Assembly: GCA_020053475.1 (NCBI GenBank) | Contig: JAGVNC010000028.1 | Coordinates: 551-64,550 of the forward strand | Source: Candidatus Omnitrophota bacterium | Lineage (GTDB): Bacteria > Omnitrophota > Gorgyraeia > Zapsychrales > Zapsychraceae | Length of the DNA stretch: 64,000 nucleotides | Reading direction: 5' to 3' | In this document: piece by piece, positions 1 to 64,000 of the stretch | Numbering within the stretch: the first letter of the stretch is position 1 | Layout: each line of letters starts with the position of its first letter | Program-made: the position numbers and the translations under genes | The notes under the pieces: generated by a model | Database searches by the model: none | Seen by the model: the letters and a program-made list of their open reading frames with translations, nothing else | Told to the model about the DNA's origin: nothing

Positions 1-1835
1 ATATCCGCCGAGAGTTTGGCTTCATACTGAAGGACCGACTTGTATTGGTCAAGATAGGTGTCATTCCGGGACTTTAATTCCGTTTTATTTAAGACTCCCT
101 GTTTTTCAAATAGCTTAGCCACATTAGGATCATCATTAAGGGCCGCTAAGGCTTCGGGCGTGCTAACTAAATTAGGAAGGCCTCTTTTCTTGGCTTCTTT
201 GACCCATTCTTCGGTGTAGTTATCACCGTTAAAGATGACCCGTTTATGTTTTTTGATAATGTCTGAAAGCGTTTTTTGAACAGCTTTATTAAAATCTTTC
301 TTATCTTTTTTGGCTTGTTCAAGTTCGTCACAGATCTCATCGACGGCCTCAGCAACGATCGTATTTAATATAATGTTGGCACCCGCTAAACTCATCCCGG
401 ATCCGACGGCTCTAAACTCGAATTTGGATCCCGTAAAAGCGAACGGGGATGTTCTGTTACGATCCGAAGCGTGGCGAGGTAACGCCGGTAGCGAATCAAC
501 GCCGACTTCCAACGAACCGCCTTGTTTCGTGCTCTTCGCTCCGCCTTTTTCGATCTGTTGGATAATATCCATCAGCTGTTCGCCCAAATAAATGGAGATG
601 ATGGCGGGAGGCGCTTCATGCGATCCTAAACGATGATCATTGGCAGCCGAAGCGACAGAAGCTCTTAACACATGAGCATACGTGTCGACAGCTTTGATCA
701 CGGCACATAAAAAGATTAAAAATCTCTCATTTTCATGAGGATTGTCGCCGGGAGATAACCAGTTCTTGCCATCGGGACCGGTCATCGACCAGTTGCAATG
801 TTTTCCGGACCCATTAATCCCGGCAAACGGTTTTTCATGCAAGAGACAAGCGAGCCCGTGTTTTTCGGCCACTTTTTGCATCACTTCCATGCATAACATG
901 TTGTGATCAACGGCCAAGTTTTGATTTTCAAAAACCGGAGCGACTTCATACTGCGAAGGGGCGACTTCATTATGGCGCGTTGTCGTCGGAGAACCAAGCC
1001 TCCACATTTCGCGATCTAAGTCTTCCATAAACCCGATGATCCGCGTTTTAATGGCCCCAAAATAATGATCCGCCATTTGCTGATGCTTGGCTGGTTCCTT
1101 ACCGAACAATGTACGGCCGGTTTGGATCAGGTCGATTCTTTTATTGTAAAATTTACGATCAATTAAGAAATATTCTTGTTCTCCTCCCAATGTTGAATAA
1201 GCTTTGTTGGTGATTTTTAATCCCAACAACTTTGCCAACCGTTCCGCTTGGATGGCGAGAGCCTTGATGGATCGAAGGAGGGGTGTTTTCTTATCCAGCG
1301 CTTCTCCCTTCCAGCCGATGAAATACGTCGGGATACAAAGAGTGGCGCTTTTCACCCCTTCTTTAATAAACGCAGGGCTTGTGGGATCCCATCCGGTATA
1401 TCCTCGAGCTTCAAATGTCGGCCTTAATCCGCCGGAAGGAAAACTAGAGGCATCAGGTTCGCCCTGAATCAGCTCTTTGCCAGAAAAATCAAGGATACAG
1501 CTGCCTTCCCCGTCCGGCTTGACAAAAGAGTCATGTTTTTCAGCCGTAAGGCCGGTCAGCGGCTGGAACCAATGGGTAAAATGTGTTGCGCCCTTGTTCA
1601 GCGCCCAATTCTTCATCGCATCGGCAACTTCATCGGCAATGCTGGGATCCAGTTTCCCGCCATTCTTGATTGTTTCACTGATCGATTTATAGGCTTTTTC
1701 GGATAAATAATTACGCATCGTCTTCAAACTAAAAACGTTTTGACCGTAATATTCCGTTATCGAATTCGCACCTTCCATGCCCTTTTCTCCTTTGCTTGTT
1801 GTAAAATCAATTCCTTGCAATCTCGATGGATTCAT
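1..1835 (-). CDS. glnN: Glutamine synthetase type III (GlnN), N-terminal ~610 aa; 3' end of the gene lies off the window. Start ATG at 1833-1835 with RBS GGAGAAACG.
   Basis: Minus-strand translation from 1835 reads [95 protein letters not shown]..., which is typical of the GS type III N-terminus. It has no stop inside the window, so the ORF track omits it. Confidence 0.8.
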
Positions 1836-1880
1836 ACGTTTCTCCTTATCTTTTGAACCTTAACCTCCGGCGGGGGCCTG

Positions 1881-1922
1881 AAAAACAAAAATCCTCTTAA
1901 CATACACGACATGTCGAAGAGG
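1881..1922 (-). terminator. Leader intrinsic terminator (attenuator) in the glnN 5' UTR: stem CCUCUU...AAGAGG followed by AUUUUUGUUUUUC on the minus-strand RNA.
   Basis: Inverted repeat cctctt (1893-1898) / aagagg (1917-1922) with an A-tract at 1881-1891 on the plus strand, which is the U-tract on the minus RNA. It lies between the predicted promoter and the glnN ATG. Confidence 0.6.
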
Positions 1923-1934
1923 ACTTCAATGCCC
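1921..1934 (-). promoter_or_regulatory. ANTAR-type target hairpin GGGC-AUUGAA-GUCC (hexaloop with A1 and G4). Its 3' strand overlaps the downstream terminator stem by 2 nt.
   Basis: Minus RNA reads guagGGCAUUGAAGUCCucuuc. The same 14-nt module recurs at 4028-4041 and, with an AUCGAA loop, at 4127-4140. Confidence 0.6.
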
Positions 1935-1990
1935 TACATCTGATTTCGTTGAAATCTTAAAAGCGTCATCGCTTTTTAAAGAATGGTTGA

Positions 1991-2019
1991 AGTATACAAT
2001 TAGCGCCTTTTCTTGTCAA
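1991..2019 (-). promoter_or_regulatory. Sigma70-type promoter of glnN: -35 TTGACA (2014-2019), 17-nt spacer, -10 TATACT (1991-1996).
   Basis: Minus strand reads tttcTTGACAagaaaaggcgctaattgTATACTtcaacc, with a perfect -35 and a near-consensus -10. Confidence 0.6.
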
Positions 2020-2074
2020 GAAATTTTTCTGGAGACACCTAACAAATTTATGGCCATCAACCATTTGTTGATGA

Positions 2075-2117
2075 TTTTTTAGAGGACAGAGGCCGTGAAT
2101 CTCTGTCCTCTAAAAAA
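2075..2117. repeat. Perfect palindrome TTTTTTAGAGGACAGAG-N9-CTCTGTCCTCTAAAAAA (17-nt arms) between glnB and the glnN promoter. A second palindrome ATCAAC-cattt-GTTGAT sits at 2055-2071.
   Basis: Read directly from the sequence. The U-tract precedes and the A-tract follows the stem on both strands, so it is not a canonical terminator in either direction. Confidence 0.7.
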
Positions 2118-2128
2118 CTTTCTTGAAC

Positions 2129-2470
2129 TTACCCGATGGCTTCAGAACCTTCTTCGCCGGTGCGAATGCGGACACATCGCGACATGTCAAGAACGAAAAT
2201 CTTACCATCGCCGATGTTCCCCGTCCTAGCTCCACGAACAATGGCTTTGACGGTTGGCTCAACGAAGTCTTCGTTGACACCAATTTCCAAGCGAACTTTT
2301 CTCAACAGGTTTCCTGTTTCCTTGGCCCCACGGTAAAGCTCCGTGACCCCTTTTTGCTTTCCGTGCCCTAAAACAGGGCTGACGGTAATCAGGTTCACAT
2401 CCGCCTTATAAAGCTCTTTTTTAACATCCTCGAGCCTATGGGGTTGAATAATAGCGATCACTAACTTCAT
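2129..2470 (-). CDS. glnB: Nitrogen regulatory protein P-II (GlnB/GlnK family), 113 aa.
   Basis: MKLVIAIIQPHRLEDVKKEL...GVTELYRGAKETGN... The T-loop Tyr51 lies in the RGAKE context, and the gene is immediately downstream of amtB (the amtB-glnK arrangement). Confidence 0.9.
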   Translation of the reverse strand: MKLVIAIIQPHRLEDVKKELYKADVNLITVSPVLGHGKQKGVTELYRGAKETGNLLRKVRLEIGVNEDFVEPTVKAIVRGARTGNIGDGKIFVLDMSRCVRIRTGEEGSEAIG

Positions 2471-2527
2471 ATGTCCTCCTCCGATGTTTCCTAATGTTGA
2501 TTGTTGAAATCGGTGGTTTCTTAACGA

Positions 2528-3766
2528 TTAGTCTAGAACGGTATAAGCAACCTCGTGATGTTGGGTCAAGTCAAGGCCGATGGCTTCATCTTTATCAGCC
2601 ACTCGAAGGCCCATAACGACATCGACGACCTTGGCGATGATAAACGTCGCAACGAAGCAGTAAACAACCGTAATGCCGACAGCAATAAGCTGTTTAGCCA
2701 CTAGCCCAGCGTTGCCGTAAAATAACCCATCGGCTCCGGCGGGATTAATCGTTGTTGTGGCAAATAATCCGGTTGCAATGGCCCCCCAGGCTCCTCCAAT
2801 GCCATGGACGCCAAAGGCATCCAGAGAATCATCGTAGCCTAACTTAGGTTTCACCACACCTACCGCAATAAAGCAGAACACACTAACTAATAAACCAATC
2901 ACAATGGCGCCCATCACGTTGACAAAACCAGCGGCCGGAGTGATCGCAACCAATCCTGCGACAATGCCAGTAACGGTCCCGAACATCGTCGGAGAACCAT
3001 TAAACTTCCATTCCAACAGCGCCCAACTTAACCCCGCCGCAGCAGCAGCGGTATTGGTAACGACAAACGCGCTAACGGCAAGGCCATTGGCGGCCAAGGC
3101 ACTTCCGGCATTGAACCCAAACCAACCGAACCAAAGAAGCGCGGCGCCTAAGACCGTAAAGGGAAGATTGTGCAAGGGCATTGGTTTATTTTCATATCCT
3201 TTTCTTTTGCCTAAAACGATCGCCATGACCAAAGCAGCAATCCCAGCATTGATATGGACAACAGTTCCGCCGGCAAAATCCAAAGCTCCTAAATTACGGA
3301 TAAATCCGCCCACGGCCCAAACCATATGACAAATCGGGGCGTAAACAAACGTTGCCCACAAGACGATGAAGACCAAAAAGGCCGAGAACTTCATTCTTTC
3401 CGCAAAAGCCCCAATAATCAACGCAGGCGTGATGATGGCAAACATGGCCTGGAAGATCATGAAGGCCTGATGGGGAATCGTGGCTGAATAATCCGCATAA
3501 GGTTCTAAGCCGACACCGTTCAATCCCGCCCAGCTCAATCCTCCGATAAAAGAATTGCCCGGACCAAACGAAAGGCTATACCCAAAAAGCACCCACTGCA
3601 GGCTCAACACGCATAATACGGTGAAGCATTGCATCAAAACACCTAAAACATTTTTCCGTCTGACCATGCCTCCATAAAAAAAGGCCAATCCCGGCGTCAT
3701 CAACATGACCAGCGCTGTCGACGCGAGCACCCACGCTGTATCCCCGCTATTAATCACTGCTTCCAT
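2528..3766 (-). CDS. amtB: Ammonium transporter AmtB, 412 aa.
   Basis: Polytopic membrane protein with Amt-family motifs (FGFNAGSA, GAIAERM-like AFAERMKFSAF). A strong RBS AAGGAGGAGG precedes the ATG at 3764-3766. Confidence 0.9.
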   Translation of the reverse strand: MEAVINSGDTAWVLASTALVMLMTPGLAFFYGGMVRRKNVLGVLMQCFTVLCVLSLQWVLFGYSLSFGPGNSFIGGLSWAGLNGVGLEPYADYSATIPHQAFMIFQAMFAIITPALIIGAFAERMKFSAFLVFIVLWATFVYAPICHMVWAVGGFIRNLGALDFAGGTVVHINAGIAALVMAIVLGKRKGYENKPMPLHNLPFTVLGAALLWFGWFGFNAGSALAANGLAVSAFVVTNTAAAAAGLSWALLEWKFNGSPTMFGTVTGIVAGLVAITPAAGFVNVMGAIVIGLLVSVFCFIAVGVVKPKLGYDDSLDAFGVHGIGGAWGAIATGLFATTTINPAGADGLFYGNAGLVAKQLIAVGITVVYCFVATFIIAKVVDVVMGLRVADKDEAIGLDLTQHHEVAYTVLD

Positions 3767-3797
3767 TGGTTACCTCCTCCTTTTTATCCCTGTTCAT

Positions 3798-3929
3798 TTA
3801 TTGTTCGTTTTTGTTTTTCAACGATGAGACAAACCACTTAAAAACAGCATAAAAACAAACCGCATTCAACATTAAAAGAGAGAATAATAATGATGCTCCG
3901 ATTTTACCCATATGCCCGGCGATAAACAT
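3798..3929 (-). CDS. Small hydrophobic leader ORF (43 aa, one predicted TM helix) ending 31 nt upstream of amtB.
   Basis: Sequence MFIAGHMGKIGASLLFSLLMLNAVCFYAVFKWFVSSLKNKNEQ, with RBS GGAG 7 nt upstream of the ATG. It sits inside the long amtB leader. It is below the ORF-track length cutoff. Confidence 0.3.
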   Translation of the reverse strand: MFIAGHMGKIGASLLFSLLMLNAVCFYAVFKWFVSSLKNKNEQ

Positions 3930-3978
3930 GTTTGTTCTCCTATCGTTAAGTGACATTATCATCGCTTGCAGGGGGCTT

Positions 3979-4029
3979 TAAAAAAGAAAAGCCCTCTTTG
4001 AAAGCTACCCACAGCTTTACTCAAGAGGG
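3979..4029 (-). terminator. Intrinsic terminator/attenuator 1 in the amtB leader: extended stem CCCUCUU-gagu-AAAGCU...AGCUUU-ca-AAGAGGG followed by CUUUUCUUUUUU.
   Basis: Plus strand reads aaaaaagaaaagCCCTCTTtgAAAGCTacccacAGCTTTactcAAGAGGG. Confidence 0.6.
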
Positions 4030-4041
4030 ACTTCAATGCCC
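4028..4041 (-). promoter_or_regulatory. ANTAR-type hairpin GGGC-AUUGAA-GUCC overlapping terminator 1 by 2 nt.
   Basis: Plus strand ggacttcaatgccc, identical to the glnN leader copy at 1921-1934. Confidence 0.6.
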
Positions 4042-4085
4042 ATCTTCAAGGCCATTCTTTGTATCGTGATGTTATATCCCGACGA

Positions 4086-4128
4086 CAAATAAAAAATCCC
4101 AACACTTGATCCATTTCCATGCGTTGGG
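4086..4128 (-). terminator. Intrinsic terminator/attenuator 2 in the amtB leader: stem CCCAAC...GUUGGG followed by AUUUUUUAUUU.
   Basis: Plus strand aaataaaaaatCCCAACacttgatccatttccatgcGTTGGG, read directly. Confidence 0.5.
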
Positions 4129-4168
4129 ACTTCGATGTCCTTGCTTACTTGAAACCTTCTTTGGTTTC
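4127..4168 (-). promoter_or_regulatory. Canonical ANTAR dual-hairpin target. P1 is GAAACC-AAAGAA-GGUUUC (4151-4168), then a 10-nt linker, then P2 GGAC-AUCGAA-GUCC (4127-4140). P2 overlaps the 5' strand of terminator 2.
   Basis: Both hexaloops have A at position 1 and G at position 4 on the minus-strand RNA only. On the plus strand the loops would read UUCUUU and UUCGAU. Confidence 0.6.
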
Positions 4169-4198
4169 GTAAGACGGCTTTGTCTTTAGAACAGAAAG

Positions 4199-4227
4199 AG
4201 TATACTATCTAAAAAATTGGGTGTCAA
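4199..4227 (-). promoter_or_regulatory. Sigma70-type promoter of the amtB-glnB operon: -35 TTGACA (4222-4227), 17-nt spacer, -10 TATACT (4199-4204). This leaves a leader of about 420 nt.
   Basis: Minus strand reads ttttcTTGACAcccaattttttagatagTATACTctttc, the same architecture as the glnN promoter. Confidence 0.6.
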
Positions 4228-4251
4228 GAAAATTTTTAAAATATCCGTTTT

Positions 4252-5493
4252 TTATTTCTTTTGATGCTGAAGCTCATCCATCAGGATAATCGATTCGGAG
4301 ATATCTTTCATGGAACGGCAGGAATCCATGCTCTTTTTGTGAATCAATTTGTAGGCCGCTTCTTCCCCCAGATTGTTTAGCCGCATCAAAATCCCCTTGG
4401 CGCGTTCAACAATTTTACGCGTTTCTAAGGCTTCCTTCGCTTTAATGGCTTCTTCCATGAGTTTAGTGTTCTCAACGGCCACGGCCGCTTGGTTGGCGAC
4501 CATCTGCAAGATATTGATTTCGTCTTCGATAAAGGCATGGGGCGCCTTGGTATAAGTGCTAATAACCCCAATGGCCTTATTCTTCACGATCATGGGGACC
4601 GCCAACATGGATGTCAAATTTTCGCGCACCGCCAATTCACGAAATCGATATTCCTTTTCCTGGCGGACGTCATAAATCGAGATTGGTTTTCGTTCCCGAA
4701 TGACCTTGCCGCTAACACTGTCGTTGACTTTTAAATTAGGCTTCTTTTTATATTCTTCGCTTAAGCTCTGGGTGGCTTTAATGACTAATTCGTTGCCCTT
4801 TTCGTCCAACAACATAATCGAGCAAATCTTGGAATTGAGCATTTCCGCGGTCACAACGACAATCAGATTAAGAATTTCATCCAAATAATCCGGCGAGGTG
4901 ATGGATTGACTGACTTTGTTGAGACTATCAAATTGAAGGGCCTTTTTTTTCGTTTCTTCATAAAGATGGGCATGGGCGATGGTTCCGCTGATCTGCTTGG
5001 CAATCAGGGAAAGCAAGCTAATGCTGCTGGGGGTATAATCATGGGGCTTTTTGTGCTGGACGGTAACAACACCAATGGCGTTTTTTTTATACACAATCGG
5101 TACCGAAAGAAAGGCTTCGTAGCGATCTTCCGGCAGCACATCAATCTTTTTAAAACGTTTGTCACGATAAGCGCCTTTCTTGATAGCCACAAATTCATTT
5201 TCTTGGGCCACCCAACCCGTGATCCCTTCTCCCGCTTTGAGGATCACCTTGCCCAACTCTTTCTGGTGAGGGATTTTAGACGCCCGCAAAACAAGATTTT
5301 CTTTTTTCTCGTCGAAAAGATAAATAAACACCGAATCCGCCCGTGTCACTTCATTAACGACTTTGACAACTTCATTTAAAATAAAGTCCAAATTCAGCTC
5401 AGAATTGGTAATTTCCACGATCCGTCTTAACACCTTCAATTCTTCCGGCTGGCTGATGCTTAATTTTTTACTTTTTGTGTTTTCTCGGCCCAT
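4252..5493 (-). CDS. GAF-GAF-ANTAR RNA-binding response regulator (transcription antiterminator), about 413 aa. ATG at 5491-5493 with RBS AAGGGG. The ORF track begins 5 codons earlier at TTG 5508.
   Basis: The C-terminus ETRKIVERAKGILMRLNNLGEEAAYKLIHKKSMDSCRSMKDISESII matches the ANTAR consensus (ERAKGiLM, EeAY, smD). Two GAF-like domains lie upstream. Confidence 0.75.
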   Translation of the reverse strand: MGRENTKSKKLSISQPEELKVLRRIVEITNSELNLDFILNEVVKVVNEVTRADSVFIYLFDEKKENLVLRASKIPHQKELGKVILKAGEGITGWVAQENEFVAIKKGAYRDKRFKKIDVLPEDRYEAFLSVPIVYKKNAIGVVTVQHKKPHDYTPSSISLLSLIAKQISGTIAHAHLYEETKKKALQFDSLNKVSQSITSPDYLDEILNLIVVVTAEMLNSKICSIMLLDEKGNELVIKATQSLSEEYKKKPNLKVNDSVSGKVIRERKPISIYDVRQEKEYRFRELAVRENLTSMLAVPMIVKNKAIGVISTYTKAPHAFIEDEINILQMVANQAAVAVENTKLMEEAIKAKEALETRKIVERAKGILMRLNNLGEEAAYKLIHKKSMDSCRSMKDISESIILMDELQHQKK

Positions 5494-5502
5494 CAGTACC
5501 CC

Positions 5503-5531
5503 TTGCAATTCCTTGTCGACTATCCTATACT
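5503..5531 (+). promoter_or_regulatory. Promoter of the nqrM-like gene: -35 TTGCAA (5503-5508), 17-nt spacer, -10 TATACT (5526-5531). The ATG at 5538 is only 6 nt after the -10, so the mRNA is probably leaderless.
   Basis: Read directly from the plus strand. Confidence 0.4.
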
Positions 5532-5537
5532 AAGTTA

Positions 5538-5738
5538 ATGAATATCCTTCTCGCCATTGTCATCGTTGCCGGATGCTTTGCCTTCATGGGCATCGGCCTG
5601 CTGTTGGCCAAAAAATCCCTGAAAAGAGGCTGTTCCGTCGATCCTGATGCCTGCGCTTGCCGCAAAGAGGGCAAGGATCCCGCCTCTTGCGATCAAGAGA
5701 CAACAGCGAATTCCCCCAAAACAAATCCCTCAATCTAA
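5538..5738 (+). CDS. nqrM: Small membrane protein with a C-terminal 4-Cys motif, NqrM-like (DUF539, Na+-NQR maturation), 66 aa. The ORF-track start at 5475 would overlap the ANTAR regulator gene and was not used.
   Basis: MNILLAIVIVAGCFAFMGIGLLLAKKSLKRGCSVDPDACACRKEGKDPASCDQ... One TM helix plus four conserved Cys, adjacent to the nqr operon. Confidence 0.5.
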   Translation: MNILLAIVIVAGCFAFMGIGLLLAKKSLKRGCSVDPDACACRKEGKDPASCDQETTANSPKTNPSI

Positions 5739-5798
5739 TATTGGTCATTATACGTCCCTTTAAAAAGATTGCAAGAAATACATCGACGCAACGAGTCA

Positions 5799-5850
5799 AA
5801 AAAACAAACCCCGCTAGAGAACGAGTCTCGGGCGGGGTTCATTATTTTTC
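5799..5850. terminator. Bidirectional intrinsic terminator between the convergent nqrM and nqrF genes: A-tract, stem AACCCCGC...GCGGGGTT, then T-tract.
   Basis: Plus strand reads aaaaaaacaAACCCCGCtagagaacgagtctcgGGCGGGGTTcattattttt. Confidence 0.75.
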
Positions 5851-5860
5851 GAGAATCGGC

Positions 5861-7096
5861 TTAACCAAACGAGTCAAAGGCGATCATTTCTTGAGGCACG
5901 CCCAGGTCGCTCAACATTTTTTGGACGGCCGCGATCATCAGGGGCGGCCCGCACAAATAGTACTCAATCTCCTCCGGCTCTTCATGGTTCTTAAGGTATT
6001 GCTCATAAACGACTTGATGAATAAACCCTTGATACCCTGTCCAATTGTCTTCCGGTAATGGTTCGGAAAGAGCGACATTATATTTAAAATTGGGGAAATT
6101 CTTCTCAATATTCTCAAAATCTTCCGTATAAAACATTTCACGTTTTGAACGGGCCCCGTACCAATACGTCACTTTGCGGTCACGCGTTTTTAATGTATGA
6201 AACAGATGGAATAAATGGCTGCGCATCGGCGCCATCCCTGCCCCGCCGCCGATATAAATCATTTCGCGTTTCGTGTTTTTGATAAAGAATTCCCCGTAAG
6301 GGCCGCTGATCGTCGCTTGATCTCCTGGTTTTAAATAAAAGATATAAGACGAAGCCTTCCCGGGGGGAAGCGACATATCGCGCGGAGGAGGTGTCGCAAT
6401 GCGGACATTGAGCATGACAATGCCCGGCTCGGCGGGATGACTGGCCATCGAATACGCCCTGAAAATAGGCTCATCATTATGGGCCTTCAACGCCCAGAGA
6501 TTATATTTATCCCAATCGGGACGGAATTTTTCTTCGATTTGAAAATTTTGAAACAAAAGGTCTTTATATTCAGGGATGTCAATTTGAATATAGCCGCCGG
6601 CTTGAAAATTTAACGCTTGCCCGGCCGGAAGCTCTAAGACTAATTCTTTAATAAATGTCGCCACATTGCGGTTTGACCTCACCCTGCATTCATATTTTTT
6701 AATATGAAATATTTCATCGGGAATGCGGATTTTAAGATCATTTTTGACCTTCACTTGACAGGATAAACGGTAGTGTTGTTTCTGCATGGCCCGGTTGATA
6801 TGCCCTGTTTCCGTAGGCAAAATATTCCCGCCTCCCTCAAGAACTTGGCATTTGCACATCGCGCATGTCCCGCCACCGCCGCACGCGGAAGGGACAAATA
6901 TTTTATTTTCTGCCAACGTGGATAGAAGCGTTCTTCCGGCAGGAACAACAATCGGCTGAGGATCATCATTAATGAAAATCTTGCAGTCCCCCGCGGCCAC
7001 CACCTTCACCTTAATGAAAGCAATGATTGCGACTAAAAAAAGAATAATCGCCGTAAAGACAACGGTGCTAATGATGACATACTGGTAAAGTGGCAT
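5861..7096 (-). CDS. nqrF: Na+-translocating NADH:quinone oxidoreductase subunit F (2Fe-2S ferredoxin plus FAD/NAD-binding domains), 411 aa.
   Basis: N-terminal TM helix, the [12 protein letters not shown] 2Fe-2S motif and a ferredoxin-reductase-type domain. It is the last gene of the nqrA-F operon. Confidence 0.9.
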
Positions 7097-7114
7097 CCAA
7101 TAATCCTTGAGCGC

Positions 7115-7729
7115 TTATAATCGAATTCCGGCAAAACACATAAATCCCATCGACATTAACCCCGATAAAAGCATGGTAATGCCCAACCCTCTTAAAGGAG
7201 CGGGAATATTTGAGTACCAAAGTTTCTTGCGGATGGCCGCCATGGAAATAATGGCCAGGGCCCAACCGATGCCCCCGCCCAATCCAAACACGATGGATTC
7301 AAGCAAATTATAATTTCTCTGATCTAAAAATAACGCAGCCCCCAAGATGGCACAGTTGACGGCAATCAGTGGCAAGAAAATCCCTAAAGCGTTATACAGC
7401 GCCGGAGAAAATTTTTCCACCAGCATCTCGACGACCTGCGTCATGGCCGCAATCACGGCAATAAAAGAAATAAAAATAAGGAAACTTAAATCAACGTTCG
7501 GCAAGCCCGCCCATGTTAAGGCTCCTTTGGCCAAGAAAAAATGCTTAATCGCCCAGCACGCCGGTGTACAAATGAGCATAACGAAAATAACGGCAATGCC
7601 AAGCCCCGTGGCTGTTTCGATCTTTTTCGAGCAGGCGATATAAGAACAATTCCCTAAAAAAAACGCCAAAAGGATATTTTCAACGAATATGGCTTTAATG
7701 GCTAAATTCACATAATGAACGACGTCCAT
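7115..7729 (-). CDS. nqrE: Na+-NQR subunit E, about 204 aa. Start at ATG 7727-7729 with RBS GGAGGG.
   Basis: MDVVHYVNLAIKAIFVENILLAFFLGNCSYIA..., an NqrE/RnfA-family polytopic membrane protein. Confidence 0.85.
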   Translation of the reverse strand: MDVVHYVNLAIKAIFVENILLAFFLGNCSYIACSKKIETATGLGIAVIFVMLICTPACWAIKHFFLAKGALTWAGLPNVDLSFLIFISFIAVIAAMTQVVEMLVEKFSPALYNALGIFLPLIAVNCAILGAALFLDQRNYNLLESIVFGLGGGIGWALAIISMAAIRKKLWYSNIPAPLRGLGITMLLSGLMSMGFMCFAGIRL

Positions 7730-7739
7730 TTTATCCCTC

Positions 7740-8375
7740 CTAGGCGCTTTCAGCGTAACCGGAAATGGCCCGCTGAATCCACACAATAATGCCTAATAAG
7801 AAAAATGCTCCGGGGGCCAGTACCATCATGCCGTTATTGGCGTAACCGTGGGCATACATCCATTGAGGCACCACATGAAACCCTAACAGCGTTCCTGCCC
7901 CAAAAATTTCACGAATGATCCCAATCATCACAAGGATCGCGCTGTATCCCAACCCGTTGGCGAGCCCGTCCAAAAAGGATTTCCAGGGCGGATTACTCAT
8001 CGCAAAGGCTTCTAAGCGGCCCATCACGATACAATTGGTGATGATCAGCCCGACAAAAACGCTCAACTGCTTGCTGACATCGAACATATAAGCCCGCAGC
8101 ACTTGGTCAATCGAAATAACCACGGCAGACACAACCGTTAATTGAACAATGATCCGAATGCTCGACGGGATAAAATGACGCATTAAAGAAATAATAACGT
8201 TCGACATCGACGTTACGATTGTTAGCCCCAAAGACATAACAATCGCTGTTTTAAGTTGTGTCGTTACAGCCAAGGCTGAACAAATCCCTAGAATTTGAAA
8301 TGTTATAGGATTGGCATCCCATAATCCATCCTTAACAATTTTTTGATTCTTTTTTGATAATAACGCTTCGGGCAT
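7740..8375 (-). CDS. nqrD: Na+-NQR subunit D, about 211 aa. Start at ATG 8373-8375 with RBS GGAGGTG.
   Basis: MPEALLSKKNQKIVKDGLWDANPITFQILGICSALAVTT..., NqrD/RnfE family. Confidence 0.85.
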   Translation of the reverse strand: MPEALLSKKNQKIVKDGLWDANPITFQILGICSALAVTTQLKTAIVMSLGLTIVTSMSNVIISLMRHFIPSSIRIIVQLTVVSAVVISIDQVLRAYMFDVSKQLSVFVGLIITNCIVMGRLEAFAMSNPPWKSFLDGLANGLGYSAILVMIGIIREIFGAGTLLGFHVVPQWMYAHGYANNGMMVLAPGAFFLLGIIVWIQRAISGYAESA

Positions 8376-8412
8376 ATAACACCTCCATTTTAAAAAAGGC
8401 AATCATTCCGCC

Positions 8413-9150
8413 TTAACTGTTCTTTCTTATTTTACTAAAATACGGCTCATAAAGCTTAATATTCTTATCGAGCATGTCCGTCACGCCAGTTCCTGTAATC
8501 GTGGCGGCTGTAATCCCATCCACGTGATAGTTGAGTTCTTCGCCCTGAAACACATCTTTAGCTTTTCCTTTAACAACGACAATCGGCGTCACCTTATTTT
8601 CCTTGACAGAGAAGACCGTCTTGCCTTTAAAGTTGTTTTGAAACCATTCTTTTTCAATTTCGCCACCTAACCCCGGAGTCTCGCCGTGTTTATAAAAAGT
8701 AACCCCTCTTACCGTCGTTCCATCGACTTCAATCGCTAAATACCCATAAAGCACCGACCACAACCCTTGACCGACAATCGGATACGCATAAGCTAGCACT
8801 TTGCCGTCCTCTTGGTAGATATAGACAGGATGCAAATTCTTTTCACTCTCTTGAATATCCTTCGGCTTCTTGCCCTCAACAATGTTGCCATTCTCATCAA
8901 TAACAATTTCTTGGATTCTAGATTCATAAACCTTAAGGACATCTTCCGGCTTCATTTTCGGGCCCAGAGGCTCCGCAAGCTGAACAGCCTTAAGAATGTT
9001 TTTCTTGACATCAAGCTCCGCGTTCAATTCTTGCTTTGCCCGCAAGCCTTCGGAAACGCCGGAAAGGAGCACAGCGCTAACAACACAAATAATGGTTGCA
9101 AAGACAAATGTGTATGTCGTTTGATTCATTTTAGACATTTTTAACGGCAA
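8413..9150 (-). CDS. nqrC: Na+-NQR subunit C (FMN-binding), 245 aa.
   Basis: N-terminal TM helix and the covalent-FMN threonine motif DGITAATITGTGV. Confidence 0.85.
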   Translation of the reverse strand: MPLKMSKMNQTTYTFVFATIICVVSAVLLSGVSEGLRAKQELNAELDVKKNILKAVQLAEPLGPKMKPEDVLKVYESRIQEIVIDENGNIVEGKKPKDIQESEKNLHPVYIYQEDGKVLAYAYPIVGQGLWSVLYGYLAIEVDGTTVRGVTFYKHGETPGLGGEIEKEWFQNNFKGKTVFSVKENKVTPIVVVKGKAKDVFQGEELNYHVDGITAATITGTGVTDMLDKNIKLYEPYFSKIRKNS

Positions 9151-10306
9151 TCCTGGTTAATCTCTTTTTGACGTTGGCTTCAACTACATAATGATCGATC
9201 AACGGGGCAAAGGCGTTCATAAATAAAATCGCCAGCATCACTCCTTCGGGATATGCAGGATTGATCACCCGGATCAGGGTCGCCAAGACACCAACTAAAG
9301 CCCCATAAATCCATCGTCCTAAGTTTGTCGCCGCGCTCGATACAGGGTCAGTGGCCATAAACACGGCCCCAAAAGCAAATCCGCCCATCACCAAATGCCA
9401 ATGGGGAGGAAGGTTGAAAAAAGCTAAACGATCGGGGCCGCGCAGTAAGTAAAAAACAGTAGACATCGCTAACATTCCTAAAACACACCCCAATGTTGTG
9501 CGCCAACTGGCGACACGCGTGATCAACAAAAAGGCCAGCCCAATCAGACACGCTAAGGCGGAAGTCTCTCCAATCGAACCGGGAATAAACCCTAAAAATA
9601 GATTATGGAATGTAAACCCCGCGTGATTAAGGGCCTCGATGGCCGATGAACCTCGGGGAGCTTGAGCGGCAACCGCCAGCGGTGTCGCTAGCGTATAACC
9701 ATCAACAGCCACCCAAACCTTAGACCCCGAAATAGACGCGGGATACGCAAAGAAAACAAAGGCTCGGGCCGTCAACGCAGGATTGAACACATTCATCCCT
9801 GTCCCACCAAAAATCTCTTTGCCAAAAACAACGCCAAAAGAAATCCCCACCGCGGCCTGCCAAAGAGGGATGCTCGGCGGCAACGTTAACGCATATAATA
9901 TTCCTGTGACTAAAAACCCTTCATTGATTTCATGCTTACGCATGACGGCAAACAACACTTCCCAAACACCACCCGCCATATAAGAAACAAGAATAATAGG
10001 AAGAACTTTGAAAGCCCCCAGCTTCCAGCATTGGGCAGGATCAATCGGCAATCCTTTGGCTAATAAAATCTGATAGCCCGTATTGTAAACCGCCATCAGT
10101 GTCGCCGGGATTAAGGCGATCACAACAAAAATCATGACTCTCTTCATATCCACGTGATCGCGGACATGCGGCGCCTTAGGCGTCGTCTTCCCCGGCGTAA
10201 AAAGAAAAGTGTCCATGGCCTCATACAGTGGATAGAGTTTTTCCAATGGCCTCCCTTTTTCAAAAAGTTTTCCGGCTTGGTGCAATGTGTCTTGTAAAAA
10301 TTTCAT
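9131..10306 (-). CDS. nqrB: Na+-NQR subunit B, 391 aa.
   Basis: Polytopic NqrB/RnfD-family membrane protein placed between nqrA and nqrC. Confidence 0.85.
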   Translation of the reverse strand: MKFLQDTLHQAGKLFEKGRPLEKLYPLYEAMDTFLFTPGKTTPKAPHVRDHVDMKRVMIFVVIALIPATLMAVYNTGYQILLAKGLPIDPAQCWKLGAFKVLPIILVSYMAGGVWEVLFAVMRKHEINEGFLVTGILYALTLPPSIPLWQAAVGISFGVVFGKEIFGGTGMNVFNPALTARAFVFFAYPASISGSKVWVAVDGYTLATPLAVAAQAPRGSSAIEALNHAGFTFHNLFLGFIPGSIGETSALACLIGLAFLLITRVASWRTTLGCVLGMLAMSTVFYLLRGPDRLAFFNLPPHWHLVMGGFAFGAVFMATDPVSSAATNLGRWIYGALVGVLATLIRVINPAYPEGVMLAILFMNAFAPLIDHYVVEANVKKRLTRIAVKNV

Positions 10307-11667
10307 TAATGATTAACCGCTTCTTCTTTTTCGATTAAATTTAATCCTTTGCGAATAATCCCGCCCACGTCTGTTTTCGACGGGCAGGCAAAAGAGGCCA
10401 ACGCAAAATCTTCCTCATCACATTCCAAGATTCCTAATTTCTCCATCTCGTCAATATCACCAACCATCACTGCTTTAATCAAAAAATATGTAAAAATATC
10501 CAAGGGGACGTATTGATCATAAATATGATTAAGAACAATCGCCCGGTCGCTGCCGTGTTTATCCGTATCGACAGAAGCTTCGCCTGCCGGTAAGAATGAA
10601 GAAACAAATGCGCTGGAAAAAGTGACGGCGTTAAAGCCGGGCGCCAACCATCCCAGGAAATGGCGCTTTCCGCCTTCGGGAATCACCGTCATCTGGGAAT
10701 CATAAGGCCCAATAAATCCATTGAGCCCAACAATCCTTCCCGATAAAACACTGCCGGCAATACAACGCATGCCGGACAAATGATTCGTTCCTAAAAGATG
10801 GGAAATAGGGGCTCCAATGATTGTTTTTTTATAAACGCGTTCGGGGGCACCTTCCCCTGTAATGGCCACAATTCTCTCAGACAAAGAAACCCCATTAACA
10901 AAAAGATTACCGATTCTCACAACATCCTGCGCCTCGACATACCAAATAAGGTCGCCTTTATTCAAAGGATCCACACAATGGATATGCGTACTGACGTTCC
11001 CTGCCGGATGAGGCCCTGAAAACTGATGGATTTCCACATTGTTTGCCTTGGTCAACGCTTTGGACTTGGGATTAGGGCTTACACATAAATAAACCTTCCC
11101 GGGGGTGAGTCGAGTGAGAGCATCCAATCCGGCCTGGAACAGATCTTCTTTCCCATTCAGGACAAAGTCTATATCCGCAGCCAAAGGCTCTGTATTCATG
11201 GCATGAATAAAAATAGATTTAGGCGTTTGATTAGGATGGGCTATTTGGGAAAACGGCCGTTGACGAATTGTAGGCCACATGCCGGCACCGAGCAATTCTT
11301 CTGTAACCTTATCCCTTGCAAGGGTTTTCAATAAACTTGGGTTATAGCTAGGAAAAATCTCAAAATCCATCTTCCCATCTGTTTCAATCACAATATTAAG
11401 GAGGGCCCTTTTATCGCCGCGATTAATCGCCGCTACTTTACCACTGACCGGGGAAGATATTTTAATTTCGGGGATCCCTTTATCATGAAATAAAGGAGTG
11501 CCGGCTTTAACAGAATCTCCCTGCTTAACAAGAGGATGCGGCTTAAGGCCCCGCAAAAAGCCGATGTCCACCCCCACAAAAGCAGGCAAAGGGGATTCGA
11601 CAACATTAGGGGCTGCAGCTCCTTTTAGCTTAAGATCACGGCCTTTTTTAATCTGGTGAGTTATCAT
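10306..11667 (-). CDS. nqrA: Na+-NQR subunit A, 453 aa.
   Basis: Soluble NqrA-like protein and first gene of the operon. A candidate promoter TTGAAT-17-TATTAT lies upstream on the minus strand near 11755-11786. Confidence 0.8.
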   Translation of the reverse strand: MITHQIKKGRDLKLKGAAAPNVVESPLPAFVGVDIGFLRGLKPHPLVKQGDSVKAGTPLFHDKGIPEIKISSPVSGKVAAINRGDKRALLNIVIETDGKMDFEIFPSYNPSLLKTLARDKVTEELLGAGMWPTIRQRPFSQIAHPNQTPKSIFIHAMNTEPLAADIDFVLNGKEDLFQAGLDALTRLTPGKVYLCVSPNPKSKALTKANNVEIHQFSGPHPAGNVSTHIHCVDPLNKGDLIWYVEAQDVVRIGNLFVNGVSLSERIVAITGEGAPERVYKKTIIGAPISHLLGTNHLSGMRCIAGSVLSGRIVGLNGFIGPYDSQMTVIPEGGKRHFLGWLAPGFNAVTFSSAFVSSFLPAGEASVDTDKHGSDRAIVLNHIYDQYVPLDIFTYFLIKAVMVGDIDEMEKLGILECDEEDFALASFACPSKTDVGGIIRKGLNLIEKEEAVNH

Positions 11668-11811
11668 GAATAGAAAAATAAACGTCCGATCTCGATCGAT
11701 CAGGAAGGGCTAATCAGTCTATTGCGCAATGGCAAGAGAATACAAATAAAATCCTATAATAGTCTCATAAAATCAAGAATTCAATAAGAATTCTAAAATT
11801 TTTTTAAGTGT

Positions 11812-12978
11812 TTAACCCTCCTCCAAGATCATCGCTGAGGCTCCGCCCCCGCCATAACTAATCGCAGCTAGCCCGCGCTTGGTTTTTGAATACCTCATGG
11901 CGGTCATCAATGTCACTAAAACCCTGGCACCCGCCGCTCCCAACGGATGGCCCAACGCGATATCTCCCCCAAGAATATTCAATTTGTTCGAAGGGATGTT
12001 TAACCTTCTCTTTATATAAACCATCTGGGAACCAAAGGATTCCCCTATCTCAAAAAGGCCGATGTCTGATAATGTCAACCCACTTGACGCCACGCATCGG
12101 CGGATGACTTGAGCTGTGGACTCAAATGTTAATTTAGGATGGACGCCGATAGTTGTATAATGAATAATGCGAAATCCTTGTCGGGAATGACGGCTGTCAG
12201 ACGCCAACAAAACCGCCGCGGCCCCATCACAAGGCGTTGAAGAATTCCCCGCTGTCACCGTTCCCTTCTTTTGGAAAGAAGAAGGAATGTCCGCCAATTG
12301 TTTTAAACGAATATTTTCCCGCGGCCGATCATCTTGGACCACGCGCTTAAGTTTGGAAACATTGACAGGAATAATCTCTTGAGAAAGCAACCCCCTGGCC
12401 TGCGCCCGGACAACTTTTTGATGGCTCTCTAAAGCATACGCATCTTGGTCCTGTCGCGAAATCCGATATTTTTGCGCTAAGCCTTCGGCCAAATCTCCCA
12501 TCCATTTTTGCGATACCGAACAAAAAAGCCCATCGACCATCAGGCTGTCGGTGGTTTCAGCATGTTTACTGCCCTCGTCCTTACGATTGATCAAAAATGG
12601 CGCATGGGTCGCGCTTTCGCTGCCCCCGGCAATCATCATCCCTTGGTGATCCAACAAAGAAAGCGATTGGGCCGCTAAAATCACGGCTTGCATCCCCGCC
12701 CCGCAAACATTATTGACTGTATAGGCCGGCACGCTTGGCGAAAGCCCCGCTAACAAAGCCGCCTGCCGGGCGGGATTTTGCCCAATGCCGGCTTGAACAG
12801 TATTTCCTAAAATAATTTCTTTGATCTTCGACTGGCATTGATGGCGCTTCACCAGCCCCTTAATCACGTGAGCGGCCAATTGGACAGCGGAAAGGTCTTT
12901 AAACGCGCGAAAAGGACTGCTGATCGGTGTTCGAACACCGTCAATAATATAAACAGCGGGCAATTTTCTTTTTTTCAT
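11812..12978 (-). CDS. Acetyl-CoA C-acetyltransferase (thiolase family), 388 aa.
   Basis: Thiolase motifs NVCGAGMQAV, the C-terminal GGGGASAMILE and the active-site Cys context. Confidence 0.8.
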   Translation of the reverse strand: MKKRKLPAVYIIDGVRTPISSPFRAFKDLSAVQLAAHVIKGLVKRHQCQSKIKEIILGNTVQAGIGQNPARQAALLAGLSPSVPAYTVNNVCGAGMQAVILAAQSLSLLDHQGMMIAGGSESATHAPFLINRKDEGSKHAETTDSLMVDGLFCSVSQKWMGDLAEGLAQKYRISRQDQDAYALESHQKVVRAQARGLLSQEIIPVNVSKLKRVVQDDRPRENIRLKQLADIPSSFQKKGTVTAGNSSTPCDGAAAVLLASDSRHSRQGFRIIHYTTIGVHPKLTFESTAQVIRRCVASSGLTLSDIGLFEIGESFGSQMVYIKRRLNIPSNKLNILGGDIALGHPLGAAGARVLVTLMTAMRYSKTKRGLAAISYGGGGASAMILEEG

Positions 12979-12979
12979 A

Positions 12980-14104
12980 TTACTTTTTGTTAAAACTGTT
13001 CAAAATCGCGTCCACGTCCACGTATTTTTTGACTAACCGGGCCGCTTCTTCGATTTTATCCTGGTCTGTTTTTTGGATTTTACAAATCAAATTCTCGATT
13101 TTAGCGGCAACGGTGTATGTGTCGTTTTCCGTCACTAACACAGGCATATGGCTTCGCTTTAATAGTTCCACAATCTTAGGGCTTGGAATGAGGCTTCCTG
13201 TCAAGATAATGCCCGCAATGCGGACACCAAACTTTTTCCCCTTCCCCTCGTCCGCCAAATGAGAGGTAATGGCCGCCAAAATATTGTCGACACGATCCCC
13301 GGACGTTAACACAAGCGTTCCATCCCGCAGAGAATGGATCATGTTGTGCGGCTCCATGGCCGCAACAATCGTATTATTGACCCGTCGGGCTAAAGCTTCC
13401 TCTCCGCACAATAATTTCAAATCCAACCGTTCATAAATTTGATCGAGCGTTGGCGCACTGAGCATCGGCTGTACCGGAATGACGCCTAACAACGGAATTC
13501 CTTTGTTTGCCAATCCCTTGCCCAAAATTTTCTTAATTTTCGCGTATTTATCCAACAAGACTTTATTGACGATGACACCGGCAATCTCGACTTGCTTTAA
13601 ATCAAAGAGCGCTTTATTTAAAATGATTTCATCGATGCTTTTGCCGATCCCCCCTTCGCTGACGATGATCGCTTTGGATCCTAAAAGGCGGGCGACATCC
13701 GCGTTGGAAAAATCAATGACCGACCCCACGCCGGCGTGGCCTGTCCCCTCAACGATAATCGCATCTTTACCGGCGGTCAAACGCTGAAACGCCTGCTCGA
13801 TCAATCCTTGCAACTTATCCTTATGCGGATTGAGAATATACTGCTCGGTATACCCGCGGCCGATGGTGACCGGGCTCATGTCTTTAAGTTGTTGCTTGGT
13901 GCGAAACACCTCGCCCATCAGATAGGAGTCTTTGTCCACATCCATGTCCCCCACATGCACATACTGTTGGCCCACGGGCTTCATAAACGTCGTTTTCAGC
14001 CGTCTTTCTTTAAGGGCACGAAATAACCCCAAAGAAATCGTGGTTTTTCCGGCGTTTTGATGGATGGATGACAGAAAAATATTCTTAAAAACTTTTGTTT
14101 TCAT
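12980..14104 (-). CDS. Stand-alone phosphotransacetylase N-terminal-like protein (BioD-like P-loop plus DRTGG domain), 374 aa, with no Pta catalytic domain.
   Basis: N-terminal GKTT P-loop-like region (HQNAGKTTISLGLF) and a C-terminal DRTGG-like region. It is adjacent to sucCD. Confidence 0.5.
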   Translation of the reverse strand: MKTKVFKNIFLSSIHQNAGKTTISLGLFRALKERRLKTTFMKPVGQQYVHVGDMDVDKDSYLMGEVFRTKQQLKDMSPVTIGRGYTEQYILNPHKDKLQGLIEQAFQRLTAGKDAIIVEGTGHAGVGSVIDFSNADVARLLGSKAIIVSEGGIGKSIDEIILNKALFDLKQVEIAGVIVNKVLLDKYAKIKKILGKGLANKGIPLLGVIPVQPMLSAPTLDQIYERLDLKLLCGEEALARRVNNTIVAAMEPHNMIHSLRDGTLVLTSGDRVDNILAAITSHLADEGKGKKFGVRIAGIILTGSLIPSPKIVELLKRSHMPVLVTENDTYTVAAKIENLICKIQKTDQDKIEEAARLVKKYVDVDAILNSFNKK

Positions 14105-14164
14105 CGTGCTCGCAGGAAATTGAGGGATTCAATATGAATCTATTATAGTATTTTGGGGAAGGAA

Positions 14165-15040
14165 TTACTTAATTTTTTGTTTAAAGATGGCAGGCATTTC
14201 GTCAGGAACGTCCACGACCGTCACACCGGCGTCCTGAAGGATTTTACGTTTGGCTTCGGCAGTGGAATCCCCCGAAGAGATAATCGCTCCCGCGTGGCCC
14301 ATACGTTTCCCTGGGGGCGCGGTGCGGCCGGCGATAAATCCGACGACCGGTTTTCGTTTCACGACTTCTTTTTTAATAAATTCTGCAGCGATTTGTTCGT
14401 CTTGTCCGCCGATCTCTCCGACCATCACGATCCCTTTGGTTTCATCATCGCGAAGAAACATTTCCAAAACATCGATAAATCGTGTGCCGATAATCGGATC
14501 TCCCCCCAACCCTACACAACTGGATTGTCCGATATTCGCTAAAGAAAGATTGTAAACAACTTCGTAGGTCAATGTTCCGCTGCGTGACACAACACCAATA
14601 GGCCCAGGCTTATGAATATGTCCCGGCATAATGCCGACTTTGCTTTTTCCAGGGGAAATGACACCCGGACAGTTTGGCCCCACAAGACGGCACGGCTTGT
14701 TTTTCATCGCGCGGCGCACGTCAACCATATCTAACACAGGAAGCCCTTCAGTGATACAAATGATCAACGGAAGGCCGGCTTGAATATCTTCCAAAATCGC
14801 TGCTTTCGCAAACTTGGCCGGAACATAAATCACCGCCACATTAGCGCCTGTTCTTTCTTTCGCCTCGGCAACACTATTAAACACAAGGATGCCTTCAACC
14901 ATTTGGCCGCCTTTGCCCGGTGTCACCCCACCGACAACATTCGTCCCATAGGCCACCATCTGTTGAGTGTGGAAAGACCCGTCGTGCCCCGTAATTCCTT
15001 GGACAATCAGCTTTGTATTTTGGTCAACAAGAATGCTCAT
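14165..15040 (-). CDS. sucD: Succinate--CoA ligase (ADP-forming) alpha subunit, 291 aa.
   Basis: Classic SucD sequence including the phospho-histidine region GHAGAIISSG and the CoA-binding N-terminus. Confidence 0.9.
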   Translation of the reverse strand: MSILVDQNTKLIVQGITGHDGSFHTQQMVAYGTNVVGGVTPGKGGQMVEGILVFNSVAEAKERTGANVAVIYVPAKFAKAAILEDIQAGLPLIICITEGLPVLDMVDVRRAMKNKPCRLVGPNCPGVISPGKSKVGIMPGHIHKPGPIGVVSRSGTLTYEVVYNLSLANIGQSSCVGLGGDPIIGTRFIDVLEMFLRDDETKGIVMVGEIGGQDEQIAAEFIKKEVVKRKPVVGFIAGRTAPPGKRMGHAGAIISSGDSTAEAKRKILQDAGVTVVDVPDEMPAIFKQKIK

Positions 15041-16167
15041 TTAGACAATTCCACAACTTTATTGACCGCTTCACGCATGGTAGAGTAGGTGTTGATCTCG
15101 TTCTTAGCCAAAAGTTCTTTGGCTTCCTTTTCGTTGGTTCCTGTTAAACGCACCACAAGCGGGACAGGAATATTAATTTGTTCTCTCGCTGCCAGAATCC
15201 CTTTGGCAATATCGTCGCAGCGCGTAATCCCGCCAAAAATATTAATCAAAATCGCTTTCACCTGTTTATTACGTAAAATGATTTTTAATGCACTAAGGAC
15301 TTTCTCGGGATTCGAACTTCCCCCAACGTCTAAAAAATTGGCCGGCTGACCTCCGCTTAATTTAATAATATCCATGGTGGCCATGGCCAATCCCGCCCCA
15401 TTAACGATGCAGCCGACATTGCCTTCCAATTTCACAAAACTAAGATTGGATTGTTTCGCTTCTAATTCATCCGCGTCTTCGTATGTTAAATCGCGCATTT
15501 TTTCTAACGCTTCATGGCGGAATAAGGCATTGTCATCAAAATTTACTTTCGCGTCGGCCGCGAGCAAATGGCCCTCCCCCGTGACGACAAGAGGATTAAT
15601 TTCAGCGAGGGAACAATCGTTTTCAAAAAACACTTTAATCAGCCCCTGAAAAATTTTTGTCCCTTCCTGCTGGTGTTTACTGCCGGGGAAAATAGAGGAA
15701 ATAAATGCGGGCCATCGGGCAAGATCGATCGTGTTTTTGCCTCCCAGATAAAATTTCTTGATGGCCGCAGGATTCATTTTAGCAGTTTCTTCGATGTCGA
15801 CGCCCCCCTCGGCGCTGGCGATAAGGACAACATCATCACGGCCACTGTCAACGGTCACCGCAACATAAAATTCTTTTTTAATATCAATGGCTTTAACAAC
15901 GAGGATCTTTTCGACAGGATACCCTTTGATGGATAATTTTTTAAGCACGTTAAAAGCTTCCCCCAATTCCTCTTTCGTGGCAACCTTCTTAATGCCTCCA
16001 GCTTTCCCCCGGCCTCCCACCAACACCTGAGACTTCAACACAACGGGATAGCCTGTCTCTTGAGCGATTACGAGCGCTTCCTTAATTTCGGTGGCCACGC
16101 GACCGTTGACAACAGGGAGTCCCGCACTTTTAAATAACTCGACCGCCTGATATTCATGGATCTTCAT
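15037..16167 (-). CDS. sucC: Succinate--CoA ligase beta subunit (ATP-grasp), about 377 aa. Start MKIHEYQA at 16165-16167. The ORF track extends 18 codons further upstream.
   Basis: MKIHEYQAVELFKSAGLPVVNGRVA... is the canonical SucC N-terminus. Confidence 0.85.
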   Translation of the reverse strand: MKIHEYQAVELFKSAGLPVVNGRVATEIKEALVIAQETGYPVVLKSQVLVGGRGKAGGIKKVATKEELGEAFNVLKKLSIKGYPVEKILVVKAIDIKKEFYVAVTVDSGRDDVVLIASAEGGVDIEETAKMNPAAIKKFYLGGKNTIDLARWPAFISSIFPGSKHQQEGTKIFQGLIKVFFENDCSLAEINPLVVTGEGHLLAADAKVNFDDNALFRHEALEKMRDLTYEDADELEAKQSNLSFVKLEGNVGCIVNGAGLAMATMDIIKLSGGQPANFLDVGGSSNPEKVLSALKIILRNKQVKAILINIFGGITRCDDIAKGILAAREQINIPVPLVVRLTGTNEKEAKELLAKNEINTYSTMREAVNKVVELSK

Positions 16168-16238
16168 TCTTATCCTTTCCCTCGCCCCAAAGGATCGAGA
16201 GAATGCACCTATTTCGATCAATAAAATTCTAAAGCAAA

Positions 16239-16835
16239 TTATTGCACCGGTGATTCATTGTCAACAGAGCTATCCTGGACGCTTTTATTGTCCGGTAAAT
16301 ACTGGGAAAGTTGCATCAATGTTTCATACCCGATTTTCCCATCAACTTTAAGCGAATGGGCTTGTTGAAAATTTCGGATCGCTTCTTGGGTTTTGGGTCC
16401 CAATTTCCCGTCCGTTGATCCGGGGTTAAATCCTTGCTCTTGCAAAATATTCTGGACCAGCTCAACGTTCAATTGCCCATTCACCATCAATCCTGTTTGC
16501 TGAAAAGCTCCTAACTTCTCCCACGTGTTTCGGTCCACAAAACGTGTCACCTCTAACCCATGGTCCTTTTGAAAATCGGCGATCGCCCGACGCGTTCGGG
16601 GCCCTAAAACACCGTCAATTTCCCCCGAATGATAGCCATAGAATTGCAATAAATTCTGTATTTGTTCAACGGGAGGATTAGCCTCTAAGGGGTCACTTTC
16701 CCCAATCACCTCTTTTTCCTCAGCGCCTTCCTTATGCAATAATTGATAAAGTTTTTCGCAGCCGCCACTTGTGACGATCAGCCCGATTAAACTGAAGGCC
16801 AAGATCCATTTGCGACAAAAAATATCCCTCATCAC
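16239..16835 (-). CDS. Lipoprotein with two peptidoglycan-binding (PG_binding_1) repeats, 198 aa.
   Basis: Lipobox LIVTSGGC, and a twice-repeated motif YHSGEIDGVLGPRTRRAI / GFNPGSTDGKLGPKTQEAI. Confidence 0.6.
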   Translation of the reverse strand: MMRDIFCRKWILAFSLIGLIVTSGGCEKLYQLLHKEGAEEKEVIGESDPLEANPPVEQIQNLLQFYGYHSGEIDGVLGPRTRRAIADFQKDHGLEVTRFVDRNTWEKLGAFQQTGLMVNGQLNVELVQNILQEQGFNPGSTDGKLGPKTQEAIRNFQQAHSLKVDGKIGYETLMQLSQYLPDNKSVQDSSVDNESPVQ

Positions 16836-16901
16836 AAACTCCTTGTACGGTACTTATTATAGAATAAAAACGCTGATCGTCTAATCAATCTTCAGCAGAA
16901 A

Positions 16902-17321
16902 TTGATTGTCGCCTTAAAGGGCCTGTGGTATCGTGTGAATATGACGAAAAACCATAAAATGATCGCCGGTGCCATCATTCTTTTTTTAGCCCTTAATTTT
17001 GTCCTGCGTCCCTACTTATATCAGCGAAGTGCGGTCAAATTGGTCCTTCGGGTTCTCGATGCCTGGAACAATGGTGATTTAACAAACGCTTACCCTGCAT
17101 GGGAAGAACCTCAACAAGCTCCCCCTGTTTACAATTTAACATCGTATGAACTTTTGCAGAAAAATTTCTATCAAGACCAGGGAACGCGTCATGCTGAAAT
17201 TTTGACTGAGCTTCAATTTCCCAACGACAACATTACCCCATCAGGGGAATGGATTTTCCATCTTAAAGAAACCCGAGGTGGATGGAAAGTCGTCGATTTT
17301 TATCAACAAAAAAGCCCTTAA
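16902..17321 (+). CDS. Hypothetical membrane-anchored protein, 139 aa. The start is uncertain, with alternatives at 16941 or 16959.
   Basis: ORF with an N-terminal hydrophobic helix and no recognisable family. Confidence 0.35.
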   Translation: MIVALKGLWYRVNMTKNHKMIAGAIILFLALNFVLRPYLYQRSAVKLVLRVLDAWNNGDLTNAYPAWEEPQQAPPVYNLTSYELLQKNFYQDQGTRHAEILTELQFPNDNITPSGEWIFHLKETRGGWKVVDFYQQKSP

Positions 17322-17360
17322 TCAACGATTAAGGGCTGAAGAGCTTACCCTGCCCCCACT

Positions 17361-17555
17361 TTACCAAAGATGTTCCTGGACCCATGCATCGAATCTCTTA
17401 ATCCCCTCGGCGATCTCTCTGACAAGATTCCCTTGTTCGGAAGGTTCACCAGCATGTTCTTCTTGCGTCGCGTTAGTCACTGAAGCCTCGTTTTGCGTGT
17501 CGGTTGTCGCACATCCCTGGATACTTAAGATCATCATTAACCCCAACAATATCAT
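17361..17555 (-). CDS. Small lipoprotein, about 64 aa, starting at the internal Met with signal peptide MILLGLMMILSIQGC.
   Basis: Lipobox SIQGC and an RBS-like GAGAAAG upstream of the internal ATG. Confidence 0.35.
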   Translation of the reverse strand: MILLGLMMILSIQGCATTDTQNEASVTNATQEEHAGEPSEQGNLVREIAEGIKRFDAWVQEHLW

Positions 17556-17626
17556 CTTCTTTCTCACGTTTGCTCCTTTATGGTTCGACTTTCGCCCTGC
17601 CATCCTGATCTTATCAAAGGGCCCCT

Positions 17627-18898
17627 TTATCCAAATGCCTCGTTGAGGCGTTGGACGGTCTTCTCTTTTCCTAAAATGGAAATTGTGTCAAACAACCCGG
17701 GGCCCACTTCTTTTCCCGTTAGCGCAACTCGCACAGGATGAACCAAATCTGATGACTTTAGCCCTAACTCAGCGACGAGGTCACGGAATATTTTTTCCGT
17801 CGATGATGAATCAAACGGTTGAGTGTTTGCCAGCCGTTCACTCAGGAGCTTAAATTCTTTACGAAGATCGTGCGCCAGGTGTTTTTGGCGGATGTTTGCA
17901 TCGATGCGCAGGCTGTCTTCAAAAAGAAAATCTGTCCAGCCCCAAAAATCTTTGAGGGTCGTCATGCGCCCCTTATACAAATCCACGATGGTTCTTAGCC
18001 TCTGACCGTCGATCTGTTCCAATAAACATCCTTTTTCTTGAAGCCCTGGCTTCAACAGATTCACCAAATCATCCGTATTCATTTTTTTAAGATATTGACT
18101 GTTCAACCATTCTAATTTATCCATGGAGAAAATGGCGGCCGCCTTATTGACTTTCTTAATCGAAAATTTTTTGACGGCGCTATCTAAATCAACCACTTCT
18201 TGATTATTGCCCGGCGACCAGCCTAACAACATTAAATAATTGACCAAGGCTTGGGGAAGAAATCCTTCTTGACGATAATCGCTGACCGCAACCGCCCCTG
18301 TCCTTTTAGATAACCGCCCTTCCTCTCCCATGATTAAAGGCAAATGCGCAAATTTCGGCGGGTGAAACCCTAACGACTGATAAATGATGAGCTGCTTGGG
18401 CGTATTGGAGATATGGTCCTCTCCTCGAATGACACAGGAAATTTCCATTAACGCATCATCCACCACGCAAGCAAAACTATAGCTGGGAGAACCATCGGAT
18501 TTGATGAGGACCTGATCTTTAATTGTCGCAGTATCGAAGACGATTTCCCCGCGGATCAAATCATACAGCTTGATTTCTTGCTGCGGCATTCTTAAAATTA
18601 CCGCATCCCCTTCGGCAAAGGCTTTGTCTTCCTTAATCAATCGCTGGGCATATTCGCGGTAAATTCCAAAGCGTTCGCTTTGAAAATATAATTCGTCCCA
18701 TGTAAGCCCTAGCCATTTCATGCTATCGAGAATTTCGTCGACGAATTTTTGATCCGAGCGCTGACGGTCGGTGTCCTCAATGCGCAAAACGAATTTCCCG
18801 TTCTGCGCCTTGGCATACATCCAATTAAACAGGGCCGTTCGGGCACCGCCGATGTGTAAATACCCTGTAGGGCTGGGAGCGAATCTTACTTTAACCAT
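17627..18898 (-). CDS. gltX: Glutamate--tRNA ligase, 423 aa.
   Basis: N-terminus MVKVRFAPSPTGYLHIGGARTALFNW carries a class I HIGH-type motif; KLSKR-like LSKRTG is also present. Confidence 0.85.
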   Translation of the reverse strand: MVKVRFAPSPTGYLHIGGARTALFNWMYAKAQNGKFVLRIEDTDRQRSDQKFVDEILDSMKWLGLTWDELYFQSERFGIYREYAQRLIKEDKAFAEGDAVILRMPQQEIKLYDLIRGEIVFDTATIKDQVLIKSDGSPSYSFACVVDDALMEISCVIRGEDHISNTPKQLIIYQSLGFHPPKFAHLPLIMGEEGRLSKRTGAVAVSDYRQEGFLPQALVNYLMLLGWSPGNNQEVVDLDSAVKKFSIKKVNKAAAIFSMDKLEWLNSQYLKKMNTDDLVNLLKPGLQEKGCLLEQIDGQRLRTIVDLYKGRMTTLKDFWGWTDFLFEDSLRIDANIRQKHLAHDLRKEFKLLSERLANTQPFDSSSTEKIFRDLVAELGLKSSDLVHPVRVALTGKEVGPGLFDTISILGKEKTVQRLNEAFG

Positions 18899-18933
18899 AT
18901 TGGTTCATTGGAATTGAGGGTTCTGATGGGAAT

Positions 18934-19347
18934 TCAGGGTTTTGTTTTGCTGCCGATGGCCATTTTGCGCACAACGTCATTCAAGCGCTGCTGGTCTTTC
19001 TTCTCGACGCTTTCAAATTCAATCCCCAAATCATAACTTTGACCCTTTTGAGGAAATTCTTCCCGGTGCAAAACGTTCCACACAATCCGCCCTTTACAAC
19101 GGATGTGTTCTTGTAAATCCATTAAATCCAATTCCAGGTCAACCTCCGAGAATGTCTTAATATCTTTTTTCAAAATAAGACAAATTCCTCCGACGCCGAT
19201 GTTTTCTGTGTGCGCCAAAATAAATTCTTTTTTTGAGTCACCCTGATGGGCGAGAACCACCATGCACGGGTAATTTGCCCGTGGAAACTTTCTTCGATTA
19301 ATCCCATCCCAACGAGACATCCAGATCTCCTTTTTGATTGCGTTCAT
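18934..19347 (-). CDS. PilZ domain protein (candidate c-di-GMP receptor), 137 aa.
   Basis: RRKFPRANYP (RxxxR) and ENIGVGGICL (D/NxSxGG-like) PilZ signature motifs. Confidence 0.55.
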   Translation of the reverse strand: MNAIKKEIWMSRWDGINRRKFPRANYPCMVVLAHQGDSKKEFILAHTENIGVGGICLILKKDIKTFSEVDLELDLMDLQEHIRCKGRIVWNVLHREEFPQKGQSYDLGIEFESVEKKDQQRLNDVVRKMAIGSKTKP

Positions 19348-19431
19348 CCTCTGTCCTTGGGGAATGTTTTTTCATAGTATAACATACATCGAAAAAGAGA
19401 AAACAGGCATTCTTCATTTTCTTAAAATTTC

Positions 19432-20223
19432 TTATACGCACGCAAAAGGCCGTTGTAAACGCGTGACATTTGTCGCACGGCCGGAACGTTCGTCGATGGC
19501 GACGACAACGCCGCACAACCTTACATCTTTTTCAGCAACGCCAAACCGGACGGGCATGCTTGTCAAAAATCGCTTGATAATTTTCTCCTTATCTTGACCA
19601 ATCACTGAATCGTAAGGCCCCGTCATCCCCAAATCGGTGATATAGGCAGTCCCTCCAGGCAAAATTTTTTCATCCGCGGTCTGGATATGCGTATGCGTGC
19701 CGACGACCGCAGACACTTGACCATCGATAAAATGCCCCAGCGCGTTTTTCTCGCTGGTCGTTTCCGCATGCATGTCCACAATAATGATCGGCGTTTTTTT
19801 TCTAATCTCACCGACAATTCGCTTCAGTTCTTCAAAAGGGCATTTGACCGCGTGGCGCATAAAAACGCGGCCCAACACATTCACAACCCCAACGTTGATC
19901 CCCGCCGCCGTTGGTTTAATGCACCAGCCCTTGCCGGGAACTCCGTCAGGAAAATTGGCAGGGCGCAGGAGAAAGGGTTCGACCGCAAGGGGCACTTCCA
20001 AGTCTTTTTGGTCCCAAACATGGTCTCCCAGCGTAATGACATCACAGCCTGCTTTAAAAAACTGTTTGGCTAAAGAAGCGGTTAGTCCGGAACCTCCTGC
20101 AGCATTTTCGCCATTCACCACGACAAAATCGAGAGAAAATTCTTTTTTAAGATCATTCAACAGGCTTTCCACCGCCAAACGTCCCGGACTCCCGACAACA
20201 TCACCAATGCACAAGATATTCAT
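19432..20223 (-). CDS. ymdB: YmdB-family metallophosphoesterase (2',3'-cyclic-nucleotide phosphodiesterase), 263 aa.
   Basis: MNILCIGDVVGSPGR...VVNGENAAGG... It lies immediately downstream of rny, which is the conserved rny-ymdB synteny. Confidence 0.8.
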   Translation of the reverse strand: MNILCIGDVVGSPGRLAVESLLNDLKKEFSLDFVVVNGENAAGGSGLTASLAKQFFKAGCDVITLGDHVWDQKDLEVPLAVEPFLLRPANFPDGVPGKGWCIKPTAAGINVGVVNVLGRVFMRHAVKCPFEELKRIVGEIRKKTPIIIVDMHAETTSEKNALGHFIDGQVSAVVGTHTHIQTADEKILPGGTAYITDLGMTGPYDSVIGQDKEKIIKRFLTSMPVRFGVAEKDVRLCGVVVAIDERSGRATNVTRLQRPFACV

Positions 20224-21797
20224 TATTTGGCAAACTCCACCGCGCGTTTCTCGCGCAAGACAATCACTTTGATCTGTCCGGGATATTCCATCTCCTGCTC
20301 AATTTTCTGACGGATTTCTCGGGCCAAAACGATGGCTTCGTCATCATTAATTTTATCAGGATCGACAAGGATACGAATTTCCCGGCCGGCCTGAAGGGCA
20401 TAAGATTTCTGAATGCCTTTAAATGAATTCGCGATTCTCTCTAAATTTTCCAATCGCTTAACATACGTTTCTAATGTTTCCGCGCGAGCCCCGGGACGCG
20501 CCGCACTGATCGCATCCGCGGCGGCCACCAACGGGCCATAGACCGTCTTGGATTCGATTTCTTCATGGTGTGACTCAACGGCATTGGCCACCTCTTCACG
20601 CTCACCATATTTTCGCGCTAAATTACCGCCAACAATCGCATGCGTTCCTTCATCAGGATCTTGGCTGGCGACTTTGCCGATGTCGTGCAGCAAACCGGCG
20701 CGCATGGCAATCTTCACATCCAATCCTAATTGCGAGGCGATCGATCCCATCAGCATGGCGACTTCTTTAGTGTGCGCCAATCCATTTTGCCCATAGCTTG
20801 TCCGGAATTTCAATTTGCCGACGAATTTCAACAATTCGGGGTGCATTCCATGAATGTCTAAATCAAAAGCTGCTTTTTCGCCTTCCTCCCTAATAATATT
20901 TTCCAATTCTTTTTTGGCTTTCTCAACGACTTCTTCGATGCGGCCCGGATGGATGCGCCCGTCCGCAATCAGGCTTTCCAATGCAATGCGCGCGGTCTCG
21001 CGGCGGAACATATCGAATCCGGAAATCGTGACCGCCTCGGGGGTGTCATCGATAATAATATCGACACCGGCCGCGGCTTCTAACGCACGAATGTTCCGGC
21101 CTTCGCGGCCAATAATGCGGCCCTTCATTTCATCGCTGGGAAGAGGGACCACGGTCACTGTTGAGCCGGCCGTATGTTCAGAGGCGCATTTCTGAATTGC
21201 CGAGCTAATAATAAGACGCGCCTTCTTTTCTGCCGTTTCTTTAATTTCCTCTTCTGACGCACGGATCCGTGTCGCTTTTTCATGCAAAAGCTCTTCATCC
21301 AGGCGAGACAAAAGAAGCTTTTTAGCATCTTCCTCCGAAAGAGAAGCAATTTTTTGAAGCCGTGCCTTTTCTTCTTCCACAAGGCGAGCTAATTCTTGGG
21401 ACTGCTTGACCACGCCTTCTTCTTTTTCTTGCAAAACAGTCAGCCGTGCACTGATGTCCTTTTCTTTCTTTTCTAATAAATCGACGCGCTTTTCAATATT
21501 TTCTTCTTTAAGCAACAACCTCTTTTCGGTTTCGGTAATTTCATCACGGCGCTGCTTTGTTTCGCGTTCAAAATCTTGGCGCAATTTAATGGCCAAGTCT
21601 TTGCCTTGTAAGTCTAAATCTTTTTTCCCTATTTCCGCTTGTTTTGACGCGGATTCCAATAAACGGCGGGCCTTTTCTTCACTGTCCTTTAATTTTTTAC
21701 CGACAAAAAATCCTCGCAAAAAATAACCTGCCAAAATAAGGGCGATCGCCAAAAATGATAAGGAAAAACTTTGAGTATATGCATTTGCTTCTACCAT
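20223..21797 (-). CDS. rny: Ribonuclease Y (N-terminal TM helix, coiled coil, KH and HD domains), 524 aa.
   Basis: KH motif IIGREGRNIRALEAAAGVDII and HD motif LLHDIGKV. Confidence 0.9.
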   Translation of the reverse strand: MVEANAYTQSFSLSFLAIALILAGYFLRGFFVGKKLKDSEEKARRLLESASKQAEIGKKDLDLQGKDLAIKLRQDFERETKQRRDEITETEKRLLLKEENIEKRVDLLEKKEKDISARLTVLQEKEEGVVKQSQELARLVEEEKARLQKIASLSEEDAKKLLLSRLDEELLHEKATRIRASEEEIKETAEKKARLIISSAIQKCASEHTAGSTVTVVPLPSDEMKGRIIGREGRNIRALEAAAGVDIIIDDTPEAVTISGFDMFRRETARIALESLIADGRIHPGRIEEVVEKAKKELENIIREEGEKAAFDLDIHGMHPELLKFVGKLKFRTSYGQNGLAHTKEVAMLMGSIASQLGLDVKIAMRAGLLHDIGKVASQDPDEGTHAIVGGNLARKYGEREEVANAVESHHEEIESKTVYGPLVAAADAISAARPGARAETLETYVKRLENLERIANSFKGIQKSYALQAGREIRILVDPDKINDDEAIVLAREIRQKIEQEMEYPGQIKVIVLREKRAVEFAK

Positions 21798-21866
21798 GAG
21801 AATCTCCTCTCCAAAAGTAGACTGGTGCGCAACGATTAAAAAATAAATACTGATTTAGGAAAACGA

Positions 21867-22424
21867 TTAATTGACAAGAACATGAGTCACGGCGACATCA
21901 TGGTCCTGGCGGGGAAGTTGCTCAACGATTTGAAAATCAAAGGCGAGACCTACAGTTGGAACGCTTGAAGGTAATTTTTCTAGAAATCGGTCATAGTAAC
22001 CCGCGCCTCGGCCCAAACGGTGGTTTTCTTTATCAAAGGCAAGGGCAGGAACAATAACCATGTCAATTTCATCAAACGTTAGAGGGCTGGATCCCGGGGC
22101 TTTTGGCTGGACAATGCCATAAGGCCCTGGTTCCAAACGACCTTCTAAATTTTCCAATAAAGTAGGAATCAATGTTCGTTGTTGTTGAAACACTCTAGGC
22201 AACCCTATTTTCTTTCCCATTTGGAATACTTTTTTCATCATGGAAAACGTCTCGACTTCCCCGTCAAAAGATGCATAAAACAAGATTAAAGATGCTTGTT
22301 CGAATTCCCGCATCTTAAAAAGCTTATCTTGAATGATCAAGCTTTTTGTTAATCGCTCTTCCTCCTTCTGATTTCTTAAAAGCGTTACGAGCCTTTCTCT
22401 AAGGATTTGTTTTCTATGTTTCAC
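21867..22424 (-). CDS. ygfA: 5-formyltetrahydrofolate cyclo-ligase, 185 aa (GTG start).
   Basis: Motifs GRGAGYYDRFL and DMVIVPALAFD of the 5-FTHF cyclo-ligase family. Confidence 0.8.
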   Translation of the reverse strand: MKHRKQILRERLVTLLRNQKEEERLTKSLIIQDKLFKMREFEQASLILFYASFDGEVETFSMMKKVFQMGKKIGLPRVFQQQRTLIPTLLENLEGRLEPGPYGIVQPKAPGSSPLTFDEIDMVIVPALAFDKENHRLGRGAGYYDRFLEKLPSSVPTVGLAFDFQIVEQLPRQDHDVAVTHVLVN

Positions 22425-22554
22425 TGAAACACTTCATTGTTAATGATTGTGGGTTACACAATTGGGGGTATCTTAGCATTTTTTAAAAAATTAGACAACA
22501 ATAAATTTAGGGGTATAAATACTTGTAAATTAATGAGATAGGGTGGAGGGAATC

Positions 22555-22745
22555 ATAAAAATCCCCGCCTGTGCCGTCGGAGCAGATAAGTGGTGAACCA
22601 GTTCACCAAGTGGGAGCCTCTTTAAGCTGTCCAAGGACAGCCTAAAAGATAAGCGATTGGCGGCTTATAAAAGCCGGCAATATGTCCCTTAACAAAAGTA
22701 TTGGTTCTTTTAATCATGCCCCTAACGTACACTGCAGGGATTTAA
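22555..22745 (-). ncRNA. ssrS: Candidate 6S-like regulatory RNA of about 190 nt. It has its own extended -10 promoter and 5'/3' ends that form an irregular closing stem of at least 20 bp. It is upstream of the ygfA (MTHFS) gene.
   Basis: Promoter TGaTATAAT (22750-22758, inside the 3' end of pheT). The predicted 5' end AAAUCCCUGC pairs with GCGGGGAUUU at the 3' end, followed by UUUUAUG. Three perfect internal hairpins lie at 22588-22603, 22626-22641 and 22657-22676. The conserved ssrS-ygfA synteny comes from established knowledge. Confidence 0.4.
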
Positions 22746-22780
22746 TCGGATTATATCACGGCTGGGAAGGAAATCCAGTT

Positions 22781-24814
22781 TTATCTAATCATGGCGCTGC
22801 AATCACGGGCAAGCGTTTGCACAAGGCCTTCATGGGCCGTATTGACTTCTTGTTCCGTTAGCGTGCGCTCACTGGACTGATAAATGAACGAAATAACGAT
22901 CCCTCGGCGGTCAGGGGCAATCTTTTCTCCTAAATATTGCTCAACAAAACGCACTTTGGACAAGATGGGAATGTGTTGTCGGTGGATTACATTAAGCACG
23001 TCTTGATAAAAAATGCTTTTGGGCACCGCCAAACTGACATCGCGAACAATCGCCGGATATTCTGATAAAGAAGCAAAAGGCGGTGGGGATTGAACTGTTG
23101 AATAAACAGCTTCTAAATCCAATTCGGCATAAAATACGTGGGGCTGTTTAATACCAAATTGCTGCAAAATTGTTTGATTGATTTTACCCAAAAACCCAAT
23201 GTGTTTGTCGTCATCCCGGATAACAGCGCCTTGCCTTGGCTCAAAGATAGGGAGCTCTTGCGGCTCGACAACCCACTGAGGATGTTGAATCGACCCGACA
23301 GACTCGATGAAAGCCCCTTTAAGATCGTAAACATCAACCTCTTCGCCCCCTTGCGGTTTCCGCCAATCTTGAGTACGAGTCCCCGCCATGATCATGGCTA
23401 GCGTTTCTCGCTCCCCTTCTTTCATATAAATCTTTCCTGTCTCAAAAAATTTTAAATCCTTTTCCCCATGATTCATGTTCATCTGGACAATCTTTAACAG
23501 GCTGGGGAATAACGAAGGACGCATCATCTCTTGATCTTGCGAAAGAGGGTTGACAACTCTTAGGCTCGGCAAATGATCTAATTTTGCTTTTGTTAAATCG
23601 CTACGATGGATCATCGAATAACTAACCACCTCATCAAATCCTTGGGCTTGGCACTGGATTTTTAATTGATTTCTAAGCTGACGCCTAGGATCGGGAGCAA
23701 CGTTCGTGGCGCTGATGCAAGGAAGCCGGGACGGGACCTCTTCATACCCGATGATCCTGGCAACCTCTTCCATCAGGTCTTCTTGGCCCACCACATCCCG
23801 GCGAAAAGACGGAGGGCAAACATGCCAGACGCCTTTGTCTCCTTTGTCGACGACAAAATCCAGGCTGGTAAAAATACGTTGGCATTCGGCAGAAGTCAGT
23901 TGTACACCTAAAAAAGAGTTGATTGCTTCGCATGATACAGAAATAACGGGTTTCTCCATGTGTTTTTTCCCGACACGGACGTCCGCCGCTTGGACCAACA
24001 ATCCCCCGGCGTTCTTTAAAATCAACATAACGGCGCGTTCGGCGGTTGTCTTCACGCTGCCGGGGTCGACCCCGCGCTCAAATCGATACGACGAATCGCT
24101 GCTTAACCCTAATTTGCGTGAAGCTCGACGGATAAGAATAGGGTTGAAATACGCGCTTTCCAATAAAATATTTTTTGTTTGGGCTGTCACTTCCGTGCCC
24201 TTGCCCCCCATAATCCCGGCAATGGCCACAGCCTGTCTTGCATCAGCAATGACCAAAATTGACGGATCAAGCGTGCGTTCAACATTATCGATTGTAACGA
24301 TTGTCTCGCCGGCGTGCGCCCGGCGGACAATGATTTTCTGGCCGCTTAATTTATCATAATCAAAAGCGTGCAAAGGTTGCCCTGTTTCCATTAAACAAAA
24401 ATTCGCGATGTCCACAACGTTATTAATGGAGCGGACCCCAATGCTTTTTAATCGTTTTGTCATCCAGAGCGGTGTTTTATCCATATCCACGCCTTCGATC
24501 ACGCAGGCGATGTACTGCTGGCATCCTTCTTTATCCAGGATCGTGACAGGGAATTTTTTTGATGGCCACTTGATTTTCGACAGGGGCGGAAATTCTTTTT
24601 TCTTCCCTAAGATAGCCGCCGCTTCGCGCGCTATCCCTAATACGCTTAAACAATCGGCGCGATTAGGGGTGACTTCAATCTCGAAAATCATGTCGCCATC
24701 GACCGAGTAAATGCGCTCCACTTCCATGCCGGCCATGCTGAATTTATGCGCCAGTGTTTTGCCGGGGATTCCGACGGCAACGTAATCTTTTAGCCAATTG
24801 AGACTTATTTTCAT
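22781..24814 (-). CDS. pheT: Phenylalanine--tRNA ligase beta subunit, 677 aa (short form).
   Basis: B3/4, B5 and FDX-ACB-like regions. Immediately downstream of pheS. Confidence 0.85.
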   Translation of the reverse strand: MKISLNWLKDYVAVGIPGKTLAHKFSMAGMEVERIYSVDGDMIFEIEVTPNRADCLSVLGIAREAAAILGKKKEFPPLSKIKWPSKKFPVTILDKEGCQQYIACVIEGVDMDKTPLWMTKRLKSIGVRSINNVVDIANFCLMETGQPLHAFDYDKLSGQKIIVRRAHAGETIVTIDNVERTLDPSILVIADARQAVAIAGIMGGKGTEVTAQTKNILLESAYFNPILIRRASRKLGLSSDSSYRFERGVDPGSVKTTAERAVMLILKNAGGLLVQAADVRVGKKHMEKPVISVSCEAINSFLGVQLTSAECQRIFTSLDFVVDKGDKGVWHVCPPSFRRDVVGQEDLMEEVARIIGYEEVPSRLPCISATNVAPDPRRQLRNQLKIQCQAQGFDEVVSYSMIHRSDLTKAKLDHLPSLRVVNPLSQDQEMMRPSLFPSLLKIVQMNMNHGEKDLKFFETGKIYMKEGERETLAMIMAGTRTQDWRKPQGGEEVDVYDLKGAFIESVGSIQHPQWVVEPQELPIFEPRQGAVIRDDDKHIGFLGKINQTILQQFGIKQPHVFYAELDLEAVYSTVQSPPPFASLSEYPAIVRDVSLAVPKSIFYQDVLNVIHRQHIPILSKVRFVEQYLGEKIAPDRRGIVISFIYQSSERTLTEQEVNTAHEGLVQTLARDCSAMIR

Positions 24815-24820
24815 AAAAAA

Positions 24821-25831
24821 TTAAAATTGTTTTAAAAATCGCTGGTCGTTCTCAAAAAAAACACGGATATCCTGAATCCCGTAACGCAACATGGCAATCC
24901 GCTCGACTCCTAAGCCAAACGCCAACCCGGTGTATTTCCCCTCAGGGTATCCAACCGCTTTAAAAACGGCCGGATGCACCATGCCGCATCCCATAATCTC
25001 TAACCATTCTTTCTTGCCATGCTTCCACGAAATATCCACTTCGGCCGAAGGCTCGGTAAACGGAAAAAAATGCGGCCGAAAGCGCATTTGGATGTCCGGG
25101 CCAAAAAATCGTTGGCAGAATGTCGTTAACAGCCCCTTGAGATGGAAAAATTTGACATCGTCCGCAACTAACAACCCCTCGATTTGATGAAACATAAACG
25201 AATGACTGGCGTCGACGGCGTCCGGACGGTAGACCTTCCCCGGAATAATGACGGCCAGCGGCGGCTTGTGCGCCTTCATGATACGGACTTGGCCGGGAGA
25301 CGTATGGCTGCGCAGCAATAATTTTTTTGTTTTATCGCCGGGGTCGGCGACATCCAGATAAAACGTATCAAACCCGTCGCGGGAAGGATGATCGGCCGGG
25401 ATGTTTAACCCCTCAAAGTTGTTTTCTTCGCTTTCAATCTCCGGGCCCTCCATAACGGCAAACCCTAATTTCTCAAACAACCCACAAATTTCATCGATCG
25501 CCTGAGATAGAATGTGACGATGCCCGACGGGCCAACCAATCCCGGGCAATGTAACATCAAAAAATGGCGAAGAGGCGCTTTTTTTTGTTTGCTGGACCTC
25601 ATCTTTCTTGGCGTTAATCAATTGCGTTAAAAGATTTCTTAGCTCATTGACCTGCTTGCCGACAAGGGGCTTTTCTTCGGGCGAAAGACGGGGAAGGGAA
25701 TCAAAAATATCCGAGACTAAGCCTTTCTTGCCTAAATATTTAATCCGAAAGGCTTCGAGGGCCTGTAGATCGTGGACGCCTTCAATGTCCTGATGAACAC
25801 CTTGATGGATTTGAGCAAAATCCCAAGCCAT
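24821..25831 (-). CDS. pheS: Phenylalanine--tRNA ligase alpha subunit, about 336 aa, starting at the internal ATG 25829-25831 (RBS AAGGA). The ORF track starts at TTG 25861.
   Basis: Class II aaRS motifs. N-terminus MAWDFAQIHQGVHQDIEGVHDLQALEAFRIKYLGKKG. Confidence 0.85.
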   Translation of the reverse strand: MAWDFAQIHQGVHQDIEGVHDLQALEAFRIKYLGKKGLVSDIFDSLPRLSPEEKPLVGKQVNELRNLLTQLINAKKDEVQQTKKSASSPFFDVTLPGIGWPVGHRHILSQAIDEICGLFEKLGFAVMEGPEIESEENNFEGLNIPADHPSRDGFDTFYLDVADPGDKTKKLLLRSHTSPGQVRIMKAHKPPLAVIIPGKVYRPDAVDASHSFMFHQIEGLLVADDVKFFHLKGLLTTFCQRFFGPDIQMRFRPHFFPFTEPSAEVDISWKHGKKEWLEIMGCGMVHPAVFKAVGYPEGKYTGLAFGLGVERIAMLRYGIQDIRVFFENDQRFLKQF

Positions 25832-25863
25832 GTTGTTTGGTCCTTGTGCGAACGCTAACAAAT

Positions 25864-25884
25864 TGGGCCCTTGTTCACAGGGCC
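25864..25884 (-). promoter_or_regulatory. Hairpin GGGCCCU-N7-AGGGCCC in the rplT-pheS intergenic region, a possible attenuator or partial terminator.
   Basis: Perfect 7-bp inverted repeat read directly. It is followed on the minus RNA by AAUUUGUU. Confidence 0.35.
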
Positions 25885-25928
25885 CTCAATGCAAAATGAT
25901 CACTAGGAATATCCTGAACCCATCGCCT

Positions 25929-26318
25929 CTAATCTTTGGCTTTATCTGTCGCCTTGGCTTGTGCAGATGATGTGTCTTTGGATAGTTTAATCAGTTTTTT
26001 AAAAGCTGCGGGAGAATGGATTGCCATTTCCGACAAAACTTTGCGATCAATCGCTACTTGCGCGTCGATTAGTCCTTTGATAAAACGGCTGTAATTGAGC
26101 CCTTCTTCCCGACAAGCGGCGTTGATCCGAACGATCCACAACCTTCGGATCTCACGTTTTCTGACCTTACGGTCACGATATTGATAAGTTAACCCTTTGC
26201 GTAGGGAACGCAACGCCTGCGCATGTCGTTTACTACGCTGAGCGTATTGCCCCTTCGCTTGTTTCAGGACTCTCTTTTTGCGTCTTTTTGACGATGCTGC
26301 ATGCTTGACTCTAGCCAT
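25929..26318 (-). CDS. rplT: 50S ribosomal protein L20, 129 aa.
   Basis: Basic protein [23 protein letters not shown]... in the infC-rpmI-rplT cluster. Confidence 0.9.
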
Positions 26319-26508
26319 AAGGCAATAGCCTCCTTATTTTTTTCAAATCAGCCGACGAGACATAACTGCTGTGGCGCAGTCGGCGCTTGGCTTTGCGTGA
26401 TTTCTTACGCAAAATATGTCCTCGGCGGGCGCTTCGCTTCTTTAATTTTCCCGACTTGGTGCGCCGGAACCTTTTTGCAGCGGAACGATTCGTTTTTAAT
26501 TTCGGCAT
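26311..26508 (-). CDS. rpmI: 50S ribosomal protein L35, 65 aa.
   Basis: [24 protein letters not shown]..., typical L35. Confidence 0.9.
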
Positions 26509-26560
26509 AATGTAATTTCCTTTCCCATATCCAAGTTAATCCGGCACTTGGCAGATTGAC

Positions 26561-27091
26561 TCACGAACTTTTGGCCGCCTTTTCCGCCTGCGGAGCAAAG
26601 ACAACAGACATCACCCGGCCTTCTAAAAACGGAGATGATTCCGGCTGCCCATATTCTTTCAAGTCAACAATCGAACGCTCCACAATTTTTTGGCCGATAT
26701 CCCTGTACATTAATTCCCGCCCGCGGTAAAACATATTGATTTTAACTTTATCTTTTTTGTTCAAAAACCCGATCGCTTGCTTAATCTTGATTTGATAATC
26801 ATTCTCATCAATATGCGGCTTCATGCGGATTTGCTTTAAGTGGACAACCTTTTGATTGCGGCGCATTTTCCGTTCTTTTTTCTCCTGATCATATTTATAT
26901 TTGCTAAAATCCATGATGCGGCAAACCGGAGGCTTCGCCGTCGGAGAAATCTCGACAAGGTCCAACTCATGTTCTTTGGCCAATTCAATGGCCCGCTTGA
27001 TCATGACAACGCCCAGCTGTTCGGCCTCAGGGCCGATGACCCGTACCTCCGGGGATTTAATACGCTCATTGACACGAATAAATTTTTGGAT
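26561..27091 (-). CDS. infC: Translation initiation factor IF-3, about 177 aa, with a non-AUG start. AUC at 27089-27091 lies 6 nt after RBS AAGGAGGG; an in-frame AUU at 27077-27079 is the alternative. The ORF-track ATG at 27004 truncates the N-terminal domain.
   Basis: The in-frame upstream translation IQKFIRVNERIKSPEVRVIGPEAEQLGVVMIKRAIELAKE matches the IF3 N-domain. Unusual start codons in infC are known. Confidence 0.75.
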   Translation of the reverse strand: MQKFIRVNERIKSPEVRVIGPEAEQLGVVMIKRAIELAKEHELDLVEISPTAKPPVCRIMDFSKYKYDQEKKERKMRRNQKVVHLKQIRMKPHIDENDYQIKIKQAIGFLNKKDKVKINMFYRGRELMYRDIGQKIVERSIVDLKEYGQPESSPFLEGRVMSVVFAPQAEKAAKSS

Positions 27092-27105
27092 AGGATTCCC
27101 TCCTT

Positions 27106-28836
27106 TTAATTTTTGTCTTTAATTTTTTGCTGAATCATTGTTAAAAACTCGTTGAACAACATCCCGCCTTTTTCGCCTTCATGATAAGAACGAACAGCCA
27201 TTTTCTTCTCTTGTTTTTCTTTGTCCCCCACAACAAGAATGTAGGGAATCTTGCGGACCGTGGCTTCACGCACACGCTTGCCTAAACTTTCGTTTCTGTG
27301 GTCAATTATAGCGCGCACGCCATGGCTTTGTAAATTCTCTTTTAATTCTTCTGCATACCCATAATGATTTTCTCTGATGGGAATAATCGCCGCCTGAACC
27401 GGTGCCAACCAAACCGGGAATGCCCCGCCGTAATGCTCGATCAGCGTCCCCAAGAAACGCTCTAGGCTCCCTAAAATCGCCCGATGGATCATGATCGGGG
27501 AGCTTTCCCCTCCGGATTCGTTGATATACCCTAATTTAAACCGCTCCGGTAATGAAAAATCGCATTGGATCGTCGCACACTGCCATTGTCGCTTGATCGC
27601 ATCGCGCAATTTAATGTCAATTTTCGGGCCGTAAAAGGCGCCTTCCCCTTCGTTAATCTGATACGTTAATTTCTTTTCTTCCAATGCGGCTTGCAACGCG
27701 CGCGTGGCCGTTTCCCAATTTTTTAAACTTCCGATATATTTTTCCGGACGCGTACTTAATTCAATGTCTATGTCTTTGAACCCAAAATCATTCATCACCT
27801 CAAACACAAAATCAATAACGCCTTCGACTTCTGCCTTGACTTGATCCTCTCGGCAGAAAATGTGGGCGTCGTCCTGGGTAAATCCCCGGACACGTAAAAG
27901 CCCGTGCAAAACACCGGCCTTTTCTCGACGATAAACAGTTCCTAATTCAAAATAGCGGATCGGCAGGTCACGGTATGACCGCGTCTTGGAGCGATAAATC
28001 AGGATGTGCCCCGGACAATTCATCGGCTTGACCGCAAACTCTTCGTTATCGATTTTGAACAAATACATATTCTCGCGATAATGCTCAAGATGCCCGCTTT
28101 CTTCCCACAATTTATTCTTTAACAAGTGCGGAGTCATGACCAAGTCGTACCCGCGGGCCAAATGTTTTTCACGCACATAATCTTCGATGATCTTACGAAG
28201 CATGGCACCCGCCGGATGATAAAACACAACCCCTGCCCCGGCAGATTCGTGATAAAAATTGAAAAGGTCTAATTGCACGCCTAATTTACGGTGGTCGCGT
28301 TTTTGCGCTTCCTCTAACATCTTAAGATGTTCATCGAGTTCTTGTTGGCTAAAAAACGCGGTGCCATAAATCCGTTGTAATTTGGGCTTTGTTTCATCGC
28401 CGCGCCAATAAGAACCTGCCACTGACAGCAATTTGAATGCCTTGATCTGCCCTGCGTTATCGACGTGCGGCCCCTTGCAAAGATCAAACCATTCCTTGCC
28501 GGTATTAACAATAGATACTTCCTTGTCGGGGATGCCTTCGATCAGCTCAACTTTATAATTTTCCTTCATTGTCGCAAAGAGATTGATCGCTTCGGCGCGT
28601 GACAGGGACGACTGCGTAAATGCCGGCTTGCGCTCAATGATTTGGCGCATGGCCTTTTCAATCTTTTTCAAATCCTCGTCGGTAAATGGCTCGGCGCGCT
28701 CGAAATCATAATAAAATCCGTTATCGATGGCCGGGCCGATGGTCACCTTCACCTGTGGCCAAAGCTGTTGGACCGCCTGGGCCATCACGTGAGAGCAACT
28801 ATGGCGTAATTTGTCTAAATCTGTTTTATATTCCAT
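27106..28836 (-). CDS. thrS: Threonine--tRNA ligase, 576 aa. It begins at the editing (N2) domain and has no N-terminal TGS domain.
   Basis: HSCSHVMAQAV editing motif and class II catalytic motifs, upstream of infC. Confidence 0.9.
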   Translation of the reverse strand: MEYKTDLDKLRHSCSHVMAQAVQQLWPQVKVTIGPAIDNGFYYDFERAEPFTDEDLKKIEKAMRQIIERKPAFTQSSLSRAEAINLFATMKENYKVELIEGIPDKEVSIVNTGKEWFDLCKGPHVDNAGQIKAFKLLSVAGSYWRGDETKPKLQRIYGTAFFSQQELDEHLKMLEEAQKRDHRKLGVQLDLFNFYHESAGAGVVFYHPAGAMLRKIIEDYVREKHLARGYDLVMTPHLLKNKLWEESGHLEHYRENMYLFKIDNEEFAVKPMNCPGHILIYRSKTRSYRDLPIRYFELGTVYRREKAGVLHGLLRVRGFTQDDAHIFCREDQVKAEVEGVIDFVFEVMNDFGFKDIDIELSTRPEKYIGSLKNWETATRALQAALEEKKLTYQINEGEGAFYGPKIDIKLRDAIKRQWQCATIQCDFSLPERFKLGYINESGGESSPIMIHRAILGSLERFLGTLIEHYGGAFPVWLAPVQAAIIPIRENHYGYAEELKENLQSHGVRAIIDHRNESLGKRVREATVRKIPYILVVGDKEKQEKKMAVRSYHEGEKGGMLFNEFLTMIQQKIKDKN

Positions 28837-28850
28837 AAGTTTGTTGCTTG

Positions 28851-28913
28851 TCCCGTGGAAGGCTTCGCCTTCCCGGGATTTAATCCCCGAAATCGCCTTG
28901 CGATTTCAGGGGA
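28851..28913. repeat. Triple-hairpin repeat element, copy 1: GGAAGG-N5-CCTTCC, GGGATTTAATCCC, GAAATCGC-N4-GCGATTTC. It sits 15 nt upstream of the thrS start.
   Basis: Plus strand tcccgtggaaggcttcgccttcccgggatttaatccccgaaatcgccttgcgatttcagggga. Copies also occur at 29151-29213 (inverted) and 34147-34210. Confidence 0.7.
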
Positions 28914-28999
28914 TCGCTTGTCGCTTGTCGCTCGAGAGACGAGAAACCAGCAACTAGCGACAAAATCTGGTGGACCCGAGAGGAGAACCTCAAACCAAA

Positions 29000-29074
29000 T
29001 GGACCCGACAAGACTCGAACTTGTGACCTTTTCCATGTCAAGGAAACGCTCTAACCAAACTGAGCTACGGGTCC
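29000..29074 (-). tRNA. tRNA-Val (anticodon GAC).
   Basis: The reverse complement folds as a cloverleaf: acceptor GGACCCG/CGGGUCC, anticodon loop UUGACAU, T-loop UUCGAGU. Confidence 0.85.
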
Positions 29075-29150
29075 GGATTTAAATTCGAAATCCAAATCTC
29101 GAAATTCGAAACATCTGTTTCGTGCTTCCCCGGCCCGCGGCTTTTAGCCG

Positions 29151-29213
29151 TCCCCTGAAATCGCAGAGCGCTTTCGGGGATTAAATTCCAGAAAGGCTTT
29201 GCCTTTCATGGAA
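29151..29213. repeat. Triple-hairpin repeat element, copy 2, in inverted orientation, between tRNA-Val and tRNA-Leu.
   Basis: tcccctgaaatcgcagagcgctttcggggattaaattccagaaaggctttgcctttcatgga is about 85 percent identical to the reverse complement of copy 1. Confidence 0.65.
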
Positions 29214-29260
29214 CAAAGCGGCGGGGCGGGCGGATTTCGTATTGAGAATTTTTTTACACA

Positions 29261-29343
29261 TGGGCAAGGAGGGAGTCGAACCCTCACAGCCTTACGGCCA
29301 CAGGATTTTAAGTCCTGCGTGTATGCCATTCCACCACTTGCCC
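29261..29343 (-). tRNA. tRNA-Leu (anticodon UAA), class II with a long variable arm.
   Basis: Reverse complement GGGCAAGUGGUGGAAUGGCAUACACGCAGGACUUAAAAUCCUG...GGUUCGACUCCCUCCUUGCCCA, with anticodon loop CUUAAAA. Confidence 0.85.
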
Positions 29344-29449
29344 AGTAAAATCAGCGACCAGTGGTCAGTGCACAGTGATCAGAAAAGGAATATCGCGCAT
29401 GTTCGTATCTTTCTGGCCACTGACAACTGAACACTCTCCACTAAACTTA

Positions 29450-29521
29450 AGGCGCGAATCGGAATCGAACCGATGTATAGTGGTTTTGCAGACCACTGCC
29501 TTACCACTTGGCTATCGCGCC
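29450..29521 (-). tRNA. tRNA-Cys (anticodon GCA).
   Basis: Reverse complement GGCGCGAUAGCCAAGUGGUAAGGCAGUGGUCUGCAAAACCAC...GGUUCGAUUCCGAUUCGCGCCU, with discriminator U. Confidence 0.85.
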
Positions 29522-29536
29522 ACGTTCAAATATCAA

Positions 29537-30079
29537 TCACACAACTCTTGTGACGGCTTGGACAATATCTTCCACGTCGGCGATATGGCCATCATCGGTG
29601 ATGCCGCAAGCCAAATTCCCCTTCACCGGTTCAATAAATTTAATCCCGTATTTTTTAAGCTTAGCGCAATTGTCCTGCACAATCTTATTTTGATACATAT
29701 GGGTATTCATGGCAGGAGCAATCAGGATGGGTGCTTGAGTTCCCAAAAGAATGCATGTCAATAAATCATCGGCGATGCCGCAAGCAATTTTTCCGATAAT
29801 GTTGGCAGTGGCGGGCGCGATCAAAACACAATCGGCACTTTCGGCCAATCGAATGTGGGGCATTTGCCAGGCCGATGCCGCATCCCTCAAGGACGAACGA
29901 TAAACCTCTTCTCCGGCGAGACTTGATAATGTTAAAGGCGTAATAAAGTGTTCGGCCGATTCGCTCATGACCACAGAAACGTTATATCCTTTTTCCTGGA
30001 GTCGGCGCAAAATATCGGCAGCCTTATAAGCTGCGATGCTCCCCGTTACACCTAAAATAATCCGCTTATGTTTATTCAC
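29537..30079 (-). CDS. coaC: Phosphopantothenoylcysteine decarboxylase (CoaC flavoprotein domain only), 180 aa.
   Basis: N-terminus ILGVTGSIAAYKAADILRRL and the PAMNTHMY motif. No fused CoaB domain. Confidence 0.75.
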   Translation of the reverse strand: MNKHKRIILGVTGSIAAYKAADILRRLQEKGYNVSVVMSESAEHFITPLTLSSLAGEEVYRSSLRDAASAWQMPHIRLAESADCVLIAPATANIIGKIACGIADDLLTCILLGTQAPILIAPAMNTHMYQNKIVQDNCAKLKKYGIKFIEPVKGNLACGITDDGHIADVEDIVQAVTRVV

Positions 30080-30097
30080 GACGAACCATCTTTTGGG

Positions 30098-30343
30098 TTA
30101 TTTTTTCTTAGATTCTTTTGAAAGGGCTTCGGTTCGATCAGCGGCGGCTTGTTTGGTCATAACCTTGCCTTTGAGGATTTCTTCAAGGGCAATGGTTGTT
30201 GTTTTCTCGGACATAGACATTTCGACTAATTTCGGTTTTCCCTCAGCCAGTTCCTGCGCACGTAAAGCAGCCAATCGCACTAGTTTATAAACGCTCCACT
30301 CTGCCCTGGGTAACAAATTCTCGATGGGTTGTCTCATCGTCAT
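30098..30343 (-). CDS. rpoZ: DNA-directed RNA polymerase subunit omega, 81 aa.
   Basis: SVYKLVRLAALRAQELAEG matches the omega consensus. Downstream of gmk (gmk-rpoZ synteny). A candidate promoter TTGACA-17-TATATA lies in 30344-30501. Confidence 0.8.
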   Translation of the reverse strand: MTMRQPIENLLPRAEWSVYKLVRLAALRAQELAEGKPKLVEMSMSEKTTTIALEEILKGKVMTKQAAADRTEALSKESKKK

Positions 30344-30501
30344 AAATATTTCTCCTTTTAAAAACCAACGACTTAATAAAATATAGTTTTAGTATTATAT
30401 ATATCCAAGAAATAGGGACTATATATAGCATAAGCCTTTCGTCTTGTCAATCTTCCCATCAGGCGGGCCTGAAAAAGCGAGCTTGGCCCGGGAGTGGCTC
30501 C

Positions 30502-31074
30502 TTAGCGCTGGACGATCCTTAAGATGAGCTTCGCAAGTTGTTGATAACAGCTGGAAAAATTGTCATTCACAATCACATAGTCGTATTCGCGGGCTTGTTT
30601 CATTTCTTCGCTGGCCACTTTCATGCGCAGGGACAGGCTTTGGTTTGTTTCGGTGCCTCTTTGCTTTAAGCGTTCCTTCAAAATAGCCAGGGATGGAACT
30701 TTGACAAAAATAGTGATGGCATGCGGCAGTTTTCGGCGGACGACATTGGCCCCCTTGACATCGATTGTTAGCAAAACGTTTTTGCCTTCTTTTAATAAAT
30801 CCTTCACACCCTTTTGGGGCGTGCCGTAGTAGTTACCAAAAACTTTTTGCGATTCCAGAAAATGCCCCGACCGTTTTTTGAATAAAAAGGCCTTGGGGCT
30901 GATAAAAAAATAATCCCGGCCATGTTTTTCTCCAGCCCGTCGGGAACGTGTCGTGATCGACACACAGCGGATCAAACGCCCGGACAGTCTTTTACTCGCC
31001 AAGATTTTCTGATAAAGTGTCGTTTTCCCGGATCCGGAAGGCCCGGAAAGAATGATGATTTTCCCTCGACGCAT
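30502..31074 (-). CDS. gmk: Guanylate kinase, 190 aa.
   Basis: P-loop IIILSGPSGSGKTTL and guanylate kinase core. Confidence 0.9.
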   Translation of the reverse strand: MRRGKIIILSGPSGSGKTTLYQKILASKRLSGRLIRCVSITTRSRRAGEKHGRDYFFISPKAFLFKKRSGHFLESQKVFGNYYGTPQKGVKDLLKEGKNVLLTIDVKGANVVRRKLPHAITIFVKVPSLAILKERLKQRGTETNQSLSLRMKVASEEMKQAREYDYVIVNDNFSSCYQQLAKLILRIVQR

Positions 31075-31127
31075 GGATGGCGATGAACCCTTCTTCCTTG
31101 GAAGGCTAACAATGACGCATCGAGAAG

Positions 31128-31949
31128 TTACTCGACGTTTTGTGCCTGTTCGCGGATTTTTTCTACTTTTCCTTTCAGGGCAATCACCTGATTGGAAACA
31201 ATTTTATCTTGTAATTTGGACCCGATGGTGTTGGTTTCCCGCTGCATTTCTTGAGCAATAAAGTCAATTTTCTTGCCAATCGCCGCAGAACTTTTCAACA
31301 GAATCTTCATCTCTTCGACATAATGCCTGAGCCGCATCAACTCTTCGCTGACATCGTTACTTTTACGAAAAGAAACGATTTCATCATGCGTTAATATTTT
31401 TTGCTTCTCACGTAAAATATGGCCATAGCGCCCTTGAATTTTTTGGATCCGCTGTTGCATGCGCCGTAAAAGGACATTAATGTCCGCCGCCAAACTCTTG
31501 CCTTCCCGCAGGCGCATGCGTACCAAATCGTTCAAGGCTTGATCGATAGAACGACGGAACGCCGGCCATATCGCATCTGGGTCGATGAATGTTTCCTTGG
31601 CCTCAACAACACCCGGGAGCTTGACGACATCCGACAATGTTAGATCATTTTCAAACCCAAATTCACGCTCTAGTTGATGAATAAACTTTAAATGTTGACG
31701 GACAATATCTTTGTTTAACGATACAGCAATGGTGGGTTTTTCGATAATTTTAAAATTGACCGTAATGCGCCCCCGTTCGATGTGTTTTTGCAACAAGCTG
31801 CGCAAACGATCTTCGAATGCGGCGAATCCCCCGGGAAGATAAAATGTCACATCAAAATAGCGGTGATTCAATGTTTTGATTTCGACCAACGCCCTTAACT
31901 TTCCAACGGCCACTTCTTTGGTACCAAACCCTGTCATCCCCTTAATCAT
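31128..31949 (-). CDS. yicC: YicC-family protein (YicC_N plus DUF1732), about 273 aa. Start MIKGMTGFG at 31947-31949; it overlaps the ndk stop codon.
   Basis: The MTGFG N-terminal motif is typical of YicC. Confidence 0.7.
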   Translation of the reverse strand: MIKGMTGFGTKEVAVGKLRALVEIKTLNHRYFDVTFYLPGGFAAFEDRLRSLLQKHIERGRITVNFKIIEKPTIAVSLNKDIVRQHLKFIHQLEREFGFENDLTLSDVVKLPGVVEAKETFIDPDAIWPAFRRSIDQALNDLVRMRLREGKSLAADINVLLRRMQQRIQKIQGRYGHILREKQKILTHDEIVSFRKSNDVSEELMRLRHYVEEMKILLKSSAAIGKKIDFIAQEMQRETNTIGSKLQDKIVSNQVIALKGKVEKIREQAQNVE

Positions 31950-32434
31950 GAACGTCCCTTCGCTTTTGATTGTTGAATATGTTGAGAAAAGCCGCGCACT
32001 TCCGCCGGGGTAAACCATAAGCGTATTTCCCGTCGCGCCTCTTTCGCATTCGACGAAACATGGACAACATTTTCATAAACGCCTTTGGTCGTGATGCGCC
32101 CAAACGCCCCTCGAATGCTGCGCGGGTTGGCTTCCTCGGGGTTCGTGGCGCCGGCAATGGCCCGGCAGCGTTTGATGGCCTGGTCTCCATAATACACCAT
32201 CACCAAAACACTCCCAATCCCATTTAATTTTCCCGACAAATAATTAATAATCTCTTCGAAAAAAGGCTTGTTCCTTAATTGTTCATAATGCGCCGCGGCC
32301 AACGCCCGCGTAACTTTCGCCATCTTAATCCCGACGAGTCTTAAAAAAGGAGTGTCGTAACGATCCAAGACGGGGCCGATGAGCCCTCGCTGAATGCCGT
32401 CCGGCTTAATAATGACTAAGGCTGATTCGTTCAT
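31946..32434 (-). CDS. ndk: Nucleoside diphosphate kinase, 162 aa.
   Basis: LVIIKPDG... and NVVHVSS (the active-site His region), with a short C-terminal extension. Confidence 0.8.
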   Translation of the reverse strand: MNESALVIIKPDGIQRGLIGPVLDRYDTPFLRLVGIKMAKVTRALAAAHYEQLRNKPFFEEIINYLSGKLNGIGSVLVMVYYGDQAIKRCRAIAGATNPEEANPRSIRGAFGRITTKGVYENVVHVSSNAKEARREIRLWFTPAEVRGFSQHIQQSKAKGRS

Positions 32435-33288
32435 TTGTGCGAAATGGTTCTAACAATGCGATCCAGATCTTCTAGCGAATAATATTCGATCATGATTTTC
32501 CCGCGCTTCACTCCTCCGGCGATCGTCACCTTGGTCCCTAAAAGTTTTTGTAGCCCTTCTTGGAGAGTCGCGATCTGGGGGTGTTGTGCCATCGATCGTT
32601 TTTGTCGACGAGACTCTGGTTTTCCGGCGTTGACCAAGCGTTCCGTTTCACGCACGGACAATTGTTTTTTGACAATCAATTGATAAATCCTCTTCATCTC
32701 GGACGTTGAGTCCGCGGACAATAACGCCCGGGCGTGCCCGACGGAAACAACATCTCCGTAAAGGCTTTTCTTAATCTCTTCGGGTAAATTCAGCAAGCGC
32801 AGCATGTTGGTGATCGTCGAGCGGTCTTTCGCGACCGATTGGGCGACTTCGTCATGTGTGTAATGGAACTCCTCAATCAATTTTTTATAGGCTTCCGCCT
32901 CTTCCATCGGATTTAATTCCTGCCGCTGAATGTTTTCAATCAAGGCAATCACCAAGGCTTCCCTGTCAGTCACATCTTTGACAATGGCCGGTACTTGCGT
33001 TAACCCCAACGCGCGCGCTGCTTTTAATCGTCTTTCTCCGGCAATGATTTCATATCCCGTATCGGTGCGACGAACCAATATCGGCTGCAAAACACCTTTC
33101 TCTTTAATCGACGCTTTTAATTCATCGAGCTTGTTCCCATCATAATTTGTCCGCGGCTGAAGACGACTGTCTTTGATGAGTTCAACTTGTAAAAAATTCA
33201 CCCCATCTTCCTTTGAAGCCGTGGCCTTTTCGGGAATGAGCGCCGCTAATCCTTTTCCCAATGCTTTTGACATGATCACATCCTCCAA
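32431..33288 (-). CDS. parB: Chromosome partitioning protein ParB (Spo0J), 285 aa.
   Basis: ParB-box motif IIAGERRLKAARALG and an HTH. Confidence 0.9.
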   Translation of the reverse strand: MEDVIMSKALGKGLAALIPEKATASKEDGVNFLQVELIKDSRLQPRTNYDGNKLDELKASIKEKGVLQPILVRRTDTGYEIIAGERRLKAARALGLTQVPAIVKDVTDREALVIALIENIQRQELNPMEEAEAYKKLIEEFHYTHDEVAQSVAKDRSTITNMLRLLNLPEEIKKSLYGDVVSVGHARALLSADSTSEMKRIYQLIVKKQLSVRETERLVNAGKPESRRQKRSMAQHPQIATLQEGLQKLLGTKVTIAGGVKRGKIMIEYYSLEDLDRIVRTISHK

Positions 33289-33330
33289 GTGTTCAATAAT
33301 TGAACATTATTTAACATCCCCAATATTCAT

Positions 33331-34137
33331 TTAGGCCTCAGCCTTGACATTTCCCAACTTATTGGTATTAAATGATTTATATTCTTTTAAAAATTCGCGC
33401 GCGAGTTCATCATATTTCTTAGAGCCGATCGATGCTGGATCGTATTGATTAATCGGCTTCCCAAAGCTGGGCGCTTCACTTAATTTAACATTGCGAGGAA
33501 TAATCGCTTTGTAGACTTTATCTTTAAAATGATTTTTAATTTCATTAATCACTTCTTCGGTTAAGTTGGTACGAAAATCGGCCATCGTTAACAAAACGCC
33601 TTCGATGTGTAAATGAGGATTGAGGCTGTCTCGGATCAGACTAATTGTACTTAAAAGCTGTGATACCCCCTCTAGGGCGTAAAACTCACATTGGATGGGA
33701 ACAAGAATCGAATCGCACGCAACTAACGAATTCAAGGTTAAAAGGCCCAAAGATGGCGGCGAATCAATGAAGATGTAATCATATTGATCTTTGATTGAGT
33801 CCAAAGCTCTTTTGAGTCTTGTTTCGCGAGAAATGGCGCCGGCAAGTTCAATTTCGGCGCCGGTTAGATTGATATTACAAGGAAGGATTGAAAGGTTGGG
33901 ATAGGCGGTTTGAAGAATGACATCGGCGATTTGCGATCTATTAAGTAGAATCTCGTAAACAGAGGATCCTAATTCATTTTTGTTGACCCCAATCCCGCTA
34001 GTTGCATTCCCCTGCGGATCAGCATCGACAATAAGCACCTTTTTGCCTAATTCGGCTAAAGCTGCGGATAAATTAACCGTTGTTGTTGTCTTTCCTGTGC
34101 CGCCTTTTTGATTACAAATGCTTATAATCTTGCCCAT
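33331..34137 (-). CDS. parA: Chromosome partitioning ATPase ParA (Soj), 268 aa.
   Basis: Deviant Walker A motif CNQKGGTGKTTT. Confidence 0.9.
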   Translation of the reverse strand: MGKIISICNQKGGTGKTTTTVNLSAALAELGKKVLIVDADPQGNATSGIGVNKNELGSSVYEILLNRSQIADVILQTAYPNLSILPCNINLTGAEIELAGAISRETRLKRALDSIKDQYDYIFIDSPPSLGLLTLNSLVACDSILVPIQCEFYALEGVSQLLSTISLIRDSLNPHLHIEGVLLTMADFRTNLTEEVINEIKNHFKDKVYKAIIPRNVKLSEAPSFGKPINQYDPASIGSKKYDELAREFLKEYKSFNTNKLGNVKAEA

Positions 34138-34146
34138 AGTTTGAGA

Positions 34147-34210
34147 TCCCGTGGAAGGAAAAACCTTCCCGGGATTTTAAATCCCTGAAATCGCAAAGCG
34201 ATTTCAGAGG
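34147..34210. repeat. Triple-hairpin repeat element, copy 3, 10 nt upstream of the parA start.
   Basis: tcccgtggaaggaaaaaccttcccgggattttaaatccctgaaatcgcaaagcgatttcagagga. Confidence 0.7.
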
Positions 34211-34211
34211 A

Positions 34212-34227
34212 TGTTTCACGTGAAACG
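34212..34227. promoter_or_regulatory. parS centromere site TGTTTCACGTGAAACG.
   Basis: 15/16 match to the canonical parS palindrome, upstream of parAB. Confidence 0.85.
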
Positions 34228-34248
34228 TTCATTTATCCAAGATTGGCA

Positions 34249-34264
34249 TGTTTCACGTGAAACA
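34249..34264. promoter_or_regulatory. parS centromere site TGTTTCACGTGAAACA, a perfect consensus.
   Basis: Perfect match to the canonical 16-nt parS, 37 nt from the first site. Confidence 0.9.
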
Positions 34265-34302
34265 TTACCGATAATTCTATTTTCTATGAATTCAGAGAAA
34301 AA

Positions 34303-34509
34303 TCAAGAAAATTGTTGTTTTTCTTTAATGGAGACTTTTATTTTGGCGGGCTTGGCACCCTCCATCCCGAAAAGGCCCTTCTTTTCTTCGCAGACGATCT
34401 TGACGACAATATCATCCCGGGTGACATTAAGAAGCTTAACCGCTTTCTCAATGGCCTCTTCTACGTCACCCCCTTCAACCTCTATGCTTTTGGACACTTT
34501 TTTTCTCAT
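34303..34509 (-). CDS. Jag/KhpB N-terminal-domain-only protein, 68 aa, with no KH or R3H domains.
   Basis: MRKKVSKSIEVEGGDVEEAIEKAVKLLNVTRDDIVVKIVCEEKKGLFGMEGAKPAKIKVSI resembles the Jag_N domain. It occupies the jag position downstream of yidC. Confidence 0.5.
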   Translation of the reverse strand: MRKKVSKSIEVEGGDVEEAIEKAVKLLNVTRDDIVVKIVCEEKKGLFGMEGAKPAKIKVSIKEKQQFS

Positions 34510-36125
34510 GCGATAACCGGTTGATTCTTGTACATCCGATATTGGGTAATCGTGGAAAAAATATAAAACATCGTAAAATATAGCGTCAATCCGCTCGCAA
34601 ATTTATAGAAAATGAACCCCATCATAATAGGCATCATGATCATCATCATTTTTTGCTGAGAAACCTGGGCCGCATCAGTCATTACCATGTTTTTGCTGGA
34701 AATCTTCTGCTGATAGAACATAATAAAAGCCATTAAAAGCGGCAGCAAATTGAGCTCATTGCCTATAATAGGTAAACTGTGCGGAAAAACAAACAAGCGA
34801 TCAGGCTCAGATAAGTCTTTGATCCACAAGAACTTAGCATTTTTAAAGGCTACTGATCGCCATAAAACCTGATAAAGTCCAATAAAAATTGGCATTTGAA
34901 ATAGAAACGGAAGGCATCCTCCAAAAGGGTTGATTTTCTCTCTTTTGTAAATCTCCATCATCTCTTGATTCATTTTTTGGGGATTATTCTTATATTTTTC
35001 CTTTAAACTCGCGATTTTAGGCTGGATGCCCTGAATTTTCTTCATGGATAACATCCCGCGGATCGTCAACGGGTATGTCACCAAATAAATAAGGCTGCTA
35101 ATGAGAATAATGACGATTCCCCAATTGGGGATAAATTTATAGAAGGCATGCATCGCAGAATAAATGATCTTGGCAATCCCATCAAACAAGCCAAAACGGT
35201 AAAACATCTGGATTTTTTCAAATCCTTCTTTGTATTTGCGCAAAAGCCTGATCTCTTCGGGGCCCGTATAAATAAGGCTATCAAAAACAGCCGTCCCTGC
35301 GCTTTCAATATTCTCGTCGGGAGAATGAATCGACACCTTTAGGTGGTGTTCATCCAAGGCATTGATTTTGTAACCAAATGTCTCGTAGCGCGGCTTGATG
35401 ATTGTGCAGAAATATTTATTTCGAAAACCGACCCATTCAATCGCTTCATTGGCTTCTTTATTTTCCTTATCGGAAAATTTAAAAGCGTTGTTCTTCCTTA
35501 TAGTTGAATTTTTAGCGAAGACAACGTATTCATTGAGAGGTTTATCAGTATCCCGTGTTTTGGGATTGTTTTGATTGGACATATCCAATTCATAACCAAT
35601 TGTCGAGCCATTAATCAGTTTGGACATTTCTGACTTATTAATGATCTTGGTCTTTGTTTGGATTATAAATTCTCCTTGGACAATTTCATAAATTCTTTCT
35701 ATTTTAATATCACTTGATTCCCATTCATATTTGATAAAGTTTTCTCTTAACTCACTTGCATTATAAATATTTGAATCAAAGCTCAGCAAATAGTTAATGC
35801 TTGTTAAAGGAAAAGAGACCCGATATTCCTTTAAGCGAATATTTTTAATCGTCCCTCCAATATTAGAAAATTCAACGATCAGCTTGTCCGATTCCAAAGT
35901 ACTTATTTGTTCATTGTCTATTGGCTTAAGCACAACTGTATTTTGCTCAACCGGGAAAGAAGGAGGGCGAGAGGAAGGACTGGTCGCCGTTGAATCCGCA
36001 ACTTGTTTATTATCAACAACTTGTGTTGTTTCTTTTAGCGGGCGCCTAGGCGGAGGGAATAAAACAGACCACGCAAACAAAACAAGAAAAGATAAGACAA
36101 CGGGAATGATTAATCGTTTTTCCAT
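34506..36125 (-). CDS. yidC: Membrane protein insertase YidC, 539 aa.
   Basis: N-terminal TM helix, a periplasmic domain and the conserved C-terminal 5-TM YidC/Oxa1 core. Confidence 0.9.
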   Translation of the reverse strand: MEKRLIIPVVLSFLVLFAWSVLFPPPRRPLKETTQVVDNKQVADSTATSPSSRPPSFPVEQNTVVLKPIDNEQISTLESDKLIVEFSNIGGTIKNIRLKEYRVSFPLTSINYLLSFDSNIYNASELRENFIKYEWESSDIKIERIYEIVQGEFIIQTKTKIINKSEMSKLINGSTIGYELDMSNQNNPKTRDTDKPLNEYVVFAKNSTIRKNNAFKFSDKENKEANEAIEWVGFRNKYFCTIIKPRYETFGYKINALDEHHLKVSIHSPDENIESAGTAVFDSLIYTGPEEIRLLRKYKEGFEKIQMFYRFGLFDGIAKIIYSAMHAFYKFIPNWGIVIILISSLIYLVTYPLTIRGMLSMKKIQGIQPKIASLKEKYKNNPQKMNQEMMEIYKREKINPFGGCLPFLFQMPIFIGLYQVLWRSVAFKNAKFLWIKDLSEPDRLFVFPHSLPIIGNELNLLPLLMAFIMFYQQKISSKNMVMTDAAQVSQQKMMMIMMPIMMGFIFYKFASGLTLYFTMFYIFSTITQYRMYKNQPVIA

Positions 36126-36127
36126 AG

Positions 36128-36334
36128 TTAAACCGGATCGTAACCACCCTTAAAAAGGGGGTTGCATTTCAATATTCGCAAAAAGGCCTTCGTTAAGCCA
36201 CGGCCTAGGCCATATTTACTCACAGCATCGAGGGCGTATTGGGAGCAGGAAGGGGTAAATCGACAAGCTGGAGGGAACAGCTGGCGACTAACGCATTGAT
36301 ATCCTTTGACAAGCGCCCGAAAGATAACGGCCAT
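36128..36334 (-). CDS. yidD: Membrane protein insertion efficiency factor YidD, 68 aa.
   Basis: Cys-rich small protein [11 protein letters not shown] typical of YidD. Confidence 0.85.
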
Positions 36335-36361
36335 GGATTAGTTCTCCCGCTGATGCTTGGC

Positions 36362-36496
36362 TTAAGCGACTCGCTTGCGGCCCTTGGCGCGTCTTCGGTT
36401 CAACGTTTTTCGTCCGCTTTTACTGCGCATCCTCTTACGAAAACCGTGTCGTCTTTTTCCCTTAATATTTGTTCGCGCTTTTAAATGCTTTTTCAT
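36362..36496 (-). CDS. rpmH: 50S ribosomal protein L34, 44 aa. It is below the ORF-track length cutoff.
   Basis: Minus-strand translation MKKHLKARTNIKGKRRHGFRKRMRSKSGRKTLNRRRAKGRKRVA matches the L34 family. Confidence 0.85.
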   Translation of the reverse strand: MKKHLKARTNIKGKRRHGFRKRMRSKSGRKTLNRRRAKGRKRVA

Positions 36497-36991
36497 AGTT
36501 GGACAATTATAACATAGAGCTTTAGGGAGTCAAGGTCTTTCCTTTTTTAGAGGCTCAAAACGTTTGTAAATACAAATAGTTACGGCAATTTTGGAATCAT
36601 CATCCTTCCGACGAGAATCATGGTTGAGTGCCCTTCGGCGCGTTTTGGAAGAAAGAATCTGTCCTTCAATCACTTGCCATCCCGGGGCCGAGGAAAAATT
36701 AATTTGAAATAAAAATTTTCTTTGTTATAATAAAACAACTTTCTGGGATGATCATTCTTTTGTCGCGTAAAATATTGCAAACTTTCCGGATCAATAGAAA
36801 TTTTGCTGTCAACCAAAACATTTTGTGCGCCCTTAAGCGATTGTGAGTCTAAAAAGTTTTGGGCATCGGTTTTGTTTTAGGGTAATTCAGGCTATTCACC
36901 CCTGTGGATAACCTGTGAAAATCTTTTTTAAAAGACTGCAAGGCTATATTTATCAAATATTTACGCTATTAGAATATTTGCATTGCTTTGA
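36497..36991. other. oriC: Candidate oriC region upstream of dnaA. It has a perfect DnaA box TGTGGATAA at 36904-36912, degenerate boxes, and AT-rich stretches around 36695-36745.
   Basis: Consensus 9-mer, the rpmH-dnaA intergenic position, and the flip of gene-strand bias exactly here. Confidence 0.6.
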
Positions 36992-38344
36992 TTGAATGAG
37001 TTCATTATGAGTTTATCCAACGTTTGGAAAAAAGCCCAAGACATGATCAAAGAGAAGGTAGGGACAACCTCTTATGATACATGGTTCTCGACGCTGCAAG
37101 TGAAGGAACAATCCCCGCAAACTCTGGTGATCGAAACCCCGGATGAATTTTTTAAAAGTTGGATTGTCGAACATTATCAACCCTTTATTGATGAAACCAT
37201 CCATTCTTTGCACGAAGGCCCTATTAAGATTGAATATACGGTGAACACCGATTTAATCGAAAAAACCACTCAATCCCGCTTATCGAAATTTGAGCAAACA
37301 TTCGTTGAAGACAAATCGCCGAAAGCGGTATTAAATGCCCGCTTTACGTTTGAAAATTTTGTCATTGGGCCGTCTAATCGATTTGCGTGCGCCGCAGGAT
37401 TAGCCGTCGCCGAGGCCCCGGCCAAAGCATATAACCCTTTCTTTGTGTATGGCCAAGTTGGGTTAGGGAAAACCCATCTGATTCAAGCAATTACCCATAA
37501 AATCCGCCAGCTTAACCCCAGCGCAAAAATTTGTTATATTACCTCGGAGCGGTTCACGAACGAGCTGATTGAGGCGATTCGCCATCAATCCACGCCGAAC
37601 TTTCGGAAAAAATATCGGGAAATTGACGTTTTGCTCATTGATGACATTCATTTTATTGCCGGCAAAGAATCGACCCAGGAAGAATTCTTCCACACGTTTA
37701 ACGCGTTGCATGATAATCGAAAACAAATCATTATTACATCCGATCGGCCGCCCAAAGAAATCACCAACTTAGAAGAACGGCTGCGTTCACGCTTTGCCTG
37801 GGGACTGATTGCCGATGTTCAGCCTCCGGACTTTGAAACGCGCGTGGCAATCTTGCGTAAAAAAATCGAAAAAGAACCCATCCATGTTCCCGACGACGTT
37901 ATTTATTTTATTGCCGAACAGGTGCCCACCAATATTCGTGAACTAGAGGGGGCGTTGATTCGTGTGGCCGCTTATTCATTGTTGGAAGACAAGGTGATTT
38001 CGCTGGAGATGACCAAAGTCGTTCTCAAAGACATGGTGAAGGAGGCCACGAAAATTATTAGTATGGAGATGATCCAAAAATCCGTAGCCAACCATTACCA
38101 GATTTCATTGGCTGAGTTACGCGCCAAACGTCGAAATAAGAACATTGTTTTCCCCCGGCAAATGGCAATGTATTTAGCGCGCCAATTAACGAAAATGTCG
38201 TTACCGGAGATTGGGAACTCTTTTGGCGGGAAAGATCACACAACGGTCTTACATGCCTGTAAAAAGATTGAGCAAGAAATGTTGAAAAGTACCGACATTA
38301 AACACACGATCCTTGAGTTAACTTTAGTTATTAAGAACCCTTAG
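36992..38344 (+). CDS. dnaA: Chromosomal replication initiator DnaA, 450 aa. It may instead start at the Met at 37007.
   Basis: AAA+ Walker A GQVGLGKTHL and the C-terminal DnaA-box-binding domain. Confidence 0.95.
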   Translation: MNEFIMSLSNVWKKAQDMIKEKVGTTSYDTWFSTLQVKEQSPQTLVIETPDEFFKSWIVEHYQPFIDETIHSLHEGPIKIEYTVNTDLIEKTTQSRLSKFEQTFVEDKSPKAVLNARFTFENFVIGPSNRFACAAGLAVAEAPAKAYNPFFVYGQVGLGKTHLIQAITHKIRQLNPSAKICYITSERFTNELIEAIRHQSTPNFRKKYREIDVLLIDDIHFIAGKESTQEEFFHTFNALHDNRKQIIITSDRPPKEITNLEERLRSRFAWGLIADVQPPDFETRVAILRKKIEKEPIHVPDDVIYFIAEQVPTNIRELEGALIRVAAYSLLEDKVISLEMTKVVLKDMVKEATKIISMEMIQKSVANHYQISLAELRAKRRNKNIVFPRQMAMYLARQLTKMSLPEIGNSFGGKDHTTVLHACKKIEQEMLKSTDIKHTILELTLVIKNP

Positions 38345-38494
38345 TCTAGATATCCAAAGGCATTGAACAATTAAAAAGGTTGTAAGTTATTAGAAAAAAA
38401 TATTTTATATTTTTATTAGATTTATCCACAGGCCCTATTACTAAGGCTACTAATTGTTCTTATTAAAATATATAAGTAGGAGGTTGTTAATAAT
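38345..38494. other. AT-rich dnaA-dnaN intergenic region with a perfect DnaA box TTATCCACA at 38422-38430, a candidate DNA-unwinding element and second origin module.
   Basis: Read directly. The 150-nt segment is very AT-rich. Confidence 0.5.
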
Positions 38495-39583
38495 ATGAAA
38501 ATTAAGTGTTCTAAGGATGTTTTAATGCAGGGAGTTCAGGCTGTCCAAAACGTTGTTTCGCCAAAAATTACATTACCTATTCTCTCTAATATTCTTTTAG
38601 AAACAAAAAAGAATACATTGTATTTAACGGCGACCGACTTAGATATTGGGATCTCTTGTGAAATTCCTGTGGAAGTAATTCTGGATGGGGCGATTACGGT
38701 TCCCGCCAAGCGATTTAGCGATATTATTAAGGAGCTGCCTTCCGGAGATGTGGTGGTCCATGCGAAGAAAAATTATCAGGTGGATATTGAAGGCAATAAT
38801 TTTCGATTTAAATTAATCGGGATGCCTAAAGACGAGTTTCCTAAATTCCCCGAGTTTAAAGAAAAAGACATTATTTCTATTGAGCAAAAAACATTAAAGG
38901 AAATGTTGCGGTTAACAAGTTTTGCCGTATCCCACGAGGAATCACGCTATGTCCTCAATGGTGTTCTTTTAGAGGTAGCGGAAAATAAAATCCGCCTCGT
39001 GGCGACCGATGGGAGACGGTTGGCTAAAATTGAAAGAGTCCTTTCTCATCCAACATCCAAAGAGATCACGGTCATCATCCCCATTAAAGCCATTCAGGAA
39101 ATCAATCGTAATTTGAAAGACGAAGGCAATGTGATATTAAGTGTGGGGCTAAATCAAGTGTTGTTTGATGTTGGAGGGATTCTGATTGCCACGCGCATTA
39201 TTGAAGGGGAATTCCCTAATTATCAACAAGTCATCCCAAAATCGCAAGCGGAGAAAATCGTCATGAACCGCCAGGATTTTTTGTCATCGATCCGCCGGGC
39301 GAACCTATTGTCCACGCCGGATTTCCAGGCGGTTAAATTCGAAGTATTTAATAATAAAATGGTGATTTCCAAAACAACACCCGAGGTCGGGGAGTCGCGA
39401 GAAGAGATCCCCATCGAATACGGAGGCTCAGAGCTGGTGGTGGGGTTTAATCCGCATTTTATGATCGATGTGTTAAAAAATATCGAAGAAGAGCAAATTC
39501 ATTTGGAGCTATTGGGGACCGATAAGCCGGGCATCATCCGCCTCAAAGATTATTTATATCTGGCCTTGCCGATGCGTATTTAA
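38495..39583 (+). CDS. dnaN: DNA polymerase III beta sliding clamp, 362 aa.
   Basis: Three-domain beta-clamp sequence with RBS AGGAGG. Confidence 0.9.
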   Translation: MKIKCSKDVLMQGVQAVQNVVSPKITLPILSNILLETKKNTLYLTATDLDIGISCEIPVEVILDGAITVPAKRFSDIIKELPSGDVVVHAKKNYQVDIEGNNFRFKLIGMPKDEFPKFPEFKEKDIISIEQKTLKEMLRLTSFAVSHEESRYVLNGVLLEVAENKIRLVATDGRRLAKIERVLSHPTSKEITVIIPIKAIQEINRNLKDEGNVILSVGLNQVLFDVGGILIATRIIEGEFPNYQQVIPKSQAEKIVMNRQDFLSSIRRANLLSTPDFQAVKFEVFNNKMVISKTTPEVGESREEIPIEYGGSELVVGFNPHFMIDVLKNIEEEQIHLELLGTDKPGIIRLKDYLYLALPMRI

Positions 39584-39602
39584 CCTCAAATGTTGCATTG
39601 CA

Positions 39603-42463
<2,861 letters not shown>

Positions 42464-42580
42464 TGAAGCCCAGAGTTATGGAACGAGCAAAGCGAGTGAA
42501 CATAACTCTGTTGGCTGAATTAACCCCCAGCGTTTTGATTCGCATAGCGAATCAGCAGGGGGTCACTTAATGAAATATCG

Positions 42581-45031
42581 ATGCGTGATTTAACAGCCAA
42601 AGAAAAAATCATTCCTGTTTATATCGAAGAAGAAATGAAGAATTCCTATCTTTCTTATTCGATGAGTGTTATCGTCGGCCGCGCCCTCCCGGATGTGCGT
42701 GACGGCGTTAAGCCCGTGCATCGGCGCATTTTATATGCCATGAAGGAGTTGAACCTCGAGTACCCTAAAACATATAAAAAATGCGCCCGTATCGTCGGGG
42801 AAGTGTTGGGGAAATATCACCCTCACGGGGATGTGGCCGTGTACGATACGCTCGTTCGTCTCGTTCAGGACTTTTCGATGCGCTATCCATTGGTCGACGG
42901 GCAAGGAAACTTCGGGTCGATCGATGGGGACGCCGCCGCGGCCATGCGCTATACAGAGGCCCGGTTAGCGGCCATTTCTAGTGAAATGCTCGCCGATATC
43001 GATAAGGAAACCGTCAATTTTGTCCCCAATTTTGATTCGACGTTAGAAGAACCGAGCATTTTGCCGGCTGTTTTACCTAACCTTCTGGTCAATGGATCCA
43101 GCGGGATTGCCGTCGGGATGGCGACCAACATGCCGCCGCATAATTTAGGCGAAGTGGCGGACGCGATCGTTCAGTCCATCGACAATCCGGAAATGACGAT
43201 TAAAGATTTAAACAAAATCATCAAAGGCCCTGACTTTCCCACGGGCGGGATCATCTGTGGAAAAGAAGGGATCGTCGAGGCGTATACGACAGGGCGCGGG
43301 AAATTGACGGTGCGCGCGAAGGCGGCCATCGAGCGGCAGAAGGGCAATAAAGACAGCATCATCGTCACGGAAATTCCTTATCAAGTCAATAAGGCGAACT
43401 TGATTGAAGCCATCGCCGGGCTGGTCCAAGAGAAGAAGGTCGAGGGGATCACGGACATTCGCGACGAGTCCGACAAAGATGGGATCCGCGTGGTGATTGA
43501 ACTTCGCCGGGATGTTGAGGCCCAGATCATCCTTAATTATTTATATAAACACACTCAGCTGGAAATGACATTCGGCATCATTAATTTAGCTTTAGTCAAT
43601 AACAGCCCCAAGATCCTGAATCTTAAGCAACTCATTGAGCTTTATATTGATCATCGCCGGCTGGTGATCCGTCGGCGGACACAGTTTGATTTGGACCGTG
43701 CCCTCAAACGCGCCCACATTTTAGAAGGCTTGCGCATCGCGATTGATCATATCAACCAAATTATCAAAACGATCCGGAGCTCCAAGAGCGCGCCGCAAGC
43801 CAAAGTCGCGTTAATGAAAGAATTTGGCCTTTCCGAAATCCAAGCGCAAGCGATTCTGGAAATGCAACTCCAGCGATTGACAGGGTTGGAACGCGACAAA
43901 ATCGAAGAAGAATATCAACAGCTCCTGAAAGACATTGAGGAATTCCGCGCGATTTTAGCTTCCGAGAAACGAATTGAAGGGATTATCAAAGATGAATTGA
44001 CGGAAATCAAGAAGAAATATGCCGACGAGCGCCGGACGGAAATTGCCGGAAAAGCCGAAGAGATTGAAGTCGAGGACTTGATCGCCGAAGAAGATATGGC
44101 CATCACCATCAGCAACGCCGGGTATATCAAGCGTTTGGCGGTGAGCGCGTATCGCAAGCAAAAGCGCGGCGGGAAAGGCATCACGGCGATGGAAACCCGT
44201 GAAGAAGATTTTGTCACGCAGGTGTTTGTGGCGTCTTCCAAAGATTATTTGCTTGTTTTTTCAACCGAGGGGATTGTTCGTTGGCTGAAGGTTTACGAAA
44301 TCCCCGTCGCGTCGCGCACGTCCAAAGGAAAAAATATCGCCAGCCTTTTATCGATGGCGAACGACGAGCAAATCAGTTCGATTGTCGCTGTTAAAGAATT
44401 TTCAGACAACACATATATCGTCATGGCAACCTCTCAGGGCCTCGCGAAGAAAACAAAATTGTCCGCATTCAGTAATCCCCGGAAAGCCGGGATCGTTGGG
44501 ATCACCTTGGAAAAGAATGACCGCCTCATCGGGACCGCTCTTAGTAATGGCAAATATGATGTCTTTTTAGCGACGAAGGCTGGTAAATCATTGCGTTTTT
44601 CCGAGAAGAATATTCGGGACATGGGCCGTGGGGCCAAAGGCGTGCGTGGGATCAAGTTAGGCAAAGGCGATGAGGTCGTTAGCATGCAGGCTTTTTCTCC
44701 GGATATTGATAAAACGGGGAGCACGTTATTAGCTGTTACTTCATTAGGGTTTGCCAAACGTTCATCATTTAATGAATATCGGACACAATCGCGCGGCGGC
44801 AAAGGGATCATCAATGTGAAGGTCACGGAACGCAACGGCCATGTCGTCGGAGTGCTTTCGGTTATGCCTGATGATGAAGTCATGACAGTCACCAAACAAG
44901 GAATGATCGTGCGCTGTCCTCCCAGTGATGTCCGTCAAACCGGACGAAGCGCTGTCGGCGTGCGCTTGATTTCCCTCGACAAAGGCGATACGGTAAGCTC
45001 GGTGGCCAATGTTGTGGCCAAAGACGAATAA
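42581..45031 (+). CDS. gyrA: DNA gyrase subunit A, 816 aa.
   Basis: Active-site region [10 protein letters not shown] and a C-terminal beta-pinwheel. Confidence 0.95.
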
Positions 45032-45128
45032 CCTTCGGCGCCCGCAGGAATTTTCTTGACCTCGCCCCAATCTTTACTATAATAAACCATCTTGAGGAGC
45101 GAAGCGACGAAGGATCGGCCTGCTTTGT

Positions 45129-45392
45129 ATGGATAATGAAATTTGGCATGTTTACATTATAGAATGCAAAGATAGCAAACTCTATGTTGGGATTGCTAAG
45201 GATGTTGAAAAAAGAGTTTTATTGCATAACAAAGGGATAGCCTGTAGATTCACAAAATATCGGCATCCCGTAAAATTATTGTATCAAGAGCAATGCTTAA
45301 ATCATGCACTGGCAGCGCAAAGAGAATCCGAAATCAAAGGTTTTTCCAAGAAGAAGAAATTGCAATTGATTAACAAAGATCCTTCGGCCTAA
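45129..45392 (+). CDS. GIY-YIG nuclease superfamily protein (UPF0213/YhbQ-like), 87 aa.
   Basis: WHVYIIECKDSKLYVGIAKDVEKRVLLHNKG is the GIY-YIG core. A promoter TTGACC-16-TATAAT sits at 45053-45080. Confidence 0.65.
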   Translation: MDNEIWHVYIIECKDSKLYVGIAKDVEKRVLLHNKGIACRFTKYRHPVKLLYQEQCLNHALAAQRESEIKGFSKKKKLQLINKDPSA

Positions 45393-45428
45393 AATGGCCT
45401 CAGGATCGAATTTTACTTCGTAAAATTC

Positions 45429-45505
45429 GACCCCATCGTCTAGCCTGGTCAGGACACAAGCTTTTCAAGCTTGCAGCGCGGGTTCAAATCCCGCTGGGGT
45501 CGCCA
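45429..45505 (+). tRNA. tRNA-Glu (anticodon UUC) with encoded CCA.
   Basis: GACCCCAUCGUCUAGCCUGGUCAGGACACAAGCUUUUCAAGCUUGCAGCGCGGGUUCAAAUCCCGCUGGGGUCGCCA, with anticodon loop UUUUCAA. Confidence 0.85.
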
Positions 45506-45735
45506 AGCTGTCCCATAGAGAGGACCTCCCTTCGGACAAGCTCAGGAGCCGATGAGGAGGTTCTTTTGTTTGATGTGGGCAGGGGCAGGCAATACTCGAT
45601 TTTTAATTTTGGACAGTCGATGTAGGTCCGTTTGATAAAATTGCGGATAAAACTTTTCCTCTCCGGTATGGTTCCTTTCATAAGAGTTGCCCGAAGATCG
45701 GCAATGTATGGTTTAAGGCAAGAATCCTCAAACAT
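45484..45735 (-). pseudogene. 83-aa ORF overlapping the tRNA-Glu 3' end. It may be a recombinase remnant or a spurious ORF.
   Basis: It reads into the tRNA, has no recognisable catalytic motifs, and is positioned where an island integrase 3' end would be. Confidence 0.2.
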
Positions 45736-45899
45736 TCACCCTCCGAACATCTTATTTATTGCTTGCATTCCTCATCGGGAATAGGACATTTTTAGTGTCC
45801 GGTTGTCCGATTGCGAAAGTTGGCATGGACATAGAAAAAGCTGTTGACTCGCTGGATAGAATGAATTAAGATGGAAAAAATGGAATATCAAGAAAATCA

Positions 45900-46367
45900 A
45901 TGGATACCGCCATCCAAATAAAAGAGGCTTTCTCTCTGGTTCCAAATTTTTGGTTTTGGATTGTTGTTGGCCTCTTTACAGTCCTTATTCGCATAATTTT
46001 AACTCTCTTTAAAGCATTGGCGATCAACAATGGTGAAGTCGATGAGCCGGACTTAAAGGATGGAATCAAATGGAAAAACGCGGGGCTTAAAAAAATTTTC
46101 CTGTATTCCTTCTTTAGCAATGCAAAAGACATAAAGATTGACGACTACTGGTTGCCCGCAATAATAGGATATTCCGAATTAGCAATCTTCCCTCTTTTTA
46201 TGGCAAAAGGCTGGTTCCCGGCAATAGGTGCATGGATCGCTATTAAAACGGCGAGCTCATGGGGCGGGTGGCAAAAAACTCGTACTGCGTATAATCGTTT
46301 TCTGCTGGGAAATATTTTGTCACTCAGCGCCTCTTTTGTTATTTACAGTTTTTTTATCAAGGCATAG
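45900..46367 (+). CDS. Integral membrane protein (DUF2975-like), 155 aa, paired with the downstream XRE regulator.
   Basis: Four predicted TM segments. A membrane protein followed by a small HTH_XRE gene is a recurrent pairing. Promoter TTGACT-17-TAAGAT at 45818-45846. Confidence 0.5.
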   Translation: MDTAIQIKEAFSLVPNFWFWIVVGLFTVLIRIILTLFKALAINNGEVDEPDLKDGIKWKNAGLKKIFLYSFFSNAKDIKIDDYWLPAIIGYSELAIFPLFMAKGWFPAIGAWIAIKTASSWGGWQKTRTAYNRFLLGNILSLSASFVIYSFFIKA

Positions 46368-46384
46368 CGCAAGGGGTAAATCCT

Positions 46385-46573
46385 ATGGATGAATTTCTTA
46401 AACAATTAGAGCATTACCGTCTTGAAAACAAAATCACGCAGGAGGCGCTTGCGAAGGAACTGGACGTTGCCTTCTCGACCATCAGCCGGTGGCTTAACGG
46501 CAAGGTCAAGCCGAACAAGATTCAGGCGTATCATATCGAGAAATTTTTAAAGAGAAGCCAGGAGGCGAAATGA
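46385..46573 (+). CDS. XRE-family helix-turn-helix transcriptional regulator, 62 aa.
   Basis: ITQEALAKELDVAFSTISRWLNGKVKP matches the HTH_XRE motif. Confidence 0.75.
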   Translation: MDEFLKQLEHYRLENKITQEALAKELDVAFSTISRWLNGKVKPNKIQAYHIEKFLKRSQEAK

Positions 46574-47538
46574 GAAAATTATTAACCACTTTATTGTTCT
46601 TGATCTTTTGTGTGGGATGCGCAACGACTAATCCATTTTATCAATTTTATCAGGATCAAACAGGGGGCGCAGACATAACCACCGTTCCAACCGTTGTTCT
46701 TCCTTCTGGAGAGCCCAAGATTTATTCTGGCAGTAATGTTGACGCAGATGTTCAAAAAATGTTGGAAGAAGGCTTTTGGCTTTTAGGATATTCATCATTT
46801 AATGCGGGAAATGTTAATGAGAGACAGTTAATAGCGAAAGCCAAAGATGTTAAGGCGGAGGTTGTAGTTTTTTATTCGCAATATACGAATACGATTTCTG
46901 GTAGCGTTCCGTTAACCTTGCCAGATAACAAAACCATAACCACGAATACTTCAGGATCGGCTTATGGGTCAGGCAATGTCTATGGTTATGGAGGGTCTGC
47001 ATATTATTCGGGATCGGGCTCCTATTATGGCAATTCCAATACGACCGTCTATGGAACAAAAACAACCTATATCCCATATTCGCAAAATCGCTATGATTAT
47101 CTTGCAACGTATTGGATTAAGATGAAAAAGCCTATTTTAGGTGTATATGCAAATGACCTGCCTTCGGAAATACGTGAAAAAATAGGAAGCAATAAGGGCG
47201 TAATAATATCCGCCGTGGTTAGAAAATCTCCGGCATTTATGGCAGATATATTAAGGGGAGACATTATAAGAAAGGTGAATGATTTAGAAATTACTGATGC
47301 CATAACGTTTCACGAATCGCTTCCACAATTTGCGGATCAGATGGTGTCGATAGAAATATTAAGAGATGGCAAGAGCATTATAAAAGAAGTTAAGCTGAAT
47401 AATGCCGAAATTGGTTCTCAGCAAAATCCTATTTATGAGACGCAAATGACGAGCGAAGATTTAAAAACGCAAAATGATATTATTGCACAGGCTTGTAGCG
47501 ACGGGAGAATATCATTGGATGACCCAGCTTGTAAGTGA
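46570..47538 (+). CDS. Lipoprotein with a G/S/Y-rich low-complexity region and a C-terminal PDZ domain, 322 aa.
   Basis: Lipobox LIFCVGC, the repeat SGSAYGSGNVYGYGGSAYYSGSGSYYG, and the PDZ-like segment GVIISAVVRKSPAFMADILRGDIIRKVN. Confidence 0.5.
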   Translation: MRKLLTTLLFLIFCVGCATTNPFYQFYQDQTGGADITTVPTVVLPSGEPKIYSGSNVDADVQKMLEEGFWLLGYSSFNAGNVNERQLIAKAKDVKAEVVVFYSQYTNTISGSVPLTLPDNKTITTNTSGSAYGSGNVYGYGGSAYYSGSGSYYGNSNTTVYGTKTTYIPYSQNRYDYLATYWIKMKKPILGVYANDLPSEIREKIGSNKGVIISAVVRKSPAFMADILRGDIIRKVNDLEITDAITFHESLPQFADQMVSIEILRDGKSIIKEVKLNNAEIGSQQNPIYETQMTSEDLKTQNDIIAQACSDGRISLDDPACK

Positions 47539-47624
47539 CCGTTCCCCGTCTCATTTTTCTTCAATTAGCCCTTCTCGCCCCTCAAATAATCGGGTATGAT
47601 ATACTTAAACCAAAGAGGCGTAAT

Positions 47625-48074
47625 AATATGCAAAAAGATTATGTTTTATACACAATCGGTTATGAAGGCCGAGGTATCGACGAATTTGTTGATCGCTTGA
47701 AGGAATTTAAAGTCACCCGCCTTATTGATGTCCGTGAAATTCCCCTTTCTCGAAAAAAAGGATTCTCGAAAACGGCTTTAGGACAAAGATTAAACGAAGA
47801 AAATATTGAGTATGTCCATTATAAGGCGTTGGGAAGTCCGTCGGAAATAAGGCATAAATTACGAGCGGATTTGGATTATGATTATTTTTTTAAGGCTTTT
47901 TCAGATTATCTTGCCAGCAAAACGGATGTGATCGAAGAAGTTTATAATCGTTTATCCGATGGTGTAAATTGTTTGATGTGTTTTGAATTTAACCATGAAC
48001 AATGTCATCGCTCTTGTGTGGCTACCAAAATTAAGGAATATAACGGAAGTTATGTTTCGGTAGAGCATATTTGA
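47625..48074 (+). CDS. DUF488-family protein, about 149 aa. Start MQKDYV with RBS AGAGG.
   Basis: YTIGYEGR...EIPLSRKKGFSK...HYKALGSP motifs resemble DUF488. Confidence 0.5.
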   Translation, partial: NMQKDYVLYTIGYEGRGIDEFVDRLKEFKVTRLIDVREIPLSRKKGFSKTALGQRLNEENIEYVHYKALGSPSEIRHKLRADLDYDYFFKAFSDYLASKTDVIEEVYNRLSDGVNCLMCFEFNHEQCHRSCVATKIKEYNGSYVSVEHI

Positions 48075-48083
48075 AAATGAATA

Positions 48084-48863
48084 ATGCAATTTCAAACCAA
48101 AAAAATCCTCGTCACAGTCAAAGCCTACCCGAATCCCAGCAGTAAACACGTTGAAACTGTTTGTTGTGCAGGCATTGATTTAAGTACGAATCAATGGATA
48201 CGGCTATATCCCATTCCTTACAGGTTGTTAGAGGACGAAAAACAGTTTAAGAAATATAGCACTATAGAAGTCGCTTGTTTTAAGGCGACGGACGATCATC
48301 GTCCCGAGAGCTATAAAGTGGATGCCGACAGTATCAAGGTATTCCCGGGAGTCATCGACACAAAAGACAAATGGAAAAGACGCAAAGATATTGTCATGCC
48401 GACACTGGCAGAATCTATGTGTCAGGTTTGCAAGCTGGGAGAGGAAAAAAAGAAAACTCTGGCACTGATAAAACCGCTGGATATTGATTTTGAATGGCAG
48501 GAAGCCAAGATTGAGGAAGCGCCGGAAGAAAAGCAGGACAGCTATAAACAGCTTTCATTTACTCATACTGAAATTGAGCGCATCGAGAAAATCCCGTATG
48601 ACTTCTATTACACCTTCAAGTGTACGGAAAATAATTGCCCGGGACACAGGATGCTGATTATTGACTGGGAGATAAATCAGGCTTTTCGTAAATGGCGTTA
48701 TAAATACAAGCCGGAAGCGCTATTGTTAGAGAAGATCAAAGAAAGATGGCTTCAGTTAATGTGTTACAATAACACCGATCCGTATTTCTTTGTTGGCAAT
48801 GTGCATCGTTTCCCGAAGATTTTTATGGTGCTCGGGACATTTTATCCGCCTAAGGACAAATAA
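48084..48863 (+). CDS. Cys-rich hypothetical protein, 259 aa, with paired Cys motifs CC, CxxC and CxxxxC. It forms an operon with the DUF488 gene.
   Basis: MQFQTKKILVTVKAYPNPSSKHVETVCCAGIDL...CQVCKLGEE...CTENNCPGHRMLIIDWEINQAFRKWRYKYK. No family was recognised. Confidence 0.5.
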   Translation: MQFQTKKILVTVKAYPNPSSKHVETVCCAGIDLSTNQWIRLYPIPYRLLEDEKQFKKYSTIEVACFKATDDHRPESYKVDADSIKVFPGVIDTKDKWKRRKDIVMPTLAESMCQVCKLGEEKKKTLALIKPLDIDFEWQEAKIEEAPEEKQDSYKQLSFTHTEIERIEKIPYDFYYTFKCTENNCPGHRMLIIDWEINQAFRKWRYKYKPEALLLEKIKERWLQLMCYNNTDPYFFVGNVHRFPKIFMVLGTFYPPKDK

Positions 48864-48995
48864 GTTGCGTCAATGTGTTTAAAACGGTATCATGGCCCTG
48901 ATTGTGAAGGTTCGTTGTACTATACAGCTGGGGTCGCTTTTTCTTCCCGCAATAATTTTATCCTCTTTTGGCAAGTTGTACTATAATACCCCATC

Positions 48996-49976
48996 ATGGA
49001 CGTCATTTTTTATGAAGTTTTTGAAGAAGAAGAGGCAGCGTTAAAAAAAGCTTTACCATCCTCGATTAAAGCTAAATTTATTTCTCAAACAATCCAAGAA
49101 AGTAGCCCCGTCGGCGCACCCCCTTGTTCTCTGATCAGCGTTCGGACCCAATCGATCATTCCATCGGATTGGGCCTCGCCGGGTTCGCCGCTTAAAGGCA
49201 TTTTAAGCCGTTCGCAAGGCTACGATCATTTGGTCAGATACCGCCGAGAAACAGGATTTAAGGGCGCCCTGGGATATTTAGATCATTATTGCGATCGAGC
49301 CGTCGCGGAGCAGGCGCTTCTGATGATATTTGCACTTCTGCGAAAGTTTAACCAGCAGATCAATCAATTTAACGATTTCTCTCGCGACGGATTAACGGGC
49401 AGAGAAATTAATGGCCGGCGCTTATTAGTCGTTGGCGTTGGGCACATCGGCTATCAAATTGTCAATATGGCCAAGGGATTGCGCATGGATGTCAAAGGCG
49501 TTGATATCGATCCGCGATTCGGGGATGTGGAGTATGTGCCGCTCGAACAAGGCTTGGGCTGGGCGGACATTGTGGTCTGTGCGTTGCCTCTCACGGATCA
49601 AACAAAAGGATTGCTTAATTATGCGACGTTTGCGCGAGGGAAGAAAGGAGGCATTTTTATCAATATTTCCCGGGCGGAAATCGCCCCGATTGCCGACATC
49701 AAGCGCTTGTTAGAGGAATGTATTCTCGGTGGTGTCGGCATGGATGTTTATGAAGAAGAAAATTTGCTCGCCACGCGCTTACGTGGACGAAAAGAACACA
49801 AGGGCGCGTCTTCGCAGATCGTCTTATCTTTAAAAGACATGCCCAATGTTATTTTCACGCCGCACAATGCGTTTAACACCCAGGAAGCGTTAGAGCGCAA
49901 AGCGGCGTTAAGCGTTGAAGCAATGACAGCATTTTTTGATAAGGGAACATTCCCTAAAACCGTTCCTTCCGAATAA
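48996..49976 (+). CDS. D-isomer-specific 2-hydroxyacid dehydrogenase family protein, 326 aa.
   Basis: NAD-binding motif VGVGHIGYQIV and a catalytic His/Glu region near the C-terminus. Confidence 0.75.
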   Translation: MDVIFYEVFEEEEAALKKALPSSIKAKFISQTIQESSPVGAPPCSLISVRTQSIIPSDWASPGSPLKGILSRSQGYDHLVRYRRETGFKGALGYLDHYCDRAVAEQALLMIFALLRKFNQQINQFNDFSRDGLTGREINGRRLLVVGVGHIGYQIVNMAKGLRMDVKGVDIDPRFGDVEYVPLEQGLGWADIVVCALPLTDQTKGLLNYATFARGKKGGIFINISRAEIAPIADIKRLLEECILGGVGMDVYEEENLLATRLRGRKEHKGASSQIVLSLKDMPNVIFTPHNAFNTQEALERKAALSVEAMTAFFDKGTFPKTVPSE

Positions 49977-50040
49977 AGAAATTGATTTTTCCCGTTCGAG
50001 TGATTAGAATGAGTTTTTAACCTGCCTATAACCAAAGGAG

Positions 50041-50694
50041 TTGACGATGTTAAAAATTTACGGATCAGATTTATCCTCGCCATCCAATAAGGTTCGTTTC
50101 ACCGCTAACTATTTAGGAATTCCCTACGAGTATATCAAGATCAATTTGCGCGCCGGAGAACATCAAGCGCCGGAATTTTTAAAGATTAATCCCGCCGGGA
50201 AGATCCCCGCGATGGATGACGGCGGCTTTATCCTTTGGGAAAGCGGGGCGATCTGCAAGTATCTGGCCAACAAACAAAAGAGTGATCTTTATCCCGGCGA
50301 ATTCAAAGAACGCGCGATCGTCGATCAATGGCTGGATTTTTCGACGCTGCATGTGGGCATGGCGGTCAGCCGCGTTCTGTATAATCGCGTGTTCGCGGCG
50401 ATGAGGAAAGAAGAGGTGGACGAGCGATCCATCAAAGAGAACTTAAAATTTCTAGAAAGATTCTTTCCGGTTGTCGACCAGCAGCTTGGGAAAAACGCTT
50501 ACTTGACTGGGAACAAATGGACACTCGCCGACATCACGCTTCTTGCGGGATTGGATCCCATCGAAATCGCCCACATTGACATCTCTTCTTACAAAAATAT
50601 CGTTAAATGGCGCAACGGCCTTAAACAAAAAGATTTTTACACCAAATGTTATAAGGAATACGGCGAAGCATTAAAGCAAGCAGCTTCTCGATGA
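50041..50694 (+). CDS. Glutathione S-transferase family protein, 217 aa.
   Basis: N-terminal thioredoxin-like GST fold (IPAMDDGGFILWESGAICKYL). Confidence 0.75.
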   Translation: MTMLKIYGSDLSSPSNKVRFTANYLGIPYEYIKINLRAGEHQAPEFLKINPAGKIPAMDDGGFILWESGAICKYLANKQKSDLYPGEFKERAIVDQWLDFSTLHVGMAVSRVLYNRVFAAMRKEEVDERSIKENLKFLERFFPVVDQQLGKNAYLTGNKWTLADITLLAGLDPIEIAHIDISSYKNIVKWRNGLKQKDFYTKCYKEYGEALKQAASR

Positions 50695-51491
50695 AAGTCG
50701 CCGTTATTCAATTGAACGCCGGCAGCGATAAAGAAAAAAATGTCGAGCGCGCATGTTCTCTGGTTGAGAAAGCGGCCCGCCATCACGCTCAGTTTGTTCT
50801 CTTGCCCGAAGTGTTTGTGTTCCGCGGTATTCAGCCTCCCAAAACATTATGGCGGGACATCGCCGAACCGATTCCTGGCCCGACGATCAAGAGATTAGCA
50901 TCCTTCGCTAGAAAACACGCCATTTTTATTTTGGCCGGATCCATTTTTGAAAAATCTCCCATTCGGGGGAAAGTCTATAATACGTCCGTGTTCATTGACG
51001 ACAAGGGAAAGATTCCCGGACGGTATCGCAAAATGAACCTTTTTCATGCAGCCTTGGGCAAGAAAAAATTTGTCGAATCAAAAATTTTCTTGGCGGGGAA
51101 AAAAGAAACGATGGTTGTGTGCGACGGGTTTAATGTGGGTTTATCCATTTGTTATGATGTGCGATTCCCCGAACTGTACAGGACGTACGGCCGTCTCGGG
51201 GCGGACGTTTTATGCGTTCCGTCGGCATTTACATCCAAAACAGGACAAGCGCATTGGGAACCATTGGTCCGCGCCCGGGCGATCGAAAATTTGTGTTATG
51301 TGCTTGCTCCTAATCAAATCGGCAAAGATAATAGGGGAGTGAAGTGTTTTGGCCATAGCCTAATCGTGGATCCGTGGGGGCATGTGTTGGCGCGCGGCTC
51401 CGGCGGCAAAGAAGAAATTTTGTATGCGCATTTGGATAAAACAGCGATCACCCAGGCGCGGATGACGTTGCCATCAATCCGACGCAAATAA
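50691..51491 (+). CDS. Carbon-nitrogen hydrolase (nitrilase superfamily), 266 aa.
   Basis: Catalytic Glu (LLPEV), Lys (RYRKMNLF) and Cys (SICYDVRFPE) triad context. Confidence 0.8.
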   Translation: MKVAVIQLNAGSDKEKNVERACSLVEKAARHHAQFVLLPEVFVFRGIQPPKTLWRDIAEPIPGPTIKRLASFARKHAIFILAGSIFEKSPIRGKVYNTSVFIDDKGKIPGRYRKMNLFHAALGKKKFVESKIFLAGKKETMVVCDGFNVGLSICYDVRFPELYRTYGRLGADVLCVPSAFTSKTGQAHWEPLVRARAIENLCYVLAPNQIGKDNRGVKCFGHSLIVDPWGHVLARGSGGKEEILYAHLDKTAITQARMTLPSIRRK

Positions 51492-51514
51492 TGTTTTAGA
51501 GAGGGAGACTTGAT

Positions 51515-52510
51515 ATGCCAGAAAAAACTGTTCGTGTGGCGGTCACCGGGGCCGCGGGCCAAATCGGCTATGCGTTGTTGTTTCGCATCGCGTCGGGACA
51601 GATGTTTGGCCCGCAAACAGCCGTGCACTTGCAATTGCTTGAGTTAGAGGCCGCCCTTAATAGCCTCAAGGGGGTTGTCATGGAGCTGGAGGATTGCGCG
51701 TTTCCTTTATTAAAATCCATCACGCCAACATCGGATCCTAATTCCGCATTTAATGATGTGGACTGGGCGATTCTCGTCGGCAGCGTGCCGCGTAAAGCCG
51801 GCATGGAGCGAAACGATTTGTTAAAAATTAACGGAGGGATCTTTACGGTTCAGGGCAAGGCCCTCTCCCAGAACGCCAAGCCAACGTGCAAAGTCCTCGT
51901 CGTGGGAAACCCTTGTAACACGAATGCCTATATTGCGAAAAGTGTCGCTAAGAATATTCCGGCAACAAATTTTTTTGCGATGACGATGTTGGATCAAAAT
52001 CGAGCCGCCGCCCAGATCGCCCAAAAAGCCGGCGTCGATGTTGCCGGGGTGAAGAATGTCGCCATCTGGGGGAATCACTCGTCGACCCAATACCCTGATT
52101 GTGATCATGCCACCATCAATGGCAACCCGGTCGCGGACGTGATTAAAGATGAAGCTTGGCTTAAAACAACGTTTATCAGTGCCGTCCAACAACGCGGGGC
52201 AGACATTATTAAGGCGCGAGGGCTTTCTTCTGCGGCGTCGGCGGCCAATGCGGTCATTGATACGGTGAGAAACTTGATCACTCCAACCCCGGCTGGAGAA
52301 TATTTCTCGGTAGCTGTCAGCTCCGATGGAAGTTATGGCATTGACAAAGGGTTAATGTTCAGCTATCCCACTCGTTCTGATGGGAACAATTGGGAAATTG
52401 TCCAAGGAATTAAGCACCATCGCTTTGCTCAAGAGAAAATTGACGCCACGCATAAAGAACTTTTGGCCGAGCGTGAGGCTGTTGAAAATCTGATCAGCGC
52501 GTTTAAATAA
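51515..52510 (+). CDS. mdh: Malate dehydrogenase (NAD-dependent), 331 aa.
   Basis: [23 protein letters not shown]... is the N-terminus of LDH-like type 2 MDH. Confidence 0.85.
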
Positions 52511-52632
52511 TGGAGGAGGAGCAGTTTTTCATGTTTTAGTAAGAATTTTCTTAAAATAACTTGTTTTTTGAAGACCCGCCCATTATACTTATATTTGTAT
52601 CTAAATTTTGTAAATCATTAAAGGAGTCGGAA

Positions 52633-53598
52633 GTGTTAAAAAATAAAAGGGATATGACAAATATCCTGTTTTGCTTATTTTTACTTTTAGGCATTACAGG
52701 CTGCGATCAGATAAGACAAATGAAAGATTATTTTGTAAAACCGCACGAAAAGGCGGCAGAGCCTGTCGCTGTTCCTCAGGCTGTTCAACCTTCCGCAGGT
52801 GTTGTTGAGAAAAAAACCGAAGCGAAAATGGGCCCGGATACGTTGGCTAAGGTGGGCCAGTGGACCATGACCATTGGAGAATTTGAAGATCGTTTAAGCG
52901 CACTCAAAGAGGTGGCACCGGATTTCGACATTGGTAACCCGCAAAACAAAAAAGATATTTTAGAAGAGCTGATCCGCCAAGAACTTCTTGTTCAGGATGC
53001 TGAAAAATCGGGATTGGCATCGCAGAAAGATATTCAAGGCGCCATTGAGGAATTCCGCCGAACGTTGATTATCCGTCAACTGGCCCAACAGCTGACGGAA
53101 GGCGTCGAGGTTACTGATGAAGAAGCCAAAGATTTTTATGAGCGCAATCAACAAAGTATCGTCGAGCCGACGGATTGGCATTTACGCGAAATCGCATTTA
53201 GCGATCAGTTAAAAGCCAACGAAGTTTTAACGGAAATTTTAAAAGGAACGACCGATTTTGCGGAAATGGCCAAAACATATTCCACGAGCCCCTCGGCCCC
53301 TAACGGAGGCGATTTGGGATGGGTTCGTAATGTGGAAGAACTTCCTTTCCCCGAATTGGCCCAGCCATTGTTAACGTTGAAAGCCGGAGAAGTCAGCGGC
53401 GTGCTGAAGCATGAAGATAAATATTACATCGTTAAAGTGGAAGAAATTAAGGGTGGAGAAGCGATTCCTTTTGAAAAAGTGAAAGACCAGATTACGTCAA
53501 ATCAATTACTGCGCAAGCAGCAAGAAATCCTCATCAATTATATTAATAAGTTGCGCGAAGGTGTCTCTGTCGAAGTTAATGAAAGTTTGTTAAAATAA
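52633..53598 (+). CDS. PpiC-type peptidyl-prolyl isomerase (SurA/PrsA-like) lipoprotein, about 321 aa. GTG start with RBS AAGGAG. The ORF track starts 72 nt upstream.
   Basis: Lipobox LLGITGC and the PPIase domain GDLGWVRNVEELPFPELAQPL. Confidence 0.65.
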   Translation: MLKNKRDMTNILFCLFLLLGITGCDQIRQMKDYFVKPHEKAAEPVAVPQAVQPSAGVVEKKTEAKMGPDTLAKVGQWTMTIGEFEDRLSALKEVAPDFDIGNPQNKKDILEELIRQELLVQDAEKSGLASQKDIQGAIEEFRRTLIIRQLAQQLTEGVEVTDEEAKDFYERNQQSIVEPTDWHLREIAFSDQLKANEVLTEILKGTTDFAEMAKTYSTSPSAPNGGDLGWVRNVEELPFPELAQPLLTLKAGEVSGVLKHEDKYYIVKVEEIKGGEAIPFEKVKDQITSNQLLRKQQEILINYINKLREGVSVEVNESLLK

Positions 53599-53677
53599 TT
53601 TTTTATTTACCACGGCGCGTTTGTTAACGGATTTAATATAATGACGATCCTTAAATTTTAGGATCCGGAGGGAGTCT

Positions 53678-54505
53678 ATGAATTTAGAGAATAAAAAACA
53701 AATCGCGACATTGTTGTTAGCGGTGGCACTTGGATTAGCCGCGGCTGTATTTACCAGCGATTATGTGACAAAGAGCATTAATAAACAAACGACCGCGTTG
53801 GCCAAAAATTATGACAAAAAGACGGAAGAGATCAAGAAAGAACTGGCCCTGACACAGAAGGCGTTGGATCAGTTGGCCAAAAATCAAAAAGTCTTGGCCG
53901 ACAGGCCTGCCCAGGTTGCCGCGGGAGGGCCGGAAAGGCAAATGACACCAGCGGGTGTCCTCTCCGCGCGAACACCTCCGGGGAAAAGAGCATTGACCAT
54001 TAATGTCGACACCCTTTCCGCCGTTGGAGGATTATTAAATCCCGGAGACCGCGTCGATATTATCGCTGATTTACAAATTCCCGATTCCCGTGATCCCAAA
54101 GCGGAACCGGATAAAGTCACATCCGTCTTGTTTCAAGATGTCCTTGTCCTTGCCGTAGGAACGAATTTTCAGCCGGTGACAACGGCCGAAGGGTATGATG
54201 CGCGTGCAAAAGCACGTTCGTTACAGATCACCCTGGCCCTAGACCCGGAAGAGGCTTCTTTAATCACGTTTTCCCAGAAATATGGCAAAATGCAACTAAC
54301 GTTGCGCCCACCGTCGGATGAGGGCGTGCAAAATATGGAAGTGGCTTCCTGGGATTCATTGGCCGATTTTGTCTTGGAAAGGCAAGGAACGGAGCTGATT
54401 GTCCCTAGGTCAAAGGCAAGAATTCAAACAGATGATACAGGGAAAAAAGAAACCAAAGACACAGAAGCCTTTATTCAAATTTTTAAGGGAGGCAAAGAGC
54501 AATAA
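53678..54505 (+). CDS. cpaB: Flp pilus assembly protein CpaB/RcpC (SAF domain), 275 aa.
   Basis: N-terminal TM helix and the SAF-like LTINVDTLSAVGGLLNPGDRVDIIADL. Confidence 0.75.
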   Translation: MNLENKKQIATLLLAVALGLAAAVFTSDYVTKSINKQTTALAKNYDKKTEEIKKELALTQKALDQLAKNQKVLADRPAQVAAGGPERQMTPAGVLSARTPPGKRALTINVDTLSAVGGLLNPGDRVDIIADLQIPDSRDPKAEPDKVTSVLFQDVLVLAVGTNFQPVTTAEGYDARAKARSLQITLALDPEEASLITFSQKYGKMQLTLRPPSDEGVQNMEVASWDSLADFVLERQGTELIVPRSKARIQTDDTGKKETKDTEAFIQIFKGGKEQ

Positions 54506-54508
54506 TCG

Positions 54509-56332
54509 ATGGAAACTAAACGAGCGTTTAAAACATTGGCTTTACTGAAGATGAGCGTTGTGATGGGCGCATTTTTCCTTTTGGGTTTATCCGCACCGGC
54601 CCAGGCTCGCGTTGATGCCACAACGAACGAAGTCAACCTTCTTATCGGGGAATTAGAAACCATCGACGTTAAATCATTAACGCGCCTTTCGATTACGGAC
54701 CCCAAAGTGGTTGACATTGTTGAGGCCAAAGAAAGCGAGATTCTGATTATTGCCAAAGCCATCGGGCAAAGCGCTTTATTTGTTTGGGATGAAAACGGGA
54801 AACGCACTGTTCTCGTTAACGTGGCGGCCCAAAACTTAGGATTAATCTCGCAGCGGCTTGAAAAACTTTTTTCCTCGGTCCATATCGACAATGTTACCGT
54901 TGAAGTTAATGGGAAAGAGGGAAAAGTTGTCTTGACCGGTCAAATTTTCGAAGATAAAAAAGATCAGTTTGATCAGGTCATTGCCCCCTTCAATCGAGAC
55001 ATCATTAATCTCGTCAAGGTAGAAAAATCCGAAGATTTAATTGAGGTGGATATCCAGATTACGGAATTAACGACAACCTTGACGAAAGCCATCGGCATCG
55101 ACTGGGCATCTTCCAGCACGGGGCCCTCGATCTCTGGGTTGGGCGCCGGCGGCCTTTTGGCGCCAACATTTTCTGAAAATGTGCCCAGCGTTGATGGATC
55201 AGTGGAAGATCTTTTTAAGATTGGGAATTTTCAACGCACGTATCAGTTGATTGCCATGATTAACGCCTTATTAGAAGAAGGGAAGGCGCGGATCCTCTCT
55301 AAACCGAAGCTTGTTGTCGTCAGCGGAGAAGAAGCCAGTTTTAATGTCGGAGGAGAAATTCCGATCCGTACGACAACCACATCACAAGGTTCTACCCAAG
55401 AAAATGTGACATTTAAGAAATTTGGGATAGGGATGACGATTACGCCTACAATTAAAAAAGGGAAAATTGATTTATTGATGGAAGTTGAAGTTAGCGATAT
55501 TGATTCTGCCAACAAGGTCGGGGACAATGTGGCCTTTACGACACGCAATGCCCAAACAAGATTATATTTAGACAACGGCCAGCCCATCGTCATTGCAGGA
55601 TTGATAAAGAAGCGCGAGTCGGAATTGGTCAAAAAAGTTCCATTTTTAGGAGAAATTCCTATCATTGGGATTTTGTTTAGAAGCAAGTCGACTCCGTCAG
55701 CCAATGAAGACCAGGAACTAGTTATTTCTCTGACGCCGTTAATCCTCAATTCAGAATATAATTCTGCGATGATATCGAAAATTACTCCCCCATTGGAAGT
55801 AGCCGATGAGCCTCAAAAAGAACCAATGGACGATGATGATGTGGTTGCGGATGATGCTGATGATGCTGATGATGTGGATGCCGATGCGGATTTGGATGTG
55901 GATGAAACTGAAGAACCGTTGAGTTGGGATGACGAAACAATGCAAATGGATCCTAGTCCTGCGGTGGCGGCAAATGAAAGTCAATCTTCTACACAAATTA
56001 CTCCTGAAGAAAAATCTTCAGAGAATGATGGCTTTCCTGCGGGGATGAAAGATTATATTCAGGCGATTCAACAGCAGATTTCTAGCACGATCCAATATCC
56101 TCCCGAAGCGGAAGAATATGGTTGGGAGGGAACTGTCAGGCTAGGATTGCTCATCTTACACGACGGGACATTAGCGCTTGCTTCCATCAAGGAGTCCTCA
56201 GGGCATAAAATTTTTGACGAATACGCTCTTAATACGGCCAAAGAATTGGCCCCTTATTTAAGTTTCCCTCCTGAAACAGACCTGCAGGAATTAAATGTTA
56301 CGATTCCCATTGTGTATACCGTGGCCCGATAA
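54509..56332 (+). CDS. cpaC: Tad-type secretin (CpaC/RcpA family), 607 aa, with a polyacidic linker and a C-terminal TonB_C-like domain.
   Basis: Signal peptide and a secretin core (ARILSKPKLVVVSGEEASFNVGGEIPI...LTPLILNS). The acidic run DDDDVVADDADDADDVDADADLDVDETEE is followed by YPPEAEEYGWEGTVRLGLLILHDGTL...SSGHKIFDEYALNTAKE, which matches the TonB C-terminal consensus. Confidence 0.75.
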   Translation: METKRAFKTLALLKMSVVMGAFFLLGLSAPAQARVDATTNEVNLLIGELETIDVKSLTRLSITDPKVVDIVEAKESEILIIAKAIGQSALFVWDENGKRTVLVNVAAQNLGLISQRLEKLFSSVHIDNVTVEVNGKEGKVVLTGQIFEDKKDQFDQVIAPFNRDIINLVKVEKSEDLIEVDIQITELTTTLTKAIGIDWASSSTGPSISGLGAGGLLAPTFSENVPSVDGSVEDLFKIGNFQRTYQLIAMINALLEEGKARILSKPKLVVVSGEEASFNVGGEIPIRTTTTSQGSTQENVTFKKFGIGMTITPTIKKGKIDLLMEVEVSDIDSANKVGDNVAFTTRNAQTRLYLDNGQPIVIAGLIKKRESELVKKVPFLGEIPIIGILFRSKSTPSANEDQELVISLTPLILNSEYNSAMISKITPPLEVADEPQKEPMDDDDVVADDADDADDVDADADLDVDETEEPLSWDDETMQMDPSPAVAANESQSSTQITPEEKSSENDGFPAGMKDYIQAIQQQISSTIQYPPEAEEYGWEGTVRLGLLILHDGTLALASIKESSGHKIFDEYALNTAKELAPYLSFPPETDLQELNVTIPIVYTVAR

Positions 56333-56444
56333 TTCGGATAAATGGGAATTTTCCAATTAGGCAAAAATAAGAAATTATGTTATGATGAAAAACACAGTTT
56401 TTTATCTTTTAAGCCGAACCATTGAATAAGACATCAATCATCTG

Positions 56445-58607
56445 ATGCAGGCAAAAACGATAACAATTTTTAGCAATAAAGGCGGTGTCGGCAAAACATT
56501 TGTCACCGTCAATACCGGCACAGCCATGGCCGTGGCTAACCACAAAGTCTTGATTTTAGATTTTGACTTTCAGGCAGGTCAAGATATGGCGCGGATGTTG
56601 AACATCGCCCCCAAACATGCCTTGGTCGATATTTTCCCCGTCTTGGAATCTTCCGATGATCCGCAGTTGATCTACAAATACGTTTCCGTTCATTCCAGCG
56701 GCGTGCATTTTTTGCCAGCCGTAAAAAATACCCGGCAGATCGGGCATATCACGCCCGACAACATCAAGCCTTTCTTAAAGAAAATAGCCTCCGCTTATGA
56801 TTTTATTCTTATTGACGCGGGAAAATCTTTTAGTGAAACGTTGATAACGGTTTTGGATTATTCCAACCTGATCCTGTTGGTCGCGACGCCGGATATTTTG
56901 GCGGTTTATAACATTAAGTGGTGTTTAGACGTTTTGCAGAGCCTGCAGTTTCCTAACAAAATGGTTAAGCTCGTATTAAACCGTTCCGAAAGCCGCGGGA
57001 GCGTGGCTTGGCAAGAGGTCCGGTCAGCGTTGCCTTGTGAAATTCTGACTCATATCCCTTCCGACGGAAAAACAGTCGGGATGGCTTTAAACCGGGGAAT
57101 TCCTTGCGTGGTCGATGCGCCTAAAAGCCGTGTGGCTGAATCGTTCTTTCGCCTGGCTTCACTTTTCGAAAAAGATGATATGTTTGTTGCGGCGACGGAG
57201 GTTGAGAAACAAAGGACAACGGATGAATTTGCCAAACCCGGGGCTTTTTGGGAAAAATTCGGCATCACCCAAGCCATGGGAATGTCGTTGCCGGGGATTT
57301 CTTTTGCCACGGAAGAAGATGAGGTCATCGTGTTAAAAAGGAAAATTCACGAGAAGCTCGTCAAGCGGCTCAATTTAGACGGGATTACGCCCGAAGCGTT
57401 AAACGATCCGATTGCCGCCCAAGGGATCAAGAGAAATGCCGAAGAGGTCGTGGCCAATATGTTGACGGAAGAGGCGGGCGGGATGCTGGCCGCGCACGAG
57501 GAACGCGTTCGGCTGGTCAAGGATATTGTCAATGAAGCGTTAGGCCTCGGCCCGCTGGAAGATTTTTTGGCGGATCCGGACGTGACCGATATTATGGTCA
57601 ACAGCCGTGATCAGATTTATGTGGAAAAAAGCGGCAAACTTATTTTGACGAATAAAAAATTTATTTCTGATGAAAAAATGCGGTCCGTCATTGAGCGTAT
57701 CATTGCGCCCTTGGGCCGTCGCATCGATGAATCGACACCCATGGTGGATGCGCGCCTTCCTGACGGATCCCGGATCAATGCCATTATCCCCCCTTTGTCC
57801 TTAAATGGCCCGATGATTACCATTCGTAAATTCGGCCAGGAACGTTTGACCGCTGAAGATCTTCAGCACCGATTTCATTCGCTCAATCAAGCCATGCGCG
57901 ATTTTTTGCAAGCTTGTGTTTTAGGCAGAAAGAACATCATTGTTTCCGGTGGAACCGGCGCCGGGAAAACGACATTATTGAATGTCATTTCGGAATTTAT
58001 TCCAGACAACGAACGGTTGATTACCATTGAGGACGCCGCCGAATTGAAGCTGAAAAAAAGCCATTGGGCGAGATTAGAGTCGCGCCCGTCGAACATCGAG
58101 GGCCGCGGACAGGTCACGATCCGCGATTTGTTTATTAACAGTTTGCGGATGCGCCCGGACAGGATTGTCATCGGCGAATGCCGCGGGGCGGAGGTGTTGG
58201 ACATGCTTCAGGCCATGAACACGGGCCACGACGGATCATTAACAACGCTGCACGCCAACTCCACCAAGGACGTTTTAGTCCGGATGCATTCGATGATCCT
58301 GTTAAGCGGGATTGAATTGCCTGTGCGCGCCATCAATGAAATGGTGGCCTCGGCCATTGATATCATTGTCCATGTCGCTCGGTTTTCTGACGGAACCCGG
58401 AAAATAACGGGAATTTCTGAAGTGACGGGGCTCAGTAAAGATTTTCAGTGCGAGCTTGAGGACGTTTTTGTTTTCAAGCAAACAGGCCTCGACAGCGATG
58501 GCAAAATTTTGGGGAGTTATCAGCCGACAGGATATATTCCCATTTGCTATGAAGATTTCGCGACGCGCGGATTACCGATCGATCGAAGTATTTTCTTGAA
58601 GGCTTAA
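56445..58607 (+). CDS. Fused TadZ/CpaE-like ParA-family ATPase (N-terminal) and TadA/CpaF secretion ATPase (C-terminal), 720 aa.
   Basis: N-terminal deviant Walker A FSNKGGVGKTFVTVN. C-terminal GGTGAGKTTLLN plus T2SSE-family motifs (His box TLHANS). Confidence 0.75.
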   Translation: MQAKTITIFSNKGGVGKTFVTVNTGTAMAVANHKVLILDFDFQAGQDMARMLNIAPKHALVDIFPVLESSDDPQLIYKYVSVHSSGVHFLPAVKNTRQIGHITPDNIKPFLKKIASAYDFILIDAGKSFSETLITVLDYSNLILLVATPDILAVYNIKWCLDVLQSLQFPNKMVKLVLNRSESRGSVAWQEVRSALPCEILTHIPSDGKTVGMALNRGIPCVVDAPKSRVAESFFRLASLFEKDDMFVAATEVEKQRTTDEFAKPGAFWEKFGITQAMGMSLPGISFATEEDEVIVLKRKIHEKLVKRLNLDGITPEALNDPIAAQGIKRNAEEVVANMLTEEAGGMLAAHEERVRLVKDIVNEALGLGPLEDFLADPDVTDIMVNSRDQIYVEKSGKLILTNKKFISDEKMRSVIERIIAPLGRRIDESTPMVDARLPDGSRINAIIPPLSLNGPMITIRKFGQERLTAEDLQHRFHSLNQAMRDFLQACVLGRKNIIVSGGTGAGKTTLLNVISEFIPDNERLITIEDAAELKLKKSHWARLESRPSNIEGRGQVTIRDLFINSLRMRPDRIVIGECRGAEVLDMLQAMNTGHDGSLTTLHANSTKDVLVRMHSMILLSGIELPVRAINEMVASAIDIIVHVARFSDGTRKITGISEVTGLSKDFQCELEDVFVFKQTGLDSDGKILGSYQPTGYIPICYEDFATRGLPIDRSIFLKA

Positions 58608-58615
58608 CCCCATCA

Positions 58616-58960
58616 ATGCCGCAGATTTTTAATAAAACAAAGAATACACTCGTTGCTTCCCAGGCCAAAATGGCCCAAAATTTCCTTGCCCGCATGGTCG
58701 GCCTTCTCAACCGGTCTTCGTTGTCCCCCCAAGAAGCCCTGATTATTCCCCATTGCCAATCGATTCATATGTTCTTTATGCGTTTTCCCATTGATGTTAT
58801 TTTCGTGGATAGCGAAAATAAAGTTGTGCATCTTCTAAAGAATATCCGGCCTTTTCAGCTCAGTCCCATCATTTTTTCTTCCTTCTATGCCATCGAAATG
58901 GCTGTGGGCGGCATTGAAACGTCGCGCACAGCGGTTGGCGATTTCCTCTTGCTAGAATAA
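58616..58960 (+). CDS. DUF192 (COG1430) protein, 114 aa.
   Basis: IHMFFMRFPIDVIFVD is the characteristic DUF192 core. Confidence 0.55.
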   Translation: MPQIFNKTKNTLVASQAKMAQNFLARMVGLLNRSSLSPQEALIIPHCQSIHMFFMRFPIDVIFVDSENKVVHLLKNIRPFQLSPIIFSSFYAIEMAVGGIETSRTAVGDFLLLE

Positions 58961-59041
58961 TCCTTCGGTAAAGTGATCGATGGACATTAAAATTGTGCTA
59001 TACTGTATACGAAATGTCCAATCTGAAATAGTTAGGCTCCC

Positions 59042-60898
59042 ATGGGTGTTGTTTATAAACTAAAAGACGAAGTTCTTCAATTCATTATCCAGCAAAAAAA
59101 GGACATCCCTTCCTTGGGCGTGCGCCAATTGGCCGGCCTTGTCAGCACCAAATTCCACCTTCAAGTTTCGAAATCTTCCGTTAGCAATGTTTTAAAAGGC
59201 GCTCATTTAAGCAGCGGGGTGGGAAGAAGGGCCACGCAAGACCGGAAACAAAAAAAATTTAAAATCCCGACGCAGAAGAAGAAAGAGATTTCGGAGCACA
59301 TGCAAAAAATGGCCCTGGGCCGGGAGCCGGTGCTTTCCAAGGCCACGATCAGCGAAAAACCCGTTGAACACATGGCGCCCTCAGCTGAACCTGTCGAAGA
59401 GGTTCTGGCGAATGAGGATGAAAGCGAGATTTTGGAGAAAGAAATTCTTGTTGTCCCGCCAGTCCCGTCGGAGAAATCCCCAGGAATTGAAGCGGCCGAT
59501 CCCTTGAGGGAAGTTTCTTCTCTCCCGCCAACGCAATCTTCCAAAGATGTTTTTTATCAGCATGTTCGGGAGATTCAAGCGCGGCGCGTCGCGCAACAGG
59601 GGAAGCTTTATCAAGGGCTGGGATGTATTTTTCTAAAAGCCGCAGAATGGGAAGGGAATCAACACCCTTGGGATCAATTATTCGCTCAAGAATCAGGAGC
59701 GCTTTCGGATAATTTTTCGGGTACATTTTCCGCCCTCGCGATCGAAGCGTTTTTAACCAAAGAAGGGGCGAGCCGTAAGGACATGTTCAAAGAAGGAATT
59801 TTTGTCCTTAATGATTTAGACCCTGCAGCGCCACAGGCACAACATCGTTTTGATCAAATCGCCGGACTTGTCATCCCTGAGCCTGTTGTTTGGGAATACA
59901 CTGACCATCTTCAACAATTTTTTGCTCAAGCAGACCTGTTTCGTTGGGAATTAGAAGATGCAACGGAATTTTATACCGATCCAGGAGCGACTTTTTTAGA
60001 TGAGCAGGTTTCTTCGGGCGGGCTCGCCTTTCCTTTAAACAAGGCCTTGACGATTTTGTCCCGAGAGATCATTAGCAATAATCATCCGCTGATTTTATGC
60101 CAAGCCCCCGGCCAGCAGGCCATTGACGCGTGTTTCGATGATTTTTTAGGCGCGTTCGAAGGCCACTCGAATAAATCCATTGTTGCGCTCACCGTGCTCA
60201 ATGAGCACCAAGAAGAAGTCGCGATGTTTAACATCATTCCTCGTCGACGCCGAAATTTTATTTGCGGGCTGTGGCCGCACCTGAAGGAATTTAAAGAATT
60301 AACAAAGACCGTCAAGTGGGCCGCGAAACAACCCTTTTATGTTGAGCATGCGGATCGAATTGTCTATTCTGCCGCCACCCAAACAGATTATTTTGCGTCA
60401 CATTTATCGGAGAACCCCCGGCCCATGCGCTTGTTAACGCTTTGGAACGATGAACAAGCAGAGCCCTGCATGAGCATTCTGTGTAATGACATGGACATCG
60501 AGCCGCAAAAAATCCTGGATTTATATACAACGCGATGGCCTTATCTGGAAAGGCCTGCCTTGTTTAAAGAGGCTGGGGAGCCGCTACCTTTGATCCAAAA
60601 TGCGGATCAACATCATTCATTAGAATCGTTGGCGGGAAAATTTGGGGACATCCTCCACCAATACTGTTTAAGAAAGTTCTTTCCTTCATATCGGCGCTTA
60701 CCTTCGGCATCCTTAATTGAAAATATTTATGAAATGCCGGGATATGTGATCAAAACCCCTCAATCTTATCAAATTTTGTTAAAAACAAAGGGGAATGCGG
60801 AAAATCGCTTAGAAGAGCTTAAGGATGCTGTTCAGCGGCTAAATGAACACGGCATTGAGACAGGGGACGGGAAGAAGGTTTCAATCCTTATAATATAA
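59042..60898 (+). CDS. Large hypothetical protein, 618 aa. It has an N-terminal HTH-like segment, a Pro/Glu/Lys-rich linker and a C-terminal region containing the motif YTTRWPYLERP. An upstream TGcTATACT extended -10 lies inside the palindrome GGACATT-N24-AATGTCC.
   Basis: Read directly. No confident family was assigned. Confidence 0.45.
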   Translation: MGVVYKLKDEVLQFIIQQKKDIPSLGVRQLAGLVSTKFHLQVSKSSVSNVLKGAHLSSGVGRRATQDRKQKKFKIPTQKKKEISEHMQKMALGREPVLSKATISEKPVEHMAPSAEPVEEVLANEDESEILEKEILVVPPVPSEKSPGIEAADPLREVSSLPPTQSSKDVFYQHVREIQARRVAQQGKLYQGLGCIFLKAAEWEGNQHPWDQLFAQESGALSDNFSGTFSALAIEAFLTKEGASRKDMFKEGIFVLNDLDPAAPQAQHRFDQIAGLVIPEPVVWEYTDHLQQFFAQADLFRWELEDATEFYTDPGATFLDEQVSSGGLAFPLNKALTILSREIISNNHPLILCQAPGQQAIDACFDDFLGAFEGHSNKSIVALTVLNEHQEEVAMFNIIPRRRRNFICGLWPHLKEFKELTKTVKWAAKQPFYVEHADRIVYSAATQTDYFASHLSENPRPMRLLTLWNDEQAEPCMSILCNDMDIEPQKILDLYTTRWPYLERPALFKEAGEPLPLIQNADQHHSLESLAGKFGDILHQYCLRKFFPSYRRLPSASLIENIYEMPGYVIKTPQSYQILLKTKGNAENRLEELKDAVQRLNEHGIETGDGKKVSILII

Positions 60899-60923
60899 AT
60901 AGATAGTATTTATTAAACCATGC

Positions 60924-60953
60924 TTGACACTAAATAAAAAAATATGTTATACT
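60924..60953 (+). promoter_or_regulatory. Promoter of the Flp pilin gene array: -35 TTGACA (60924-60929), 18-nt spacer, -10 TATACT (60948-60953). It is followed by a structured leader of about 300 nt.
   Basis: Read directly. Confidence 0.55.
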
Positions 60954-61256
60954 CCTTCTATATCATAAGCCACGGGAAAGTTAGTAAAGAAAGAGGCAAT
61001 CTAGGACATTTGTAAATGTCTGAAACATCAATGGATATGATAAGCCTCCACGATTCCTGTGGGGGTTTTTGTTTGTAGGCCGTTCAACAATTTTTAAAAT
61101 GCTTATTACACCGCAAGGTGTCTTAATCCTTGATGGAACTACTTAAGTCAGGGAGGCAAAGCCCTAACAAGGTTTTACTATAGAGGCCCTTAAGGCTTCA
61201 TCCTCATTGTTTGAGGAGGGGTAACAATCATCTGTTCAACACATAAGGACAAGGCG

Positions 61257-61427
61257 ATGAAAGGCTTTTTAAGAATAATGGACCATTTAGACCGCAAAGG
61301 TCAAAACTTGATCGAATATGCCTTCGTCGCCTCTATCGTGATCGCTGCTGTTTTTGTCATGAGTACTTATGTGTTTCGTTCTGTCCAATCCACGCAACAG
61401 ATGATTCAAAAAGAAGCAATCAAGTAA
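61257..61427 (+). CDS. flp: Flp-family prepilin, 56 aa (leader MKGFLRIMDHLDRKG, then QNLIEY).
   Basis: G/XXXXEY processing motif followed by a 20-aa hydrophobic segment. Confidence 0.75.
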   Translation: MKGFLRIMDHLDRKGQNLIEYAFVASIVIAAVFVMSTYVFRSVQSTQQMIQKEAIK

Positions 61428-61511
61428 ACCCTTTAAAGAAATTCTTTAAACGGGGGACTCTTTGTCGTTAGAGCATCAACAAAAGAGAGAATATCTTCAA
61501 GGAGGAATCTA

Positions 61512-61742
61512 ATGTTAAGACGTAACATAAAAACGCCCGCGCTAAAGAAAAAGAAGGGGCAATCGACGCTGGAATATATCATCCTTGTAGCTGGCGTCAT
61601 TGCTGTGTTGATTGTTTTCTTGGCGCCCGGCGGTATTTTCCAGACATCGTTTAATTCGATCCTGTCATCTGGGACGCAAGGCGGAGTGCAGCTGGCGAAC
61701 GCGTTAAAGCTTTCGCACGGGGGCAACGCCGATGCATTTTAA
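61512..61742 (+). CDS. Flp-type prepilin paralog, 76 aa.
   Basis: KKKKG-QSTLEY motif plus a hydrophobic segment. RBS AAGGAGG. Confidence 0.7.
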   Translation: MLRRNIKTPALKKKKGQSTLEYIILVAGVIAVLIVFLAPGGIFQTSFNSILSSGTQGGVQLANALKLSHGGNADAF

Positions 61743-61762
61743 CATTGTGGAGGGAAAAACAA

Positions 61763-62122
61763 ATGTTTAGAAAATTGTTAAAAAATAAAAAAGCGCAAAA
61801 TACCCTCGAGTATGCGATCCTGATCTCTTTGGTCGTCGCGGGGATTGTTGCCATGCAAACGTATGCCCAACGAGCCTTGCAAGCGAGAGTTCGTGACGCG
61901 AGCTCGTATTTGGCGAATCAAACCGGAGCCTTAGGGAATACGCTTCAGTATGAACCTTATTATCTAAGTACCAACTACGCAATCGAGCGGGACGAATCAG
62001 AAACCCAAATACTGGATAACGTCACAACCTTACAACAGGTGAATTCTACTCGTAAACGAGCTGCGGGTGGGTTCCAGAGTTCTGATTACAGTACGGCATT
62101 CGGTATTGTCAATGGCATCTAA
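61763..62122 (+). CDS. Flp-type prepilin paralog with an extended C-terminal domain, about 119 aa. ATG start after RBS GGAGGG. The ORF track starts at TTG 61745.
   Basis: KNKKA-QNTLEY motif. The C-terminal region is paralogous to the 62656 gene (shared YEPYY). Confidence 0.65.
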   Translation: MFRKLLKNKKAQNTLEYAILISLVVAGIVAMQTYAQRALQARVRDASSYLANQTGALGNTLQYEPYYLSTNYAIERDESETQILDNVTTLQQVNSTRKRAAGGFQSSDYSTAFGIVNGI

Positions 62123-62188
62123 GGAAAAGCAAGCCAAGCAGCTTGTTTTCCTAACATTGAGCCATTTTAAATTGAGGAGGATCATTCA

Positions 62189-62518
62189 ATGTTGAGGCTT
62201 TTGAATAAACGAAGAAAAAAAGGGCAAAGTACGCTGGAATATGCCATTCTGATTATTATCATCCTCGGTGCGCTGATGTCCATCCAGATATATATCAAAC
62301 GCGGGATTCAAGGAAGACTGAAAAGCGCGACAGATGATATCGGGGACCAGTTCTCTCCGGGGAATACCAATGTAGTGAAAATTATGCACACCGTCAGTAA
62401 TTCTGTCGATACGTTTGCGTTCGGTAAATCCAAATCCACATTAACAGGTAAGGGGGAAATAACGACCGAACAAATGAATTCTGACATCATGATTGTTAAT
62501 CAGGAATTCTGGCAATAA
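62189..62518 (+). CDS. Flp-type prepilin paralog with an extended C-terminal domain, 109 aa.
   Basis: RRKKG-QSTLEY motif. Paralogous to the 63437 gene (shared YIKRGIQGRLK...GDQFSP). RBS GAGGAGG. Confidence 0.7.
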   Translation: MLRLLNKRRKKGQSTLEYAILIIIILGALMSIQIYIKRGIQGRLKSATDDIGDQFSPGNTNVVKIMHTVSNSVDTFAFGKSKSTLTGKGEITTEQMNSDIMIVNQEFWQ

Positions 62519-62655
62519 GCCCGGCTTTTGATGACAAGATATGGCTTGCTTGGGAGAGAGGTTCTTTTCGGGCAGGCCATATTTTTTTAGCGGGCTCGCA
62601 TTCGCAAGAACGTTAGAACGTTATCATGAGAATGCGGGTTTAATCTTTCTTCATT

Positions 62656-63036
62656 ATGTTAAAGCTTCTAACAAATAGACGCGCTCAGGCTATGATGGGC
62701 GAATATGTCCTTGTTTTTGTGATTGTTTTAAGCGTCATGGGGGCGATGACGGTTTATTTCAAACGCGCCATCCAGGCCCGCATGTACGACGCCCGTAACG
62801 CAATGGTCGGGACCGTCTATGAACGGACGAACGAGATCAATTATGTGGGGGAAATCGGGGTCGCGTACGAGCCTTATTACACCAACACCACGTCATCTGT
62901 GCAGAGGACATCAGAATCAGAAACAAGGTTGAAGCCTGGGCTGACGACGGGGATTTTTAGTAAAACAATTAACGAAACGACAGCTGTTCAGACAGAAAGC
63001 ACGACCGCTCCGCCTAAAGATGTGGACTTGTTTTAA
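62656..63036 (+). CDS. Flp-type prepilin-like paralog, 126 aa, with the variant motif RRAQAMMGEY.
   Basis: Hydrophobic segment after the GEY motif, and a Thr/Ser-rich C-terminus. Confidence 0.55.
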   Translation: MLKLLTNRRAQAMMGEYVLVFVIVLSVMGAMTVYFKRAIQARMYDARNAMVGTVYERTNEINYVGEIGVAYEPYYTNTTSSVQRTSESETRLKPGLTTGIFSKTINETTAVQTESTTAPPKDVDLF

Positions 63037-63037
63037 T

Positions 63038-63391
63038 ATGTTGAGAAAAAGATCATTTCGCCATCAGAGGAAGACACAAAACGCCCAATCCATGCTTGAA
63101 TATGTCATTGTCATTGGCGTTATCGTCACGGTTCTGTTCACGATGAACCCTTTGCTGAAGCGCAGCATCCAAGGGCTTATTAAATTCGTCGCGGACCAAG
63201 TTGGTAATCAAGAGAACGCGGAACAAGATTTCGATGAGATGGGGCATTTACAATCTCAACATGTCAAAACGCAGGCGGACATTCATCGGACAGAAATTGA
63301 TTTTTTGCGCGTGATGAATTATATTTCCGATGAAGTGGTTGTTTCGGAAAGTAACACGCAGATTAATGCGGGATTTACTCAGACCGATTAA
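63038..63391 (+). CDS. Flp-type prepilin-like paralog, about 117 aa, with motif KTQNAQSMLEY. The start is uncertain; an alternative ATG lies at 63020.
   Basis: Motif plus a hydrophobic segment. Confidence 0.5.
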   Translation: MLRKRSFRHQRKTQNAQSMLEYVIVIGVIVTVLFTMNPLLKRSIQGLIKFVADQVGNQENAEQDFDEMGHLQSQHVKTQADIHRTEIDFLRVMNYISDEVVVSESNTQINAGFTQTD

Positions 63392-63436
63392 ATGGTTAAA
63401 ATTTGCTGTGGCATGGATGATAGGGAGACTTAGCAT

Positions 63437-63758
63437 GAAACTGATTGGCCGCAAAAAACGAAGAGGGCAAAGCGTCATCGAATACGTCATTCTGATCACT
63501 ATCTTATTGGGTGCTTTCTTGGCCATTGGAACTTATTTTAAGCGCGGCGTTCAGGGGCGCTGGAAAGAGGCTGTCGACGGATTCGGTGATCAATACGATC
63601 CCCGCGCTGCCGACACGAACATTAAACACAGCATTTTGTCAAATACCAATACGACGATTTTGGCGATGAATAGTGTCGGCGGCTTCTGGACATCGCGCAC
63701 TGATGAATCAAAAACGACTGAAAAAAGGACGGGATATATGTCGTCGGGAGCGTATTGA
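63437..63758 (+). CDS. Flp-type prepilin paralog, about 107 aa. Start MKLIGRKKRRG-QSVIEY with RBS GGGAG.
   Basis: G/XXXXEY motif. Paralogous to the 62189 gene. Confidence 0.65.
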
Positions 63759-63880
63759 TTGAGGTTACAGAAGGTTACGAGAGGGTACGGGATGTTTCGT
63801 AAAGCCATCAGCCCTCACGCAACTTCATGTAACATTACGCAACCTTCCGCAACATCATGTACCCCGCGTAACGTTTAAAT

Positions 63881-64000
63881 ATGTCTTTTTTTAAACAACA
63901 TAAGTTCGCTTCTACCCGCGCCCAAACCGCCATCGAATTGGCGATTTTTGGCGCCATTTTAATCTTTGTGGTCGGTCTTATTGTGAATTCAGCCATGAAC
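63881..64000 (+). CDS. TadE/Flp-like prepilin, 5' partial; the gene continues past the window end.
   Basis: MSFFKQHKFASTRAQTAIELAIFGAILIFVVGLIV, a TadE-like N-terminal motif. Confidence 0.5.
   Translation, partial: MSFFKQHKFASTRAQTAIELAIFGAILIFVVGLIVNSAMN

Follow-up and report, generated by a model that had tools for sequence, protein, structure and literature searches.

Does a single open reading frame in an Omnitrophota genome encode both cytoplasmic ATPases of a tad pilus locus, and if so, what kind of protein is it? The question is raised by a gene within a 64,000-nucleotide stretch of DNA from a Candidatus Omnitrophota bacterium, referred to here as the window. A preliminary description of this DNA had read the gene as one polypeptide that joins a TadZ/CpaE-like ParA ATPase to a TadA/CpaF secretion ATPase.

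56445..58607, + strand: whole open reading frame, TadZA-type fusion ATPase of 720 aa, ATG to TAA, stop codon at 58605-58607

Translation of this 720-codon frame on the + strand gave zero internal stops, and Pfam matched both parts of the 720-aa product, with AAA_31, ParA and CbiA at residues 4-240 (E 4e-17 to 3e-12) and T2SSE at residues 366-646 (E 2.8e-59). The reading of one polypeptide joining two ATPases was thus borne out. In the AF2 model of the whole protein, two confident modules are likewise joined by a low-confidence linker.

57312..57542, + strand: CpaF NTD1-like three-helix bundle, residues 290-366, AF2-predicted helices at 290-311, 322-344 and 351-366
57543..58604, + strand: CpaF NTD2 and C-terminal ATPase domain, residues 367-720 (T2SSE E 2.8e-59, CpaF match)
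57948..57974, + strand: motor Walker A GGTGAGKTT, residues 502-510, with K508

The C-terminal part matched the solved CpaF of C. crescentus (8rkd/9e24) with an E-value of 4e-112, leaving GspE, FlaI and VirB11 well behind at about 1e-36, and Foldseek aligned this module to CpaF 8rjf at TM 0.85 and 44% identity. In the region resembling NTD1, a domain defined in published CpaF work, K298, H302 and L305 are invariant in the fusions of both phyla, from Omnitrophota and Bdellovibrionales alike. The catalytic set is present as well, namely the P-loop lysine, the Asp-box glutamate, the Walker B glutamate, the His box and the arginine fingers. Indeed, R437, R443, K508, E533, E578 and H603, which correspond to CpaF R217, R223, K287, E312, E357 and H382, are invariant in our conservation alignment of 112 fusions from Omnitrophota and Bdellovibrionales, and the further catalytic residue H595 is also found. 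The NCBIfam model TIGR03819 (TadA, conjugal-transfer-associated) did not reach its cut-off (328.3 vs 373.15 bits), which is no argument against a CpaF identity because TIGR03819 models a different TadA subfamily. Judged from these sequence and fold matches, the stretch from residue 290 to 720 makes up a complete CpaF/TadA motor, and the earlier view of residues ~290-720 as a secretion ATPase with GGTGAGKTT and Asp and His boxes held in full.

56445..57179, + strand: CpaE/TadZ-type MinD/ParA-fold ATPase module without a receiver-like domain, residues 1-245 (Pfam, AF2, fold and family profile)
56478..56498, + strand: deviant Walker A KGGVGKT, residues 12-18, with signature lysine K12 and P-loop lysine K17

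The N-terminal module was modelled by AF2 with a pLDDT of about 88, and its nucleotide-binding and sandwich-dimer residues K12, K17, D39, D41 and D124 are intact. Across the 112 fusions K12 is invariant and K17 is at least 90% conserved. The MinD/ParA fold and the KGGVGKT motif that had been placed in residues 1-~260 were therefore both recovered, in a module that now maps to residues 1-245. Is this module of the CpaE/TadZ type or a MinD? When a profile of the N-module family was used as the query, the top PDB match was 3EA0 (E 1.6e-42, 149 bits), with MinD at 112 bits and the E. rectale TadZ 3fkq at 44 bits. The same structure headed the fold search (TM 0.89-0.90, rmsd 2.0-2.2 A), with FleN (TM 0.81) and FlhG (TM 0.76) among the lower matches. 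3EA0 comes from a 382-aa protein of Chlorobaculum tepidum, of which it forms the ATPase domain; JGI names this protein CpaE, and its gene lies directly upstream of cpaF, which it overlaps, in a canonical tad locus. In the window the module is fused in frame ahead of the CpaF part and lies downstream of the secretin, which is the position of tadZ in canonical loci.

An alternative is that a MinD/FlhG-type ATPase was recruited independently by CpaF, in which case the module would act as a generic ATP-dependent membrane switch and not as a Tad positioning factor. Archaeal and bacterial MinD proteins are indeed the top single-sequence matches of the module, and the window sequence alone scored 68 bits against MinD 1hyq vs 58 bits against 3EA0. 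The receiver-like (REC/ARD) N-terminal domain is absent, with 11 residues preceding the Walker A motif and no extra domain shown by Pfam, and the canonical KGGVGKT has both lysines. In addition, JGI labels the window protein MinD, MinD (K03609) and COG0455, but not CpaE, are what JGI and Tara assign, and in many other fusions we read the hydrophobic-basic stretches after the domain, such as GFSLFGRKKS and SFFSRLVPKLRIR, as resembling those of MinD. Set against these points, the CpaE ATPase domain comes clearly first both by family profile and by fold, and the module occupies the exact tadZ position of canonical loci. The best NCBIfam models for the module are MinD models, yet they stay far under their curated cut-offs (TIGR01969, 95 vs 201.75; TIGR01968, 80 vs 212.9), and neither minC nor minE is found among the neighbours, which are tad genes instead. 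The Walker A motif bears on the same question. According to the literature, the Walker A-like motif of TadZ/CpaE, K/RGGxGxS/T, is often atypical and without the P-loop lysine; KGGVGKT fits this consensus yet retains that lysine, in which respect it is MinD-like, whereas elsewhere in this fusion family there are atypical motifs in the TadZ style (KGGSGVT, KSGSGTT and RGGNGQS). We consider an independent MinD/FlhG origin unlikely, and the best classification of the N module is as an ATPase domain of the CpaE/TadZ type. The earlier label "TadZ/CpaE-like" stands in this sense, with the qualification that only the ATPase domain of TadZ is present, that its Walker A motif is of the canonical MinD type, and that single-sequence comparison ranks MinD slightly higher.

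57180..57311, + strand: flexible inter-module linker, residues 246-289 (AF2 pLDDT 34-54, pTM 0.51)
57246..57266, + strand: conserved linker motif FWEKFGI, residues 268-274, short predicted helix

Between the two modules the linker varies in sequence and in length, one motif excepted. When 21 Omnitrophota fusions were aligned, F268, W269, K271 and G273 proved invariant, and the AF2 model predicts a short helix at residues 267-271. The junction at nt 57200-57350 (residues ~252-302), for which the preliminary description had advised a check for a frameshift, is in frame, and the linker motif and its helix are conserved in the 21 aligned homologues. FWEKFGI is similar to S[IL]W[EQ]RLKIK at the C-terminus of Chlorobi CpaE (SIWERLKIK), and an amphipathic helix after the TadZ/CpaE ATPase domain has been predicted to bind the inner membrane. 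The Eisenberg hydrophobic moment of FWEKFGI is low (0.10, 8th percentile within the window protein), and given this value MinD-type membrane anchoring by the motif would be a weak hypothesis. The linker, of ~45 residues, takes the place of NTD0 of CpaF (residues 1-79), which is disordered and dispensable.

To what machine might such a protein belong? The following features surround it.

53678..54505, + strand: RcpC/CpaB alignment protein (PF16976 E 7.6e-25; TIGR03177 CpaB 94.2 bits, cut-off 71)
54509..56332, + strand: RcpA/CpaC-type secretin with a C-terminal TonB_C domain (PF13629, PF00263, PF03544)
58616..58960, + strand: DUF192 protein, syntenic downstream partner in Omnitrophota (PF02643 E 1.5e-17; synteny in loci L001 and L003)
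59042..60898, + strand: 618-aa protein with no family match (Pfam and NCBIfam both empty)
61257..63758, + strand: seven Flp/TadE-like prepilin ORFs in an array (PF04021 class III signal, leaders)

Within the prepilin array one ORF matched PF04021 above the cut-off (E 9.4e-7) and a second was sub-threshold (E 0.0071, 16.7 bits vs a cut-off of 23.7), and the translations carry leaders of the G-xxx-EY type, such as KGQSTLEY, KAQNTLEY and RGQSVIEY. Apart from these class III signals, Pfam and NCBIfam were uninformative for the small ORFs of the window. An eighth prepilin-like ORF begins near 63890 and runs past the window end, and a search of JGI metagenome contigs for exact matches to the last 51 bases, by which the locus might have been extended, returned none. 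The position of the 618-aa protein is held in two other Omnitrophota loci, L001 and L003, by genes for 552 and 674 aa, again with no Pfam match. By homology, the surrounding genes, with RcpC/CpaB, a secretin and Flp-type prepilins, specify a Flp/Tad pilus machine. TadB/TadC (T2SSF homologue) was not found among all ORFs of at least 70 aa in the 64-kb window at E <= 10, nor, by the same thresholds, in the 10 kb around three further Omnitrophota loci (L001-L003), and the window and the same 10-kb regions also contained no prepilin peptidase gene; as a positive control, the search found TadB in 6/6 Bdellovibrionales loci. TadB/C have been reported elsewhere in Omnitrophota genomes. With no gene for TadB/TadC or a prepilin peptidase in it, the window does not show the partners of the motor.

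Taken as a whole, the observations are best explained if the open reading frame encodes a TadZA-type fusion that probably serves as the cytoplasmic ATPase of the Flp/Tad machine encoded by this locus. By homology, the motor part would assemble into a hexamer beneath the platform in the inner membrane and power pilin insertion and extraction. Each motor hexamer would then carry six TadZ modules in cis, in place of the ring of six free CpaE dimers in the Caulobacter model. These modules may pair in an ATP-dependent manner, and such pairing, combined with attachment of the modules to the membrane or a landmark protein, would bring the motor to the RcpC-secretin complex or hold it there, such that positioning and powering would be supplied by a single polypeptide. 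For relatives of the module, a role in localising or recruiting the Tad machine has been shown. The preliminary description went further and took the fusion to imply obligate coupling of localisation and assembly. Such coupling is a plausible inference, and the authors of the Bdellovibrio study also voice a coupling of localisation and assembly as a possibility (bioRxiv 10.64898/2026.07.08.737194).

The N module could instead be a regulatory or autoinhibitory clutch that controls the ATPase of the motor, or how the motor engages the platform, and has no role in spatial positioning. Other lineages show a comparable accretion of signalling domains on CpaF (FHA-CpaF in six tested representatives, CpaF-STAS in one), where the added domain sits at the N-terminus of CpaF or, in one case, at its C-terminus. 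In Caulobacter, CpaE is reported to change its position with respect to CpaF when piliated and non-piliated states are compared, and Omnitrophota cells are ultra-small, so polar positioning may matter less to them. [quoted passage not shown] The two roles are mutually compatible, and a clutch devoid of any positioning function strikes us as quite improbable.

How widespread is the fusion? More than 120 full-length Omnitrophota homologues from independent assemblies share 67-77% identity with the window protein over 716-737 aa, and the neighbourhood of the fusion in Omnitrophota is the same as in the window (synteny in L001 and L003). Named homologues, at up to about 75% identity, together with this synteny, place the window in Omnitrophota. 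Beyond that phylum, collinear full-length homologues reach into Bdellovibrionota, Elusimicrobiota and Spirochaetota, at 38-52% identity, and the fusion is present in about 77 of the top 150 representatives at 50% identity, drawn from several phyla. With Bdellovibrionales the window protein shares 39% identity over 689 collinear residues of one fusion (P0147) and 39-42% identity across 56 fusion proteins. The proposed search for the same fusion in other genomes was thus amply answered, by these Omnitrophota homologues and by 80 species genomes of Bdellovibrionales/Oligoflexia. The proteins are annotated inconsistently, as MinD, CpaF, TadA or hypothetical. The preliminary statement that tad loci encode two proteins describes the canonical rule, as in C. 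tepidum, but the fusion is common by the above count and has been published under the name TadZA. It might be imagined that the single frame is an artefact of this MAG, in which a frameshift from sequencing or assembly, or the loss of a stop codon, had joined neighbouring tadZ and tadA. The two genes are adjacent and even overlapping in canonical loci (C. tepidum, L084), where one error could merge both, and the window, part of a 79.7-kb contig with NCBI and JGI as sources, is probably a metagenome assembly. Such a local error is nevertheless ruled out because the same continuous protein of 716-737 aa recurs in more than 120 90%-identity clusters from NCBI, JGI, ENA and Logan assemblies and the same architecture in the 80 Bdellovibrionales/Oligoflexia genomes, complete chromosomes among them, while the linker carries invariant residues in the Omnitrophota fusions and full-length functional TadZA-msfGFP was detected by immunoblot in B. 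bacteriovorus (bioRxiv 10.64898/2026.07.08.737194).

The TadZA fusion of Bdellovibrio bacteriovorus HD100 was described in a preprint in July 2026 (bioRxiv 10.64898/2026.07.08.737194), and the window protein is a further example of this known fusion. For Omnitrophota, no report of the fusion was found in the literature searched, and its breadth across several phyla appears to be unreported so far. The fusion is not peculiar to B. bacteriovorus but belongs to a large multi-phylum family, which widens the relevance of the Bdellovibrio results. It has been observed earlier that the Tad components of Omnitrophota and Bdellovibrionales are related, a kinship supported here because the fusion family spans several phyla. 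An NJ tree built from the CpaF domains of 134 representatives, as a test of monophyly of the fused proteins, gave 20 parsimony changes between the fused and unfused states, but these labels were too noisy for the count to bear on monophyly, since degenerate N modules scored as unfused. It has been proposed that predatory and host-dependent bacteria, among them the uncultivated, ultra-small Omnitrophota, attach by means of Tad pili.

A bolder reading, possible though on balance doubtful, is that TadZA fusions constitute a distinct lineage of Tad machines, anciently shared or horizontally exchanged and characteristic of bacteria that are predators or depend on a host (Bdellovibrionota, Omnitrophota and others). 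In such machines the receiver would have been lost, six tethered modules would replace the twelve-subunit CpaE ring and could form three ATP-dependent dimers per hexamer, and a built-in clutch would couple binding of the membrane or a landmark to engagement of the motor. If true, this would amount to a different machine architecture, beyond a merger of genes. A natural fusion fixes both the stoichiometry and the proximity of the two ATPases, and it is a convenient structural handle because it is one protein with a defined 1:1 ratio.

Among known systems, B. bacteriovorus TadZA shares with the window protein a TadZ region, a flexible linker and TadA in one polypeptide. The linker of the Bdellovibrio protein is described as flexible, and its localisation as dynamic and biased to one pole (bioRxiv 10.64898/2026.07.08.737194). 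Our own comparison used MAG proteins of Bdellovibrionales, a genome scan with a Bdellovibrionales fusion having returned 80 MAG and chromosome loci with HD100 not among them, and orthology with the published protein is thus judged from these relatives. A core of RcpC, secretin and fusion is common to the Bdellovibrionales locus and the window locus, but TadB directly follows the fusion in 6/6 Bdellovibrionales loci whereas the window and three other Omnitrophota loci are without it. Similarly, the linker carries GxLQ[KR]LK in Bdellovibrionales and FWEKFGI in the window, the pattern of the window motif occurring in 0/126 Bdellovibrionales proteins, and the extra domain of the secretin is TonB_C in Omnitrophota but BON in Bdellovibrionales.

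The separate CpaE and CpaF of C. tepidum contain the same two ATPase domains, in the order in which the genes lie side by side, cpaE-cpaF. Several differences stand beside this likeness. CpaE has a receiver-like domain, for which about 125 residues lie N-terminal to the ATPase domain in the C. tepidum protein (P0403), and the window protein does not; the Walker A motif is an atypical KGGDGGS in the CpaE structure 3EA0 but a canonical KGGVGKT in the window protein; and where CpaF has its disordered NTD0, the window protein has the TadZ module and linker. In models from Caulobacter cryo-ET, the CpaF hexamer is surrounded by CpaE dimers, a contact between CpaE and CpaF is predicted, and there are 12 CpaE per 6 CpaF, whereas the fusion has a covalent 1:1 stoichiometry.

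FHA-CpaF and multi-CpaF fusions also extend CpaF within the same polypeptide, as the window protein does, but what they add is a phosphopeptide-binding FHA domain or more copies of CpaF, not a ParA/MinD ATPase. With MinD, FlhG and FleN the window protein shares the fold, the deviant Walker A motif with its signature lysine and the switch aspartates. Unlike them, it is fused to a pilus motor, lies outside any min or flagellar gene context and scores below the curated MinD cut-offs, and its N module is structurally nearer to the CpaE domain than to FleN or FlhG.

The reading frame analyzed here encodes both ATPase modules in one chain:

56445..58607, + strand: fusion ORF, ATG to TAA, 720 codons, no internal stops

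The claim of the preliminary description that a ParA-like ATPase and a secretion ATPase share a single polypeptide was therefore borne out, since Pfam finds domains in both halves of this one ORF: MinD/ParA-type models (AAA_31, ParA and CbiA) on residues 4-240 and T2SSE, which models type II/IV secretion ATPases, on residues 366-646 (E 2.8e-59). The two nucleotide-binding loops it had named are also present: residues 12-18 read KGGVGKT and residues 502-510 read GGTGAGKTT. Searching 5.8 billion clustered proteins for the same fusion gave more than 120 full-length homologue clusters (716-737 aa, 67-77% identity, 100% query coverage) drawn from NCBI, JGI, ENA and Logan assemblies, and every organism-named cluster among the matches listed came from Candidatus Omnitrophota/Omnitrophica. 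In an alignment of 21 Omnitrophota homologues the inter-module stretch is in frame, with R257, F268, W269, K271 and G273 invariant, and a conserved helix, LKxKIHEKLVERLN, comes after them. Two other Omnitrophota genomes have their genes in the same order around the fusion. Therefore, the fusion is a conserved gene and a frameshift artefact at the junction is ruled out; the first reading is right in its essentials and biologically sensible.

Members of the family are also found in other phyla. We searched 1.84 billion 50%-identity representatives exhaustively with HMMER and called architectures with our own domain HMMs. The MinD-like plus CpaF arrangement was present in approximately 77 of the best 150 matches, and many aligned as a single stretch over residues ~1-718 at 38-52% identity. 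Named fusion members included Bdellovibrionales/Pseudobdellovibrionaceae, Bacteriovoracia, Bdellovibrionota, Elusimicrobiota and Spirochaetota. For example, a Bdellovibrionales fusion (P0147) shares 39% identity with the window protein over 689 collinear residues, and as a query this Bdellovibrionales member retrieved more than 120 further full-length clusters as well as 80 species-representative genomes. Other retrieved relatives carried from two to four complete CpaF modules in tandem per chain (P0044, P0074, P0084, P0121, P0122, P0124), such as the 1156-aa P0044 with three Walker A motifs; in these the motor subunits would be covalently linked. Still others carried an N-terminal FHA or a C-terminal STAS domain on CpaF (P0174, P0168, P0189, P0226, P0214, P0267, P0238), and therefore both ends of CpaF repeatedly gain extra domains.

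The C-terminal module matches solved Caulobacter CpaF structures over residues ~333-700 (E 4e-112), followed by archaeal GspE/FlaI and VirB11 ATPases at ~1e-36. Mapping catalytic residues through the CpaF alignment and the numbering of Hohl et al. equated window R437 and R443 with CpaF R217 and R223, K508 with the P-loop K287, E533 with E312 of the Asp box, E578 with E357, and H603 with H382 of the His box. All six are present, as had been proposed for the Asp and His boxes, and none of them varies across 112 aligned fusions. In an AlphaFold2 model based on the alignment of these fusions (mean pLDDT 82), three helices are predicted in residues 290-366, before the NTD2 and CTD folds, and these correspond to NTD1 of CpaF. 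The best Foldseek match of the module was CpaF 8rjf (TM 0.85 on target, 44% identity). By alignment and model, this is a complete, apparently active CpaF/TadA.

For the N-terminal module the evidence from the single sequence is mixed. The best NCBIfam models for the window sequence are archaeal and bacterial MinD, and JGI labels the protein MinD; the scores fall far under the curated cut-offs (95 vs 202 and 80 vs 213). Its best PDB matches are archaeal MinD 1hyq (68 bits), Aquifex MinD (59) and 3EA0 (58), and Eubacterium rectale TadZ (3fkq) is missing from the matches of this sequence alone. With a profile built on 20 diverse fusion N modules, 3EA0 became the clear top PDB match (149 bits, E 1.6e-42), ahead of MinD (112), FleN/FlhG (~95) and 3fkq (44). 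Similarly, 3EA0 is the best ParA/MinD fold for the predicted structure (TM 0.89-0.90, rmsd 2.0-2.2 A), as compared to 0.81 for FleN and 0.76 for FlhG. The deposited title of 3EA0 says no more than 'ParA family ATPase'. Used as a query, its sequence proved to be residues ~125-370 of a 382-aa Chlorobaculum tepidum protein, named pilus assembly protein CpaE by JGI and encoded in that organism's tad locus (L084):

7001-8149 of L084: C. tepidum CpaE gene, source of the 3EA0 ATPase domain

This locus is a textbook arrangement, ordered three Flp genes, RcpC, secretin, TadE, TadG-like, CpaE, CpaF, TadB, TadC and A24 peptidase, with cpaE overlapping the start of cpaF. 3EA0 is a much closer structural reference for fusion N modules than is 3FKQ. 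We conclude that the N module is probably a CpaE/TadZ-type ATPase domain. Unlike canonical TadZ, the window protein lacks a receiver-like N-terminal domain, starting 11 residues before the P-loop; its Walker A has the canonical form KGGVGKT, which keeps both lysines, and module and motor form one covalent chain. Atypical TadZ-style Walker A motifs (KGGSGVT, KSGSGTT, RGGNGQS, REGMGQS) also occur in the wider fusion family. Across Omnitrophota and Bdellovibrionales fusions K12, D41 and D124 are invariant, and K17 and D39 are at least 90% conserved.

Between the two confidently modeled modules (1-245 and 290-720), segment 250-290 has a pLDDT of 34-54 and the model pTM is 0.51, which points to a flexible tether that leaves the orientation of the modules to each other unfixed. 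The N module and tether take the position of NTD0 in CpaF, which in Caulobacter is disordered and not needed for pilus-dependent phage infection, the only function assayed there (Hohl et al.). A short helix is predicted at FWEKFGI (residues 268-274), conserved in Omnitrophota and present as a loose pattern in 106 of 117 proteins, while stand-alone Chlorobi CpaE proteins end in S[IL]W[EQ]RLKIK (105/115). The resemblance weakly suggests that the fusion kept the C-terminal helix of TadZ. The case is weak because the common pattern is five residues long, the hydrophobic moment of the window motif is low (0.10), and Bdellovibrionales fusions carry a different motif, GxLQ[KR]LK, with the window motif matched in 0/126.

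The surrounding genes form a tad locus, with origin-region genes farther upstream:

32431-45031: origin-region genes parB, parA, yidC, dnaA, dnaN, gyrB and gyrA, identified by eye from translations
54509-56332: secretin, with a C-terminal TonB_C at residues 528-604 (E 2.4e-13)
58616-58960 and 59042-60898: DUF192 protein and a ~550-670-aa protein without a family match, after the fusion in every Omnitrophota locus inspected
61257-64000: prepilin array, 7-8 small ORFs in tandem that carry class III leaders of the Flp/TadE type

The genes upstream of the fusion, closely spaced and in the same direction, encode a SurA-like PPIase, RcpC/CpaB (TIGR03177 score over cut-off) and the secretin. TonB_C, preceded here by a long acidic D/E-rich linker, is also on the secretin of two other Omnitrophota loci, whereas the Bdellovibrionales secretin has BON and no TonB_C and that of C. 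tepidum likewise lacks it. Downstream, DUF192 and a 618-aa protein, the family-less one in the window, may be lineage-specific Tad components or regulators; by eye, the N-terminus of the latter is HTH-like. Seven or eight Flp/TadE-like prepilins follow (leaders such as KGQSTLEY, KAQNTLEY and RGQSVIEY), the last leaving the window end. Its counterpart in another Omnitrophota locus (L001) is pilin-like and 432 aa long; next come a 98-aa pseudopilin and an ORF that exceeds 1300 aa. Neither TadB/TadC (T2SSF) nor an A24 prepilin peptidase could be detected in any part of the 64-kb window or, in three other Omnitrophota loci (L001, L002 and L003), up to 10 kb from the fusion, whereas TadB directly follows the fusion in 6/6 Bdellovibrionales loci. 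Omnitrophota tad genes therefore appear divided among loci. Since TadB/C are present in Omnitrophota genomes, grouping with Bdellovibrionales homologues (Seymour et al.), the platform is presumably encoded elsewhere in the genome. Going by gene identities read by eye, the locus belongs to the replication-origin region and dnaA is ~17 kb away. In L001 the same upstream position is occupied by a gene of gyrase A type (Pfam DNA_topoisoIV and DNA_gyraseA_C), and the V. archaeovorus Tad locus lies near the chromosome start, at 12382-29832 (Seymour et al.).

By homology, the CpaF part would be a hexameric bidirectional motor, and each fusion hexamer would necessarily carry six TadZ modules on tethers of ~45 residues. 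In cryo-ET models from Caulobacter the CpaF hexamer is surrounded by six CpaE dimers, and a contact between CpaE and CpaF is predicted; that complement is twice the six of the fusion, and Caulobacter CpaE has REC domains, thought to bridge dimers, which the fusion lacks. Because the signature lysine and the switch residues are intact, the TadZ modules are predicted to pair in an ATP-dependent manner; this pairing, together with contact to a landmark protein or the membrane, would keep the motor at the site of RcpC and the secretin. Alternatively, the N module may be a MinD-type recruit, or it may be a purely regulatory clutch, for which the FHA domains fused to CpaF elsewhere offer a parallel.

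The architecture of a positioning ATPase fused to its motor is already known, having been described as TadZA in Bdellovibrio bacteriovorus. There a flexible linker connects the TadZ and TadA regions, the TadZ region together with this linker is both necessary and sufficient for binding RomR, the polar hub, and TadZA moves from pole to pole but favors the invasive one; the fusion is presented as a B. bacteriovorus feature (bioRxiv 10.64898/2026.07.08.737194). The main Omnitrophota genomics paper covers Tad complexes without the words 'fused' or 'fusion' (Seymour et al.), and no report of Omnitrophota fusions or of the multi-phylum breadth was found in the literature searched. The main value of the present data lies in the breadth of the family and in a natural 1:1 TadZ-TadA construct for structural work. 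Relative to TadZA, the Omnitrophota fusion adds a member to a kind that has been described before and is not a new type of system.

Follow-up and report, generated by a model that had tools for sequence, protein, structure and literature searches.

parS sites, the sites of ParB (Spo0J), lie inside coding sequences, including those of origin-proximal genes, and lac O2 is an auxiliary operator that is likewise intragenic. TldR is a nuclease-dead, TnpB-like and RNA-guided protein derived from RuvC/TnpB, which represses flagellin (PMC10705468). RAYTs belong to the HUH/Y1 (IS200-like) type and are active on hundreds of palindromic intergenic REPINs (PMC8049555). Omnitrophota are uncultured and mostly ultra-small bacteria, whose Tad pilus locus is deemed central to a predatory or parasitic lifestyle (PMC10066038).

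The system described here is new and consists of a conserved protein and a conserved motif in the Omnitrophota Tad locus and in yidC. The protein, referred to as the target, belongs to a family that is undescribed in the literature searched, and it is unmentioned in the Omnitrophota Tad locus descriptions of PMC10066038 and bioRxiv 10.64898/2026.06.07.730766. All coordinates refer to the window, that is, the whole 64-kb stretch of Omnitrophota DNA that was analysed.

The target gene and its place in the pilus locus

The target gene is set in a Tad/Flp-type pilus locus, with the following genes and protein segments:

53678-54505, upstream of the target: RcpC/CpaB
54509-56332, upstream of the target: secretin with a C-terminal TonB_C domain
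56445-58607, upstream of the target: T2SSE/CpaF ATPase fused to a ParA/MinD-like domain (aa 1-260)
58616-58960, upstream of the target: DUF192 protein
59042-60898, plus strand: target coding sequence (CDS), an ORF of 618 aa from the ATG at 59042 to the stop at 60898
59042-59215, plus strand: N-terminal three-helix HTH, aa 1-58
59216-59287, plus strand: basic linear motif within a disordered segment, aa 59-82
59288-59533, plus strand: P/E/K-rich disordered linker, aa 83-164
59534-60898, plus strand: C-terminal globular domain, aa 165-618
from 61257, downstream of the target: at least seven small ORFs resembling Flp/class-III-signal proteins

The earlier note had placed a 618-aa ORF inside a pilus locus and had described an HTH-like stretch of about 60 N-terminal residues followed by a Pro/Glu/Lys-rich linker, and this outline holds in every part. 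The ATG, the stop and the tad neighbours were confirmed, the N-terminus is modelled by AlphaFold2 as a three-helix bundle (helices 9-21, 27-38 and 44-53; pLDDT 85-90), and P, E and K make up 37% of aa 59-164 as opposed to 22% of the whole protein. In the full-length AlphaFold2 model residues 59-75 (pLDDT below 50) and 91-162 are disordered and the C-terminal domain is confident; the linker, aa 83-164, has a pLDDT of about 30-35, falls in gappy alignment columns and varies in length across the family. No signal peptide or TM segment was detected, and Pfam and NCBIfam searches revealed no resemblance to a Tad component (CpaB/RcpC, CpaC/RcpA, CpaE/TadZ, CpaF/TadA, TadB/C, TadV or pseudopilins). 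The target protein is most likely cytoplasmic. Directly downstream of its gene come a pilin promoter that is close to consensus and a leader that is conserved and structured.

The same note had called the protein an orphan, which is no longer tenable. A word-indexed search returned 14 homologs, the closest from a Candidatus Omnitrophota MAG at 97% identity and the other 13 matching over the full length at 25-33%, and an exhaustive HMMER search of 1.84 billion cluster representatives yielded 659 family matches at E<=1e-3, of which 500 reach <=1e-10 and 151 reach <=1e-30. When a single sequence, a 15-member profile and a 75-member profile were compared with Pfam, NCBIfam and PDB sequences, no significant curated assignment was found beyond weak HTH matches. 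Judged by these searches, the family is large and uncurated; it is now called 'hypothetical' or mistaken for a mobile element, and merits a curated model.

Six loci were collected by exact-protein look-up and 37 more from GTDB species-representative genomes; all of them come from Candidatus Omnitrophota or from MAGs whose deposited name is 'uncultured Planctomycetales/Planctomycetia'. The target lies between DUF192 and the pilin array in 44 loci, which represent about 40 genomes of deeply diverged species. The synteny with flp arrays in related genomes, which the earlier note had proposed as a check, held in all loci with enough flank: probed with the window's neighbouring proteins, the order reads (rotamase)-RcpC-secretin-ATPase-DUF192-target-pilin array as far as each contig reaches, and it is kept even where target identity falls to 22-35%. 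In every locus the T2SSE ATPase, encoded two genes upstream of the target, carries a fused ParA-like domain. There is essentially one locus per genome; the exception is the MAG nzgw313, which has two (L014 and L019), each with a pilin array beside it. In one further locus, L023, the target alone is flipped in place: it lies on the plus strand, and the minus strand carries the ATPase, DUF192 and pilins. The target gene is therefore an autonomous transcription unit. On comparative grounds, it is a fixed, phylum-wide accessory of the Tad-like pilus locus in Omnitrophota, where it is universal but unannotated.

These observations bear on whether an active or recently active insertion sequence has entered the pilus locus. 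A transposase-type HTH and an IS4-like signature, both described below, speak in favour of such an element, yet no inverted repeats flank the gene, no further copy was found in the 64-kb window at the protein or DNA level, and the position is identical in 44 loci. In addition, the DDE triad is not conserved, and the transposase model NF033592 scores the protein at 11.3 bits against a cut-off of 115. Since synteny, the inversion in L023 and the lack of terminal inverted repeats (TIRs) together exclude an active or recent element, this explanation is effectively refuted, and the earlier note was right both on the missing TIRs and in ruling out a recent insertion.

Motif copies at the target promoter, in the coding sequence and in yidC

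To find motifs, the 130 nt that precede the start codon were aligned across the loci. In most of them AATGTCCAATCTG is situated a few bases 3' of a TGnTATAcT extended -10 box, and the consensus of the motif is wAATGTCCAATCTGa. The weight matrix was built from 33 upstream sites and seeded with the 7-mer core; the flanks outside the seed are also conserved (A31, A25, T27, C22, T20, G28 and A22 of 33). Around the target promoter the window contains:

58981-58987, minus strand: reverse core copy TGGACAT (ATGTCCA on the opposite strand), on the upstream side of the -10 box
58996-59004, plus strand: extended -10 promoter-like element TGcTATACT, recognised in cross-locus alignments, with a predicted function
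59012-59026, plus strand: 14-15-nt motif AAATGTCCAATCTGA, a putative operator, 25.3 bits, the window's best site

The copy at 59012-59026 would cover approximately +1 to +15 of the transcript, whose start is predicted at about 59010, and lies 16 nt ahead of the ATG; the pilin leader has a predicted start of transcription at about 60960. The copies at 58981-58987 and 59012-59026 bracket the target promoter. About 30 of 37 loci carry the motif 5-15 nt past the TGnTATAcT box. The density of strong sites, defined as those of at least 13 bits and scored across 36 loci, is 5.4/kb in the 200 nt upstream of the target, 0.55/kb in the CDS, 0.043/kb in the upstream tad genes and 0.012/kb in the pilin region and beyond. 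A strong site is present upstream and/or in the CDS in 35 of 37 loci, and the motif accompanies the target gene across species that share 22-50% protein identity. L004 has no strong site, and its protein is the one whose HTH is divergent (R28Q, N48H, LSS to VIT and VGR to RER).

No copy of the motif is present in the promoter, the leader or the array of the pilins, and this is the main weakness of the reading preferred here; a role as a pilin-promoter operator was rejected on the density of 0.012/kb downstream of the gene. A palindrome of half-sites at 61003-61025, in the pilin leader of the window, was also discarded, as it is not conserved and occurs at 0.8/kb against an expected value of about 1.0/kb. 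A DNA-uptake-sequence or KOPS-like motif was dismissed because the motif is too rare, with two clusters in 64 kb. The intergenic regions gave no Rfam match.

It might be argued that the motif is the site of some other factor or works as RNA, and that the target regulates the pilins or tad genes via other sites or the pilin leader. The sense orientation of most copies relative to the transcripts is consistent with this, as are the presence of the motif in yidC, which has no obvious tie to the target gene, and the location of the target directly upstream of the pilin promoter and its structured leader. However, strong reverse copies are found upstream of the promoter in L001 (19.4 bits), L007 (18.7 bits), L018 (18.8 bits) and L044 (22.2 bits), all at -80 to -92, which favours an element that acts as DNA over one that acts as RNA. 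Moreover, the motif tracks the gene at 22-35% protein identity and is missing where the HTH is divergent, and no other conserved motif common to the target flanks and the pilin promoter was found. This alternative is considered rather unlikely.

In about 20 loci, one to three in-frame copies of the motif are located at +700 to +1060 of the target CDS, typically as pairs with a spacing of 63-69 nt. The peptide that they encode, N-V-Q-S, corresponds to about aa 322, 346 and 372 of the query. In N-V-[Q/H] tripeptides the Val codon is GTC in 28 of 29 cases, as compared with a background of 29%, and the Asn codon is AAT in all 29, as compared with 73%. The window's own target gene is without intragenic copies (its best CDS score is 7.8 bits), which means that copies inside the gene are dispensable.

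Strong sites occur at only two places in the 64-kb window, the 5' end of the target and yidC. The second place and the replication genes near it are arranged as follows:

34506-36125, minus strand: yidC, which holds the second motif cluster
35615-35629, minus strand: yidC motif copy, 23.3 bits
35570-35584, minus strand: yidC motif copy, 17.2 bits
35671-35685, minus strand: yidC motif copy, 11.4 bits
32431-33288: the genuine ParB of the genome
36992-38344: dnaA

The cluster spans 35570 to 35685, and the first-listed pair (23.3 and 17.2 bits) is 45 nt apart. The ORF at 34506-36125 had been considered as a paralog of the target; it is YidC and unrelated. Here the copies are read in frame as M-S-K/N-L, unlike the N-V-Q-S of the target, and 'MSK' and/or 'MSN' stands at the equivalent positions in 93 of 119 Omnitrophota YidC homologs (44-53% identity). 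At the DNA level, yidC of four other genomes contains a motif pair at +490/+502 and +535/+547, with a spacing of exactly 45 nt and with Ser always encoded by TCC. An origin of the motif as a by-product of a conserved peptide was rejected: it is also found in non-coding DNA, it is read in two frames and its synonymous positions are fixed. Conservation of this kind marks it as a phylum-wide cis-element that is kept within coding DNA at two or more loci, and its occurrence in yidC could mean that it belongs to another, global factor.

The yidC genes are arranged as dnaN-dnaA / rpmH-yidC-jag-parA-parB, beside the presumed origin. An alternative is that the target is a ParB-parS-like adaptor and not a classical transcription factor. 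It would mark a few origin-proximal loci (its own gene at the Tad locus and yidC next to dnaA), contact the ParA/MinD-like (CpaE/TadZ-type) domain of the Tad ATPase through its basic peptide or C-terminal domain, and couple the position of the origin with the placement or activity of the pilus. Clustered, paired sites inside the coding sequences of both its own gene and an origin-proximal one fit this proposal, and so do the ParA-like fusion two genes upstream in every locus and the strongly conserved basic linear motif within a disordered segment. The Tad locus is also about 17 kb from dnaA in the window, and that of V. archaeovorus LiM is quoted at 12382-29832 of CP019384.1 (PMC10066038). 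Nevertheless, neither a ParB_N/CTPase domain nor any ParB similarity was found in the target, the dominant site just past its own -10 box has the look of an autoregulatory operator, and origin proximity of the locus is seen directly in one genome only. Both the adaptor role and the coupling that it would provide are judged unlikely.

The HTH, the basic motif and the C-terminal domain

Family conservation was derived from a 140-member alignment, in which the HTH is by far the most conserved part. Its conserved residues are M1-G2-V3, K6, K19, R28, S43-K44-S45-S46, N48, K52 and L56-S57; the recognition helix bears S43-K44-S45-S46-x-N48, and K44, S45 and R62 are 100% conserved. The three-helix fold matches transposase DNA-binding domains in fold comparison. 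The window protein scores 15.6 bits against HTH_32 / HTH_Tnp_Tc3_2, below the Pfam gathering threshold of 33.7, and sub-threshold matches of this transposase type recur in 52 of 75 and 41 of 75 members, with a best E of 1.5e-6. The HTH is most likely of the IS630/Tc type. It is followed by the basic motif V-G-R-R...K-K-F-x-I-P-x-x-K-K, with G61 at 99%, R62 at 100%, F73 at 94%, I75 at 89%, P76 at 97% and K80 at 94%, which may serve as an AT-hook/GRPR-like minor-groove arm or as a peptide that contacts a partner.

The C-terminal domain, modelled alone from a 75-sequence alignment, is predicted with a pLDDT of 92.1 and a pTM of 0.92. Foldseek found no strong match to it among solved structures. 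The two top matches, with E 0.019 and 0.031, are both Tn5 transposase; they stay collinear for about 450 columns but have a TM-score of only 0.2, and the next match is far off (E 0.35).

A more local resemblance concerns one signature:

60464-60541, plus strand: 'P..ILCN-DMDIEPQKILDLYTTRWP', aa 475-500, located by hhalign

This segment aligns with 'LLLTS...SAEQVADCYRLRWQ' of IS4/IS186, which directly precedes the catalytic E of those transposases, and in family terms 'P..aILTN..saeeIv..Y..RWP' pairs with 'HVLLLTSLPEDEYSAEQVADCYRLRWQ', just before the invariant catalytic E312 of IS186/IS4. With HHalign, one local match was obtained to IS186 InsL and to a 35-member profile of IS186/IS4 (P 0.008 and 0.004); with the profile it covers 29 columns at 8.8% probability and does not establish whole-domain homology, and hhalign probabilities against IS4/IS186 range over 5-9%. 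Weak NCBIfam matches (IS4_1, IS4_4, IS701_3 and ISNCY_2) fall on the signature region, those of IS4_1 and IS4_4 at aa 440-499, and Pfam searches gave no PF01609 match at E<=10. The signature residues N482 (96%), [Y/F]495 (97%), R498 (70%), W499 (84%) and P500 (89%) are conserved, and [Y/F]495-x2-R498-W499 aligns with 'YRLRW' of IS186.

Within this segment lies YTTRWPYLERP (aa 495-505), which the earlier note had likened to the Y-(2)-R...E signature of IS4-like transposases. The YxxRW part is real and family-wide, but the E is not retained: the position that matches the catalytic E of IS4 is D/E in 36% of members. The Y-(2)-R-(3)-E-(6)-K signature is therefore incomplete, with a variable E and no conserved K after it. 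In the 140-member alignment no DDE triad is conserved, and the only conserved acidic residues are D313 (95%) and D306 (76%). As an IS4/Tn5 transposase proper, the target fails on the triad, the signature E, the model thresholds, TIRs and mobility, and it can be a derivative at most. The C-terminal domain is most likely remotely IS4/Tn5-like. Descent of the target from a transposase is likely rather than established, because four independent weak signals agree, none of them significant for the whole domain. Whatever the ancestry, catalysis by the protein appears very unlikely from the residues that are conserved.

The earlier note had left the choice between a domesticated transposase and a novel assembly factor; the former is plausible in light of the weak Tn5/IS4 signals, and the conserved HTH speaks against the latter. 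A cytoplasmic Tad assembly or scaffold factor with a vestigial HTH and no DNA-related function would be in keeping with the strict synteny with assembly genes and with a large, well-folded C-terminal domain that has no strong structural relatives. It is nonetheless very doubtful, since the HTH, as the most conserved region of the protein, is unlike a vestige, the protein shows no signal peptide, TM segment or similarity to Tad components, and its gene forms a transcription unit of its own, which can be flipped without leaving its place.

Proposed role and relation to known systems

The reading that we favour, with a confidence somewhat above even, is that the target is a sequence-specific DNA-binding protein, an inactive descendant of a DDE transposase, which has become a fixed accessory of the pilus locus and acts on its cognate motif in autoregulation and bridging. 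The nearly invariant HTH and the adjacent GRR/KK basic arm would recognise wAATGTCCAATCTGa. One or two motif copies just past the extended -10 box, sometimes with an inverted copy upstream, would constitute the operator, and binding to it would block RNA polymerase or promoter escape, resulting in negative autoregulation. The non-cutting C-terminal domain may have kept the transposase-like capacity for oligomerisation and synapsis of separate sites, so that it could bridge the promoter site and the intragenic pairs located about 0.7-1.0 kb downstream, and could do the same at the paired yidC sites near oriC. The paired and distant sites would then be explained by looping of the lac O1-O2 kind or by ParB-like bridging. 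We infer that the motif is bound by this protein, in which direction it regulates, that it bridges sites and that it is linked to the pilus; the co-localisation of gene and motif and the single case of co-variation are circumstantial evidence. A variant in which the dead transposase is a ParB-like anchor on the motif copies in its own gene and in yidC, engages the ParA/MinD-like domain of the Tad ATPase and physically couples the origin region to the predatory or adhesive pilus is decidedly improbable.

If a dead transposase does act as a regulator here, it would represent a domestication of a DDE transposase of a kind rare in bacteria: ancient, spread through the phylum and fixed at a single locus. 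The target and its 14-nt motif form a concrete, testable protein-DNA pair in a phylum without genetics, and the motif offers a handle on the coordination of the pilus locus with yidC and perhaps with the region of the origin.

In comparison with IS4/Tn5 (IS50) elements (PF01609 DDE_Tnp_1; NCBIfam transpos_IS4_1/_4), the target has no DDE triad and a variable catalytic E, and it is single-copy, without TIRs, vertically inherited and fixed in one locus. In comparison with IS630/Tc1-mariner elements (Tc3; HTH_32, HTH_Tnp_Tc3_2 and HTH_33), it contains one HTH unit instead of a bipartite paired-like arrangement, and its C-terminal domain is not a DDE_3/mariner catalytic core. In concept the target stands nearest to transposon proteins domesticated into site-specific DNA binders, such as TldR and RAYT/REPIN, and it differs from these two in ancestry, in the mode of recognition and in where its sites lie. 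It resembles the RAYT/REPIN system in being a single-copy, vertically inherited and probably domesticated transposase gene with short repeats nearby and elsewhere, but its motif is rare, non-palindromic and often located in coding sequence. Unlike TldR, the target would recognise DNA through a protein HTH and would be of DDE ancestry, and its motif is not at the pilin genes; like TldR, it is predicted to be a transposon-derived, site-specific DNA binder that has lost catalysis and is tied to a surface-appendage gene. Finally, it differs from ParB-parS in having no ParB_N/CTPase domain, a predicted role and an asymmetric motif in place of a 16-bp palindrome, and it shares with ParB-parS and lac O2 the short conserved candidate sites in coding DNA, its own gene included, whose pairing would suit bridging or looping.

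Pilin promoter and leader

The region between the target gene, which encodes the 618-aa HTH protein of the Tad locus, and the pilin array of the window contains the following features:

60924-61259: pilin promoter and leader region, recognized by a near-consensus promoter and a conserved leader
61042-61077: terminator-like hairpin of 11 pairs followed by a T-run

The promoter, TTGACA-N18-TG-n-TATACT (11/12 matches), begins 26 nt past the target stop codon, and an equivalent promoter is found 3' of the target in about 16 of the 26 loci; those named with the promoter or leader include L001, L010, L012, L021, L022, L030, L032, L038 and L044, among others. Across loci, a leader of 160-650 nt separates the promoter from the first Flp pilin, which is highly conserved. 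The final ~110 nt of these leaders share a GCCC...GGGC closing helix, which encloses a variable hairpin, and the conserved block 'GGGCAAGGATyrTCTGTwAACAC..AGG..ATG'. A comparison of the leader with Rfam gave no match, and it is a candidate structured cis-regulatory RNA of the major pilin. The terminator-like hairpin lies ~90 nt downstream of the predicted transcription start of the leader, and may be the sign of an attenuator or of a short RNA derived from the leader.

Conserved architecture and variation of the Tad loci

Two further genes of the window have architectures that are both kept across all related Omnitrophota loci:

54509-56332: secretin with a TonB_C domain at its C-terminus
56445-58607: Tad ATPase of 720 aa, in which a ParA/MinD-like (CpaE/TadZ-type) domain is fused to a T2SSE/CpaF ATPase

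Other features of the retrieved loci are as follows:

L003:9870-10000, L008:5870-6000 and the upstream regions of L024 and L027: long, species-specific inverted-repeat inserts
L003:11823-12484: PhdYeFM antitoxin and PIN toxin pair
L001:14897-21409 and L004:14222-21197: region 3' of the pilin array

In some loci the inserts are positioned after the promoter and motif and before the target start codon; examples are TATCAG/CTGATA arrays, CCAGT/ACTGG arrays and GGGGACAGTCCCC palindromes, and they resemble REP-like or hairpin elements. The PhdYeFM/PIN pair separates the target gene from the first Flp pilin in one locus, L003. In one species, the target alone is inverted in place (L023:6001-7719), while the ATPase, DUF192 and pilin array retain the common orientation. 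The MAG nzgw313 (JAHFGK01) carries two family members, L014 and L019, each with a pilin array of its own downstream; the MAG may have two Tad loci, or the bin may be mixed. Some family members (P0091, P0092 and P0097, 908-968 aa; L028:4432-7368, 979 aa) are longer by 300-400 residues; additional sequence separates their HTH from the C-terminal domain. Beyond the pilin array, L001 and L004 contain conserved unannotated ORFs of ~550 aa and ~80-100 aa, followed by a giant ORF (1185-1483 aa) and two T2SSF (TadB/C) genes; the window stops short of this stretch.

Origin region and position of the Tad locus

The window covers the origin region of the chromosome, and additional copies of the 14-nt motif occur in the corresponding genes of other loci:

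31128-39583: origin region; its minus-strand genes are yicC, parB, parA and yidC, its plus-strand genes dnaA and dnaN
L046:3849-3863 and 4607-4621, L047:5670-5684, L048:4583-4597: extra motif copies, in yidC and, for L047, in the parA region

The yidC copies lie elsewhere in the gene than the known pair, and the one inside the parA region of L047 scores 22.5 bits; the motif may have further origin-proximal sites. In the window, only ~17 kb separate dnaA from the start of the Tad locus. The Tad locus of V. archaeovorus LiM is given as 12382-29832 of its genome record (Seymour et al., PMC10066038); these coordinates hint that the origin proximity of the Tad locus may be conserved.

Follow-up and report, generated by a model that had tools for sequence, protein, structure and literature searches.

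A conserved block of Flp-type prepilin genes in a Tad pilus locus of Candidatus Omnitrophota

RESULTS

The last part of the 64,000-nucleotide stretch of DNA analyzed here (the window), which comes from the chromosome of a Candidatus Omnitrophota bacterium, carries the pilin genes of a Tad (type IVc) pilus locus as one block. The block (positions 61257 to 64000, + strand) contains seven complete ORFs and one that is cut off by the end of the window, which we refer to as O1 to O8 (Table 1). An earlier note on this DNA had described the eight ORFs as tandem Flp-type prepilin genes, and this description was borne out by a motif present in 8/8 of them, by the surrounding Tad locus, by HMM matches of their orthologues, and by profile-profile comparison (hhalign). 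We consider it likely that this Omnitrophota block encodes eight prepilins that are old paralogues with different jobs and that are expressed in two tiers.

The pilin genes are preceded by genes for several components of a Tad machine (Table 1). The TadZ-CpaF fusion is 53 to 76% identical to its counterparts in relatives, and the 618-aa protein, whose N-terminus looked helix-turn-helix-like by eye, has counterparts of 21 to 30% identity at the same position in about 30 loci. Two T2SSF genes (tadB and tadC) lie downstream of the array in relatives; they are known from relatives only because the window ends before them. A dedicated A24-family prepilin peptidase (TadV/CpaA) is usually encoded in a tad locus. 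We found no prepilin peptidase gene among the multi-transmembrane ORFs of the 64-kb window or in 20-kb related loci, and the locus showed neither tadV nor tadD. The chromosome is bacterial, with 6S RNA and DnaA/DnaN/DciA/GyrBA, and it also encodes a secretin; these markers rule out an archaeal host that has EppA and no secretin. The named homologues of the array genes are from Omnitrophota, for which a Tad complex has been described and its expression reported in V. archaeovorus (PMC10066038).

TABLE 1 Features of the Tad locus within the window
Feature	Position	Strand	Description
rcpC/cpaB homologue	53678..54505	+	First Tad locus gene; Pfam RcpC, 7.6e-25; syntenic in related loci
Tad secretin (rcpA/cpaC-like)	54509..56332	+	Secretin, 5.4e-42; T2SS-T3SS_pil_N, 3.8e-10; C-terminal TonB_C, 2.4e-13
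ParA/MinD-type (TadZ/CpaE-like) and TadA/CpaF ATPase fusion	56445..58607	+	AAA_31/ParA/CbiA, residues 4-238; T2SSE, residues 366-646
DUF192 protein	58616..58960	+	Pfam DUF192, 1.5e-17; position kept in related loci
618-aa protein	59042..60898	+	Between ATPase and pilin genes; no Pfam match
Sigma-70-type promoter, extended -10	60924..60953	+	TTGACA-N18-TATACT, TG before -10; 11/12 consensus matches
Terminator-like hairpin and T-run within leader	61042..61075	+	
Conserved leader element	61180..61256	+	ATAGAG, P1, J12, P2, conserved tail into O1 Shine-Dalgarno
O1	61257..61427	+	56-aa short Flp-type prepilin; motif KG↓QNLIEY; first gene downstream of promoter
O2	61512..61742	+	76-aa short prepilin; archaeal-style class III signal peptide
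O3	61763..62122	+	119-aa extended prepilin, judged Flp-derived; hhalign versus O1, 98.5% probability
O4	62189..62518	+	109-aa extended prepilin, judged Flp-derived; motif KRGIQGRLKSATDDIGDQ
Intrinsic-terminator-like hairpin and T-run, strong	62538..62588	+	Between O4 and O5
O5	62656..63036	+	126-aa prepilin, O3 paralogue; YEPYY; no Shine-Dalgarno sequence
O6	63038..63391	+	117-aa prepilin paralogue; hhalign versus O1, 98.4%
O7	63435..63758	+	107-aa prepilin, O4 paralogue
O8 (partial)	63881..64000 (window end)	+	40 aa seen; RAQTAIEL motif and hydrophobic helix

Every ORF from O1 to O8 starts with a basic leader, followed by (G/A)-Q-x3-E-Y/L (with one extra residue in O5) and then by a hydrophobic helix. 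When a strict form of this pattern ([GA]Q-x(3,4)-E[YL] plus 12 small or hydrophobic residues) was searched in a six-frame translation of the whole 64-kb window, it occurred eight times, and all eight occurrences (8/8) were in the array, a clustering that exceeds chance. Gln stands directly after the Gly/Ala (position +1) in 8/8 ORFs. The earlier note gave the motif as (G/A)-X4-EY, which holds for most members: O1 to O4, O6, and O7 have the leader, G/A↓xxxxE(Y), and a hydrophobic segment roughly 20 residues long. It does not hold for O5, in which five residues separate A from EY (A-QAMMG-EY), an insertion common to O5 orthologues, and O8 has EL in place of EY. The start assigned to the seventh ORF (63437) was also off by two positions, since O7 starts at 63435.

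The array members differ in length. The claim that only the first ORF has classical Flp size is right about O1 but overlooks O2, which is also near that size. O1 is a candidate for the main fiber subunit and would be 41 aa long when mature if cut after Gly15; the mature lengths of O2 and of O3 to O7 would be about 60 aa and about 95 to 115 aa, respectively. Thus, O1 and O2 fit a helix-only mature subunit of about 40 to 60 aa, whereas O3 to O7 do not. These five members have an extension of 50 to 90 aa, and β structure was predicted in the two that we modeled: the AlphaFold2 model of O3 has a helix (residues 2 to 54) and a β hairpin (74 to 99; pLDDT 71), and that of O4 has a helix (15 to 54) and four strands (63 to 97; pLDDT 68).

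Comparison by hhalign related O1 to O7 and O11, a gene located beyond O8 in relatives, to one another at 91 to 99.9% probability. None of the window copies O1 to O8 matched Flp_Fap (PF04964) at an E value of ≤1, and O1 and O3 to O7 were below every Pfam threshold, although O3 to O7 had sub-threshold scores for Class_IIIsignal, Flp_Fap, DUF4244, or DUF3290 (Class_IIIsignal, 16.7 bits for O4 and 12.4 bits for O7). O2 scored 29.0 bits against Class_IIIsignal (PF04021), for which the curated cut-off is 23.7. In the HMM check proposed for Flp and TadE, Flp_Fap was hit by 31/32 orthologues of O1 (best E value, 6.5e-7), 12/32 of O2, 5/29 of O3, and 2/32 of O4, but TadE was matched by 0/22 orthologues of O8. 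All O2 orthologues (32/32) matched Class_IIIsignal, and the same 12 matched Flp_Fap as well. The Tad and archaeal Epd systems are sisters (PMC6668835), which explains this mix of Flp and class III matches. In some source annotations, O3 homologues are named "Flp pilus assembly pilin Flp." On this profile evidence, we take O3 to O7 and O11 to be Flp-derived.

Paralogues within the array share 23 to 43% identity. The paralogous pairs that had been noticed by eye were confirmed: O4 and O7 are 43% identical (E value, 3e-23), and O3 and O5 are 36% identical (E value, 2e-15). Conservation is highest in O3 and O4. In the O3 alignment, the first 46 N-terminal residues are near-invariant, and O3 has a QYEPYY motif; O4 has more than 1,000 homologues, and among 120 matches listed, identity was about 66 to 81% except for two near-identical copies.

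The eighth ORF had been taken for a small, TadE-like pilin. Its size did not stand, since the O8 fragment shares 95% identity with the beginning of a 514-aa protein on a contig with 95.7% DNA identity (L044); judging from that contig, it is the N-terminus of a protein of about 514 aa. O8 orthologues range from about 430 to 600 aa, and O10, further downstream in relatives, is Cys-rich and about 1,000 to 1,600 aa long. The likeness to TadE stands for the motif only: the O8 fragment had no TadE (PF07811) match, 0/22 full-length O8 orthologues matched it at an E value of ≤0.1, and no Pfam family matched the O8 and O10 orthologues. A TadE/TadG-like role of these two proteins thus rests on size, position, and N-terminal motif. 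TadE was matched by 8/39 members of O9, O10, and O11 scanned jointly (best E value, 6.3e-5), including the O9 of one relative (L001); O9 lies outside the window.

The order O1 to O7, O8, O9, O10, O11, tadB, tadC is kept in about 27 species-level Omnitrophota genomes. Syntenic orthologues of each of the seven complete ORFs occur in these genomes, with 30 to 80% identity to the window copies, and dN/dS was 0.02 to 0.3 for every orthologue apart from one low-divergence outlier (0.58). O1 to O7 are therefore real protein-coding genes, and the array paralogues are under purifying selection. The shared order and the purifying selection indicate that the paralogues of the pilin block are old and distinct and form a fixed set in a phylum-wide order, the duplications being ancient. 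One relative (L015) has an additional O2-O3-O4 copy.

The array is divided by conserved sequence features: a promoter, a leader, and a terminator (Table 1). A TTGACA-N(16-19)-TATACT-like pattern lies 160 to 430 nt 5′ of O1 in 28/32 sources. Within the leader, a terminator-like hairpin is a candidate attenuator or small-RNA end; a stem like AAGCCTCC..GGAGGCTTT with a T-run was found again in other long-leader loci, and in 15/28 leaders a T-run comes after a hairpin with a free energy of -9 kcal/mol or lower. In the conserved element next to O1, P1 is formed by pairing of 61186-61190 with 61218-61222, J12 spans 61191-61200, and the P2 hairpin pairs 61201-61206 with 61212-61217. The same P1/J12/P2 parse was made in 31 leaders. 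The structure score exceeded the shuffle mean in 29/29 sequences tested (mean z, 2.4), and an alignment fitted to the helices had compensatory changes at 12/12 pairs (92.9% paired versus 64.8% in shuffles). No Rfam family matches the element.

The segment from 62519 to 62600, between O4 and O5, folds at -36.1 kcal/mol (z, -4.46), and 0/200 shuffles were equally stable. A hairpin and T-run were found in 23/23 O4-O5 spacers of relatives, at -22 kcal/mol or stronger in 21/23. Median gaps between genes are 50 to 61 nt inside O1-O4, 141 nt between O4 and O5, and 17 to 28 nt from O5 to O8. Shine-Dalgarno sequences are good for O1 to O4 and O7, and O5, O6, and O8 have none; the O6 ATG is 1 nt past the O5 stop codon, and translation of O6 is probably coupled to that of O5. 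Between close genome pairs, synonymous divergence was lower in O1 to O4 than in O5 to O8. Two tiers are probable, with O1 to O4 abundant and O5 onward serving as minor or tip pilins, a major/minor division that we infer from operon anatomy alone.

Segments of O3 and O4 also recur outside the pilins (E values, 7e-14 and 7e-16 for module matches in non-pilin proteins). In four module-bearing anti-sigma factors, the architecture is zf-HC2, transmembrane helix, O4 segment, O3 segment, and vWA/YfbK_C; zf-HC2 was assigned by sequence for all four and by Pfam for two (L037 and L039). Other envelope proteins (DUF4349, macroglobulin-like, and giant ones) carry the module as well. The anti-sigma genes belong neither to the window nor to the Tad locus.

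DISCUSSION

The arrangement described above is consistent with the following model. The basic leaders would be cut after Gly/Ala by a prepilin peptidase encoded elsewhere, exposing Gln +1, Glu +5, and Tyr +6, and the hydrophobic helix behind them would pack into the filament core. In tier 1, the sigma-70 promoter and the structured leader would drive O1 to O4, ending at the strong terminator. O1 would be the classical helix-only Flp subunit and O2 a second short one; O3 and O4, in which an amphipathic helix segment and a small β domain appear to have been added to Flp, would probably be abundant fiber or fiber-associated subunits. In tier 2, O5 to O8 are packed tightly and may be partly translationally coupled, with O9, O10, O11, tadB, and tadC next in relatives. 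Transcription could reach these genes by read-through or from a weaker promoter, and the products would probably be minor pilins of low abundance, needed to start assembly and to make up the tip, with the large O8 and the very large O10 in a TadE/TadG-like role. Cleavage of the O1 to O8 products and their incorporation into a filament are predictions of this model. That some array members are minor pilins or tip components, as the earlier note proposed, is plausible. Tip complexes of TadE/F/G-like minor pilins are established for the Kil Tad pilus of Myxococcus (PMC12075869).

Omnitrophota are widespread, uncultivated, ultra-small bacteria that are thought to be predators or parasites. The Tad pilus is among their few conserved candidate host-contact organelles, and its pilin block, with a fixed eleven-member repertoire (seven Flp-derived prepilins plus four larger pilin-like proteins) in a two-tier layout, gives proteomics, cryo-EM, and structure prediction defined targets in the fiber and tip. 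It would widen the range of Tad pilins in two ways, by a small predicted β extension (O3 and O4 models) between helix-only Flp and full type IV pilins, and by an archaeal-type Gln +1 beside the bacterial Glu5-Tyr6.

Known Flp/Tad loci include that of Aggregatibacter actinomycetemcomitans (flp-1, flp-2, tadV, rcpCAB, and tadZABCDEFG) and that of Caulobacter (pilA, cpaA-F, and the minor pilins CpaJ/K/L). The Omnitrophota locus resembles them in its secretin, RcpC, TadZ, TadA/CpaF, and TadB plus TadC, in its short prepilins with G↓xxxxEY, in having more than one flp-like gene, and in the larger pseudopilins within the operon. In contrast to their one to three flp genes plus tadE/F/G, it has seven EY-type prepilins and four further pilin-like genes; Gln is invariant at +1, O3 to O7 are extended, TadZ is fused to the ATPase, the secretin carries TonB_C, tadV and tadD were not seen, and the large members have no TadE/TadG Pfam match. 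Archaeal EppA-dependent (Epd) pilins of PF04021 (formerly DUF361) share Gln +1 and Glu +5 (QxSxExxxL) and short paralogues side by side, and O2 is above the cut-off of that family. However, the host here is bacterial, the machine includes a secretin and RcpC, and Tyr +6 is the bacterial Flp hallmark. Type IVa pili (PilA, FimU-PilVWXE) and type II secretion systems (GspG, GspH-K) likewise combine one or a few abundant subunits with a conserved minor set; there, assembly is primed and the fiber is capped by four to five pilins of low abundance. A terminator behind the major pilin gene(s), giving differential expression, is a further likeness. These systems differ in their N-methylated Phe/Met +1, full-size globular heads, and other machines, and their minor pilins are usually in a separate operon.

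The Kil system of Myxococcus xanthus, with the major pilin KilP and the minor pilins KilK, KilL1-4, KilM1-4, KilN1-4, and KilO, is a Tad-type machine in a predatory context with many pilin-like proteins, and its tip is proposed to consist of minor pilins of small, medium, and very large size (PMC12075869). Sequence searches fail to link tips across lineages (PMC12075869). One alternative is that O1 to O7 form a short dynamic pseudopilus of a secretion or killing device (T2SS- or Kil-like) whose pilin-like proteins load effectors or deliver them to prey or host cells, with the emphasis on attack by contact. We regard this as unlikely, even though Omnitrophota are proposed predators or parasites whose RcpA groups with that of predatory bacteria (PMC10066038), the operon consistently includes O8 and the very large, Cys-rich O10, and Kil itself combines a single major pilin with 14 minor pilins in tips that can be exchanged (PMC12075869). 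The Kil genome has its interchangeable LMN tip clusters, four in number, at scattered sites, and the system works with a needleless T3SS (PMC12075869), whereas each Omnitrophota locus has a single set of large tip-like genes, ordered in one operon, and effector, toxin, and T3SS-like genes were not seen in the locus or T3SS genes nearby. The gene data do not by themselves separate adhesion from killing.

A second alternative is that O3 and O4 (perhaps also O5 and O7) act mainly as membrane-resident signaling or docking partners of module-bearing envelope proteins and not as fiber subunits. Here, non-pilin proteins have the O4 and O3 segments one after the other behind a transmembrane helix, four of these are anti-sigma factors with an ECF sigma gene directly upstream, and O3 and O4 are the best conserved of the array. 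They nevertheless retain the full prepilin leader, the cleavage motif, and Glu5/Tyr6, which are usual in Tad pilins that assemble, and they share a transcription unit with the Flp-like O1; we find this reading improbable.

Least credible, and contradicted by the present data, is antigenic or phase variation, which the earlier note had raised together with duplication and diversification and in which recently duplicated, interchangeable cassettes would be switched or diversified to alter the pilus surface: the tandem paralogues do have variable, Ser/Thr-rich C-termini, and there is the additional copy in L015, but each paralogue has a one-to-one orthologue at the same position in about 27 genomes under purifying selection (dN/dS, 0.02 to 0.3), the paralogues are only 23 to 43% identical, and a search for phase-variation repeats or invertible segments returned no inverted repeats of the latter kind, homopolymers all of ≤7 nt, and one 17-nt tandem repeat in a spacer.

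Two features offer leads on host-contact regulation, the covarying leader RNA without an Rfam family and the pilin helix module that turns up again in ECF anti-sigma factors. Tentatively, and with considerable doubt, we propose that the O3/O4 helix and juxtamembrane segments are a phylum-specific docking module that was copied into these factors, producing pilin mimics that couple the pilus to an ECF regulon, and that O1 to O4 may build a mixed-subunit Tad fiber under a new leader RNA. If so, the Tad platform or the membrane pilin pool would engage the anti-sigma mimics, and pilus assembly or retraction, for example, on contact with host or prey, would be coupled to the ECF sigma regulon, a checkpoint of the FlgM or PilA-PilS kind made from a pilin module. 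In those systems, regulators are coupled to assembly (the FlgM/sigma-28 export checkpoint) or sense the pilin (PilA-PilS intramembrane sensing). The likeness, proposed from genes alone, is that the regulator may depend on the filament machine or on the membrane subunit pool; the Omnitrophota anti-sigma proteins differ in having a cytoplasmic N-terminal domain and no prepilin cleavage motif. Docking and fiber roles of O3 and O4 are mutually compatible.

A fixed array of prepilin-type genes

Between 61257 and 64000, the window contains eight ORFs (O1 to O8) on the plus strand, all complete except the last, which is truncated. These share a single plan, in which a Lys/Arg-rich leader is followed by Gly/Ala, an invariant Gln, three residues, Glu-Tyr, and a hydrophobic helix; O5 deviates in having four residues between Gln and Glu-Tyr, and O8 in having Glu-Leu for Glu-Tyr. 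When the whole 64 kb window is translated in six frames, a strict form of the motif turns up in eight places, and these are O1 to O8. This confirms the observation, made in an earlier note, of an array of Flp/Tad prepilin-type ORFs, a reading that was right in kind. The paralogous pairs it described are also real (O4/O7, 43% identity, E 3e-23; O3/O5, 36% identity, E 2e-15), although details of the ORFs changed: O7 starts at 63435, the O5 motif has one extra residue, and O2, not just O1, is near classical Flp size. Antisense ORFs listed in the array region were set aside as by-products of the coding strand.

Features of the window and of related loci (L numbers). O1 to O8 are from the ORF listing and the raw sequence.
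Feature	Position	Strand	Length	Remarks
Tad secretin	54509-56332			C-terminal TonB_C domain
TadZ/CpaE-like ParA domain fused to N-terminus of CpaF/TadA ATPase	56445-58607		720 aa	single protein
DUF192 protein and 618-aa protein	58616-60898			between ATPase and pilin genes; kept in about 30 loci
Near-consensus sigma-70 promoter	60924-60953			extended -10
Leader element	P1 61186-61190/61218-61222; P2 61201-61206/61212-61217			just before O1 ribosome-binding site; ATAGAG, P1, conserved single-stranded stretch, P2, conserved tail
O1	61257-61427	+	56 aa	
O2	61512-61742	+	76 aa	
O3	61763-62122	+	119 aa	
O4	62189-62518	+	109 aa	
Long, very stable hairpin with T-run	62538-62588			between O4 and O5; -36.1 kcal/mol, z -4.46
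O5	62656-63036	+	126 aa	
O6	63038-63391	+	117 aa	
O7	63435-63758	+	107 aa	
O8	63881-window end	+	40 aa visible	truncated
Second O2-O3-O4 set	L015:9293-11780			
Divergent arrays	L028, L030 (about 7860-10650)			only several O3/O4/O7-like copies, then long unassigned stretch, tadB/C
zf-HC2 anti-sigma factors	L034:9632-11680; L035:9713-11845; L037:3793-5307			vWA/YfbK_C domains
zf-HC2 macroglobulin-like protein	L039:2009-7144			
DUF4349 protein	L042:9926-10834			
Giant proteins	L038:7130-15004; L040; L041		about 2500-2700 aa	

We compared the array with related loci from other genomes, 41 of which came from a scan with O4, taking one genome per species, and three from identity look-ups. The order RcpC, secretin, TadZ-CpaF, DUF192 protein, unknown protein, O1 to O11, TadB, and TadC is constant in about 27 species-level genomes (tblastn map). 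In these relatives, O8 has about 430 to 600 amino acids (aa), and the further array genes O9, O10, and O11 encode about 75 to 105, about 1000 to 1600 (Cys-rich), and about 110 to 170 aa. Looking up the exact sequences of three window proteins, and of the 100%-identical P0001, led to no contig; therefore, the sequence beyond the window edge was read from L044, a relative 95.7% identical to the window. It carries O8 (514 aa), O9 (99 aa), O10 (1184 aa), O11 (115 aa), tadB, and tadC. A Y1-type transposase gene (PF01797) lies on the opposite strand just past tadC (L044:12620-13106).

Every window ORF has its own orthologue in the related loci, at 30 to 80% identity, and dN/dS between close genomes stays within 0.02 to 0.3 for each of them, apart from a single low-divergence outlier at 0.58. 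The few departures from the common arrangement are a second O2-O3-O4 set, two divergent arrays (table), one locus without O6 and O7 (L020), and one in which an O3-like gene replaces O5 (L031). The conserved order, the one-to-one orthologues, and the dN/dS values therefore argue that the duplications are ancient, fixed, and under purifying selection. The earlier proposal of diversification or antigenic variation is unsupported by this pattern, and the array has no repeats, whether inverted or in tandem, and no homopolymer runs of the sort that serve phase or antigenic variation. Antigenic variation, invertible segments, and slipped-strand tracts were accordingly rejected. The reading of the region with the best support is that of a Tad pilus whose pilin set is unusually rich yet fixed.

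Genomic context and Tad machine genes

The window comes from a bacterial chromosome, close to the origin of replication, and carries dnaA, dnaN, dciA, gyrB, gyrA, a 6S RNA, and four tRNAs. On the same strand as the array and directly upstream of it lie genes for RcpC/CpaB, the secretin, a ParA/TadZ-CpaF/TadA fusion, a DUF192 protein, and a 618-aa protein. The TonB_C secretin and the TadZ-ATPase fusion have identical domain combinations in the two Pfam-annotated syntenic loci (L001 and L002), and full-length matches in the other syntenic loci are consistent with both. The 618-aa protein matches no Pfam family, and its N-terminus looks helix-turn-helix-like by eye; it may be a regulator or an assembly factor specific to this locus. 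Neither the multi-TM ORFs of the window nor the sequence downstream of tadC in six relatives yielded a prepilin peptidase, and none turned up in the related loci.

The Tad locus (53678-64000) lies about 9 to 17 kb from the dnaA-dnaN-dciA-gyrB-gyrA cluster (36992-45031). This origin-proximal position resembles that in V. archaeovorus, whose Tad locus is also close to the chromosome start (CP019384.1 12382-29832) (PMC10066038). The Tad system of Omnitrophota is already known: the complex was described earlier at the level of TadB/C and RcpA, and its expression was reported in the predatory V. archaeovorus (PMC10066038). In the literature searched, we found no paper dissecting the Omnitrophota Tad pilin genes, nor any description of a fixed set of 7+4 pilins, of Flp-derived pilins with extensions, of a pilin operon in two tiers headed by a leader RNA, or of anti-sigma factors that bear a pilin module.

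Family assignment and predicted structures

Among the window pilins, only O2 exceeds a curated Pfam threshold, that of the archaeal-type Class_IIIsignal family (29 bits versus 23.7); O4 and O7 match the same family below threshold, and O1 has no Pfam match. Scans of orthologue sets tell more: 31 of 32 O1 orthologues match Flp_Fap. All 32 O2 orthologues match Class_IIIsignal, 12 of them Flp_Fap as well, and matches of O3 and O4 orthologues to Class_IIIsignal, Flp_Fap, DUF4244, or DUF3290 are scattered and below threshold. For the last ORF, O8, the proposed TadE-like label found no support from profile searches: its orthologues match no Pfam family. A weak TadE match appeared in 8 of 39 members when O9, O10, and O11 were scanned jointly. 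The sub-threshold match of O3 to DUF3290 is consistent, covering most of the length in 25 of 29 orthologues (best E 3.4e-5; window O3, 22.6 bits against a cut-off of 31.3).

In profile-profile comparison, O1 to O7 and O11 match one another with 91 to 99.9% probability over their N-terminal 28 to 94 columns; O8 and O9 are weakly linked to this set, and O10 has no link to other array members. Against PDB sequences, profiles of O1, O2, and O4 yielded nothing better than noise or marginal matches at the N-terminus (Geopilin, E 0.05; Caulobacter PilA 8u1k, E 3.3). These pilins have Gln+1, as in pilins of the archaeal Epd pilus, and Glu5-Tyr6, as in Flp; such a mix of bacterial Flp signals with archaeal class III ones agrees with the sister relationship published for the Tad and Epd systems (PMC6668835).

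O3 and O4 each have about 1000 homologues. Those with a name are Candidatus Omnitrophota, the exception being an O3 homologue that bears the label Nitrospirota. Planctomycetes is the label of some MAG records, and cluster look-ups of ten distant family representatives gave no taxon names. Source pipelines had already labelled some homologues "Flp pilus assembly pilin Flp" or "UPF0333." AlphaFold2 models, computed from alignments of the window protein with database homologues, show a helix (residues 15 to 54) followed by four strands (63 to 97) for O4 (mean pLDDT 68) and a helix (2 to 54) with a beta hairpin (74 to 99) for O3 (mean pLDDT 71), the beta parts being of modest confidence. The predicted shape is that of a very small type IV pilin, intermediate between the helix-only Flp and full pilins. 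Comparison of the O4 model with solved structures found nothing significant.

We infer prepilin cleavage, fibre incorporation, and a division into major and minor subunits. O1 would be the canonical Flp-like subunit, with O2 as another short one. O3 and O4, Flp-derived, extended, highly conserved, and presumably co-expressed with O1, are probably abundant fibre or fibre-associated subunits. O5 to O7 and O8 to O11 are probably minor pilins that would prime assembly and form the tip, with O8 and O10 standing in for TadE/TadG-like large minor pilins, a parallel to the Myxococcus Kil pilus, for which tip complexes have been shown (PMC12075869).

Leader RNA and expression layout of the array

The promoter pattern of the window recurs in 28 of 32 sources, at a distance of 160 to 430 nt ahead of O1. 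In the window, the promoter precedes a leader about 300 nt long (promoter and leader, 60924-61256), the last 75 nt or so of which form a two-helix element bordered by conserved single-stranded motifs (ATAGAG, GAATTC-like, and AAGGATTATCTGTTG-like). MAFFT with RNAalifold predicted no structure in the leader, because the variable hairpin misaligns. Instead, we used a per-sequence helix parse with shuffle controls, followed by pair counts on an N-padded alignment. The same two-helix parse fits 31 leaders, and each of the 29 sequences that were tested scored above the dinucleotide-shuffle mean (mean z 2.4). All 12 leader pairs show compensatory changes, and 92.9% were paired versus 64.8% in shuffles (0 of 500 as high), a percentage inflated by the fitting of the alignment to the helices. 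Neither a scan of Rfam at gathering thresholds nor one with a permissive E-value matched the leader to a family. The element, whose covariation extends over about 30 loci of Omnitrophota, may be a new RNA that regulates the pilin operon in cis. Two other pairings in the leader, AATAGA with TCTGTT at long range and a GAATTC/GGATT pseudoknot, were weighed by eye and dropped, as their covariation was inconsistent.

The upstream half of the leader contains a terminator-like hairpin with a T-run (61042-61075), and its stem (AAGCCTCC..GGAGGCTTT) is present in several long-leader loci and missing from short-leader loci. This hairpin might be an attenuator, the platform of a riboswitch, or a small RNA in its own right. 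The motif AAGCCACGGGRAAA (60968-60985) is common to the window and L003.

A hairpin with a T-run also occupies each of the 23 related O4-O5 spacers examined, at -22 kcal/mol or stronger in 21. Median gene spacing is 50 to 61 nt within O1 to O4, 141 nt between O4 and O5, and 17 to 28 nt within O5 to O8, the O6 start codon lying one base past the O5 stop. Good Shine-Dalgarno sequences precede O1 to O4 and O7, with none good at O5, O6, or O8. Between close genome pairs, dS is lower in O1 to O4 than in O5 to O8. Taken together, the promoter, terminator, spacing, Shine-Dalgarno, and dS patterns indicate a two-unit layout, in which O1 to O4 would form an upstream, strongly expressed unit and O5 to tadC a downstream, weakly expressed one. 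In the close pairs L005/L008 and L010/L013, dS climbs along the array (L005/L008: O1 0.03, O4 0.26, O7 0.84, O8 1.57), a gradient that may reflect constraint on codons of the proximal genes, recombination among the distal, tip-like ones, or a combination of the two.

A pilin module in anti-sigma and other envelope proteins

Nine of the loci fetched by similarity to O4 are non-Tad loci. In eight of these, we found a protein with a transmembrane helix followed by an O4 segment (..Y-x-K/Q-R-G-L/I-Q-G-R-L-K-S-A-T-D-D-I-G-D-Q-F/Y-S..) and then an O3 segment (..Q-Y-E-P-Y-Y-L-x-T-x-Y..). None of the module proteins of the non-Tad loci has the prepilin cleavage motif. Four are anti-sigma proteins with an ECF sigma gene immediately upstream; Pfam zf-HC2 was obtained for those of L037 and L039, and the anti-sigma N-terminus of those of L034 and L035 was seen in the sequence. 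Searches with O3 and O4 of the window hit the anti-sigma protein of L035 (E 7e-14 and 7e-16). The helix and juxtamembrane part of O3/O4 is therefore a module reused in envelope sensors. It is possible that the module proteins are pilin-mimic sensors, and the reuse hints that the pilin pool or the Tad machine may be connected to ECF signalling. The ninth non-Tad locus (L043) encodes a 112-aa ORF with an O4-like segment only.
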